From assembly GCA_964187785.1 (NCBI GenBank), contig OZ076409.1, positions 19,408,001-19,472,000 of the forward strand: a stretch of 64,000 bases of DNA, read 5' to 3'. The position numbers and the translations under genes are program-made. This document shows positions 1 to 64,000 of this stretch, in pieces. Below the pieces are notes generated by a model. The model was not told the DNA's origin. It ran no database searches and saw nothing but the letters and a program-made list of their open reading frames with translations. The stretch is from Amphiscolops sp. MND2022. Lineage: Eukaryota. The number at the start of each line of letters is the position of its first letter. Positions within the stretch are counted from its first letter, which is position 1.

Positions 1-1281
1 TTTTGGAATACAATGCGGCGAAAAAACTACATAACTTCATATATAAGAAACACTGCAAACACCGTTATAGCCAAGACAAAAGCAAGATTTCTAGATCTTT
101 GTCAGAATAGCTATGCGAACAATTAACGACACATTGAAAAAGCTGCGTTTGGCTCTAGTTGTGTAACTCCTGGGGTGGCAACACACGGCAACCCACCAGT
201 GGCCACCGGGTTCCACATCATATTCATACCGGCCACCAGTCACTGCCGCAGCCATGAGACATTTTTGGTGGTTTTGATTGGACTACAGGTGGGCTGCAAC
301 GGAACGATTCAAAGTTTAACTTTTAAAACCGTGCTTCAAACGAGCATTCTTTCGTTCGACAGTCCGGTGTTCTACCCCTCAGCTATCTGCGCTTCTAATT
401 GATTGTTTTGGATGAGCAACGTTTGCTCTGCAACACTGCGTTGGACAAGAGGTGCCAAAAAGTCTCCTCAATTCTGCCCTGCCAGTGGGTTATTTGGGTT
501 TCTCAAAACAACAACAATGAACTAGTCGTAGATTGTAGATCAAAAACGATCGGGAGAATTTTTCAAAACTGAACGTCTTCTGGATTCAAAACTCAATTAT
601 CTAAACTGACGATAGAAAAGACAGCAGGCGCAGTGGAACTGCGATGTTTTTTGTATGCTGTTCAACAGAATCGTTCCGAAAATGACAAAAAACCGTAAAT
701 CAAAGTTTTTCGAGAAATTTTTGTTCGGGAAAATTCGCACCTTGCCAAAATTTTTCAAAAATATGACTAGTTTTCTATCGAACCTGTAGTGGAAAAGAAG
801 TCCACATGTATTGAAAAAACTTTCACCAGTCCCACAGGACCAGCAACTAACCAAAAAAGTTACCCTAGGTGGCCCTCTATACTCGCAAAAAAACTTGGTT
901 TCTGCTAAAAATCATCGGCGGATATTTCGGTTTAAAACACTTCAGAAGAAAAATACATATAGTGGCGAAAGACCCAATAACCCAAAGGGGGCCCTTTGAA
1001 AAGTTTCTTCTCAAAAAATTTTTCTATGTGTCGAGCAACGCTGCAAAACCATAGTAGGGCCTTGTATGCTGGCAAAACCATTTTTTCTGCCAGAAAACTT
1101 GTTCCTGCTGCTTTTTGGCACATTGCAAATGTTTTCTGAATTCTTAAAACCAGCGGTTCTAGTATCAATTGGAAACTGCAATGGAAAATATCCACGACTG
1201 AAATAAAGATTTTTTGTGACTTAATGAAACGAGAACATCGAATTGCTAGCCAAAGATAATTCGTCGATTCCACATACACCG

Positions 1282-1625
1282 AATAAACTCACACCCCATG
1301 TCTAAGTCAGGGGAAAGTAATTTGCAGCTTCCACCAGCGCGCGCTTCCAGCATCTATAGGCAAAAACTATAGGCAAAAAATTACCGTTCAAAACTGTGAT
1401 TTTTTGTTTCTCAATGAAATGGAATATTACAGTAAAACAAATTAGCTTTAGTGTTGGCAGAGCTTCTCTCCAAGTTTCCGTTGGGCATAAATTGAATTAC
1501 AACTTTAACTTGCATTTTTTTAACTTTAATTTTTTGCCTATAGTTTTTGCCTATAGATGCTGAAAGCGCTGGTGGAAGCTGCAAATTACTTTCCGCCTGA
1601 CTTAGACATGGTGTGTGAGTTTATT
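1282..1625. repeat. MITE/foldback element with ~100-bp inverted arms
   Basis: Left arm 1282-~1383 (aataaactcacaccccatgtctaagtcagg...ctataggcaaaaactataggcaaaaaatta) is the near reverse complement of ~1527-1625 (taattttttgcctatagtttttgcctatag...cctgacttagacatggtgtgtgagtttatt). Confidence 0.85.
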
Positions 1626-1644
1626 TGTACAAAAATGAAGCGAG

Positions 1645-1855
1645 TGTTGTATTTCTAACTAGGTCTGGATAAAATAAGGTTTTCTAAGAGAATATCTTTT
1701 CTGTATCAAAGTATAAACTATTCAACAGTATCTCTATAACATAAATGGATGTAACAGTTTTACATCTTATGTTTGTAAACAGCAGACTGGTGTGTCTGCT
1801 ACCGAAGTTCGGTTGAGGTCATCGTCTTTTTGATTGACGGATGAACCGTATAACA
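1645..1855 (-). repeat. 3' LTR of Gypsy A
   Basis: tgttgtatttc...ccgtataaca; about 8 substitutions versus 7261-7471 by eye (~4%). Confidence 0.95.
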
Positions 1856-1872
1856 TTTCACCTTCTCTCTCT
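1856..1872 (-). promoter_or_regulatory. Polypurine tract of Gypsy A
   Basis: Minus strand reads agagagagaaggtgaaa immediately before the 3' LTR. Confidence 0.8.
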
Positions 1873-2022
1873 GGGGTTTTTCAGGGGCTTGAAGATGTGC
1901 CGGGTAGCGTCATGTTCTCCGGCAAGAAGTCTTGCAGCTTTTGTGCAGTTCCCGGTATTGGTTTGGGTGTGCCCTTTGTTCGGGTCCAGCTTTGGCCTGT
2001 AACATAAACAACTTTTTCATAT

Positions 2023-5000
2023 CTAAAAATTTCCTTTATATGTTATACCACCGTATCTATTCGGTTTATTAATGTTTCGGTTTGACCGTCTATATGTATT
2101 TTGAGAATTCTCACCCTGGGGCGGCATTTCTCCGTCAGTGTGTATTTGTATGACATCATCTTCGGGGTCTGTTTGTATCGGAGCATACCGTCCATCTTTC
2201 TCCGATGTGTCATACGTCTTTCCGGCATCTTCCGGTATTTCTTCATCGTCTTCGTCTTCGTCTTCCGTCTCTGTTTCGGTGTGCTTTTTGTTTTGCACTA
2301 TTTTGTATTCTGAGTTTCCCGTTTAGGATGTCTCTGAGTATTTCGTCCCATTTCCCGTATTTGCCATCAAGTCCGCGTAGGCAATATCGGTTCTTGGGCG
2401 TTATCTCAGCTGAGACTGCCGGTGCCGATTCTCTTCGGTGACTTTTCTCGCTCTGAAATAATGGGTCCGGAATAAATTTTCGGTGTATTATTTTTCCCGT
2501 GTCAGTTTTTACGGTGTTCTCGGTTCCGCTTACTGCGGTTTGTATTTTTGATTGGAATCTACCTTCTAAGCATTTTCGGTTATGTCTCTTTTCTAGAAAT
2601 TTAAAGGGATATCTAACCGAGCTCCTTTTCTTCGGTGATTCTGACTCCAAAGCCAGTTACCGTTCTTCGGTCTTCGTCCGGGCCATCGCCATGTGGTTGG
2701 TGATTTCCCCGTCTGCGTCTCTACCGACATATATTGGTAATTTTGGTCGATTTGATGCTGAAACGGACAGTTCTGACCAATTGAATAAGAATGATTTTCT
2801 GTCTTTTATTATATTAGTTAGTTCCGTTCTCGGCTTTCGACCGTGATGAAGTTCAAATGGTGTTTTCTTAAGTCCGGTATGTATTGTGAATCGCGTCACC
2901 TTTAATGCTCTATTCACACTTTCGGTTAGATTATTTCCATCTTCCATATTAGCTAACACTAGGTTTTTCATTGTTTGTATTGCTCTTTCTACTGTTCCGT
3001 TACCTGTGTGCATTCTCGGGGGGCAGTAATGTATTTTTATGTTTCGGGTTTTACAAAATTCTTCATATTCGGTTGAAGTGAACGCCCCCCCCTTATCAGA
3101 TTTAATTTTCTCTGGAATGCCATATAAATTAAACTGATTTGATAAGAAACTTGTAACTTCTTTTGTTTCCGATGTTTTACAAATTTTCGCCGTCGGCCAT
3201 TTACTAAACCGGTCTATTGCAATTAGTATTTGGGGTTCGCCGTTTAGGTTTTTATTATGTAGTTTTCCGGTAAAATCAATTTGTATTTCTTGTCCTGGTT
3301 CGGATAATCTTTCTAGTTTTCCGTACTTGTTTTTTGGAATTTGGTATTTAAGGTTCTTACCTGTAGCTAAGCAGGCTGTACAATCTTTTACTCTTTGCTC
3401 GATATCTTTTCGCATTTCCAGCCACCAAAATATCTTCGCGTCTGATAGCATTTTTGTTATTCCGGAGTGACCGAAGTGCAGAATTTCAAAATGACGTCTT
3501 CTCAAGTCGATGGGAACGGCGATTTGATCGTCGACGAAGACTATACCCCATCGAACCGAGAGTTTGTCGAATACCGTTCTGTATCCTTCGGACGCGGAGT
3601 CTTTTTCCTCTCCTCTCATGCTGGTCCGGACTCGTGTCATTTCCGGATCGATTGCCGTTTTGGATATGAGTGTTTTGAGGTCGAGCATGAAATTAAACTC
3701 CGCTTTCTTGATGTTTCCTTCTGTCATTTTTTTCTTCTCGGTGAGCCGGCCCACTATGTGGTTTATTTGATTGTAGGGGCATCCTTGCCTTCTGTGTGGT
3801 ATTTGCTGAGGTCAACGATCGGTAGGTTGTCCCCCCGCATTATCACGCTATCTTCTTCGGTGTCCACCGTATTTTGTTCAGTTTGTAGTTCCCCCTCTTC
3901 GGCTGCTTCCGGCTCGTCTTCTTCTTCTTCTTGGATTCGCCGGTATCCACCGCCTATTCGGTTAGCTCTTTGTGTGAGCTCCGCATTTACCTCCGCAATC
4001 TCTTCCCGGCTTCTTTTATTTGGTCTTGATGGTGTGAAAATCATTCTCTGTGATTGCGGATCGTACCGTCTTCTCATTGTTCCGGGCTTGCTAGCCCTTC
4101 TCTCCTTTCTACTAGTCTCCGTGTTTCGGGGCTTTTGTTTCTTCTTCTTATTATCTCCATGATTTCTCGGGTTGCTCCCCAGTGGTAAAGGTTTTCTCGA
4201 TTCATGTTCTCAGTGTCTTCTTCTTTTAAGTTTGAACTTGTCTTTGCGGTGCTAATTTCGGACTGCCCGGATGTGGTTTTCTCGCTTTCGATAATTTTAT
4301 TCACGTGGCCTTTGTTCTGGAACGTTTTATTTGCATGTGATTGGTCGTTCTTTTGCTCATTTTTGCTCTCGGATGTATTCCGTTTTGTCTCGGTATCTTG
4401 TTTGCTGTAATCTGATTGGCTGTCGAATAGCGAACCGTATTTTGCGTTCAATTCCGCGTGTTCGGTTAATATGTTAATGACGTATTCTTCGTCGTATTTG
4501 TCTTCTGTCGGTGCTCCCCCTACCGGATTTCGGCTGAGATAGTCGGTGAATTTCATATTGCTGCCGGCAATATGTTGAACCGCGATGTCAAAGTGTGCTA
4601 GCCGATCTGACCATCTAGTTAATCTTGCGCTGTATTGATGGTTGCTTCGGTTCCTTTTATTAGAGGTTCTAGTGCTTGGTGATCTGTGTATAGGTGTACC
4701 TTTTTTCCGTACAGATGGAAGCGGAATTTTTCCAATCCCCAAACTACTGCTAACAGTTCAAGTTCGCCGATTGAGTAGTTCTTTTCGGTGTTGTTTAAAT
4801 ATCTACTACCGAATGCGATTGGTTTCAATTTCCCGTCATCTTGCTTTTGCCAAAGTGTAATGCCGAGACCGGTTTTGCTCGCGCCTGTCGTTACCATGTT
4901 ATCTTTATCTTTTGCATAGTGTGCTAAGCATGGTTTTTTGGTCAGCATTTGTTTTATTTGTTTGAAATCATTTTCTTGTTCCTGTCCCCATATCCATGGT

Positions 5001-7206
5001 TCAATTTTCTTCAGTAACTTTCTCAATCTATCTGTCTTTTCCTATAGTTTCGGTAGGAATTTTGCTAAATATTGTATTGCCCCGAGGAATGATTTCAGTT
5101 TTTTTGTATTGTTCGGTGATTTCAATTTTTGTATCGCTTCAACCTTCTCCTCATTCAGTTTTATCCCGGATTCATCAATTTTGTGTCCCAACCATTTTGT
5201 CTGTTTTAGGAAAAATTCCGATTTCCTTTTGCTCGCCCGGTATCCGGCTTTTTCGAGTTTAGATAAAACATCGAATAGTTTTTTCTCGTGCTCTTGTCTA
5301 CTTCCGCGTGTTACTACTATAATGTCATCTAACCATGCCGGTGTGCTGTATTCCAGTGTTCGATCTATTTTCTCCTGGAAGATTGTGGGAATATCGGCAA
5401 GTCCGTAAAACCCTTTTTTAAATCTGTAGTACCCGCTATATTTCGCTCCGGTGATTGCGAATACGCATTGTCGGCTTGTCTCTTCGGATAATTTCATTTG
5501 TCCGTATGCGTAATCTAAGTCAATCTTTGACATGAATAATTGTAATGTTCGGTCTCGTGTAATTTCCACCGATATTTGGTTTAGAAATTCTTCCATATTC
5601 GGCATGTGTGGTCTCCGTTTAATGCAGCTATCGTTTAATTTCCGATAGTCCAATGCTATTTTCACTGATTTGTCATTCTTTACCGTTTATACTACCGGTG
5701 ATACGAAACAGTCTTCATCCACATTGTTTACTTTCTCTATATGTCCGGCCTTTAATAATTTCTCTAATTCCCGCCCTACATCTTCTTGCAGGTGTAGTGG
5801 TATCGGTCTTGCTTTTTGTTTCACCGGGTAGTGTCCGGGTTTCAGTTGTATATTTATTTCGGTATCTTTTTTTGTCCGGTTGTTTTCGAATAGGTCCGGG
5901 AACTTGTTAATTATTCTCTCTTTTTCTGATTGGCCGATTTCGGCCAGTTGTATTTTACCGATTGTCAGCTTGAATCTTTTCATCCAGTCCATCCCCAGTA
6001 AGGGTGTTATGTCCGCTCTTTCGGTAATTAGTATTTCCATTTTTTGGTTATTTTCGTATTCTATGTTTACCGGTATTTTCCCCCGGAATTTTACTTCGTT
6101 CTTGTTTACATCTTGGTATCGGTTTGTTCTTTTCTGTATTTCGGTCTTCTTCATGATTTGTTCGTCTAATGGCATTATGGTCACCGGTGATCCGGTATTG
6201 ATGATAAATTCTTTTGGTGTTTCGTTTGTTTTTATTTTTGCCGTGTAATGTTTCTGTTGTTCTACGATGTTCTTTATTTCTTCTATATGATATATACTTT
6301 CATCGGATTCACTCATCGGTTCGTTCGGTTCTATTTCTTCTTCTTCGGTAAGTTTACTCACTGTTCGGTTGTTCTTTGTTCTTTGTTTGCATGCCCGTGC
6401 GTAGTGTTCTTTCTTTCCGCAGTTGTTACAATTTGATTCCAATGCTGGGCACTTGTGTGTTGTGTTCCAGTTTGGTGCGTTGCAGAATCTGCATGGTCGG
6501 TTTCCCGTTGTTCTCGTTTTCGGTCTGGTTCCGAATTTCTCCACTCTTTGTATTGGTTCTTCTTTGATCATCTGTTTTTCTTTTGTTGTGATTAATGCTT
6601 CGGGTATTGTATTTTTCTTGTTTTTCTTTTCGTATGTGTTTTTTGTTTATTCATTTCAATTGTTTTCTTCATCTCTAGGGATTTTTCTTCCATTAGCTTG
6701 TCCCGTAACTTTTTGTCGGTAATCGCTGTCATGTATTTAGATATTAGTAGTTCTTTGGCTGAGATGGTTCCGAAATTGCATTCTTTTTCTATTTCAATCA
6801 GTTGTTTCCAGAACTCTTCGGGTGTTTAGTTCTCCGATTGTTTCGCCCAAAAGAAGTCTCCCCTATTGTAATTTGTGTTTCGTTTTGGGAGGTAATGTTC
6901 GGTATATAACCGAATTAGGTCTTTGATTTTTATACTGTCCGGTTCCGTTTTGTACTCGGCCCGGGTTATCTGGTACAATGCTTCCGGTCCCACTCCCCAG
7001 ATAAAGTCTTCTTGGATTTGTGCTTCTTTTTCGGCGGTCCATCCGGTTTCTGTAATATCTTCCCCTTTTACTAATGGTGCGATGTCGATTTTGTGTTCTC
7101 GTTTGGTAAATTGTCTAAATCTCTCCAACCATTGTCTCGGGGTAAATATTGGGTTTCCGTCTGATGCCTTTGCTTCTAGGTTTGGTACAGTATTCTTTTC
7201 TGCCAT
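2023..7206 (-). pseudogene. Gypsy A gag-pol, broken by stops and frameshifts
   Basis: Gag N-terminus 6826-7206; zinc knuckles and protease in 5687-6571 (CNNCGKKEHYARAC; FIINTGS with the catalytic D changed to N); RT 5042-5665 (KIDLDYAYGQ, WLDD); RNase H 4619-5026 (NYSIGELELLAV, YTDHQAL); integrase 2657-3754 (HFGHSG...CTAC, QIDF, SDKG, VERAI). Confidence 0.93.
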
Positions 7207-7242
7207 AGTTCCGGTTAAAATTTTCGGTTTGTTAAAGAAAAT

Positions 7243-7260
7243 ATCTTGCTTACTGCGTCA
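7243..7260 (-). promoter_or_regulatory. Degenerate primer-binding site of Gypsy A
   Basis: Minus strand TGACGCAGTAAGCAAGAT directly follows the 5' LTR; it resembles a TGGCGCAGT-type (tRNA-Ser-like) PBS with G>A changes. The tRNA assignment is inference. Confidence 0.55.
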
Positions 7261-7471
7261 TGTTGTATTTCTAACTAGGTCTGGATAAAATAAGGTTTTC
7301 TAAAATAATATCTTTTCTGTATCAAAGTATAAACTATTCAACAGTATCTCTATAGCATAAATGGATGTAACAGTTTTTCATCTTATGTTTTTAAACAGCA
7401 GACTGGTGTGTCTGCTACCGAAGTTCGGTTGAGGTCATGTTCTTTTTGATTGACAGATGAACCGTATAACA
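7261..7471 (-). repeat. 5' LTR of Gypsy A
   Basis: Direct repeat of 1645-1855. Confidence 0.95.
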
Positions 7472-7596
7472 GCGAGAACATCATTTTCCCCGCTCTTATC
7501 CAGTGAACAAGTGTACTTGTTTCTTAAGAACCCAAGTACACTTGTTCACTGGATAAGAGCGGGGAACATGATTTTCGCGCTTCATTTTTGCACAAA
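7472..7596. repeat. Foldback palindrome; its left tip lies at 1624-1644, split off by Gypsy A
   Basis: Joining tttgtacaaaaatgaagcgag (1624-1644) to aacatcattttccccgctcttatccagtgaacaagtgtacttg gives the near reverse complement of caagtacacttgttcactggataagagcggggaacatgattttcgcgcttcatttttgcacaaa. Confidence 0.9.
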
Positions 7597-10500
7597 TCTC
7601 TTTTCCTAACTTGTTTGTTTGCCGACCAATCGTCTGCAAATTTCTAGTGGGCAGGTATTGTTCATCATTTCAAAAATGGTGGGCTACATTTGGTCAAAAA
7701 TTTTCAGCCAAAACAACTTTTTATTCACGCACCACTTGAGGCAGCTCATCAAGCCTCGATACAAAGAATCGTAGAAAGGAGAGTTCGGGTGAAATTTTGG
7801 TTTCTTGAAAGTTCGTTTTTTTAAACAAATTTTTGTGATAAAGTGAAGTTTTTATACTCCCAGTCTTTATCAAACATTTTTCCTTCGCATGTTTTGTGCT
7901 GAGCGCCGTAGCGCTTTTTAAAATCTTTTAGGTGCTAACTGCGAGCCCCACCACCGCAAAACGTTTTAAAATTTGATTTGTTCAGACAATTTTTCTTAAC
8001 CTTGAAGTTTTTTGAAAATCAATCTTTGAAACCATGCTCAAGTTTATTTTTGGAAGGGTTTGATTTTATCAAGAGTTTTAAAGAAATTCTCCATAGAATA
8101 AGGAACCTAAAAAAACGACTATTCTGGAGTTCGCCAAGTACCAATGTCTAATCATTGGATTGTTTTGTGGCAATGTTTCACAGACACGTGCTAGTTTTTA
8201 CCGAAGTCCGAAAAGAAGACCAATCCAAAAAAGTCTCTCTTTGGGTCATTTTCCTTAAATGTTTGAAATATTTATAACGCGCGTTATCGTTTAACACTTG
8301 TCGATTATTTCAGCTCTTTTCTTTGGTAAAAGTTGAAAATCTGCCATGCTTTCAATTTTTCAAAAAATCAGATCTTTAAAATATAAGAACCAAAGAAAAG
8401 AGTATGTTTTAGGCAAAAACTAACTGGAAAGATCTGAGTCTCTGTTGTTGTTGCGACGAAACGCTTTGGATCTCAGCACCCCCATTTTGACTGATCATCT
8501 AAATGACCAATTATCAATTGATTCAGTTTTAGGTAACATTTGTGCTCAGATTGTTAGTAGTTCAAGAACGATCATCGATCTGACATTTGATAAATCTGAC
8601 ATCCTACAAGCGTCATTTTAAGAATTTTCTGTCAATGTTTCTTTTCTTCTAGCAATGAGTCATTCTTGTTAACGTGTCAACATTTTTTCCGATTTTAGAT
8701 AAGCTCGATATTTAGCATTTCACATAAGAGCATTCACAACTAGACAGCAGATTTATTTTTATGTTCTTGGACATGTAAAGATATTTTGCCAGATTTTCGG
8801 ATCAGGATTTTGATTTTATCGAAACTATCAAAAATTTTATCGAAACTAAAACTTATATTGATAAAAATCATTTTATCGCTTTTGGTATTGAAAAAAATTT
8901 CGATCCCGTATTTTCAGTAAAACTTCTGAAAACGCAACCAACAACGTTGAAGCTGATAAAGCTGATAAAGGTCCCTGTTCAAATTGGAGGGAAATGGGAA
9001 AGATTAAAAAGTAGAAAAAAACTGATACTTTCATTGCTTCAGAAGGCAAAGTCTGGATTAAAACCCGATAGAAAATTGGATTTGAAGACCGATCTAGACG
9101 GACGTGAATAATTTATTGCAGACAACGATAACAATCAATGGTTGGGGAAAACTTAACGGAATGGTGTATGAATAATGGAAAGAATATAAATTACAAGCGA
9201 GTAGTTGGGGTGCATTTGTGGTTGCTTTCCACAGAAATTCCAGGATAAATTAATTGAAAGGAGACCATTTAACTTTGAACCTGAACGGATGAAAGACTGA
9301 CTTCATGGAATGAAATCAAATTTCATTTTGTTGTCTATTAACGTCGGCATGCTTTGGAAATGTTTTTCGATTAACATGTCTGTTTGCATTCATTTGTTTA
9401 CTGCAGTTTGTTTATTTGCTGGACTTGGTGGAAAATTAGCGTTCAACCGGAAAATTGACTTCATGTTATTTGGTGGATAAGAAGAAAAAGTATTTTCAGA
9501 CACAACCTAAAGCTATAAGCACATGCATATTTGGTGAAAATAATTCAGAGTTCGAACATAGCGGATGCATCAATGCACTTCGATGTCTATCGATGCAAAT
9601 CAATGCGACGACATAAGACACGTTTTTGAGACAAAAAAAACTTCCGCCCATATTTCCACATATTTCCATATGGGAACGGAAAGAATAACTCAGTCTCATT
9701 TTGGTTCAAAATTTGCCATGCTTCAAAATCATAACCAAAGTGAAGCTCATTCATAGAATTCAATTGACATTTACTTTTTTTAAAATATCAAAATTACCTT
9801 AAAAAGCAAGAAGACCCTATTTTTGACCACTTTAGGCCATTTCTGTGATATTTTTGAACATTTCGAGAATATGAAACACCCTACGAGTTTAACAATGAAG
9901 CAAACAGTCGTCTGATACGCGTATACGACGAGAAATTCAGAGTTTATGGATGGAAAAATCACAAAAAATCATTTCCAAGTTTTGATTTTTATGTTGCTCA
10001 AACTGAATAAAGTTCGAAAAACACAGAGTTCCACGTGCTATTCAACCTGCGCTTTAGAAAACAAATTTGCTTTTTGTTCAAGAATGAAATAATGCATGCC
10101 AATTTTTTATTTCAACCGTTTCAAACAATTTTGTACAATTATCGAGTGTTTTCTGATGGGTATGAAAATCTGCATCTTTCAAAAACTGAACATTCAGTTG
10201 TTTAGCAGACCTTTCATAAAGTAAAGCAATCAGCTGTTTCCTAAATTGAAACTAACTTTTTTGAACAAAATAGCAAGGAAAAAGTTTTTCACTTTTTGAT
10301 TCTTCGTTGCACTTTTCGTCCACGTTCTGTTTTTTGTTCGGTAGTACTACACAGTTTTCAAAAATGGAACCTGTAATACGGTGTTGATCCCGGATGAACT
10401 CTACAAAACTCAGACTACCTGAAAAACTTGAAAACATAGATTTATATTTTGTAGACATTAATCGTATAATTTCGATACGAGATAGAGTTACAAAATAAAA

Positions 10501-12241
10501 CTGATCTTTTATAATCTTCTCTTGTCTTAACCTAGCTTAGAAATACAACAATACCTATTTAGCATACTCTTTAGTACCCAATCCTAATTTAGAAAAATCT
10601 CGGAATGACCTCAAAAGTTCAAAAGACCACAAAAACTTCAATTTTCAATAGTTGAGTGGCAACGTTCATAAAGTTTGCATGGTTTACGTTGACAAGTGAA
10701 TAGAACGACGAAGATGACATCTATCGTGCACGATTTGCACAAGAAAGTTAAAAATTTTTTGTCGGAAATGATCCCAAGGCTTCTACAAAAGCCCACTTTT
10801 CTCTAATTTTACCCGTGTTAATCAAATTCCGTAAGTTATTCGAACTTTTAGGTGGGTATGAACAATCACAGTGTACGAAGACACAATAATTGCTTCTTTA
10901 GCTTTTTCTTAAAATGAAAAACTGACCATATTTTATTCAAATTACACAAAAGATCCAATCAAGAAAAAAATGTCCTTTTTGAACGATTGATGCTTTTTTG
11001 ATAATCTTCTCATTTTTTTGGTGTATGAACATCCATGCAGTTCCATAACAAAGTGATTGGCTGCAAACATACTTCGTTGGGATACCTCTTGTTTTTCAGA
11101 GCATGGCATGAAATGAGTCTCAAAGGTATACATGTAGAAGTTTTCACGCTCAACCTTCAAGAATATCTCTTTCGGGTGGAAAATTCCTCTCTGTTGAGCG
11201 GGCGTCTTGTATTTTATATCGATCAGAGAATCGTTTCATTTTCAAATTGGATTTTTGTCAAAAACTTGTGTAATTCATAAACATGACCAAATAAAAAGTT
11301 TCGTAAAAACACTTTAGTCAGTTCACAATCGTGAGCTGTGTTTGAGGACCTTTTGGATCAATTTTGATGGTAAATCTTCGGCAAACTGGAGGGGAGTTCT
11401 AAGACTTTGATTCTGCGTTGATAATTTGCTGTAATTTTGCATAATTCGAAAAATCTTTACAAGTCAAAACAATCAAGGGTGAAACACTCGTAAAACAGCT
11501 ATGCAACTTTTTTGGAAACAAATGGGAATAAAAGAGAAATGCATGATGTGTTTGATTGGCGGTTTATCTAACAAGTATGAGTGCTGCGTACAATTAGTGC
11601 AGTAATTCTGTAAAATCAGTATATAATTCCGCTCATGCACCGCACTGAGGCCATCTCGAGACAAAAGGCTCCAGCGGGTTCCCAAGTCTTTGATTCGCCA
11701 TCAATCAATATTATGCAGAATTAAATCATGTAAAACGACAAAGCACGTGATCAAAACACCTGTTTCTAATCAATAACTTTAATCACTTTTAGTCCAATCA
11801 TACTGAATTACCTCCTCCCCTCGTGTACATTTCAATGTGCACATACATACAAATAACAGTTTAAATTCATCATCGCATCAATCATTCATGAAAATTGGAC
11901 ATCACTAAAACTAAAGAAAAGTCTATGAGAGTTTCAGAATTCGCACATGAATACATTTTTAACTTACTTAACAAATAGTTCGAATATCTTTCCATGAATT
12001 TTCTTTTTTTTAGAATGCAGTCAAACAGTCAAATTCAAACCTGCCACACGACGACCTCTGAAAACCTTTTGATGACCGTGATTGAACCGAAAATCGGTCG
12101 GTCATCATCTTTTGCTTGTTGTTTCAAGCTACATGTAAGTCAAGCTCAATATGAAATCGAAAGCGGACAAAGTCTTGTGAAAAAAACTAAGCATAGGTGA
12201 TATGGTTGTAAATAGAAAGTTATGCTTGAAATATATGCTAA

Positions 12242-13351
12242 CCCGGGTTGACCCTCCATGGATATCTTAGTAAGATCTTGGCAAGATCTTAACAAGATCT
12301 TGGAACAATCTTGGCTAAGATCTTGTCAAGATCTTGCCATGGTATTCATTTTCCCATGGTAAGATCTTACCAAGACAGGCATGTATCCAATATAAATCTT
12401 GATAAGAAACCCAAGATGGCAAGAAAAATTTTACTGAGAAGTCCAAGATGGCAAGAAAAATTTGCTACGAGCTGCCTAATATTGAGAAAAAAAAGATCAG
12501 AAAACTTTAAATTAAAAGCTTTTGAAAATCCAAAACTCACTCAAAACTATAAAATACAAGACACTTTTCAACCATTAGAAAAACATCAAAAACAACTGAA
12601 TTATTTTTTTAATATCGCGAAAATAAAATCTGACATCTAAAAGTCACTGAGTTCATCTGAAAATCACAGGAATAAGATCTAAAACCACTGAATTGAGAAC
12701 CGAAGCCACAAGATTATACATGGCATAAGATCTAAAATTCCCCAAAACGACATTTTCTCCAATTTCCTTTATAAAAAAACAATGAATGGACAAAAAACCG
12801 TGTACGTCGGTTCTCATTTAAGTGGAATAAGATCTTTAGACACTGATCACTGAAATAAGGACTCAGATAAATCCTAATAAGTAGATCTCTGGAATATCTA
12901 AAAGTCCCCCAAAATGTCAATATTTTCGCCAATTTCACCCCGAAAACCACCAAAAATATTCCAAAAAATCTTGTACGGTTCTCAATTCACCGTTGTAAGA
13001 TCTAAAATCACTGGAATAAGGTCTAAAGTTACCTAGAACGACAATGATTTCTTCGATCTTATTCCAGAGAATTTCAATCTTTACAGGAAATCAAGGCCCA
13101 GTCTGAGAAATCGCGGAAAGACCCGGCAAAAAATTATTATACGAATGTAGCTATTTTTAAAACTCTTGATCGAAATTTTGAAATCTTAGAACTTTTTCAA
13201 TCTTAGTAAGATTCGATCTTGGAATAATGATACATCTCGGTAAGATCTTAGTAAGAATCTTGCCATGGGATCCATGGTTGCCAAGATGTAGTAAGAATTT
13301 GGTAAGATCTTGCCAAGACAGCCAAGATGCTAGCAAGAGGGTCAACCCGGG
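12242..13351. mobile_element. Non-autonomous TIR DNA transposon, EnSpm/CACTA-like
   Basis: Terminal inverted repeats (TIRs) CCCGGGTTGACCCT / AGGGTCAACCCGGG; many subterminal AAGATCTT motifs at both ends; flanked by aa on both sides (possible 2-bp TSD); no transposase ORF. Confidence 0.7.
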
Positions 13352-16300
13352 AATGTATGATAACTACGGTTTTGATGTCACAAGAAAAAAATTACAAGAA
13401 GTGCAGTGTTGCAGCGAGATTTAGATTTTTGGTACAGGTGAAAGTCTTTTATAATAATGAAAAAAATTCAAATTTAACATTTCAAGCACCGGGGTGACTA
13501 AGCTCAAATATCGGAGAATACCTCAAATTTTGGGCCTTTTTTTTCAAGAGAACAGGATGAAAAAATGTTTCTGATATTCGGTTCTAGAATGATAACGCAA
13601 CATTGATGACGCAACCATACTTCAGGAAGCAGAAGTTCACGAAAAACAAGGAAGGCGCCAGGAGGACTATACTTGGTATGTCAGCTGATCAATACATCCT
13701 TTCAAAACTACTTCCTAGCTTCAGCAGACAACACCAATACAAAAATATATCGTCAGTGATGACTAATAAAACGTCCTTGTAAAAATTGTGGTCACAGAAG
13801 CAACTCATTAAAAAGCTCGTTGACACTATTCAAGAGAATTCAACCAGCAAAACTGAAAAGTTGAAAAATTTTCGTAACCTCTTAAATGGTATGAGACGAA
13901 AAGATGTCTGAAATCATCATTTTAATAACTTATGATTGAAAGCTTTATGATCAATCGAGCTAATGATTGCGATCAGAGAGAATTTTGTTCCGAAGTAAAT
14001 CAAAATGAAAATGTATCACACCTTGATCGCACCGGAAGTATACTCAATTGGAACTATTGGAATAAATGAATTGATGAATCATAGGTTGAGCAAGCCGGGA
14101 ACGGCATAAGAGTACTCTGTCTGAAACAGAGCAAACGTACTTCAAAACGTCAAGGTTTCTCATTAATCAATTCTCATTTTCACACTACCGAAAGCTCCCA
14201 AAATGCGAAATTTTTTGGGTTTTAAACGGTTTTTTATTTTGCTTCAATCTCACTAGATGTTTCAACAAACCAATGCGTTTTTGTTTCTCTCACTCAAGAA
14301 ACAAAGAAACATCAAGTACTTGTATAGTAACGTCAAAGACTCAAATATAGCGTGCTTATTTGTGACCCTTGTTCCAGAAGGTTCTCTCCAATCTCGAATC
14401 GACCACGTTTCCTGGTCGTGAAGATCGAGAATCGGCATAGGAATGCCGTAACTTCGAACGCTTGCTAGATTCTCTTTTGGTCGTGGATAAAAAATTATCG
14501 AAAGTTTGCGTCAGCTCAGGACTCACGTGTGCTGGAGCGTCGTCTTTCGTAGCGCTCCATACATATTCATTCTATTCGTCTCTTGAAAAATCGTTATTAA
14601 GGCTTTTTAAAAATTTTAAGTTCTGATCCAATTTCGCGACACGGCAGCATTTTCTAGCATTCGTGCTGATCTGTCAAAGCATTAGTTGTGAGATCGTGAG
14701 TTTCTATACTTTCTTTGATTACAGTTTCATTGTTAGCATCAAGAGTTCCAGATGGGAATTTCGTTTCGCTGCTATCTGGCTCTAAAAACCATTCCATTCA
14801 ATTAATGCTACAATGGCTTCCTTCGAAAACTAGAAGTCTCATTTGGCAATATCGAGATTCAACGGGGTTAGTTGCACATTCAGCGCATTGTCCATCACGT
14901 GTTTCATCTATCGAACTTTTAGTGAAGATAGTTTGACCTCATTTGATCAATTGCTCTGTGCAATTATTGAATCTGATCTGACAATTTCGTCTTGAATTTT
15001 GACACAAACGTTGAAAGTTTGGGCTTATAGATTACAATTACGTCAGAGCTGAAATTTATCTTTCAACAGCCATCGATCGAACTGTGGAACATTTACATCG
15101 GCTGTAAATAATGCTCGACACTCTTTGAAGAGATGTTCGAGACACACTTTTTTCACGTTGCAAAGCCCTGCAACGCTCTGATTGGAATTTTTCTTTGAGG
15201 ACGTGATGATCGCGTTCGTGTTTTATTTTCTCAGTCGATTAGCATTATTCTTGATCAAGACCACCAATTCAAAAATACTGGATTTGTAATCTTTGCCTTC
15301 AGCTTCCAGTATCAAAAACTTCGAAGTTATCTGTGATTTTGCATCAGCAATTTTTTCAAACCGTATTTTGTGTTCTCTTCAACCTGCGGAAGTGGAGGAA
15401 CTCTACAGGGCATCAAAAACAACAACACCTGTGTTGTGCCGTATTGCTTCGCTGTCCTTACTTTAAAATCGCAATCTTTGTACTTCAATTTCTGCGTTCC
15501 TCGCTGTATGCTATGCAAAACTTTGGTCAACGTGTTGGTCAAAGAACCAGGTACTCCGCGATTTGAAACAATTACTAGTTAATAATGATTTTTGCTGTAC
15601 CTAAATATAATAGCCAACCCAGATGGGATTCTGCAAATCTAATTCTAAGTTCAGAAATGATGAGCACATAAAGTAGTGAATAAAGAAGCTGTTTTTCCGC
15701 ATCGCGGCAGCAAATTGTAGAGGCTGATTGCAGCAGTTAATGGCTTTGGACCGTTAGCCTGTCCTCAGTATAATTACCAAAAACTGTAAAAGTCACCCAA
15801 ACTTAGTTTTGTGATGAATAGTGAATATTCCAACTTCGGAATACCTGTTTTAAAGGAGTCAATTTTTCGTTCTAATTTGGTCATACAACAACTTAGGCAC
15901 ATCTAGTAATAGAGCAAATAAAACAAGCAACTAATTCTGCGTAGATATAACCTAATGAGAGAATTTTCGCTGATTTATACAAGTAACTACACTTTCCTGA
16001 TCAGTAAATACACCATCTTGGCCACTTCCGGCATATTTCTGTGCGTTGTTAATGCCTACGAATACTCAAATATGTTCTTGTAACAGAATCACAAACAAAG
16101 ATGAGGGCTAAATGGGGTTTAAAAGGAAATGGAGGGCAATTTTCCAGAAAATTTATATATGGGGTCTGAAACCTAAACATCATCAGGAAAAAAACGAAAT
16201 GAGAAAGTCCAATTAGTTTCCATTTGTTTCTGGTTTATTCGGTATTTCGGGTCCAAAAATGTCGGTAGTCGTAATCCGGAAGTCATTGTGTTCTTTGACG

Positions 16301-16371
16301 TGTCCTTAGGCATCCTTGAAATTGCTAAAATTGGTTTATTTTCAGTTGACGATTTTCAGTCCTTTTTAGCG

Positions 16372-16527
16372 GGTTTGGAATTCCCAAACCAGAATTTGTA
16401 TCGTTTTTGTCGGTGCTATATTTGAGAAGAGGCAATGCGGGAAAGGCGTTTGTCGGTATTCATGAGTGCTTCTCAAATATAGCACCGACAAAAACGATAC
16501 AAATTCTGATTTGGGAATTCCAAAACC
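16372..16527. repeat. Short foldback/MITE hairpin (~57-bp arms)
   Basis: ggtttggaattcccaaaccagaatttgtatcgtttttgtcggtgctatatttgagaag ... cttctcaaatatagcaccgacaaaaacgatacaaattctgatttgggaattccaaaacc. Confidence 0.85.
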
Positions 16528-16541
16528 GGCAAAGCTTGTGC

Positions 16542-16647
16542 GTCTTTCACTTTCTGGAATCTATGAACAATTTCCCCTAAGAAAATTTGTCGTGAGACTA
16601 AAAACTTTTAGTGAAATTTTCACGGCTATACATAGTACCTTTTAAAG
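16542..16647 (+). repeat. 106-bp direct repeat, copy 1 (copy 2 at 34022-34127)
   Basis: gtctttcactttctggaatc...catagtaccttttaaag appears identical at both positions. Confidence 0.9.
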
Positions 16648-17234
16648 GCAGAGTCTCTGAGTTATGCTCAGTTCAGACTGATTGCATAAGTACAATGCCT
16701 CTCGGGACGAAAATTATCTGAAGGAATCATGGAACAGGTTTTCCTAGCTGAAAATATTTGATGAGATGGAAAATGTTCTAAAAAGAAGTCGCACAGTCCA
16801 TAAAAAATAAATGAAGGATCCTTTGGGCTCGAAATAGTTCTCTTTATAGTTCTCTTTTTAGGCAAATATAGAAATTTCACAGAGTATAAAAATCCAATGG
16901 TGGATCCTGTCACAGCCCCACTTGAGCTGTGAGTATTGCAGCAGAATCAACCCAGTCTTCGAAGAATAAATTAGGAAATGGAAAAGGAGAAATGAAAACA
17001 GAAAACCAGAAAACAATCAGTTCAATCCATACAACCTGAAATAATGGCGCTAAATAATATAATAATTAGAAGAAATTATATATTAATATTTATGTAGTTA
17101 TATATACTTACATACAGTGTACTAACCGGTATAAAGCTACTTGTGCAGTTAATAGTATTAATACGGTGCTATATATTTAATAGTAATACAATCACACCGC
17201 TCAGTAAGCGGCCTGAATGAATAATGGCGGAACT

Positions 17235-18090
17235 GCGGCCTGGCAACCGGCCTGAGATTTGCGCAGTGAAGCGGTGGCCTGGCGAGTGGCCTGAGAATGA
17301 AAGTGCTACGAATCAATCTCTAACACCAATTATGCTATTTTGTGAATACATGTAAACCTGTTGATGCGTTAAACGAGTATTAGAACAACGTTATACATGT
17401 AATTGTCCATATAAACAAGTATTGGAGCTAACTTTGAAATACCGATATACTGCGGCCCAGGACATGGCCTGAAATGTAAATCTATAAAATCCATTGTAGA
17501 AATGGAAATCGTTAATATTAATAGTGATTTTTTCTGCTCCTAATGAGCCTACCAATCAATGCCTGCAATCTCAAATGATGCCTGGAGATAAAGAAAGAAG
17601 TATGATGCTATTTTTACAGATAAACCATGTTCAAGTGCTAAATGAAGTAGACCGCGGCCTGAGACACGGCCTGAAATCTATTCTGACCAAATCCATCCTG
17701 GAATTGGAAATATCGATCCCCCTAACCATTTGTCCGCTCTCGCGAGGGAGCAGTGACGTAACACATGCAACAGTAAGCGGTATTGATTGATTACATGCAA
17801 TGTATGATGATTTTAACCATGTAAATGCAGTATTTAATTTGAGAACGCCAAGCTGCGGCCCAGACCTTGGCCTGGGATTAAATGTTCGATTTAATTTGTT
17901 TAATCTCCATAAATGATTTGTGTTGCATTGTTTAGAGTCAATTTCCACTCAACTAGATTGGGAAGAGACTCGAACCGTATTCTCGAGTTGATTCTAATCA
18001 CTGAATTGTTCGCTGTTGATATAATTAATCATTATTTTTCGGGAAATGATTTTATTTTGCCTCAACCGTTCCAGACCTCAGCCTGGGACC
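17235..18090 (+). promoter_or_regulatory. Array of GCGGCC-N8-GGCCTG motifs in the LTR
   Basis: Copies start at 17235, 17274, 17452, 17654, 17855 and (degenerate) 18066, separated by unrelated AT-rich DNA; mirrored in the 3' LTR. Function is inferred. Confidence 0.6.
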
Positions 18091-18309
18091 GAGCTTTCCC
18101 ATTTATACTCGAATTTGTGATTTTTAAGCTTTCATGAGTGAACTTTATGAGCTAATTTGTATTTCTTATTAAATAATCATCTCGCCGTGCAATATTTGAA
18201 CCAAATTAATTCGGGAAATTCTCATTTTTCCAATTTCCAATTTGTTGCTTTGTTCGATCATTTCGCTCTTTGGGCGTGCGCAGTGACTAATTTTTTTCAC
18301 ACTTTGTTC

Positions 18310-18700
18310 AGTTTCGGCGTCTTGAAAAGGCGGGGATTGGAGGCGAAGGGAAGCGGAGTCGCAACTCAGACAGGAAGTGGACGCGTGCTTTCCTCGGAAA
18401 GCATGAACAAACTGAGAGTCTGAGTTCGACAAAGCGGAACTGAACTTCCTGTTTCTCCGCTTTGGAGGGACGCCGGGCTGAATGAAGCGTGAAAGTGGTG
18501 CGGATTTTTCCCCGCTTCACGTGGGTGAAAAGTATATATACTTTGGAAGATTGAATAATTCCAGTGAAAAAATAGTCTTGATAATTTCAACAAGTTGATA
18601 ATTTGACAACTTTGTTAAAATCTTGAAATTCAATAATCGTTCGTTGTAAAACAACTTTACTCTTCACTTTGAAAATACAATTGAAGAATAAAAAAATCTC
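18310..18700 (+). promoter_or_regulatory. Putative LTR core promoter and polyadenylation signal
   Basis: GC-rich block with GGAAG and CACGTG sites, then TATA-like aaagtatatatacttt (~18529-18544) and AATAAA at ~18687 (ATTAAA in the 3' LTR), upstream of the gag ATG at 18761. Confidence 0.45.
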
Positions 18701-18760
18701 AATCTTTTCTCTCATATTCTCGTTGGATAGTCTCGAGCTTATAAATCTTAAACCCGAAAA

Positions 18761-20323
18761 ATGCCTGAAAGATCCTCTAAAAGAAAGGCCAGGAGAGATT
18801 CAGCGACTAGTTCACTAGGTGAGCCAGAAGCAACTAGTTTAAGAACTGAAAACGTTCCCAGTATTTCCGACCGAGACTTCTCTGAGCTATCTGAGAAAAT
18901 TGAAAAGTCAGTGACCAGAAGGATAAGAGATGCTGAAGTTGGGCAAAGGGAGATTTTGAAAATGATCGAGAATTTATCCTCAAAAATAGATTCACTGTCC
19001 GGTCAGTCGCCCAATTGTGAAAACCTCGCCTTAGATTCCGACGAGACCGAAAATCAAGCCTCAACATCAAGGCCATCCATACTGAAGGAGTTGCACCCAT
19101 CGCAGGGTCAACACATGGTGACAGGAATGTTCCCCCAAGCAGAAGTGCCGCCCCGATCATCAAGCCTACCGCCCCCCAACCAGAAATACCCGGACCACAT
19201 AGTGGAAAAGCTACTAGAATCGCTACAGAACGTAACCCAACAAAATATCGGGCTCCCTAGACTGCCAAAAGCGATGTCAACAACAATGCCTACTTTCAAA
19301 GGTAAAAATGACAAGTTTGAACACTTCGAAGACCTTTTTATGACTAGCCTCAAAGTGTATCCCAACATATCCGAAGAAGAGAAAATACACTATTTTCATT
19401 CCTTACTCAGGGATGACGCCCTGCAGACATACCGCAATATGACCGACACAACCCGTGCCAGCCTGGAGGACATCATAACAACCTTCAGACGACGATATGT
19501 CCGACCCCAATCTATCGCAACAGCCCGCTGCAAATGGAATCAGCTCTTTTTTGACCCATCCCAACAAACTTTTCAAGATTTCTTGGAGCAGTATCAAAAA
19601 CTGGCCCAAGAAGCATACGGAGATGACGCCCCCAAGTTCATTGAGACCTCCTTCTACGCCAAAATGCCGACCCACCTAAAACGAGTGCTAAACCAGGCAA
19701 GGTTAGAAACTGAATCGTACGAAACGATGGTCGAACACCTAGAAAGAGAGATGGAGCTAAACGGACTGTTGGCACCAAACGAGAGCAACATAACAGGAGT
19801 GCACCAAATTGACGTGCAAGATCCACAACAAGCTCCGAACCCCCCCAAACCGTCAGGACCATGCTACGGATGTGGGCAATCCGGCCATGTTGTCAAAAAT
19901 TGCAGAAAAGTAGCCCGCGAAGCTCGCAATCGGGGTAACAGAGTGCCCAACAAAATAGTTAACCCATGCGAAACCTGTGGCAAGAAAAGCCACACAACCG
20001 AAGAATGCTACTCAGGCGCCAACTGGGCAAATCGACCACAATGGTGGAAAACCCCCAAGGCCACGTCCTCAAACAGCATACCGCTACCGCCACAGTCACA
20101 AGGTCAGTATGCCAAAACCAATTTACCAGTGACCCAACCGCCATATCAAAATCAAGCAACCAGCCAAATGGGCTACCTACCTCCTCTTTCAATGACAACC
20201 CAACCCCAAACCCAAACTCAGTACCACAACCAGGCAACTGGCCACATGGGATTCATACCTCCCGCGCAAGTGACTACCCAACCTCAAACTCAACCTCAAA
20301 ACCAAACCCAGTCAAAAAACTAG
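18761..20323 (+). CDS. gag: Gag of Gypsy B (520 aa); the first ~118 codons lie inside the LTR
   Basis: Capsid-like region (MPTFKGKNDKFEHFEDLF...LRDDALQTY); two CCHC knuckles CYGCGQSGHVVKNC and CETCGKKSHTTEEC; Q/P/T-rich duplicated tail. Confidence 0.93.
   Translation: MPERSSKRKARRDSATSSLGEPEATSLRTENVPSISDRDFSELSEKIEKSVTRRIRDAEVGQREILKMIENLSSKIDSLSGQSPNCENLALDSDETENQASTSRPSILKELHPSQGQHMVTGMFPQAEVPPRSSSLPPPNQKYPDHIVEKLLESLQNVTQQNIGLPRLPKAMSTTMPTFKGKNDKFEHFEDLFMTSLKVYPNISEEEKIHYFHSLLRDDALQTYRNMTDTTRASLEDIITTFRRRYVRPQSIATARCKWNQLFFDPSQQTFQDFLEQYQKLAQEAYGDDAPKFIETSFYAKMPTHLKRVLNQARLETESYETMVEHLEREMELNGLLAPNESNITGVHQIDVQDPQQAPNPPKPSGPCYGCGQSGHVVKNCRKVAREARNRGNRVPNKIVNPCETCGKKSHTTEECYSGANWANRPQWWKTPKATSSNSIPLPPQSQGQYAKTNLPVTQPPYQNQATSQMGYLPPLSMTTQPQTQTQYHNQATGHMGFIPPAQVTTQPQTQPQNQTQSKN
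19116..19127 (+). promoter_or_regulatory. Primer-binding site of Gypsy B
   Basis: TGGTGACAGGAA abuts the LTR end; TGG pairs with tRNA CCA. The tRNA is not assigned. Confidence 0.75.
20314..20320 (+). promoter_or_regulatory. -1 ribosomal frameshift slippery site A AAA AAC
   Basis: Gag frame reads TCA AAA AAC TAG; pol is in the -1 frame; small hairpins follow (atcttc...ggagat; tgtcg...cgaca). Confidence 0.8.
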
Positions 20324-23300
20324 CTTTGCCACATCTTCAGTTTGGGGAGATTGTCGAAACCCGACATTTCACAACATCAGAACCCCCAAATACCTACGAC
20401 CACGAAGAAAATGACGAGCGACATGAAGAACCATCTCTCGACTGGCAGCGAAGATGGCAGATTCACAAGCTCAACAAACAAAATCGACAAAACATGACTA
20501 AAAAGGTCTACCCCCAATGGTACCTTGACAACCCAACCGACTACAGTACCCCAAAACGACCACTACCCGAAAGTACTGCCCCTGAAACCTACATACATGA
20601 CCCTGACTACAACTGCGACCCCTACCACAATCCCAAAATCTACGACCAAACGACTCTAACCTTTAAACAACAAGAGTGTACGCCATTTGAGGAATTTATC
20701 AAGAAAACTGGGATGAATATCTCGACAGAACCACGTCACAGACCGAAGACCGTCCAACCAGTCCCAGAATACGACCAGGACGCGGAACAAGTGACAGAAA
20801 TAATAGTCGACGAGTCGACTAACAAACCCAAGTCCATACTCAAAGCTCACGGATCACAAACAACGGCTCCACAATCGCCACCAAAAAACCAACCAGTTAA
20901 CCCAATCAGAGCCGGAAGAATACGATCCCCAACAATGGACGTGGCACCCGACTGCCACCAACATGAAAATCTCACCGGCAGGACCACGACTGAAGCCGTG
21001 GACCTGACCCAAACCACAACCAACACGGAGATAACAATCTCCACACCGCAAACAAGGAGAATAAAAAGGTCTCTACTCCTAGAGCCTCTCTCCTACAACG
21101 AGGCGTCGCCCTCACTCTCCCCCCCAAGAAGTCAGTCCGCAAATGAAGTCGAGGACCCTCGACCCATTACGACTGACGAAACGAACATGCAGTCTGAATC
21201 CCTACCCGGTGACGCAAATGGCACACCACTCCAGGACGTACCTAGGTCCTACCCCAACGACCAGGCTGCAGAATACCCGAATCAAGATCATCCAGGCAGA
21301 GGGACACGAGCCCCCCTCTCTTCCAACACCAGGCAGTCCGAAAATGAGACCGAGAACCCTCGTCCCATTACGATTGCCGCAACCAACATGCAATCTGCAT
21401 CCCCCTCAGGTGCTGTAAACGACACACCAACCCAGGACGAACCCCAGTCCTACCCCCTGGCGCAGATTGCAGAATACCTCACAAGAGACCCAATCACCAA
21501 AGAGGAATGCATCCCAATCTTCTCAGCGGTGACTCCTAAGAAAAAGAAGAAGATGCTATTCGCCCCAATGGACTTCCAGGACCTGACCCTGGACGCCCTC
21601 ATTGACTCTGGAGCGCTGGTCAACTGCATCTCCGAAACCGATTACAACAAAATCCTTCAGATGTCCCCCAAGGACATAGTCAAAGAAATGGAACCACCCC
21701 CGTTCAAACTCCAAGTCGCAAACGGCGACATTGAAGCCCCCACCAAAACAATAATCCTCCAATTTGAAATAGGGGACTGGAATTTCAAAGAGACGTTCAT
21801 TTATGCAAAACGACTAACAGGCCCAATACTTGGTCTCACATTCCTGAAAAACAACAGCGCCATTCTGGATGTAAGCCAAGGCCTACTCCACTTCCCCCAT
21901 CTAACGTACTCAATTGAAACCGACGAGTACACCCGCAACCGAAAGATGTACAAAGTACAAGTAAAGAATCCAATCACCATTCCTCTTGAAACAACCCAGA
22001 CAATCACCGCCTACACAGACATAACGTCTACCATCGGCACAACCGGTGTCATCAACCCAGCTACCAACCATTGTAGCGGTGACCCCCTAGTAGTAGCCAG
22101 CTCAATATCTACAGCCTCCAACAGGAAAATTGAGGTAAGGGTGACCAACACTACCCCCACACCCTACACAATAAAAAAGAACACGACGGTTGCTGAATTC
22201 AAAATTATGTCGCCCGAAGAAGCCAAAGAGCTCAAACCGCTCAACACCGCAGCACTAAAAGTACTCACGGAGGATGACTCAGAAGATGCGATACTATACA
22301 TCAACGAACTCCTGAAAACTTCGGACCAACCTTCCCAGAGTCAAAACTTTTGGTTCCCCACACCAGACAATCCTGGCGACCCTAGTACCCACACGCCGAT
22401 TCAAAGCAGAATACTGAGGGAAATCAAGGAACTGGAAGAGATCCAGAAACTGGACCCCAATAACAATGCTGAAGACCGAGAGGCATTCCTCAAAAACTTT
22501 AAATGGGATGATTCCCAATTAACAGAAAATGACCAAAAAGACATTGAGGAAATCTTGATAGAGTTCAATGACATTTTCGCGAGGCACCGACTAGACATCG
22601 GAATCAACCACGACTTTAAAATCAAGCTCACGCCAAAAACAGACGACCCAGTCTACTCGCAAAGCCTGCCTTGCCCCATTAACTTGAAAGAGGACTTGAC
22701 AGTGGAACTGGCATTAATGCATTACTTCGGGATTATAACAACCCTCCCGTTCAGCAAGTATGCCAGCCCAATTTTCGCTCAACGAAAGCCGAACGGCCGC
22801 CTACGGCTCCTAGTAGATCTCAGAAAGATCAACAACCTGATTTCCGATGATTACATCAATAACAATCATCCGGTCAGCACCCTCACGGACGCGGCACAAC
22901 ACCTCGCTGGCAAGAAGTTGTTTTGTAAGCTTGATTGCTCACAAGCTTACCACGTACTGCAGATGGCAGACCAGAAGTCAGTCCAACTCCTAGCTTTCAA
23001 CTTCGCCAGCAGGACGTTCGCGTACCTCAGGCTGGCCCAGGGACTGAGCCGCTCACTGTCATCCTTCTCAAGCTTCATGAGGGAGTATCTGGACAAAGCC
23101 ATAAAGGCGGATAAATGCGCCCAATACGTGGACGACATTGGAATCGCCACAAACACTCCTGAAGAGTTGAAAAACAATTTGAGAGAGGTCTTCCAATGCA
23201 TCCGCGCCGCAGGACTCCGGCTCACAATGGCGAAATGTCAGTTCGGCGCCAAGGAAGTCGAATTCCTTGGGCGGACGATCTCCCCATCAGGTGTAGCACC

Positions 23301-26109
23301 CCAGAGCCACAAGATACAGAAATACCTGCAAACACTCAAGTTCCCCCGAACGAAGAAAGGACTTCAACGATATATCGGATTTGTGAACTATTACAGAAAT
23401 TACATTCCTCGATTATCCGAGAAGATTGCCCCTTTCCACGAACTCATCAAATCTGACAAGCCTGCCAAAATCGACCAAGAGCTCATAGCAAACTTTGAGG
23501 CCATCAACAAGTCCTTAGACAACGCGTGCGGGCTCTACCTCAAACAGCCGCTGCCAAACCGGCAGTATGTCATGATGACTGACGCCAATTTCAAGAACGC
23601 AGGATACGCCTTAATGATCGAAGAGAACCCAGAACAGAAACTCACCTCCACCAAGAAAACCTATGCTCCTGTGGCATTTGGATCTAAAACTTTCTCTCCG
23701 TCACAATTGAAAATGTCAATTTATGCCAAGGAGTTTTTAGCCATCTATTTCGCCTTCATGGAGTATAGTCACATCTTGTGGGGTTCCTCCAAGCCAACCA
23801 TCGTCCTAACAGACAATAAATCAGTCACAAGGTTTTTTCAAACCAAAATGATTCCACCCTCCCTGTGGAACGCTTGTGATTTCGTGCTCCAATTCCATTT
23901 CAAAATCGCACATGTGCCAGGAAGGATGAACACCGCGGCAGACTTCCTCTCCCGATTGGACATCAGTCCCAAAGAAAAAGTCCTTCTCCAAATCAGAGAA
24001 GATATCCAGACAACACCCATCCAAGTGAACATCCAGTCCTCAGATATACATGAGGAGTACCAATTTTACTTCTTGCCAGAAGACGATTCCGAAACTGAGG
24101 AAGACATCTGGGAACGCAAACAGCGTGCCCGAAAGAAAATCTATAACCCCCAAGAACAACCAACCGATACTCAAACTGATACGACTGAACCAAAACCCCA
24201 AACGGAGAATCTACCCCTGGTCTGCAACAGCATCCAAGACCCGGAACAGAAACAAAGGCGCCAGCTATACAACGAAAACAGTTTTCCACGCAGCCTCAGA
24301 CCACACCAGGACCAGGACCCTGTCCTCAGAAATCTCAAGCTCAAAATATTGAAGGAGCCGTACGACACCCAACTCCTCAATGACGACCCCAGAGCAGCGA
24401 AGTACCTAGCCCAAGAAGATAGGATCATCATCAAAGACGGCCTCTTGTATAGACAATATTTTGGGGATACTGGGAAGGTCAAATATTTACAAGTGCTGCT
24501 CCCCAAACAACTGGTCAACGAATTCATACACCACCATCATGGCAAATATGGAAGACATCCGGGCATAGCCAAAACCATTCAACAATGCCGCGAGAAAAAC
24601 TACTACCCAGGACTTGCCGCCCGGATAGCCAACCATATCTCACAGTGTATGGAATGCGCCCAAACAAAGCGGACACCCAATAACACCATCACACCACCAC
24701 TAATCGACATGTCAAAAATAGCAATGGGACCCGAAGACGCACTCCAGATGGACATAGTCCCCTTCGATGACCCATCAGGAGGTTACACCGCAGTCATTAC
24801 AGCAATGGATGTCTTCTCCAGGTACCTATTCGCCTACAGTGTCGCTAGAATCGATACCAGAACGGTCACCAGAGTCCTAATGGACATCATCACCAGACAT
24901 TGCTATTTACCCACAACAATCATAACGGACAAGGGATCCCAATTCATATCAGAAGCGATGCAACAAACCACCGCTGCACTGGGAATCCAACTGAAACACG
25001 CCACCACGAAACACGCTCAGACGATCGGCATCCTGGAGAGGACTCACGCCTCCCTGAAGGAAAGCCTCAAAATAATGACAGGGGAACGGCGCACGATGTG
25101 GCATCAATTTCTACCGATGGTGGTATTGAATTACAATACCTCATACCACACATCACTAGGATGCGAACCCAGCAGAGTGTTTCACGGAAGAGTGCCCTAC
25201 AATGTACTCGACCTGAAATATTGACTCAAGCCACAGCCCCCTACCCCAATCAACCACGAGATAGCTGAGGGAGTGTTACAACAAACACAACAGATCCTCA
25301 ACCAAAGCCAGCAAGCTCTGATGCAGGCCTATGTTCGTCATAAACGCTATTATGACAGAAAGGCATCAGCAAACCCACTGGTAGTAAACGACTACTGCTA
25401 TGCATTGCATCCAAAGGCGCATAGCCAAGCGACAAAACTGCCGTTTCGGGAATACCTTTGGACGGGACCATATATCGTGGTCAAAACCCTACCCAATAAT
25501 AACTATTTAATCCGAAAACTCCAAACGAACCTCACCCAAATCCTGCACAGAATCAGACTACGACCATTCGCAAGCAGCCACAAACTGCCTGACATCTCAG
25601 TTGCGCCTAAAGATTTCCAGCAGGACACCGAAGTGCCTATACAGCACGATGACCTTTTCGCAATGGCTTGGCAGGAACTTCATCAAGAACACCCTACCCA
25701 CACCGCAAATAGTCAGCCACCCGAACCCGAAGTAATACCCCAAGCACAGGAACCAGATAATGACCCAACGTACCCCAGCCCTTCGAACCCCGACCCAGAG
25801 CATGGACCTGGAAGCAGTAACAACCACCCAGGAACCCAGACAGATGACCCAGACCTAGACACTGAAGATGAACCCGAAGATTGTCCACCCGTTCCTAAAT
25901 CCCCCCGAAAATCTCATTACAATCTCCGACGAAACCCAGCTTCAAATTGGAAACCAGATTTCGCATACTATAATGCAGTAGAAATAAACTCCGAAAATCC
26001 CGCAATTCAAAACGAAGGCCTGAGCGACGGCCCAGAAATACAGATCCTAGCAGACCTCGGCCCAGACGGGAGCCCAAGATCAGAAAATCAATGTGGCCCC
26101 AGGCTCTAA
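20320..26109 (+). CDS. pol: Pol of Gypsy B (PR-RT-RNase H-IN) with one in-frame TGA at 25222-25224
   Basis: Protease LIDSGA (~21600); RT KLDCSQAY and QYVDD; RNase H MTDANF, KEFLAI, LTDNKS; integrase H...HPG...CMEC, QMDIV, TDKGSQF, LERTH. ORF 25273-26109 continues in the same frame and contains the GPY motif (WTGPYIVVK). Confidence 0.93.
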
Positions 26110-26445
26110 CCTGGACGGCCGATCTACAACTGAATCTCAAATCTCCTCAACCTACAATGGCTTATCACTCTCTCACTCTACGACTTGCATGAAAACGATG
26201 CAGAGGCTAAATACTAAATTCAGACAATTGAGCCGCCTCGAACTTTCTGGTTTGCTTCACAACACCAGAGCATGGATTTTTACTTTTTTTCTCTTTCATT
26301 TTTTTCTTCATGGAACCAACTCGTGGAACCGCACGACGCTAAAAGAAACAAATAAATAACAAATCAGCAACCATATCAAGAATATCAATCAAACAAGTTC
26401 AAAAGAAGCTCATCAAAAGTTTTGTTTTTCCTCTCTCAACAGAGT

Positions 26446-29400
26446 TCAACAGGATTTCCCGTGCTGGCGGCCTTTCTTGTGACTGCCTTTCCCTTTTTCT
26501 ACAGACGAACCTGAAGTAGCCCGTTTGGAACCAGAAGCCTCAGCCAGAGACACAGTGTGAGCAACAGAAGCAGCACCAGAACATTCACCTCGGGAAGACA
26601 GCCCAGCCAACATACGTGACCTCCACTCCTCAACTTGACCAGAATAGTACGCATTATAGCACTGGAATAGACTCTCGAATATGTCCTTCCAAGCATGCCG
26701 ACTGACACCATCACAGACATCAAAGGAGGTACGCGCAAGGAACTGATGCCCAGCTGGCAGATTAACCTTTAATTCCTCCAGACACTCAACCGTTAACAGA
26801 TCATTCGAAACGAACTTCGGATGAAGGACAAAAGACTGCACTGCACTCAAACCAGACCGTATGGCAGAAACTGGCAGCCCGATCCCACTCATCGAAACAT
26901 CCACTGAAGGCATCACACTAGCAGCAGGACTCACAATCACTCGCAACAGACGGACAACTTGCTTCACATGACTCCGACACTGATAGACTTCACTGGCTTC
27001 CAAATATGTAAATATATCCGGGATTCGAGCAGGGTCGACTGACCGTTCGCGGAGTTCCACGACTAAGGACTTGAACTCATTAACAGACGACTCGCGATCT
27101 AAACCACTCAGATAACCACCCTCTTGGAGACAGGTCACTAAATCCTGGAACAGGTCCACGACATACTCCGCATCCCCGCACACCAACATATCCACGCTCA
27201 AGCAGCTGAGCGAGCGGGCAATACGAGAATTAGCATAATTGGACGAACCGAGCTGCTTCAAAAACTCCAACAGATATAGCTGACAATCTCGCAGGAACGA
27301 TCGGCGGGCAGCATCATCAAAGCCTCGCAATGCAGAAAGGATACTCGGTTCAGCCCGCAAACATTCAGAGGCAGTAACGTTAGCCCAGTTGGTCAAAGGC
27401 TGATCGATGTACTCGAACCAATTGTCGACTGATGGAAGCTGACTGACCTTCTTCACTTTACCCAGAAGACTCCAGTAAAAGAAGCAAAAATCAGTGAAAT
27501 TACGACAAGCGTAATCTCGGACATTTGGATCTTGCTGTTTCCTGAAGTTTGAGCAGTAGCATAACAGGATGACGTGCAATAAGGCCAGCCGAGGTAACCC
27601 CAAGCGGTCTGAACACAGCAAAGAGTCCAAATCAACCACGTTAACTGCCTTCTTCATCAACAGAACATCGTTAGACAAACAAAGTTTTACATCAGCCCAG
27701 TTATCCAGTAACTCCCGCAATACTTCACACAATGACTCAAAGGGCACGACTCCAGACTCAAGACACAGACGTAACTGAGGTAAATTCAATAACCACGCCT
27801 GATGCCGAACTCGTTTCAGGCGCTGTACTAGGTACTCCACAGTCGCAAATGGATCCACAGACCCAACACACACAAAACTGGATTCGTTGATCAGACCACG
27901 TAACAGATCAGGGCCAAAGGTCACGGAAACAATAGGCACAGGACGCCCTACTGAGCAACACCAGTCAACATAGGCATTGAAAAGGACCGGAGGACAGTCC
28001 ACGATGGTTGCAGGCCCTCGACTCGTTGAAACAAGCGACAAAACTCGCGACAGACACTGCATTTCGGCCTCACAAGAAACTGCGCCACGGTCCTCGTCAA
28101 AGAGATGCACTTCGCGCAGGCAGTCGTCGAGACAGCAACGGACGATGCATTTCACACCGGAGCATGAAGCCTGCAGCGCCAAGCTAAACGGGCTGTCACC
28201 TAGCCACGACTTCACGCGACGAAGCACACGGGGATACAAGGTCTGCACAAGGACCACCAGAGTCTCTGTTTTGCTCCAGGTCACTGAAGCGTACGGGCTC
28301 TCGACAGGCAAAGTCGTCCGGAACTGATTCCATAACCGACGCAGGAACACTTGAGACCCACCGCTCCTCAGCAGCTCGAACAAACATCCCACCAGAGTAG
28401 TTGGAGGCACATTGGAAGGGACACCAACCAATGCATCCACCTCGTCTTCGATGAATTTATTCATTTTGCCCAGTATCACGGGGGGCGTTTCCTCAATTTC
28501 AGCACGCTGCTCAGTTGACAGGTCTGCAACCCGGATGGGATCAAACTTTTCAGTGTAGATCACATCCTCGTGGTCGTAACGGTACCGACGATCTTTGAGG
28601 TAGTGGCCTTTGCACTTGAAGTGCCTCCAGATTCCACGAGCACCACGAGATAAAAAGGAAACGTCTTTCTGACAAATTGAGCAGTTGAATCCATTGGGGC
28701 TCTTGTCGTTCCGTCGGCTGACGAATAGCCTGGGGATAGCATGATCACTCATGGCCTTTGTTAACACGTGCCGTTCCGTCTGCTTCTTAGCACGTTCCTC
28801 CTCTCGGGCCAACAATTTCTCCTTCTTTGCTTCTAAAGGGTCAAGCACTCGGCCAGGATTGTTAGCATCGATGCCTTTCCCTTTCAGTAGCCGGGATAAC
28901 TCTTCGAACTCTAAATACAACAACCGGTGATCAAACAAATGACACAAAGAAAACCAAACCAATCACACAATCAACCTACAGACAAAGAGAGTAACACCAA
29001 AGAAACAAACATAACAGTCAGCAGAACAGAACACAACCCAAAACAAGAAAAAAATATGCACTCACGCTTTGTCAAGTTCTTTGTCTCCTTCAGTGCCTCA
29101 GTACGTTCTGCTCGGGCAGCACTCCGGGCCAGCATTACACACTGAGCAGCTGACATCATCATCGGCGACCCAGGGGGAACAGGTGCCAAGCCAACTAATA
29201 ACAAAAACAACACATGTTACCCACCGTAAAGGATACAGAAGCTAACCTAAAGCCGGCCAAACAACTACAGAACCAAGGAAGCGACGACATGAAGTACAAA
29301 ACAAATACAGTTCAACATACCAGTATCCCAATCGTTGTAGACAACTGAAGCTTCCACCCCTACAGCAGCTCGGCCATGCTGAGTCCGGGTATGCCCGGAA

Positions 29401-30306
29401 GTCTCTGCGGGAAACACTGAGACAGCGTCACTTTCGGGGGCAGGGGTACCAACAGCATCCTCACAGATGAAAACATCACTGTCCTCAGAAGAATGAACCC
29501 TCGGCGCAGTCCCAGGCTCAACGACTACAAAAAAAGCAACATATGAAACACACGGAACTCAGAAAATTGTCCCTAAAAATGCAATACTCTGATACATGTA
29601 TTCATATGACACAAGAAAGAAGACAGAATACCTACTTTCAAGAGTACGTGAAGCAGAAATCATGGGGGGCACATAGTCATCACCAGAGCTGTCATACAGA
29701 GGCGGTGGCCTGGAGACTGACCCAGAAACAATGTCTGCCAATCGAACCCGTTTTGCTGAGTGCACACTCCCAGTTGACAACACACGACTCGTCCGCTGCT
29801 TTTTCTTACTCCGGGATTTAGTACGACGACCGGGGACATAGTCACCATCGGCTTCATCATCAGTAACTACAGAAAGTAGATGAAAAAAGAACGCGTTCAC
29901 TAACGATGCCTAGAAAGGGCCGGCCACCCATTAATTTCTAGAAAAGCTTACCTTTCTTCTTTGCTAAGTAGTCAATGTCATGGCGATCATCGCTCGTAGC
30001 AGAATGGAAGGAACCGGTCGCCACGCAACTGCCAATCTCTTCATCATCGTCGCCACTAGGAACATCTTTCTCGCCAAAACCTGGCACAGGTAATCCACCA
30101 GCTTCTTCCTCACCTGTTTCTTCAACTTCGTCCCCATGGCCTGCATCACCCGCCTCATCATTTTCATCCTTGTCACCACCATCCTCCACTCTCTCCTCTC
30201 CACGAACCACTGACTCGACGACTGACTCCGCCTCAGCCTCATTCTCTTTCAGTCCAACCTCCTGACTCTGATACAGTAAGACATTATCTTCCTCTGTGGA
30301 ACTCAT
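26446..30306 (-). CDS. Antisense five-exon gene inside Gypsy B; 1127-aa hAT-transposase-like zinc-finger protein, apparently catalytically dead
   Basis: Exons 30306-29952, 29866-29636, 29524-29321, 29194-29066 and 28910-26446. Donors GTAAGC, GTAGGT, GTATGT, GTGAGT; acceptors ttctgtag, tttttgtag, gttattag, gtatttag. All introns are phase 1 and the 3384-nt spliced frame is open. Zinc finger CSIC...HFKCKGH at 28683-28603. Confidence 0.85.
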
Positions 30307-30530
30307 ACTTCGCAGAACTTTCTGAAAAATACCCGAATACAACAAAACAATGGAGATGTGGCGTAAAATAATGGAATTAGTAATACTAGAAGTTATCTAC
30401 TATATAAGGAGAGTTGTTCAGTCTGCCAGCTGAACAATTCACGGAGTTGACACAAACTGTGTGAACAAATTTTCCAAGCGAAGCAAATCAGTTGTACTGA
30501 AAACTGATTGACACTCAGCCCGCTATTATA

Positions 30531-31130
30531 ATGAATCATTCCATTTCAAATAACCAAGCAGACGAAGACGTTTTTATTCTTGAACGAGATCAACAGCCAA
30601 CACCGACTGAACAAAGGCCCAGTACTCCACCGCCTAATTATCGTATCATCAACCCGACGCAGCCTGCTATTGTTTATGAAATAGTCAAGACGGAAGACAT
30701 ACACGTAGTCCTTGTTCACGAACAACCAATTGTAAACGCAATTAACGTCGAAAATGAACAAGGAATAATACGAAGGTTCACCACAGAAAACCCGGTTATC
30801 CCAGATGACGAATTCATGAGCCCCACCAGACGATTCAATCACGAGGACCAAAATAGCCCTGATTATTTCGTCGACAGCCCTATGAGCTCAATAAGCGAGG
30901 CCGACAGCAGCTCAGAAGGCTACTGGTCAGGCAGCAGTTGGGAAAGCAGCTCTTCATGGCGATCATACGATTCAATGAGAGATGACCTCACCACTTTGTT
31001 TGATACACCGATACGATCCATTTCCCAACTTCTCCTTCCTGAGGGAACTGGGCAACGAAGCCGAGGACTGTCACAGCCCCACTTGAGCTGTGAGTATTGC
31101 AGCAGAATCAACCCAGTCTTCGAAGAATAA
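30531..31130 (+). CDS. Accessory sense ORF of Gypsy B (199 aa, acidic and Ser/Pro-rich), ending inside the 3' LTR
   Basis: ATG-initiated open frame; TATATAAG at 30401-30408 upstream; last ~20 codons in the LTR; no signal peptide or transmembrane segment. Confidence 0.6.
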   Translation: MNHSISNNQADEDVFILERDQQPTPTEQRPSTPPPNYRIINPTQPAIVYEIVKTEDIHVVLVHEQPIVNAINVENEQGIIRRFTTENPVIPDDEFMSPTRRFNHEDQNSPDYFVDSPMSSISEADSSSEGYWSGSSWESSSSWRSYDSMRDDLTTLFDTPIRSISQLLLPEGTGQRSRGLSQPHLSCEYCSRINPVFEE

Positions 31131-33276
31131 ATTAGGAAATGGAAAAGGAGAATTGAAAACAGAAAACCAGAAAACAATCAGTTCAATCCATACAACCTGA
31201 AATAATGGCGCTAAATAATATAATAATTAGAAGAAATTATATATTAATATTTATGTAGTTATATATACTTACATACAGTGTACTAACCGGTATAAAGCTA
31301 CTTGTGCAGTTAATAGTATTAATACGGTGCTATATAATTAATAGTAATACAATCACACCGCTCAGTAAGCGGCCTGAATGAATAATGGCGGAACTGCGGC
31401 CTGGCAACCGGCCTGAGATTTGCGCAGTGAAGCGGTGGCATGGCGAGTGGCCTGAGAATGAAAGTGCTACGAATCAATCTCTAACACCAATTATGCTATT
31501 TTGTGAATACATGTAAACCTGTTGATGCGTTAAACGAGTATTAGAACAACGTTATACATGTAATTGTCCATATAAACAAGTATTGGAGCTAACTTTGAAA
31601 TACCGATATACTGCGGCCCAGGACATGGCCTGAAATGTAAATCTATAAAATCCATTGTAGAAATGGAAATCGTTAATATTAATAGTGATTTTTTCTGCTC
31701 CTAATGAGCCTACCAATCAATGCCTGCAATCTCAAATGATGCCTGGAGATAAAGAATGAAGTATGATGCTATTTTTACAGATAAACCATGTTCAAGTGCT
31801 AAATGAAGTAGACCGCGGCCTGAGACACGGCCTGAAATCTATTCTGACCAAATCCATCCTGGAATTGGAAATATCGATCCCCCTAACCATTTGTCCGCTC
31901 TCGCGAGGGAGCAGTGACGTAACACATGCAACAGTAAGCGGTATTGATTGATTACATGCAATGTATGATGATTTTAACCTTGTAAATGCAGTATTTAATT
32001 TGAGAACGCCAAGCTGCGGCCCAGACCTTGACCTGGGATTAAATGTTCGATTTAACTTGTTTAATCTCCATAAATGATTTGTGTTGCATTGTTTAGAGTC
32101 AATTTCCACTCAACTAGATTGGGAAGAGACTCGAACCGTATTCTCGAGTTGATTCTAATCACTGAATTGTTCGCTGTTGATATAATTAATCATTATTTTT
32201 CGGGAAATGATTTTATTTTGCCTCAACCGTTCCAGACCTCAGCCTGGGACCGAGCTTTCCCATTTATACTCGAATTTGTGATTTTTAAGCTTTCATGAGT
32301 GAACTTTATGAGCTAATTTGTATTTCTTATTAAATAATCATCTCGCCGTGCAATATTTGAACCAAATTAATTCGGGAAATTCTCATTTTTCCAATTTCCA
32401 ATTTGTTGCTTTGTTCGATCATTTCGCTCTTTGGGCGTGCGCAGTGACTAATTTTTTTCACACTTTGTTCAGTTTCGGCGTCTTGAAAAGGCGGGGATTG
32501 GAGGCGAAGGGAAGCGGAGTCGCAACTCAGACAGGAAGTGGACGCGTGCTTTCCTCGGAAAGCATGAACAAACTGAGAGTCTGAGTTCGACAAAGCGGAA
32601 CTGAACTTCCTGTTTCTCCGCTTTGGAGGGACGCCGGGCTGAATGAAGCGTGAAAGTGGTGCGGATTTTTCCCCGCTTCACGTGGGTGAAAAGTATATAT
32701 ACTTTGGAAGATTGAATAATTCCAGTGAAAAAATAGTCTTGATAATTTCAACAAGTTGATAATTTGACAATTTTGTTAAAATCTTGAAATTCAATAATCG
32801 TTCGTTGTAAAACAACTTTACTCTTCACTTTGAAAATACAATTGAAGATTAAAAAAATCTCAATCTTTTCCCTCATATTCTCGTTGGATAGTCTCGAGCT
32901 TATAAATCTTAAACCCGAAAAATGCCTGAAAGATCCTCTAAAAGAAAGGCCAGGAGAGATTCAGCGACTAGTTCACTAGGTGAGCCAGAAGCAACTAGTT
33001 TAAGAACTGAAAACGTTCCCAGTATTTCCGACCGAGACTTCTCTGAGCTATCTGAGAAAATTGAAAAGTCAGTGACCAGAAGGATAAGAGATGCTGAAGT
33101 TGGGCAAAGGGAGATTTTGAAAATGATCGAGAATTTATCCTCAAAAATAGATTCACTGTCCGGTCAGTCGCCCAATTGTGAAAACCTCGCCTTAGATTCC
33201 GACGAGACCGAAAATCAAGCCTCAACATCAAGGCCATCCATACTGAACGAGTTGCACCCATCGCAGGGTCAACACA
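31069..33276 (+). repeat. 3' LTR of Gypsy B (contains a truncated copy of the gag 5' end, 32922-33276)
   Basis: Direct repeat of 16908-19115, followed by TSD GATCC. Confidence 0.97.
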
Positions 33277-34021
33277 GATCCTTCAGTCTAATTGTTTTGT
33301 AGATCAAGTGAAGTTGTAAAATTTTTACAGCGTGGAAACTCGACCCTTTTGAATTTCCCTCCAGCAAACAATGGAAACTTATAACTTTGAGGATCTGCTT
33401 TGGTGACTACGACAGGGCTGAAAGAAGAATATGACAAAAAACTACTGCAATTGGAGGCTCTATGTTTGTTTAAGCGCCGGCATAAAATATGAAAATGTAA
33501 TTCCGAAAATAACGCATAAAAGTCATAGCGATTGTGTTCACACTATGTTAACACTGTTTAGTTTGGAACAACATTTAAAATGTTAAAATGTGTGCTTTTA
33601 CTGCTCGAGCTTATTAAGTGTCCGGAGGAAATTAATTTGTGTGAAATTTGTTCCAATATGACACATAAGCAAATACATTTTGTATGCTATTTTTCAGCAA
33701 TGCAACATTTCTTCTGGATTCTTTCAATAATAATCGAATTCTTTCAATCCAATAACTAACGAAAATGGATTCCAGGTTTGATTTTCAGACTCAGAGAGCC
33801 CGGATAACATCAAAGCAATCTTTTTCAACTTTTTTGAGCTTCGAGATAGAAAAAATGACAAATTCTTTTTGTTTCATTTCAATATTCCGGAAGTGTGAGA
33901 TATTTGAACTTGAAATTACTGTTCTGATGCTTTTCGAAGCTATGAGACTATATTTTTGTCTTGCTCAATTGCCAATGTTTTAGCCAACTCTTCTTCTGTA
34001 GTTTTCTAGAGATTCATTGAG

Positions 34022-34127
34022 GTCTTTCACTTTCTGGAATCTATGAACAATTTCCCCTAAGAAAATTTGTCGTGAGACTAAAAACTTTTAGTGAAATTTT
34101 CACGGCTATACATAGTACCTTTTAAAG
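34022..34127 (+). repeat. 106-bp direct repeat, copy 2
   Basis: Same sequence as 16542-16647. Confidence 0.9.
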
Positions 34128-37100
34128 CTTGCAGTTGCTTCAGTTTGGCCCCTTAGGCTGCTTCCAGAAGTGTTTTTTAGCCGGCGCATTTTAACAAAAT
34201 GAGCCCGACTATTAAAGTGGCATATTTTTTCCTTTTTTTCGTCAGATAACAGAATGTATGCGTAGTGGACACTTTTACAGAACTACTAAACTATTGGACC
34301 GGCAGACGGAAACGCATCTAAAACAGTGCAAAGGGTCCCCCTTTCATTTACTCCCTTTTTAACGTGAGATACAAAACCGGACAAGACTATAAGGTCACCC
34401 CCTTTAAATTTTCTTCGGCACTCTGCGACTTTTTTCCATGTTTTTTGTCTCCAAAGGCTCCCTTCAATTATTTTTGTTAGAGCGTTCACTCTCATAGTAA
34501 GTTGGAATAAAAAAGCTTGAATACGAAAGTTCAAGTTCAAGAGAGTAAGTAAGACTCTTAGTAGTGTGGACTTGGTAGCTCAGGGGTTTACAGCTGAGTA
34601 CCAAATCAATCAGAGTGCAACGGATTGTGGGGTCGCAACTCACAAGGTCCCAATATTTTCTCACTAGTAGAAAGTTTACATTGAATCAACTAAGATTGGT
34701 TGCTCAAATTGTAGTCCAATAATTTTGATATTTTGCATAAAACTGGACTTTCAAAAAGCCAAAAAAGCCCCCCCCTTTTACAATTTTGAAAACTTTGCAC
34801 TTTTTGAGCCTTAGATGTAGCTCCGACTTTAGACATTCCGGTCTTGTTCAGAGTAAACTGTTGAACATAAAGCCAAGAATAAGGAAAAAACTGTAATTCG
34901 CATTCTTGTATGTAATTGTTCCAAAAAGGGTACATAATTAATTACACCCAACTTACTTTGGTATCCTCCAAAATGGACGAGTAAGTTGAAGTTTTCTCCC
35001 TTTCGATTTTTAGAAATAAATAAACAAGGCTGTTTACAAGAAATAAACAATAAAACGTAAACAACCGAAGAGAAAAAACCGTAAAATGAGACCGTTCTAA
35101 GACACGCTTCAGGTTCTAATACTCAACAATATCTGTCAAAAGGCGGGTCAAAGACCACAATATTTTAGAGGAGATAATATAAAGCAGCTGTAAGGTAACA
35201 CAAATTCTAGAAAGGGTGAAATAGAAGAGAGAATTTCAAACTGACGGGATTTCAAGATTAATGAAATTGCTCGAAATTGAATCGAATTTTTCCATTTTCC
35301 CTAGTAAAATTTATAATTATATTGCAAGAAGATAGCGCATGGCTGTGGATCGTGGGATCAATTTACAAATTGCCGCTAATGCTGAGATTCAACGCAGTGT
35401 CAATTTTGTCGATTCATTTCCTTATTGTTCTTCTGGTGTTGTTATTTTTCCCAATCGCACCATCAAACTGAGTCCGAGAGATAGGAGCCCTCCTTTTGTA
35501 AATTGAATCGATCCAATTGAAAAACAAGAACAGTGGTGGTTTTTATGTAACAGCGGCTCTCTTACTTTTCTCCTGATTTTTCCCCTCTAGTAGCGGGTCT
35601 CAGACTTGCTTTACTTTCCCTTCTTTTTTCCTTTCTTTTTGCCGGTAGTGCTCAAATTTTATTTACAATTTGTTTGCCCCTCTTGGTCACAGTTGTGCCT
35701 ACCAATTGCCAATGTTGACAATCACTGAAGGTTGACGGGATAGTTGGGTAGCAAACGGCGGGAATATGGCAGCGGGAATATTGTTCATAAAAAGATGCGA
35801 GCCTCTCTATCAACAAACTTGTTAAAAATGCCCCGAAAGGCCTTCCGATGTTGACGCGGCTGACATACTTCTGTCGACTATGTTTCTATTACGTTACCCC
35901 AGCCCTCGCTGCGGCTACTTTCATTTCTGCTTCCGCGGCAGTGGCCCGACTAAAAAGTGCTGGGAAAGGATGGGAAAAGTAAATGCAAAAGTGGAAAAAG
36001 AAATGAAGAAATGGTTGTTTTGATTCATGTGGAAAAACAAAAAAAGAGAGAGAAAAGATGCAACTATTTTTCACTTATTCTAACTCTTTATCTTTCTTGT
36101 TTTTTGTCATCAACCATCCAAACACGCGAGGGGCATAAGGAAAATAGGAGAAAAGGGCGCAAAATATACAAGGAAAAAAAGAGGGAAATCTTGGCTGTTT
36201 ATTTCATTAAAAAATGACCACGTCTACCTGTCATGTACTCAGCGTAGTTGCGCAAATAGTTGCAACACTCGAAGCACCTTGTTCCCACTTGTTTCCATGT
36301 GTGCCGCTGCGAAGAGGGCGAACCAACAGAGAGAGGAAAAGGGGTAAAAGTAAGGTGAGCTCAGAAACAGAGAAACGCCATGACGTAATTACTTGGTCGT
36401 CGCAATTGAGGAAAAGCAATGTCGCAATTTTCTCTCCTTCTCTTTTATAGATTCCACTTTTTTGGTGTCACTTTCCCCGCGACTGCCGTTGGTGGTCAAT
36501 GGCCGAGGGTTGATGGGAAAACTGTGAAAAAGCGGGAAAAGTAAACAGAGTGTCCAAACAGGGTCACAAGGAACTTGCCGGGTAGTAAATTGATGCTCCT
36601 TGGTCGACCTGCTCTGGGTTGTATACAAGGAGGCCGGAATAAAAAGAAGTAGAAGAATACGGAGAAAATGGTGCTGCCGTTTTTGACAGCAGACGATGAT
36701 TTTTTTCTGGAAAGGGTGGGGAGAGATTAAATTATACAAGAAGCACGGGTAGGAGGGGTACCTTGGAAGTTCTAGTATAGAAAAGAGGGGATTCTGTCCC
36801 TTGTTCTGGGAAGGAATGGATTAGGGGAGCAGGAATCTAACTAATTATGGATACAACTGAAGAAGGGAGGGAAAAACAAGGAAAGAGGAGGTAAATTATT
36901 CTAAACAGAGTCCGGAGAAAAAAAAAACAAATAACATATATGCGAACTCAAAGCATTTTTATAATTTCATTTCATGTTGTAGAAGAGGCGGATAGATTTG
37001 TAGAAAAAAGAACAGCGGTTGGTTATAATATAATTCTAACACAGCAATCCAAGTAATACCCTTTAGTTACCCTATGCTCTCTGTAACTCAGTGCCTTCTT

Positions 37101-40100
37101 TTGTTATTGTTGTTCTTTTTTGCTTTTTTGTTTACTTTTTTGTTTAGTTTGCTTACTTTTGGCTGCTTTGTCTGTTCGTTTGTTTATCCGTTTAATCACC
37201 AGTCGCTGCCAGCAATTGTACCATTGGCCAGTCTCGCTGATAAAGCATGCACAGAATTTCATTTTTTTTCTAGCCTTCTGGCAAAAAGTGTGCAATTGTT
37301 CTTTTTGTTGACAAACAAATCACTTGAGTTAATTTTTGAGACAGCAAGACGTAAGCTTATTACGGGCGACAGAACACGCATTGCTATTAATTTTTCGACA
37401 ACCCAATTCTACTTTGTTAAAAAAATCAAGACAAAAAATCTACAAGTCATAATCTTGCTCTTTGTTAACGCGTCATTTAGCAAAGAGAACAAAATAAGAA
37501 ACCATGCTGACTGCATTTTTCATCTGCAGCAGTATTGGAAGTGTGTGCTAAAGCAAACCTCAACTCTTGCAATTTTTTTAAAAAAATGGAAAAATCTTTA
37601 AGTTTTAAAAGTTTCAAGAATTTCAACATGCGGGTTAGGTAATATTCCAGCACCAGAAGGTAAAAACAATAAAAATATAATTTTTTTCGCCTGCAATTGG
37701 AGACAAATCTTTGAAGTTTTTACAGAATGACAGTAAAGCGAGCGGGTCTAGATCTGGCGGCGAATAGACGGGTCAAAAGACGAGTGGGGTCTTTGCTTTT
37801 GCAAGGGTCATTAATTAGTTTTCAGCCACAGATGATTGTGACATGCCTTCAAGGGCCCAGTCAACTAGTGAGAATTGCCGCGCTTTTGGTAAGGAGTGGT
37901 GCCGACTACTATCGGTGGGTGCTTTACCTGCTGGGGTTGGGAGAAGAAAGTAAGTTGGGAGAGGTTTGCAGCAGTCTCTATACTAGGAGGTACCGTTCTG
38001 TAGATAGCAGTATCAGATGGTGGGTATAGGGAGAAGATATAATGGAAGTTGGGAGCTGGGCACTGACTTGAAACAGATGTAATTGAAGAAAGAAATTGAA
38101 TATTAAGCGAGAAAAATACCTGAAGAATGAAAATCGTCTCTTTTTATTGCGACTGCAAGCCTCTTAGATCTGGAAATTATTGTGTCGATATCTTGCTTTT
38201 CACCCCGGCACCTAACCTATCGATCAATTATTTCCACGCAGTAATATTTCAAGCCCACATACAAATGCATATAGCTGCATATACATATATAAATCATGAT
38301 ACATATACATATATATCTTATACAGGTTGTTGAGATGTTGAGAAGGGAGTCTTGTAGCGTGGCGTGAAATATTCAGGGGGCAGGTATCCGATTTGTAACA
38401 CTAGCAAACAGAGGAAAAATGCGGGAAAATAGAATCGACAGGCGGTGGTTCAGTGTGAACGAGTATTTCCGTGTCCCGTGACATGTTGATAGAACAAGGT
38501 GCACCAACGCGACCCATTGCCAAATTCAAAAATCAATTTCGCCCCCAGTTATTAATTGAAATGAATCTTTGGCGGAAGCCATGTCATAAACAGATTAACA
38601 CCAATCAATCTTAACAGCCCCGTAGCTCGTAGCTAGTGGTCTACCTGAGATACAATTAGGCTGAAGACCTACTATTAGCATGCACATACACCTACTACCA
38701 CAGCCAGCAAAAGGTACAACTCCAACTAATTTGGAAACAGACACAAAGCCCCCAAATTCCACTTTCCCAATCTCCTTTCCAACAACAGATTTTGCACATA
38801 TGCCACCGTTGCGCACAAATGTCATCAAAATGAAAACACTGTCATGTCACATGCACCTGAAAGTTCCAAAACTCGAATCACTTTGACCCAAATTAATCAC
38901 CTCTACAATTACCCCTCCCTTGGACCCTCGAAGCTCACATATGCGGCCTTTTCCTGTACCCCTAATTCTCTTTTTTTTCTAGTTAGTTTTACCCCCCCTT
39001 TTGAACTACCTCTCTTTCAACAGACCCCTCTCGCACTCTACCTACGGTCGATGTTCAACATTCACGTACTCTATACTTGTTTCTCCATGCACCATGAATT
39101 GCATAATATCTGCTTATTATGACGTACCATATTATGTAAGCAGACTCGGTTGTTTCCAAATTTGGCAACGAACACCTGCAGAAATTCACGAAACATTTTC
39201 TAGGTTTATTTAATATTTGATTATAATATATGAGGTTAATTAATCCCCCACTAAAATCTCCACAGTATCCGTCAATTCTTTCATAGTTTCCGGCCATTTT
39301 GATCCAAAACAACGAAATGGTCGATCGTGTGTATTTCGCAACAAACTCGGAAATGGAAGCTAAGTTTCCAATAACATTCTTCATGGTGAACTATTCTTTC
39401 ACTGTCAGCGATAACTTAAATTTTTTCAAGCGTCGTTCAGGACTTTGAAGCCACAGGTAAAAACAAAGCAAATCATTAAAATCAAAACCGATTCTTTATA
39501 GGTTAATGCCATCTCGCATCAAAGAGCAAATTTGTCGAAATGTTCCTGCGGAGTCCACTGAAATGTCAGTTCAACTGGTGTCCTGTTATCATGATACCAA
39601 CGGATTTCAATCTTTGGTTACCTACTTGACTTTGAGCAGCCCTTTTAAAAGATTCCGCGGAATACATGACAATATTAACTTGATGAGTCGCTTTAATAAA
39701 GTTCTCAGAAATCAGACACTTGCAAGGAAGGTTCGTATTCTTACAAAGAACCTTGCAAATAATCACTGTCCATGACTTCGTGCGTAAAAATTCCATGCGT
39801 AAAATGCAAAATTTTAGAAGATGAATTGATATGAAAATTCTAAAAACGAAAGATATCATGAAATTTGAGAGCTAACAATTTAAATTGAAATACAAAACAC
39901 TGTTTCCTGAGTTTCCTTCTATCCAGAAACATACTCACCGTATGCTGAATTACATACAGTCAACTTCTAAGCTAACCATAGACCACGCTAGTTGAACATG
40001 CTTGATTTTTTATACTTTCGGACCATATTCTCTGTATCAAAGAGGAAGACTCTAAATTTTACTGAAGAAAATTTAATCCTCGGAAAGAAATGACAAAAAA

Positions 40101-40194
40101 CTTAGATTTGTAGCCTATGTCTTCCTAGAAAAATCTGTTTGAAAACTGCAGGTGTAAAAATTTGATGGAACCCATGTAAGTCAAGCTAGCAACG

Positions 40195-40462
40195 AACATT
40201 CTAGACCTGGGACAATGCCTAGATTGCTCAAACAGGAGACCAAGGTCTTACTACAAACCTAGATACTAGTTTTCTCCCAAAAAGGTCACCTAGGGGGACT
40301 TTTCATACGTCAATGAGGCTCCTCATGTTAGAGCTCCGAGGCAACGTGCCTGCACTCTCAAAGTCCGGACACGCCTCACAAGCCTGTAACAACTATCCAT
40401 AGGGTTCCTGCGACTTCCTACATACTTTCGAAGTCCAAAAACGGTGTTTAGCTAAAGTACAT
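40195..40462 (+). repeat. Diverged interspersed repeat (second copy at ~50020-50281)
   Basis: Colinear shared blocks: aatgcctag, aaacaggaga, gtcttactaca, actagtttt, gaggctcctc, tgttagagct, ctcacaagcctg, gtccaaaaacggt, aagtaca. Confidence 0.7.
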
Positions 40463-41248
40463 TTTATTGACCAAATACACTGAAAATACAGAATCTAAAA
40501 GATCGTACATTTTCAAATATCTGAACATTGCACAGTTGAGGAAATTACTGCCATACAACATGGAATCAAAGCATCACCGTTCTTTGACTTACGTGATACT
40601 GCATACAGGATAGAATAAAGCACACACTGCCATTTCTGGGTTTTCTGACGTAACTAGGTGATTTTGGCATTTCTGAAGGTTTCTTCCCGCTGCTGTCGTC
40701 ACTTTCAAGCTCCTTAGAGTTTCCACCGAGTGTTTTTGTTTCTATAGGGAAGCAGCCGTGGGAGTCCCCTTTTTGTTGTTTAATTGTCTTCCTGTAAGAT
40801 TTCAAGTACCTACCTGCCAGGTCGACCATTTTCATTTTGTGCGGTGCTTCAAAATTTTGGTAAATTTCGGGCAGGTGTTTTGTGGCAAGGCTGCTGGAAG
40901 TTACAACAAAGGTTCGTAAAGCTAAGGTTATGAAAGTTTGTGCTAATAAAAAAACACTTGAGTGAAAATTGAAATCAGTGTTACCGAAAATGACTTCTTC
41001 TTCTCCATCATTTTTGTCATTTTCCTCGAGCAAGTTCGTGACCTTTTTTATTTCGTTGACTCATTATTTTTGCTCAGGTTGTTCCTAAATTGAGGGTTTA
41101 TTCGGCTAACAAGTATTCAATCTCTTTTTCATTCAAACTATTCTGTTTGTGTTCCGTGCCAAATTAGAAGTGGCCCCTATAAAAAGCGACGCCGACCACG
41201 ATGATGAGATTTTCTCAAATCGCGAAATCTTGCTTTCGTCTTGATTGG

Positions 41249-43143
41249 TGTCGCAGGCTGTCGCCTGTGACGGTACAACTGTGACGACATCTGCTGAAGG
41301 TCAGAACTTCGTACCCGGAACCTTACCAACCTATTGAAGTTGAGAGCCAACAAACATTTAGGCAAACTCATAACTAATTTATTTCCTTTTAATATAACTT
41401 TGTAGTATCCATGTGTTATGAAATGTTTTAGTTATTAGTCTGTTAAATTACGATTTGGGATATCCAAATAAATCAAGTTGTTGAATTTGCTGAAGTTGCT
41501 ATGTTTTTAATCAAAGCGGAGAATAAGGTGAATTGCATACAACTGTACGGCTGTAAAGGAAACGTGTTCAAGTGACGCATTGTGCTATTCCGGCAACGTC
41601 ACTTGAGTACAGGATTTAGGCCAATCACTTCTCACCATTCACGGAGCTTTAATACTAATGGCCGGATAAGGCTCATTGGCGCTACTGTGCTGTTCTTAAA
41701 CGAAACACTATTCAAATGGCTGGTTTCGGCCATTTTCAGGTGAATTGTAGTGATAATAATAATTACCCCTGCAATTAAGTAATACTAAAGTGTTTGTGCT
41801 TTTATTGGTGAATAATGTCCTCAGTGCAAATTAGCTAACAATTTCTCATTTAAAAAACTATTTGTAAGTCAAGGCCGTTTAATCACATTTTTCTGATGCT
41901 AAGTTAAAATAAGACAGACGTCCCGTTTCGGACTAATTATGTAACGATGTTGCTTTCTTTCGTTCATTGTTATTTACTGTGCAGTTTAGTTGTGCAAAAT
42001 TGTTTGATGCCACTAAAAGGTCCTAAATGATCTAGTACAAGATATGTCAAAGCTACCAGTCTTTGAAACAACCCGGACTATTATTCGTGATACAATACCG
42101 GGCAAATTGTCCATAATAGGCCGTTATAATATATAGGCCCCTGCATGCAATCGTAATGTTCACCTAGCTAACAATCTTCACGTGGCGGCGCATTCCGATA
42201 ATTCATACTTGAGATGCCTAGTAATTTGTTTACATTCCTGAAGCAATTGCTTGTTTGAAGTTTTTGTCCAATATATATCAATTTCAGGAATTTTTCGCTA
42301 TTAGGATGCCTAATTGGAGATGACGCTCATGTGACTCCTTATGAATTGGTGTTACTTGATGTCACGTGATTTGTGCTTTGACCTTGTGTTAAGTAGATAT
42401 TTCAAATATGTAAAAAATGTGAATGTCACCCAGGAGTATATATACCTGTGTTTTCCTTGGAAGGGACACAATTTTTTTTCGCTCAATTAGTATTGACACG
42501 CTCTTATAGATTGCAAACCAGATAACCAATATAGTATTTTAACCTGAAATCCCCATGCCTACCACAAGAAAGCAAAAGAAAGCAAGAACATCAAGAGGAC
42601 TAGAAATGTTCTCGGACACTGAGAATCTAGACATAATGCTTGGTGAAAACCATTTTGATATTTTAGAAAGGGAAGAAAACTTAAATGGCATTCTCGCTAG
42701 AAGGCCTGAAAGTGCCAAAAGTAATAATTTCGAAAATGATGATGAGAACATTCATTTGAACCCAAGAATTGTTAATTCAGGTATTAGTGCCGATTCCGAA
42801 GGTAATTCAGCAACTGCCAACTCCAGTGCTGAGATTAATAGACTGTAAAGTGAAATGAACTCTAGAATATCTAGGGAAATGGATGAGATGATGAACAGTG
42901 TCAGTGTTCAAGTCCGAAGTACCATTAATGATGACATTAGCAATCAAGTTTTACCACAGATTCAACATGCTATCATGGTCGGTTCAGGACATATGACCAA
43001 GAAAGGATGGAACGTTCCGGCTGAGAGACCGGAAACAAATCCCGAAGGTCTGCGAAGTGAGAAGGCTAGGAATGATCTGAGAAGTGAGCAAACTCAGAGT
43101 CGTCAACACAAAGACACATTAGACGAATACTGTGCTTACGACA
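41249..43143 (+). mobile_element. Solo LTR (~1.9 kb) of another long-LTR Gypsy family
   Basis: Ends TGTCG...CGACA; flanks ATTGG/ATGGG (5-bp TSD, one mismatch); CACGTG and gtatatatac upstream of a Gag-like frame that runs to the LTR end, as in Gypsy B. Confidence 0.7.
42555..43143 (+). pseudogene. Gag N-terminus encoded within the solo LTR
   Basis: MPTTRKQKKAR...EINRL*SEMNSRISREMDEMM...CAYD in one frame with one stop. The basic start and predicted helical stretch parallel Gypsy B gag (MPERSSKRKAR...). Confidence 0.6.
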
Positions 43144-43909
43144 ATGGGTTCATTGTCTGTTTCCCTTCTGACTCTGAGTTCTTCAGCATCATCCTGCATT
43201 CGTTTGATAATTTACATCGTCAAAAGAGCCTGAAAAGCGTTCTTAATGTCAACCAGAATTCTACAATATTCAGTCTAGGTTCTAAATATCTTTGGCACGA
43301 CACGAGCAAAGGTCCTTCTCGCCATTGATAGAAAAATACACGCCTCAATAGTTGCTGCAATCATTTCGATCGCCGTTCCTAAATAATCATTTCACCAGTT
43401 CAACCACCTTTTTCCGAATACAACTTGTGGCATCCTTACCTCACTCACGCTTAATCTTTCCCTAGGATTGCCTGTTCACCTCATTCATTGGCTCAAAGAC
43501 TTCCTGGAAAGATAGAAATCTTAATCCATAAGTTTGCTTTTCGTAACTCTTCATCGGTGTTTTTGTCTGGTATCAAGAATATGATTTCAACTATCTCTTC
43601 TAATGTATATTCGTTTCGTTCTTCACCAACAGCGGCGAAAAAATCTCGAAACTGCTGTGCCTTGCTTGTTGTCCAAATGAATGACTTCCACGACACAGAG
43701 GCTAATCTCCTCGGACATAGCGGCGGAATGGCGGCTTCAAAAATTGTCGAGCTCACTTCCCAGCCTTTTCCAATGCATGGATCCACTTTTAAGGTGCACG
43801 CTTAGATCTGACCGAACACCATTATATCGGCCTGTGATCTGAAAAACTAGTCTTTTCGGCCGTGCTCAGATCAGTGCCGAGCTTTTGTCGTTGTTTCCTT
43901 CGCATCATG

Positions 43910-44031
43910 TGGGGTACGGAAAACTCAACACAAGAAAACTCAACACAAGAAAACTCAACACATAGTGAAAAGCAGAAAACTCAACACAAGAAAACTCAAC
44001 ACAGAAAACTCAACACAAAATCTCAACACAT
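43910..44031 (+). repeat. Tandem AAAACTCAACAC(AAG) units, probable Mutator terminus
   Basis: About 7 copies of a 13-15-bp unit follow ggggtacgg, just upstream of a FLYWCH frame. Confidence 0.7.
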
Positions 44032-44209
44032 TTAATTATTATTAGTTAACACCTCAATTGAGTTTAGTTTCTGAAATCTAACTAGTTGTTAAATCCGGAT
44101 AATTCTCGTTCACACTTAATCACAATTGCGACTCATTTCAAACACACATAAAATTCATCATTTCTCAGCACAATACACGCTCAGCAACATACCTGTATTT
44201 TAATTTCCA

Positions 44210-44690
44210 ATGTATATAGTTGAAAATTTTCTAATAGCCAACGCAACAAACCAATTGCTATCAGACTTGGTTATATTTATAATTTGCATCGATCCTCAAT
44301 TGAGAAGCAAGATTGGCGATGTATGGAATACTTCAAAAAGAAATGCCCAGCAACAATTCAGACGAAAGGCGACATTTTGCTTAAATCAAAATACATCCAC
44401 AACCATTCCTGTGACCCTGATGAAGCGAGCGCTCACATGGCCTATTCAAGAATGAAAGAATAGCAGCTAACCATCATAATCCGAATACGTGGACATTTTT
44501 GGAAATTCTGAAAGTGGAAATTACACTCGTTAGACGTGAATTGCTTGATTATCGATTGGGCGGAGAGAAAAGAAAACGAACATATATTAAAGACATTAAC
44601 AAACGCCTGAAAAATTTATGTGAAAGACCTATTCCGGAAGCAGATGAAGAAAAAGTCGAACTTCTCAACGCCTTTGCACTTTTATTCTAG
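44210..44690 (+). pseudogene. Internally deleted Mutator (MULE) transposase
   Basis: The frame from ~44250 reads GYIYNLH...DWRCMEYFKKKCPATIQT...HNH (FLYWCH finger). It is joined directly to NPNTWTFLEILKVE...KRTYIKDINKRLKNL, typical of a MULE C-terminus; the DDE core is missing. Confidence 0.75.
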
Positions 44691-44699
44691 TATTGTATT

Positions 44700-47600
44700 T
44701 TGCAATGTTGCGATAAGAGACTTCCACATCTCGACCCATCGGCAATTGTGGAATCATCGGCTTGCAATTTATCCAATGCTTCAGCCACTGGTAGCAGGCA
44801 TCGCTCCATCCATCCATGGATAAAAACTTTTTTTGCCAGATGGAGCCTCTTTGGCATTGTCATTCATTTCTCTGTGAATTGCGTCTATATATTCTCCAGC
44901 GAGCTTATGTTTGCTGGGAAGGGTATACGCTGCACGAAGGTTCTGAATCATTGTTTTGAACTAGGGATTTTTCACTGATGCAAAGGGACGTTAGCAGCAA
45001 AGCAGTGGACACCCAACGCCTTGGCATCATCTGATGTTTTTTTCGGGTTACAAGATTGTCCATACTTGGTGTTGATTTCGAACTTCCGGTAGATTTTTCG
45101 GATGAGCTTTCTGAAGACAAAGAGTCGTAGCCTCGAGGGACCTCTGAATATTACAGGAACAGCTAAATCAATATTACCAACCTGTGTGTGAGTGTGACGC
45201 CAGACGGATTTCATGGGTGCGCGCACCACGATTTTCATGGTTGTTAGATCAACCAACTCTTGGAAGGCCCTCGAGAAATTTCGTCCAAGTAGGAAATCCT
45301 CTACTCTCAAGGCGTCATCTACGATCACGATGTTAGTTATAGCCGACCAATTGGAAGCGCACACGCTCCGCCATACCGAACGCCTTGATAGTTTTGCCAT
45401 TCGATGCAAACAAGTCAGTTCGATAAGGTGGCAGCATCACTCCAGTTTGGACTGCCAAACGGTTGGAAGCGGAAAACATCTGAATGTATACTCCTGAACC
45501 CGTGTCTACCAGTCCTCAGAAAGGAATATATGCTGCTTCGGGTACCACCAATGACACCACGAGCAGCGCAGCATCGTTAATACGGGCTTCACAAGTGGGT
45601 TCTTGCCTGCTGATGTTGTAGCAGCGCAACTCCTGCGGACCCAAACAGATTCCAGGAGGAAAGATATCCACAATAACACAAGCTTCGATTTCATGTCTAC
45701 AACATCCAGAGTAGCACACACAGTCACTGGGAAATACGCAGTCAATGTCGGGGACTCAACTGGCCCGCACCGCTCCTTCGGCCGCATTTTCTCAACCTTC
45801 ATATATCGCTGTCAATTCCACACCTAGTTTCTGTAAAGTCAAGCAGGGGCGATGTTGCTGCTCAGCCGCCAGCATGAAGTGAATAGATATCAAAGTGCGA
45901 CCCTGAGTATCAAAAGAGGTCGGCTCCGAACTAGTCTGAACATGCGTTTCACCATAAGTCACTGTGAGAGTGGTATACATGATGGGCTGTTCAGACGTGT
46001 AAAACTCTACAGGAACAGTGTGAGCAGCTATACCAGCTGGGTCCGTTTGGGACCATCGGCTATAGGCGAAGTCATCGCTCACGGGGTTTTCCTCACACTG
46101 CGATGCAACATCATTCCGCAGTTCACACAGAATTGTACTCCGGAGCAGTTCTCCGCGACACATTCCACGACATCCTCAGTGGTGGCTTTCACAGTTTCGT
46201 TGGGCCAGGTGGAAACACTGGCTTGTGGTCCTGATGATGATTGGGGCACTAGCGAACGTCCCATTGGCGCGCACACAACAAGTGATGCAGCTGCGGGAGA
46301 CGGAGGTGCATTACTGGGTGCCGGAGGAGGTGGCAACACCCCCTGCAGGAGTACCAACTTGTTGAGTGGCAGTGGGACAAAAGGATGAAGTCTCGACCTC
46401 ATAGCATAACGGGGATCGTAGGGTTGTGACTGTTTTGGGCGATTTCATTGAAACTGGCGGATAGTGAATCTTAACGATTCCACTGTAGGCGGGTCAATCA
46501 CTGAGGCTTGGGAAGCATAAGTAAAAGACAGCTCTCGTCGTACAGTGGGACAACGAATCCCTTCAATCGCTGCATGATTTCATAACGTTTAGTAGTGACA
46601 GACTGAATGGAAAAACTTGACTTTGCAACTCTTCTAGAGCATACAAAAACGGCATCTAGTCTTCTTTTTCCAATTGCCATTGGGACATGAATGCTTGCCG
46701 CACTTGCATGCGGTTAGCTCCAGTGCCGACCCGACTTGCTGGGAATTCGAAGACTTTTTCCGGCGTATCACGCTCTGACTCAGCCTCATTGATCATGTAG
46801 TTCTGAGCCTCACCTTCAAGGTGACCAATGCTACGCCAAGCCTTGTCATCAAGTGTTGGTTCGACTTGAGAGCGATGCAAATACCGGCGCATAACCAAAA
46901 TCCAGCCATCAATTGAGACCTCTCTAGATCCATGATAGACACTTTCGTTGGATCGCGGCCAACGAGAAAAGGAGCTAATTCTTTAGACATGACTTTGGAT
47001 AGGGCCGTGGTGAACCGGAACTGTTCAGGGGAGCTGGCTTCACCATCTTCACTACCTACCGGCGAAGCTTCCCCGCTTCCTTTGGTGGTCTGAACAGATA
47101 CGTCCCTCACCGATTGATCTTTTTAACGCGTGCTGTAAGCACAAAGGTTGCCCCGGGCATCACCTCGTCTGCAGTCAGATACAGAGAACTTACCTCAACC
47201 ACATTTGCTTGAGCAGTAGCAAAGGTGTTATCCTCCACACTGCAAGCATGGAACCCAGCAGTAGCTTTATTATCGATCGAGTTCAAGGTAGATTAATCCA
47301 AAGTGATAGGATCCACTCCCCTATCTTGTGTACGCGTCAGCAGAGCGGTAAGTGAAAGCAATAGTGTTGCACTGGAACTACTAGGTGCACACACGTGCAC
47401 ACGTGCAGTCTTCTCGGTCATTTTCAGCAACCTTGGAGCCTTGTCCACAGTTTTGGTGCTCGTTTTCAATGACAAAGGAGGGCCGGTAGTGCGCGAAGGC
47501 ACCACCTTGACTTCAGACGTAGATACGTCTGGTTTAGGCTTCTCCTCTCTTGCTGCTGCACTCAGTGCATTCATCTGAGTGTTGAGCTCAGTCATATGCA

Positions 47601-48600
47601 CCTCCATGTGCCATTCAGACTGGAGTAACATTTTTTTCATTTCGTCCATCCGATTACCCATAGCATGAACTTTCGCGGGCTGCACGGTTGGTTGTTTGTT
47701 GCTGGAGTGCAGATTATCTCTCACAGCGCATCGCACCGCCTCAATTTGAGCGGCGATTGCTTTGTGCTGCTCCCCACACTCGGAACGGGTGTCAACTAGT
47801 CGCGCTGATGCCCGATTTGCTTCAGTTTCGGCCTCTAATATGGCGGTTCCAGCAGCCGACGCTTTCTCCACGGCTCGATAAGTTGAAGATCGTAGTGTCT
47901 AAGCTACAGATACTAAACCGTCACGCGCAGGGGGCGCACTATCACCACACTTTTCATCTCGCAAACGAAATGTTGGTGGTCGAACCTGTTGTGCTTTTCC
48001 GAAGGTCAGGCTTCACAATATGACGTCAGTGTCATTGATGCCAGGACTGCTGGTTTCGTCTGGTGCTCGCCAGCCACCCTTCAGATTCTTGTTCAGCAGT
48101 TAGATCGGAATTGGGCCAGAAGACGTTGGCGCTGAGTGACGTAGTTTGCCTAACCCGCATTTGTTGATACATTGCTCCGATTCTGTGAGATGTTAGACCC
48201 ATTCCGAAAAATTTGCTCCGTTCAATTCCGGATACATTGCTCCGTTCACTTAAATTTCTCTGAGACTGGCGAATGGTCCCTCTCAGGAGCCCTGGCAGCC
48301 TGCTCTTCTTTTTGCTGTTGTTCGGTGGTTACCCAATCAAACATTTCTCCTGAAAAAAGCGAACCACTCACCAAAAGTTTCCCAGACGGTCATTCCTGTA
48401 AATTCAGTAGCGAGCGAAGCCGAGACACAGCATCTGTCGATAACTTTTGTGCAGGTCCACGATGTGCCGATCACGTCAATCGGGCAGCTGATCACTAATA
48501 CCAGTACTGATGAGCTCAACGTGGTACAGTTTCTGCCGAATAAAGATCAGCGCCGAACGCTGGGCCACTAAGGTACACGGTGCGAAGCAGCGATTTGGGT
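44700..48600 (-). mobile_element. Heavily decayed Ty3/Gypsy element C (gag and protease-region remnants)
   Basis: Gag-like fragments (DDKAWRSIGHLEGEAQNYMI...RMQVRQAFMS; SVTTKRYEIMQR); coiled-coil-like frame 47293-47871; possible PBS TGGCCCAGCG near 48577; GC-richer than the flanks. Boundaries are approximate. Confidence 0.6.
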
Positions 48601-50705
48601 TCCGAGAGTTATACACAATTTCACCTCGGTACTGACGTGCGGTACCACTATACGTCAGTAGGAGTCATTTTTGAAACTTATTTCAAATTTTCCAAGTACC
48701 ATCACAGGCTAGCGAATTTGTTTTTTGCGTAACGATGCACCACAAATTACAATGGTGGGCTGCAATTGTTTTCCATCGTTTGGCTAAAGTGTTCAGGCAC
48801 TTCCAAAAAAAATAAAAAAAATAGTCTTTTGTGCACCATTTTGTGAAGTCTGTTTGCAACATTTTCTCATAATTACTGTACCAATCGACACCTACTTTAG
48901 TAGGCGCTGCCAGTGAGACCCTAGATGCTGTTTTTTTAGTCCAATGGAAGCTCGAGTCCTTACATAAGTTTTCAGGGGACTGGGATGATTTCAATTTTTA
49001 GATTTGTTTTAATAACGCTCAGGCCTATGGGGGTCCTCCACTCAGGTCTATTTGTAACAAAAGAAAAGCACTGACAAAGTCTAAATTAATATGGAGGATC
49101 GCAAAAAACCGTATTGGCAGTTGTGTTTTGTACTGCCAAGCTCAACAACAATTTTCTTGGGCTGCTCAAAAAGCTTGGGGACTGATGCCCAAGGCTTCGC
49201 CCTTGTCAAATTTGGTCAAAATGGCCTAATTCGACGTTTTTTCAACAAAATTAGCCAAACTTTTTGCGATTTTCACAATTTAACCCAACAAAAGGTTTTG
49301 TTCCTGACCTAGTAGGGCTGTTGGAACGGTTTTTTAGTGATCTCACTTGCCGTATTCTATTCTACAAAAATTTGGCTTTCAAAATTGGTAAAATCAACTT
49401 TTCCGCTATATGAGGTATTATAGCTAGGGTTATCGCACTCCAAATTTACAACAGCTGGTCCAAACACCCACAGGGTATTTTTCCCAGTTAGTTTACGTGG
49501 GAATACGCTTTTTTGGCTGCTAAATAGGGAAAATTGGGGATGTAACTCGATTGACGTGGGGGTACGGCAATCACAGGCGTGTGGGATGTGTGGTTGTGTA
49601 GGACGTCACGTCTTCGTGTCAGCTAGCGTTATCCTTCACTGCGCGTCCTCTCGGTCCCCATATAAATGTGCAATTGAGCTAAAATGAGGCAACAGAACCC
49701 TTTAAAACCAGTTCCGGAAAGGCCGGATTAACTTTTTCGACAGGTAAAACAAAGGCTAAAGAGGTACACTGTTCGAAACCGTCTATTTCTTGTTCCAGAC
49801 CTCGGAAACATGCAGGAAACGCGGGAATTCCGTTAGAACAAAGCCTAGTAGGCTAGAAATACGCAATAAAACTAATCCACGACCCTCCTAAACGTTTTCC
49901 TAGATCTAGACCCTCCGGGGCCGGAAAGCAGGACAGCCTCCTAGAAAGACGCAAAACTGAAAAATATCCTTCTGTGGTCGCCATAAACCATTTCCAGATG
50001 AAACGTCTGGCTGGCGGCGCACATCTAGGAAATGGGAAAATGCCTAGGGTGTTTAAACAGGAGATCGTTGTCTTACTACAGCGCTAGGCACTAGTTTTTC
50101 TGCCAAAATGGTCTCCCAAGGGATCTATTCTGACGTCAAGGGAGGCTCCTCTGTTAGAGCTACGAGGCGACGCGCCGGAACTCTCACAAGCCTGCAAAAA
50201 CCAATCCTAAGGTTCTTAACGTGTTCCCGCGACTCTTCCATACCTCCGAGGTCCAAAAACGGTTCTCAGCAGAAGTACAATATATTTGCAGAATTAGTTA
50301 TTAAATCAGCAAAATTTGGATCTGCTAGATCCAATTTCATCACAAATTTGCCAAAAACTTTAATAACAATGAAAATACTACTAAGAATTCCTCGGGCATC
50401 TTTAGGAAGGTTCCGGAGTTCTTGCAAAGATCCACTGACAGGTTGCACCTTGATTCTGGAGGGTCTCTTCCGACATTTTCCTGGATGATATGGCACACTG
50501 GGTTTCGCTTTCTTTTCAGCCTCTTCCGGGTACCTTCGGGTGTCGGGGATTACGGGATGGTCTGTTTGTTCGTTTTTCTGGTTCTTCTACGATTTTCGTA
50601 CCTGCCGGGTGGGTCATCATGAGTGTGCTTATTTGATGTCGCACGTTTCGAATTTTTCATCGAAATTTTGTAATATTGTCTGCCTGACATTACAACGCTT
50701 CCTGA

Positions 50706-50845
50706 TTTAGACGTCATTTCCCTGTTTAGACGTTATTCCCGTTTTTTAGACGTTATTCGCTAATTTTTCAGTTTAGATGTTATTCCTTTAGACGTTCTTT
50801 CCGTGGACTTTTAGACGTTATTCCTTAGACGTCATTCCGTCCTCT
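50706..50845. repeat. Cluster of TTAGACGT(T/C)ATTCC motifs, probable MITE end
   Basis: About 7 copies within 140 bp. Confidence 0.6.
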
Positions 50846-52444
50846 AGTGACTTGTAACCCTCAAAGCAGACGATGGAATCCTTCGACTTGCCTTCAATGC
50901 TGGAGTCCCCTGGACTCTACCGAACCGACGGCAAACGCACAGACGGTGTTACTTTAATTCCTTGGGAAAAGGTAAACACTTGTTATGGGTTTCAAATGTT
51001 GTCGATGCCCTCACACCCAGTAGCTTGAATCAAGACTCCTTAGGCAACCCCGGAACCACCGCCACCAATATAGAATCACGTAAACAAAAACCAAGCATTG
51101 TTTGACCTTTCAGCCGTTGTCACCGGAAGTACAATGTTGTTTAAGTGAAAGTGGGGAAATATTCTTAACGCGGCTCTGTTATATGTTCTGTTGTCGCTCT
51201 GTGATCAGCGAGCTGGCTGTTTTTTGAAGCAACGTTTTTCATTGGCTCTGCACATTAGAAATGCGGCATGTGTTCTAGGAACAGTGAGCGACAGAGATGC
51301 TTTCGATGAAATTTATTTTTAGTATTGATTACCGACACTGGCTTTCTTTGCAACTCGCCAATAAGCATGATCCGTCTCCACTACAGAGAGTTCAAACACA
51401 ATAGAATTCAAACTACATTGGTCAATTTCAATTTTTTGCGATTCAAACCCAATTTCAAACATTTGGTTCCAAAATGCAGTGCTGAAACCCGTCCAAAAAT
51501 CCTGCCTCGATGCCTGTCGTTTTCCTGTTCAAACTCTCATTTAGGAGGAAAAGAGGGCACATAAGATGTCAAATTCTTTTACCCTGACGCTGTTTAGAGC
51601 ATGTCAAAAACTGAAATTTAGTTTCCATATAAATTGGTTCAATTGATACCAATTTCCATTGTCGCATAACTTTGTCACGATTCTGTGAAATGTTAGACCC
51701 ATTCGGAAAAAATTGAAGGTTAGACGGAGTTACTTTGATCCAATCGGGATTTTTTTGTTAAACTCTTACGTGTTCTGTCAATTTCAAACTCAAACTACGC
51801 AACGGGGTTTGGGGTCAAATAAAAAGACAAGTTGGAACTGATCTTAAACTCAATCTCAAAAAAGTCAAGCACTTGATATCCCTGATCCATTATTATTGAG
51901 GGCAATCGACACCTTTTTGAATTTGTATGTATCCTAACAATCGAGTTTCCGAACAACCAATTTGTGCAATGGTCCTGAGAAGGTCACACGTTCGTCTATC
52001 AAAAGAAGAAGATCTTGCGCCTACTTTCAAGCAACAAGAATTATTTTATTTCTGAAACCGGTTAGAAACATCCTGTAAATTGAAACACCTCACATATATC
52101 AATACAGTTTGGGGTATTCCTAGAGACTCGATTATTCATTTGAAGTACATAGATGTCCCTAGGATGTCCGGACTTGCGTTCTGTTTCGTTAAAGGGTTGT
52201 ATAATTGTAATCAATTATGTCCAGTGATCTGTTAAATCCAATCGGTCACAACTACATTCGACTGAAAAACGTCTGCGGATAAATGATCAACAATTTTACA
52301 ACGGGACGGTTTACATGGTCTTTCTTGGACGAAGAGTGCTGGTCGCTTCTCACGTCTTGCTACTCTCAATTCTCTTATGAAGCAGACGCTAGAATGTCTC
52401 TACTTGCCTTCAATGCTCGAGCTGCGTGGACTGTACCAAACTGA

Positions 52445-53909
52445 TGACAAAGTTCTCAATTTTTTTGATGATGGCAAAGACTTTTTGTCTCAAAACCTTA
52501 ACAAACCTTGTGAATGTAATTCTCGAAGGAAAAGTACCTTTCGAATTTCGGCCGTACTTCTTTGGTGCGAAACTAATTACGCTAAAAAAACCTGATGGAG
52601 GACTTCGTGTCCAGTTTGATTTTCGGATTCCTTCCAGGATCTGATTGACAGTTTGGAGTCGAAAATAAACTTATGGCATCTTGACGTTGGAAATCTAATT
52701 GATGAGTACAAAACCGTTTTGAAAGATCTCAAAAAATAGTTGAAGCGGAAAAAACGCTGGGACTCAAAATTAAACCCACGAAATGCGAGTTTTTTTCCCT
52801 GGGGACATCACTGAAAAACGCCGATTGACAATTTTAGCATCTTTTCAAAAACTTTGCCCCGGGAACAAAAGACCAAAGAAAGATGAATTTATCATTCTTG
52901 GTTCACCGCTCGGCCCGAAATCACAAGCAGACTTATTGGAAAAGAAAATCAATGAACTGGAAAATGTTAATGGAATTGTTGAAATACTAGATGCGCACTA
53001 TGGTTTTTTTATGTTGAAAAATTGCTTCAGTCTGCCAAAGTTGTTGTACTTCCTGAGAACAAGTACATGTTTTAAAAATCCAGCTCTCTTGGAAAAGTAT
53101 GACAAAACCGTACGCAACGGGCTTTCCAAAGTGTGTAATGTGAACTTCGACGATATTTCGAGTACTCAGCTGGCTCTGCCCGCTGAAATGGGTGGTCTTG
53201 GGGTGTCATCCGCATCTTTATTAGAACTTCACGCCTTTTTAGCTTCAGCTTTTGGTGCGAGTGACTTTCTCACGACTATTTTCTTGGGAACATTTGAAGC
53301 TGTTTCATTTACAAAAGCGCTTGAGAAATTGTTGAGTTTGACAAATGAAAAGGAAAGTCCACTCGATGGAACCCAGAAAAATTGGACACAACCTGTCTTC
53401 GTCAAAACCGCCCAGAATTTGATTTCTAGAATGGATGACAAACGTTCGAAAGTTTTCAACGCTCATCAAGGTACATTCGGGTCTCGATGGCTGAATGTCG
53501 TTCCTTGTAAGAACCTAGGCCTGAAACTTGATGATCAGCAACTTCGGATTTCAATTGGTTTACGTCTCGGAGCCAACATTTGTAATGCGCATACGTGCCA
53601 GTGTGGTAAAAGAGTTGAACGGGACGGCTTACACGGTCTTTCTTGCACCAAGAGTGCTGGTCGCTTCTCACGTCATGCCACTCTCAATTCTCTCATAAAG
53701 CAGACGTTGGTATCTCTCGACTTGCTTTCAATGCTCGAAACGCGTGGACTGTACCGAACCGATGGCAAACGCCCAGACAGTGTTACCATGATTCCTTGGG
53801 AAATGGGTAAACAGCTGGTGTGGGATGTCACGGTTGTGGATGCTCTTGCACCCAGTCGCCTGAATCACGGCTCTTTATGAAACCCGGGAACCACCGCCAA
53901 CGAGGCCGA
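52445..53909 (+). pseudogene. CRE-like non-LTR retrotransposon RT/REL fragment, copy 1
   Basis: KKPDGGLR, ILGSPLG, LPAEMGGLG, CQCG...HGLSC zinc knuckle, RHATLN, KRPD, WDVTVVD (restriction-enzyme-like, REL, endonuclease). Confidence 0.85.
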
Positions 53910-55389
53910 TGGGAAAAGGTAAACACTTGTTATGGGTTTCAATTGTTGTTGATGCCCTCACACCCAGTAGCTTGAATCAAGACTCCTTAGGAAACCCCGG
54001 AACCACCGCCACCGATGTAGAATTACGTATACAAAAACCAAGCATTGATTGACCTTTCAGCCGGTGTCACCAGTAGTACAATGTTCTTTAAGTGAAAGTG
54101 GGGTAATATTCTTAACGCGGCTCTGTTATATGTTCTGGTGTCGCTCTGTGATCAGCGAGCTGGCTGTTTTTTGAAGCAACGTTTCTCATTGGCTCTGCAC
54201 ATTGGAAATGCGGCATGTGTTCTAGAAACAGTGAGCGACAGAGATGCTTTCGATGAAATTTATTTATAGTATTGTTTACCGACACTGGCTTTCTTTGCAA
54301 CTCGCCAATAAGCATGATCCGTCTCCACTACAGAGAATTCAAACACAATAGAATTCAAACTACATTGGTCAATTTCATGTTTTTGCGATTCGAACCCAAT
54401 TTCAAACATTTGGTTCCAAAATGCAGTGCTGAAACCCGTCCAAATATCCTGCCTCGATGCCTGTCGTTTTCCTGTTCAAACTTTCATTTAGGAGGAAAAG
54501 AGGGCACATAAGATGTCAAATTCTTTTACCCTGACGCTGTTTAGAGCATGTCAAAAACTGAAATTTAGTTTCCATATAAATTGGCTAATTTGATACCAAT
54601 TTCCATTGTCGCATACTTTTGTCACGATTCTGTGGAATGTTAGACCCATTCCGAAAAATTTGAAGGTTAGACGGAGTTACTTTGATCCATTCGGGATTTT
54701 TTTGTTAAACTCTTACGTGTTCTGTCAATCTCAAACTCAAACTACGCAACGGGGTTTGGGGTCAAATAAAAACCCAAGTTGGAACTGATCTCAAACTCAA
54801 TCTCAAAAAAGTCAAGCACTTGAAATCCCTGATCCAATATTATCGAGGGCAATCGACCTTTTTGAATTTGTATGTATCCTGACAATCGAGTTTCCGAACA
54901 ACCAATTTGTGCAATGGTCCTGAGAAGGTCACACGTTCGTCTATCAAAAGATGAGGATCTTGCGCCTACATTCAAGCAACAAGAATTATTTTATTCCTGT
55001 AACCTGTTAGAAACATCCTGTAAATTGAAACACCTCACATATATCATTACAGTTTGGGGTATTCCTAGAGACCCGATTTTTCATTTGAAGTTTATAGATG
55101 TCCCTAGGATGTTCAGACTTGCGTTCTGTTTTGTTAAAGGGTTGTATAATTGTAATCAATTATGTCCAGTGATCTGTTAAATCCAATCGGTCACAACAAT
55201 ATTCGACTGAAAAACGTCTGCGGATAAATGATCAACAATTTTACAACGGGATGGTTTACATGGTCTTTCTTGGACGAAGAGTGCTGGTCGCTTCTCACGT
55301 CTTGCTACTCTCAATTCTCTTATGAAGCAGACGCTAGAATGTCTCTACTTGCCTTCAATGCTCGAGCTGCGTGGACTGTACCAAACTGA

Positions 55390-57227
55390 TGACAAAGTTC
55401 TCAATTTTTTTGATGATGGCAAAGACTTTTTGTCTCAAAACCTTAACAAATCTTGTGAACGTAATTCTCGAAGGAAAAGTACGTTTCGAAATTCGGCCGT
55501 ACTTCGTTGGTGCGAAACTAATTACGCTAAAAAAAGCCTGATGGAGGACTTCGTCCTATCGCTGTAGGCAATGCCTTCCGACGGGTTTCCGCAAAATGTG
55601 CCGGATACCATGTCTTCGAATCACGTCAGGCAAGATACGGAAGTCGACAAGTAGGTGTAGGAACAAAAATGGGCGCTGAATTGGCCTCACATGTTTTCAG
55701 TTGTTTGATAGAAAACCCCCAGCCCAAAGAAAACGTAATTTTGAAAATTGACTTTGAAAACGCTTTCAATTCAATAAACCGACAGTTCATGCTAGAGAAA
55801 ACCTTCGAAATACACCCTGATGTTTATAAGTACTCACACACGGCGTACAGTCAACCAAGATTCCTTTTTTTACGGTAATTCAGTTATCAAATCTTGTGAA
55901 GGGACCCAGCAAGGAGATCCTGAGTGTCCAGCTTTATTTTCGGATTCCTTCCAGGATCTGATTGACAGTTTGGAGTCGAAAATAAACTTATGGCACCTTG
56001 ACGTTGGAAATCTAAGTGATGATTACAAAACCGTTTTGAAAGATCTCAAAAAAATAGTTGAAACGGAAAAAACGCTGGGACTCAAAATTAAACCCACGAA
56101 AAGCGAGTTTTTTTTCCTTGTGGACATCACTGAAAAACGCCGATCGACAATTTTAGCATCTTTCCAAAAACTTTGCCCCGGGAACAAAAGACCAAAGAAA
56201 GATGAACTTATCATTCTTGGTTCACTGCTCGGCCCGAAATCTCAAGCAGACTTATTGGAAAAGAAAATCAATGAACTGGAAAAAGTTAATGGAATTGTTG
56301 AAATACTAGATGCGCACTATGGTTTTTTTATGTTGAAAAATTGCTTCAGTCTGCCAAAGTTGTTGTACGTCCTGAGAACCAGTACATGTTTCAATCATCC
56401 AGCTCTCTTGGAAAAGTATGACAAAACCGTACGCAACGGGCTTTCCAAAGTGTGTAATGTGAACTTCGACGATATTTCGAGTACTCAGCTGGCTCTGCCC
56501 GCTGAAATGGGTGGTCTTGGGGTGTCATCCGCATCTTTATTAGCACTTCACGCCTTTTAGCTTCAGCTTTTGGTGCGAGTGACTTTCTCACGACTATTTT
56601 CTCGGAAACATTCGAAGCTGTTTCATTTACAAAAGCGCTTGAGAAATTGTTGAGTTTGACGAATGAAAAGGAAAGTCCTCTCGATGGAACCCAGAAAAAT
56701 TGGAAACAACCTGTCTTCGTCAAAACCGCCCAGAATTTGATTTCTAGAATGGATGACAAACGTTCGAAAGTTTTCAACGCTCATCAAGGTACATTCGGGT
56801 CTCGATGGCTGAATGTCGTTCCTTGTAAGAACCTAGGCCTGAAACTTGATGATCAGCAACTTCGGATTTCAATTGGTTTACGTCTCGGAGCCAACATTTG
56901 TAATGCGCATACGTGCCAGTGTGGTAAAAGAGTTGAACGGGACGGCTTACAAGGTCTTTCTTGCACCAAGAGTGCTGGTCGCTTCTCACGTCATGCCACT
57001 CTCAATTCTCTCATAAAGCAGACGTTGGTATCTCTCGACTTGCTTTCAATGCTCGAAACGCGTGGACTGTACCGAACCGATGGCAAACGCCCAGACAGTG
57101 TTACCATGATTCCTTGGGAAATGGGTAAACAGCTGGTGTGGGATGTCACGGTTGTGGATGCTCTTGCACCCAGTCGCCTGAATCACGGCTCTTTATGAAA
57201 CCCGGGAACCACCGCCAACGAGGCCGA
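55390..57227 (+). pseudogene. CRE-like non-LTR RT/REL fragment, copy 2 (most complete)
   Basis: Adds RT motifs GGLRPIAVG, KIDFENAFNSINR, GTQQGDP and WHLD(V/D)G; frameshifted. Confidence 0.88.
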
Positions 57228-58709
57228 TGGGAAAAGGTAAACACTTGTTATGGGTTTCAATTGTTGTTGATGCCCTCACACCCAGTAGCTTGAATCAAGA
57301 CTCCTTAGGAAACCCCGGAACCACCGCCACCGATGTAGAATTACGTATACAAAAACCAAGCATTGATTGACCTTTCAGCCGGTGTCACCAGTAGTACAAT
57401 GTTCTTTAAGTGAAAGTGGGGTAATATTCTTAACGCGGCTCTGTTATATGTTCTGGTGTCGCTCTGTGATCAGCGAGCTGGCTGTTTTTTGAAGCAACGT
57501 TTCTCATTGGCTCTGCACATTGGAAATGCGGCATGTGTTCCAGGAACAGTGAGCGACAGAGATGCTTTCGATGAAATTTATTTATAGTATTGTTTACCGA
57601 CACTGGCTTTCTTTGCAACTCGTCAATAAGCATGATCCGTCTCCACTACAGAGAGTTCAAACACAAGGGAATTCAAACTACTTTGGTCAATTTCAATTTT
57701 TGGCGATTCAAACCCAATTTCAAACATTTGGTTCCAAAATGCAGTGCTGAAACCCGTCCAAAAATCCTGCCTCGATGCCTGTCGTTTTCCTGTTCAAACT
57801 CTCATTTAGGTGGAAAAGAGGGCACATAAGATGTCAAATTCCTTTACCCTGACGCTCTTTAGAGCATGTCAAAAACTGAATATTAGTTTCCATATAAATG
57901 GGTTATTTTGATATCAATTTCCATTGTCGCATAATTTTGTCACAATTCTGTGAAATGTTAGACCCATTCCGAAAAATTTGAAGGTTAGACGGAGTTACTT
58001 TGATCCATTCGGGATTTTTTTGTTAAACTCTTACGTGTTCTGTCAATCTCAAACTCAAACTACGCAACGGGGTTTGGGGTCAAATAAAAACCCAAGTTGG
58101 AATTGATCTCAAACTCAATCTCAGAAAAAAGTCAAGCACTTGAAATCCCTGATCCAATATTATCGAAGGCAATCGACCTTTTTGAATTTGTATGTATCCT
58201 GACAATCGAGTTTCCGAACAACCAATTTGTGCAATGGTCCTGAGAAGGTCACACGTTCTTCTATCAAAAGATGAGGATCTTGCGCCTACTTTCAAGCAAC
58301 AAGAATTATTTTATTCCTGTAACCTGTTGAAAACATCCTGTAAATTGAAACACCTCACATATATCATTACAGTTTGGGGTATTCCTAGAGACTCGATTAT
58401 ACATTTGAAGTACATAGATGTCCCTAGGATGTCCGGACTTGCGTTCTGTTTCGTTAAAAGTTTGTATAATTGTAATCAATTATGTCCAGTGATCTGTTAA
58501 ATCCAATCGGTCACAACTATATTCGACTCAAAAACGCCTGCGGATAAATGATCAACAATTTTACAACGGGACGGTTTAAATGGTCTTTCTTGGACGAAGA
58601 GTGCTGGTCGCTTCTCACGTCATGCTACTCTCAAATCTTTTATGAAGCAGACGCTAGAATGTCTCTACTTGCCTTCAATGCTCGAGCTGCGTGGACTGTA
58701 CCGAACTGA

Positions 58710-61340
58710 TGGCAAAGTTCTCAATTTTTTTGATAATGCCAAAGATTTTTTGTCTCAAAGCCTTAACAAATCTTGTGAAAGTAATTCTCGAAGGAAAAGT
58801 ACGTTTCGAAATTCGGCCGTACTTCTTTGGTGCGAAACTAACTACGCTAAAAAAAGCCTGATGGAGGACTTCGTCCTATCGCTGTAGGCAATGCCTTCCG
58901 ACGGGTTTCCGCAAAATGTGCCGGATACCATGTCTTCGAATCACGTCAGGCAAGATACGGAAGTCGACAAGTAGGTGTAGGCACAAAAATGGGCGCTGAA
59001 TTGGCCTCACATGTTTTCCGTTGTTTGATAGAAAGCCCTAGCCCAAAAAAAACGTAAGTTTGAAAATTGACTTTGAAAAGGCTTTCAATTCGATAAATCG
59101 ACAGTTCATGCTAGAGAAAACCTTCGAAATACACCCTGATGTTTATAAGTACTCACACACGGCATACAGTCAACCAAGTTTTCTTTTTTTTTACGGTAAT
59201 TCAGTTATCAAATCCTGTGAAGGGACCCAGCAAGGAGATCCTGAGTCTCCATTTTTTTCGAATTCCTTCCAGGATCTGATTGACAGTTTGGAGTCGAAAA
59301 TAAACTAATGGCACCTTGACGATGGAAACATAAGTGATGATTACAGAACCGTTTTGAAAGATCTCAAAAAAATACTTGTAGCGGAAAAAATGCTGGGACT
59401 CAAAAATAAACCCACGAAATGTGAGTTTTTTTCCTTGGGGACATCACTGAAAAACGCCGATCGACAATTTTAGCATCTTTCCAAAAACTTTGCCCCGGGA
59501 ACAAAAGACCAAAGAAAGATGAACTTACAATCTTGGTTCACCGCTCGGCCCGAAATCTCAAGCAGACTTATTGGAAAAGAAAATCAATGAACTGGAAAAT
59601 GTAAATGGAAATGTTGAAAAACTAGATGCGCACTATGGTTTTTTTTGTTGAAAAATTGCTTCAGTCTGCCAAAGTTGTTGTACTTCCTGAGAACCAGTAC
59701 ATGTTTCAATCATCCAGCTCTCTTGGAAAAGTATGACAAAACCGTACGCAACGGGTTTTCCAAAGTGTGTAATGTGAACTTCGACGATATTTCGAGTACT
59801 CAGCTGGCTCTGCCCGCTGAAATGGGTGGTCTTGGGGTGTCATCCGCATCTTTATTAGCACTTCACGCCTTTTAGCTTCAGCTTTTGGTGCGAGTGACTT
59901 TCTCACGACTATTTTCTCGGAAACATTCGAAGCTGTTTCATTTACAAAAGCGCTTGAGAAATTGTTGAGTTTGACGAATGAAAAGGAAAGTCCACTCGAT
60001 GGAACCCAGAAAAATTGGACACAACCTGTCTTCGTCAAAACCGCCCAGAATTTGATTTCTAGAATGGATGACAAACGTTCGAAAGTTTTCAACGCTCATC
60101 AAGGTACATTCGGGTCTCGATGGCTGAATGTCGTTCCTTGTAAGAACCTAGGCCTGAAACTTGATGATCAGCAACTTCGGATTTCAATTGGTTTACGTCT
60201 CGGAGCCAACATTTGTAATGCGCATACGTGCCACTGTGGTAAAAGAGTTGAACGGGACGGTTTACACGGTCTTTCTTGCACCAAGAGTGCTGGTCGCTTC
60301 TCAAGTCATGCCACTCTCAATTCTCTCATAAAGCAGACTTTGGTATCTCTCGACTTGCATTCAATGCTCGAAACGCGTGGACTCTACCGAACCGATGGCA
60401 AACGCCCAGACAGTGTTACCATGATTCCTTGGGAAATGGGTGAACAGCTGGTGTGAGATGTCACGGTTGTGGATGCTCTTGCACCCAGTCGCCTGAATCA
60501 CGGCTTTTATGTAACTGGGGAACCACCGCCACCGAAGCCAAAGCGCGTAAAATTGAGAAGAAATTCCATCGAAAGAATTAGAAGACAATAGATACATTTT
60601 TCAACCGGTGGCCTTGGAAGTGGGAACAGGACGTTTCGGCAAAAAAAAATTTCGAGACGTTTCGGCAAATTTTTCATGCCGAAACGTCCCGTATTTTCTT
60701 GGTCCCGTATTATCTTGGTTTTGTTTTTGGTTTTCTACAAACTGGTTAGGTCTTGTTTGTAGAATGCCAGTTTGTAGAATTCTGGAAATGAAGAAAAACG
60801 ATAAGACCATTAATGTAGGAATGATGGAAAGCATAAAACGTGCCTCGGATATGTCCCCATTTCCTCCAGTGACCCGCGGCCCCTTGGGACCGCTTATATA
60901 CCCATCTTGCTAAGCGAGGTTGAACAGGAGCAAAGACCTAGCGGGAACGGAGATCGCGAAGCAATCGTAGTGGGAGCTGGTCTTTGCGACGGTGAGGGCG
61001 AGCGTGCATACACCGGATATACCCCACATATCATACGAAACGTTTCGGCAAATTATTTTAGCCTGAGACGTTTCGGCATGTTTTTTGCCGAAACGTCCGC
61101 TGCCTTCTTTTTGCCGAAACGTCTTTTGCCGAAACGTCCGGAATCCTTGGAAGTACTGGGTTCTTTAGGCGAGAGCGGTGAAGTTTTCATCACGCGTCTC
61201 TGTAAAATGCTCTGTCGCTCGCACGACGATCAACGAGCTGGCAGCTTTTTGAAGCAGCGGATTTCAATGGCTCTTCAGATCGGTAGTTCGGCCTGTGTTC
61301 TGGGAACTGTGAGCGACAGAGATGCGTTCAAAGAAATTAC
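58710..61340 (+). pseudogene. CRE-like non-LTR RT/REL fragment, copy 3, including the 3' end; interrupted by a MITE
   Basis: Same motifs, continuing to ALEVLGSLGE...FLKQRISMALQIGSSACV. Confidence 0.85.
60622..61146. mobile_element. MITE, Mutator-like
   Basis: Ends GGGAACAGGACGTTTCGGC / GCCGAAACGTCCGGAATCC; repeated ACGTTTCGGC motifs; TTGGAAGT duplicated at 60614-60621 and 61147-61154 (8-10 bp depending on the end chosen); removing it restores the CRE frame. Confidence 0.85.
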
Positions 61341-61559
61341 AAAAAGTTTTTTTTTCAAAAAACTCTATCATTGCAGCTTCAAAAAAAATTCTACCGGTCG
61401 ACTGCGATAGTGGCTGGTATGAGTAGTTTGTTGGTTGTCATTTTGTTACTGGTGTACTGGGATAGTGGACCACGGGTGTGTGTCTTCTCCCCCCAACATG
61501 ATGGTACACATGGCATTTGATTGATGACGAAGATCCATGATATCTGATAGAGAAGAAAA

Positions 61560-62185
61560 AAACTGATGCCAAACGCCCAGACGGTGTTATCATGATTCCT
61601 TGGGAAATGGGTAAACAGCTGGTGTGGGATGTCACGGTTGTGGATGCTGTCAACGCTCCTTATGCGACCCGGGAACCACCGCCACCGAGGTTGAACCGCG
61701 TAAAATTGAGAAGTATCGCGAATTAGTAGACCACGGATACATGTTTCAACCTGTGGCTATGGAAGTACAGGGTTCTTCAGGCGAGAAGATTGGAATTTTT
61801 GGGTGGCTGTAAATAGGTCGAATTTTTCTGGTCGAAAGGACAGAGGTCGAACCTTTCGATCGAATTGCAGGGATCGAATGGAATGCGGTCGAATTTTATC
61901 GTATTTGTTGTATGGCTCGGTCGCTTCGCTCCCTTCGCCAAGTAGCAACATTGAGGCATGGCCATATGGCACGTCGCTTCGCTCCTGCATTCAGGGCACT
62001 AGGGGTATGTGAACTTATCTGACTACGTTATAAAAATTTTGATCCGAGTTGTTTCGATCCCATTCAAAAAATTGGTATGTCGACCTGAGGACCAACTCTG
62101 ATTTTCGATCCCGTTCCTTCGACCTATTTGCTCCCACCCGAAATTTTTTATCACGTGTCTCTAGAATGCTCTGTCGTTCGCACGG
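61560..62185 (+). pseudogene. Additional CRE-like REL 3' fragment (split by the MITE at 61801-62139)
   Basis: KRPDGVIMIPWEMGKQLVWDVTVVD and KIEKYRELVDHGYMFQPVAMEV. Confidence 0.75.
61801..62139. mobile_element. MITE, Mutator-like, 9-bp TSD
   Basis: Imperfect TIRs GGGTGGCTGTAAATAGGTCGAA / TTCGACCTATTTGCTCCCACCC; flanks GGAATTTTT / GAAATTTTT. Confidence 0.8.
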
Positions 62186-62302
62186 AGTGTACGCCTTTGA
62201 TCTAATTGCTTGGGTCTAATGGAATTAGATCTAACTGTTAGGTCTAACTTTCTGATCTAATTTTATCTAAAATACTTAGGTCTAACCTCTTTATGATCTA
62301 AT

Positions 62303-64000
62303 ATGTGTGAGAGAGAGAAAACACTGTTTTATTGTATAGGGATAGCTGGTGCCAGTATACAATAAGTGTAGATTGATTTATGCTGAAGCATAAATGATTT
62401 TTTCAAGTTTTACAGGGCGAGAAATCAGGTGAAGCGGAAATCACGCCAAGTATGAGATGTATGGATAGGCATACGACTACTTTCCAAAGTTAGATGCTTT
62501 CTGAGACGACTTTTGAATGTGTGTAGACTTATACTAGTGTCTCTCAAGTAAAACGGTAGTTAGTTCCACTTCGAAGAAGAATGATGAAAGAAAAAACTGA
62601 AGAAAGATACATGACTTCCCAAGTATATTATCTGATTAGTGCAATTGTTCCACCCAAAAATCGCGGTAGGTAATTTTAAAGTGCTCTGGAAGGCTTTTTT
62701 AGTATTTTTGAGATATTGGAACAGAAATACTAGAGATTTCAACTCGATAAGTTGCTTTATTCCAATTATTTTCTTTTTTTTCTCTCTCTCAGATCACTCG
62801 ACGATTTAAAGCTCGAACGGAAGTGGACAGATTTCAATGCCCAGTTCATCTGTTTCTCAAGGGAAAGTAGTAAAGGAGGGGATATTCGAGTGAAAAAAAA
62901 TCGCAGAGTATTCGAAATGACTGAGTATTAGCGCGTGGAAAAGCATGACTAAGTCTGTGGTCGGAAATTTGTGTTGTATAGATTCAATAGTTTTTATTCC
63001 AACTGCCATGTTTTTCAGAAACTTTTTTACTTGAGTTTGGAAAGTCAAGTGTTGATCTAACGTTATTCCAAGATATTTACATTCACATTTCTTTTTGACA
63101 ACTGAGGAGCATACGACAACTGTTTCGGAGTCTAGCTGTCTCTTGTCATTTTTTCGAGAAAAAGTTATGAATTCTGTTTTACTGCCATTCAGATTTAGTC
63201 GATGGGACTTAAAGTAACTTTCAAAATTCAAAATATTTGTTTGCAAACATTGCAAAGCAATGTCAGGGTCCTGGTGACTACAAAAAAGCAAGCAATCATC
63301 GGCGTACTGGATAATGCGAGCATCCTCCGTTATCTGTCCAGTCAGGTCATTGACATTAAGGTTGAAGAGCAGTGGTCCTAAAATAGTGCCCTGGGGAACG
63401 CCTTGTTTCAATTCTATCCAATCCGATTTGACACCGTTCAATGGAACCTGCTGCAGTCTATCACTGAGGAAACTTTTTATAAAGTTGATGGCCGAAGAAG
63501 AGAAACCAAGAGACTTGACTTTAGACAAAAGGATTTCATGTGAAAGTGAGTCAAAAGCTTTCGATAAATCCAGCACGACTGCATGAAACATTTTCCCATC
63601 CTGAATTTCCTGTTGAACCGATTCGGTGAAAAACAAAACAGCATCTTCTACTGATACTTTTTTCCTAAAACCAAATTGGAGCGAGGAGATTTTTTTCTTC
63701 AATGTAAGCTGTAATTTGCCTATGAATACATTTTTCGAGGATTTTGGAGAACGTTGTTGTAATCGAAATGGGACGAAATTTTTTGAAATCTAGAATGTCA
63801 TCTTTTTTGAAGATGGGGGTTATAGTCGCTCTTTTTAACATCGTAGGAAAAACACTTTCATTAATGCACTCATTCAATATGAATGTTATGTGAGAAGTCA
63901 AATATTGCTTTCCATCAATTATAGCCCAAGCGGGCACCTTGCAAGGACCGGTAGGTTTGTTCGGTTTCAACTCATTGATGATATCGTAACAATCTTTCAC
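62303..64000 (-). mobile_element. CR1/L2-group LINE, 3' part of ORF2 (RT), decayed; runs off the window
   Basis: FRPISIT, QFGFRK, LDLSKAFD, GVPQGTILGPLLF, QYADD, KYLGITLD; minus-strand AATAAA followed by a (CT)n tail near 62330-62303. Confidence 0.9.

Follow-up and report, generated by a model that had tools for sequence, protein, structure and literature searches.

A conserved, hAT-derived and very probably inactive accessory gene lies antisense in a Ty3/Gypsy retrotransposon of Amphiscolops sp.

Introduction

Additional open reading frames (ORFs) in antisense orientation are known from Ty3/Gypsy retrotransposons of plants and fungi, namely Retand with its TRP28 domain (PF04195), maize Grande with gene23, rice RIRE2 and Boty of Botrytis (PMC7264820, PMC11963269). 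In the cited sections of these reports the products are proposed to be nuclear DNA-binding regulators which are expressed from a promoter of their own (PMC7264820, PMC11963269). The same sections describe no similarity to other transposable elements (TEs), and an origin of the antisense ORFs by TE insertion was therefore not supported (PMC7264820, PMC11963269). The domain of the Retand-type ORFs nevertheless bears the Pfam name 'transposase 28'. A domain is shared between the Ogre/Tat elements of plants and Mutator elements, and ZBED, DREF and DAYSLEEPER are hAT-derived transposases that have been domesticated by their hosts. FHY3/FAR1 is described as a transposase turned into a transcription or chromatin factor in the section cited here (PMC13547354). 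VANC proteins, which are encoded in DNA transposons, resemble the cellular protein MAIN and not a transposase, according to the cited part of that source (PMC13547354), and their action is reported to depend on a short motif clustered in their own element (cited part of PMC6719617). The bdelloid ORF3s are of other types, and the word 'transposase' does not occur in the cited main text (PMC5408684). Our literature search, with most subscription journals and Repbase outside its coverage, found no previous description of an LTR element with a hAT-derived gene.

Here we describe such a gene in a 64-kb window (the whole stretch of 64,000 nucleotides of Amphiscolops sp. DNA that was analysed). Like the Retand-type ORFs, as far as the cited sections describe them, it is antisense, located between pol and the 3' LTR, and kept in most copies. 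In contrast to them, it lacks TRP28 (PF04195, no match at E up to 1), its full-length hAT origin can be traced by fold and profile, and it has 4 to 6 predicted introns. With the hAT transposases (Hermes and the donor group described below) it shares the finger, dimerisation region, RNase H fold, helical insertion and C-terminal helices in a common order. Unlike them, it has lost both catalytic Asp residues, the CxxH motif and the Arg of the RW motif, it has no terminal inverted repeats (TIRs), it bears additional acidic N-terminal exons, and it moves as cargo of a retrotransposon. Likeness to VANC is an analogy only: both are accessory proteins encoded by a TE, and the motif clustered in the VANC element recalls the LTR repeats described below, which are clear in eight of 15 LTR stretches. 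However, no similarity between VANC and the window gene was seen, and methylation of the present element looks light. The gene also differs from host-domesticated transposases, in that its new owner is another transposon and it exists in many copies. We conclude that the window gene would work like the Retand-type antisense accessory genes, although it does not belong to their family and is not an active hAT. Conserved, derived from a hAT and very probably inactive, this accessory gene provides a traceable example of a whole hAT transposase which has been disarmed and is strongly selected in a large retrotransposon clade. Transposase domestication, known for hosts, is thereby extended to a transposon as owner.

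Results and Discussion

Carrier element

A complete Ty3/Gypsy element spans positions 16908-33276 of the window (Table 1). It has two LTRs with TG...CA ends, a target duplication, gag, and pol in the order protease, reverse transcriptase (RT), RNase H (RH) and integrase, the domains being assigned with Pfam. The LTRs are 2208 bp each and 99.5% alike, with 11 differing sites, and the carrier is a young Ty3/Gypsy element. The gag gene opens about 118 codons inside the LTR (18761-19135), likewise in other families, and the primer-binding site at 19116 falls within the gag reading frame. A gag stub is also borne by the 3' LTR (32913-33302). No clear polypurine tract is present directly 5' of the 3' LTR (31045-31068). 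Outside the LTRs, an identical stretch of 106 bp lies on either side of the element (16542-16647 and 34022-34127). Elsewhere in the window, positions 50800-61700 are occupied by an array of ~3.3-kb repeats of 95-99% identity with internal 1.6-kb sub-repeats.

The stop codon located after the integrase core (25222-25224) is private to the window copy, being absent from all 42 other scorable copies of the 44 examined. Read-through at this position was considered and rejected on the basis of that count.

Table 1. Features of the carrier element and of its antisense gene, in window coordinates.
Feature	Position	Strand	Remark
5' LTR, 2208 bp	16908..19115	+	target duplication GATCC at 16903-16907
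11 same-strand GGCCYR hexamers in U3	17210..17874	+	candidate binding sites
gag	18761..20323	+	Pfam; start within LTR
pol: protease, RT, RNase H, integrase core	19963..25224	+	ends at stop private to window copy
Integrase C-terminal part	25225..26109	+	same frame as pol, past private stop
Exon 5	26446..28910	-	last exon, holds hAT-derived part
D688, probable place of catalytic Glu	26899..26901	-	low-confidence alignment
V321-D322, place of second catalytic Asp and following Gly	27997..28002	-	
Q264, place of first catalytic Asp	28171..28173	-	high-confidence alignment
C2H2 zinc finger C94, C97, H114, H120	28603..28683	-	
Exon 4 (predicted)	29066..29194	-	
Exon 3 (predicted)	29321..29524	-	
Exon 2 (predicted)	29636..29866	-	basic NLS-like run
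Intron 1	29867..29951	.	conserved better than exons; possible cis element
Exon 1 (predicted)	29952..30306	-	start codon at 30306; acidic, 37 D+E in 118 residues
Gap between head-to-head genes, 224 bp	30307..30530	.	TATA-like word near 30400; candidate two-way promoter
Second accessory ORF, 199 aa	30531..31130	+ (sense)	ends inside 3' LTR
3' LTR	31069..33276	+	target duplication GATCC at 33277-33281

Structure of the antisense gene

The antisense ORF sits between the integrase tail (ending at 26109) and the 3' LTR (from 31069), where the minus strand has an open frame of 838 codons at 26446-28962. An earlier reading of this DNA, made from the letters alone (the sequence-only reading), had given the protein the range 26446..28910. 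Its upper end agrees with the splice acceptor of the last exon, at which AG is present in 19 of 20 related loci; four upstream coding exons, adding ~306 N-terminal residues, were omitted from it. Conservation predicts a gene of five exons and 1127 amino acids (1128 codons including the stop) with all introns in phase 1. Each of the seven upstream splice sites, like the start codon, is kept in 18-20 of the 20 related loci, a set which includes one rearranged tandem copy (L037). In between-family comparisons, identity of introns 2-4 goes down to 45-68%, and in all four upstream exons dN is well below dS. Exon 5 encodes a coiled coil, the C2H2 finger, the hAT-derived dimerisation region, the RNase H fold with its helical insertion, and a basic tail.

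Intron 1 has a conservation of 78-94% between families, compared with 62-71% for the neighbouring exon. On the genomic strand it contains two short palindromes and a short stem, and the same stem is folded by most copies. It is possible that this stretch is a packaging or dimerisation signal.

The second accessory ORF (30531-31130) is present in 19 of the 20 related loci at 57-99% and contains CxxC. No Pfam match was found for it, and its dN/dS between families is ~0.1-0.2. Its head-to-head arrangement with the antisense gene across only 224 bp suggests an internal two-way promoter.

Derivation from a hAT transposase

The AlphaFold model of the antisense protein, built from 25 sequences, has a pLDDT of 72.9, the finger region being low (pLDDT 43-71). 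In the model, an RNase H core of which three strands and one helix are seen precedes a long helical insertion. In Foldseek the top 11 rows are all Hermes (best E 5e-4), and superposition with VIA-align of model residues 222-718 on Hermes 135-609 yields a Z of 13.9 with an rmsd of 5.2 over 398 aligned residues. A structure search of 48,161 chains, independent of Foldseek, returned Hermes (Z 13.0) as the sole chain at Z >= 8, after which come ISCth4 (6.7), RAG1 (6.5) and Tn5 (5.9). The fold check against Hermes suggested by the sequence-only reading thus came out as it had anticipated. Clusters of the hAT/ZBED5/FAM200 type in the ESM Atlas (0.81-0.91) are taken as leads only.

General profile libraries did not recover this relationship. 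Pfam gave no hAT, BED (zf-BED) or TRP28 match for the ORF and 25 family members, the C-terminal dimerisation domain PF05699 had no match in the 25 members, and the PDB searched by sequence profile gave no match. The family HMM had no match among the Ac-like and DUF659-like hATs of the own genome, and a search of this genome with PF14291 was without match, as were its controls. Long open frames of Ac-like hAT transposases (610-697 residues; L091-L094) are also present in the genome.

A suitable group of hATs, hereafter the donor group, was reached through the DGPNV motif named in the sequence-only reading, for which the genome gave 4 matches and the control 0; one match then yielded metagenome loci, of which the best 80 of 104 were used. 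The group is characterized by the motifs MDGPNVNW, CxLH, RW and VE[RS]GFS and by the ends CAGGG...CCCTG. Among its 21 long ORFs, two of which are one contig counted twice, the first Asp is present in 19, the second Asp in 21, CxLH in 21, RW in 21 and the Glu motif in 18. End pairs of the form CAG[GA]G...C[CT]CTG, 11 in number, were found among 84 loci. Only one of the 11 has a target duplication (6 bp), and naming of the group thereby failed. The hAT5 and hAT6 groups are distinguished by target duplications of 5 or 6 bp in the cited part of PMC12730594; the donor group may be hAT5 or hAT6.

HMMs connect the antisense family and the donor group in both directions, with a best score of 40.8 bits. 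Profile comparison with hhalign covers 629-678 columns from the finger to the C-terminal helix, at 97.4% in local and 98.7% in global alignment and E of 1e-11 to 2e-15, whereas one reversed and nine block-shuffled controls reach 1.4% at most. The profile check proposed earlier fails with Pfam and succeeds at 97-99% with the donor group. A single donor-group sequence as query matched the finger alone (1-4%), and a single-sequence structure model of a donor-group protein has a pLDDT of 34, too low for use. Other hATs were considered as the match. A profile of 48 long proteins of the Tip100/ZMYM1-like group, similar in depth, gave only 0.4% and was rejected, as was the Ac-like group at 0.1%, the latter being a weak test with a shallow profile of four proteins.

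Every motif quoted by the sequence-only reading is present in the frame 26446-28962 and in hAT order. Alignment with the donor group bears out its 'LAP'-like segment. The C2H2 finger is intact and lines up with the donor finger in hhalign; the label 'BED', in the sense of the Pfam zf-BED profile, finds no match. The finger ligands are retained in 82-95% of distinct sequences (C94 58/63, C97 47/57, H114 57/63, H120 60/63). The C-terminal dimerisation region is aligned by profile at low confidence only and falls inside the structural match to Hermes.

Judged by sequence, the nearest relatives outside the family are ordinary TIR hATs, which share ~14% identity with it, far below the LTR-borne homologues. 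Taken with the fold, these comparisons indicate that the antisense gene almost certainly derives from a hAT transposase.

Active site

Position 264 of the antisense protein is the place of the first catalytic Asp. The window sequence has Gln here (~28173), as had been read from the letters, and none of 80 rows has Asp; Glu is present in 11 of 22 distant sequences. For the second Asp, the motif TIVDCPPV had been proposed. The place is right and CxxH has gone, but the Asp in this motif is most likely not the catalytic one: the family pattern x-G-[CA]-[SP], with G at position 322 in 47 of 65 distinct sequences and D in 4, assigns the second Asp to V321 and makes D322 the probable equivalent of the Gly in 'DG'. 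hhalign instead sets the second Asp on 322 with low confidence. Only one of 77 rows has Asp at 321, apparently a decayed fragment, and Glu is present there in 5 of 23 distant sequences.

No conserved equivalent of CxxH is found in the antisense family, and RW is also lost, both motifs being present in all 21 long donor-group ORFs. The place of RW is P407-F408 by spacing, as the sequence-only reading had it, or A389-W390 by hhalign (with two 18-column gaps), and Arg is absent either way. The same reading was probably mistaken in regarding the catalytic Glu as absent. Its position probably corresponds to D688, where the acid would have been kept: Asp or Glu occurs in 67 of 91 distinct sequences (20/20 close, 25/27 intermediate and 22/44 distant). 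One acid alone cannot form the two-metal site of DDE enzymes. The interval 26050-31100 contains only short or low-complexity inverted pairs and no donor-type end pair that could represent TIRs flanking the gene. The loss of catalysis claimed earlier is borne out by the counts at both Asp positions, and we regard it as very probable that the protein has no transposase activity. Similarity to hATs is present, a complete DDE triad was not seen, and the closest homologues are in LTR elements and lack both Asp residues.

Linkage, selection and exchange

Databases contain 35 relatives of the ORF at 44-98%. In the own genome (1.07 Gb), all 100 scored matches, which are the best-scoring copies only, lie at 77-100%, and 82 of them are without stop in the matched 417 residues; from the large library the best 150 of 819 matches were examined. 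For linkage, 44 loci were hand-picked across the ranked lists (20 of 100, 4 of 95 and 20 of 277 rows), L105 being left out of the count since only its LTR was covered. In 42 of the 44 loci the antisense gene lies tail to tail behind the integrase, down to a pol identity of ~54-55%. The exceptions are L026, with gag and an intact antisense gene and no pol, and L150, which appears to be cut by a nested element. None of the 44 is inside a DNA transposon and none is a lone host gene. A search for homologues in other Gypsy families had been proposed by the sequence-only reading; together with fold and profile, this linkage upholds its view that a class II transposase was captured and kept by a class I element.

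Antisense proteins fall into three levels of likeness to that of the window (71-98%, ~50% and ~26-35%), at which the pol identity is 86-98%, 72-78% and 54-61%, respectively. The hAT part is in three pieces in a distant clade (L099, L102, L106, L108, L135, L138, L142 and L149), with breaks that are absent from the clade of the window and a GT donor at the first break in 8 of 8 loci. Ordinary splicing of genomic RNA cannot account for such a loss or gain of introns in an antisense gene. Two database proteins match the genome at only 30-33% and 32-39% and are broken at the same place; sequence comparison suggests that other species probably carry the family. It was not found in the metagenome contigs searched, and a search for longer proteins gave family members only.

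The antisense gene is under strong purifying selection. Between families, dN/dS is 0.04-0.08 in 10 of 28 pairs, values that are rough with dS near 2; three near-identical copies give 0.17-0.31, and 15 pairs with saturated dS were not computable. Among the parts tested, constraint is strongest on the finger (dN 0.02-0.12). In comparison, dN/dS of RT-RH is mostly 0.01-0.04, and the antisense protein changes 5-8x faster than RT at the amino-acid level. It is very likely that the protein is useful to the element.

The gene has also been exchanged. In L024 the stretch matching 26250-30400 is only 42-88% alike while both flanks are 96-100% alike, and the confinement of divergence to this stretch implies that the whole antisense gene was exchanged as one unit. 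L024 and L025, as well as L139 and L140, have near-identical RT and very different antisense genes, which points to repeated cassette exchange. The RT tree (27 rows, without the distant clade owing to a length filter) is nearly unresolved and has one supported split in common with the antisense tree.

Possible function and its alternatives

From the origin, the loss of both Asp residues, the position, the selection, the splice sites and the cassette exchange observed above, we infer the following course of events. An ancestor of this Ty3/Gypsy clade would have taken in a hAT DNA transposon, reversed, behind pol. Transposon ends and catalytic site would then have decayed, and the fold would have been retained as an accessory gene with its own introns. 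As the antisense introns are not spliced from the genomic RNA, the gene may travel intact with each new copy. It would be read from an internal promoter at 30307-30530, and the protein might be nuclear and dimeric, binding paired direct repeats of its own LTR via the finger and the DNA-binding surface of the transposase. The acidic N-terminal extension may set transcription or chromatin state of the element, somewhat more probably upwards (activation or relief of silencing) than downwards. To the central part of this proposal, that the protein is a dimeric, LTR-binding regulator of its own element with an acidic effector tail, we give about even chances. The sequence-only reading had listed anti-silencing, LTR transactivation and integration tethering as possible roles.

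Candidate sites for such a protein are seen in the LTR. The window LTR has 11 GGCCYR hexamers in 665 bp, ten of which form five pairs 12 bp apart; the motif was picked after looking at the LTR, and its count in the whole window is only mildly high (68 versus 53.4 +- 7.3). A peak at 12-bp spacing exceeds 30 shuffles in eight of 15 LTR stretches, six of which use GGCCYR. The remaining two (L249 and L252) use the hexamer GGGACG in the same 12/27/39-bp geometry, and the finger helix of their clade is a different one. Of the other stretches, L104 and L251 are marginal at most and five are without signal; the L250 and L251 elements carry the antisense gene, with no repeat signal in L250 and at most a marginal one in L251. 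LTRs of the distant clade have 11-bp pairs that are marginal at most. L024 combines an LTR 96% alike to that of the window with an antisense gene only 80% alike, which suggests that fine-scale lock-and-key matching is not required. Parallel divergence of repeat and gene could also be produced by shared descent alone.

Alternatively, the protein could assist integration, joining the pre-integration complex and promoting nuclear entry or tethering to chosen chromatin or DNA ends through the end-binding surfaces of the transposase. Such a helper would suit the retention of the whole transposase scaffold beyond the finger, the third acidic position that is often kept and the basic NLS-like runs, and a similar role has been raised for the plant antisense ORFs in the cited part of PMC7264820. 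We consider it unlikely, however: L026 keeps the gene intact without pol, and the acidic, disordered N-terminus seems more like that of a transcription factor. Anti-silencing blind to sequence, in which a small-RNA or histone pathway is blocked by protein contact and the LTR repeats bind host factors, is likewise improbable in our opinion. Change 5-8x faster than that of RT and exchange between families would be in keeping with it, both being often seen in conflict genes, and several LTRs are without repeats. The constraint on the finger nevertheless points to nucleic-acid binding, and dN/dS is on average purifying and not positive. A change of hexamer with the spacing kept would also argue against a host-factor site, which is expected to keep its sequence.

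A Rev-like RNA-binding protein, acting in export, dimerisation or packaging and possibly at the intron 1 stretch, would account for the conservation of this intron above its neighbouring exon and for the common short stem. The low stability of the stem (-7 to -16 kcal/mol) and the DNA-binding nature of the parent fold make this role quite improbable. It appears very improbable that an altered active site still supports nuclease or transposase activity. The acid at 688 in all close and most intermediate sequences and the Glu found at 264 or 321 in some distant ones are what such activity would predict, but the residue at either Asp position varies without constraint (Q, R, E, V, L), neither CxxH nor the Arg of RW is left, half of the distant sequences lack the acid at 688, and no TIR pair flanks the gene. 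Hardly credible is a mere passenger, be it a DNA transposon nested in the element and in decay or an antisense transcript with an incidental frame. Position and orientation are those of a nested insertion, from which the gene is likely to have arisen; yet the low dN/dS, the retention of frame and splice sites despite saturation of synonymous sites and the presence in three deep clades are not what a decaying insert would show.

Returning to the LTR-binding regulator, its furthest extension is that the dead hAT transposase reads the LTR arrays of its own clade, array and protein changing together, and that the gene is traded between families as a cassette. We put this forward tentatively, as a possibility that is somewhat less than probable. 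If true, the gene would parallel the VANC system in a retrotransposon while differing from it in origin, and it could help to explain the many copies of the clade in this 1.07-Gb genome. The locus offers a ready test system, with a candidate protein, candidate sites which differ between clades, and natural cassette swaps. As for the mode of action, CpG transitions among 19 close copies are ~1.8x the other C/G transitions, and CpG o/e is 0.8-1.0. With so small an excess the element appears to be lightly methylated, and we do not favour a demethylase role in the strict VANC sense.
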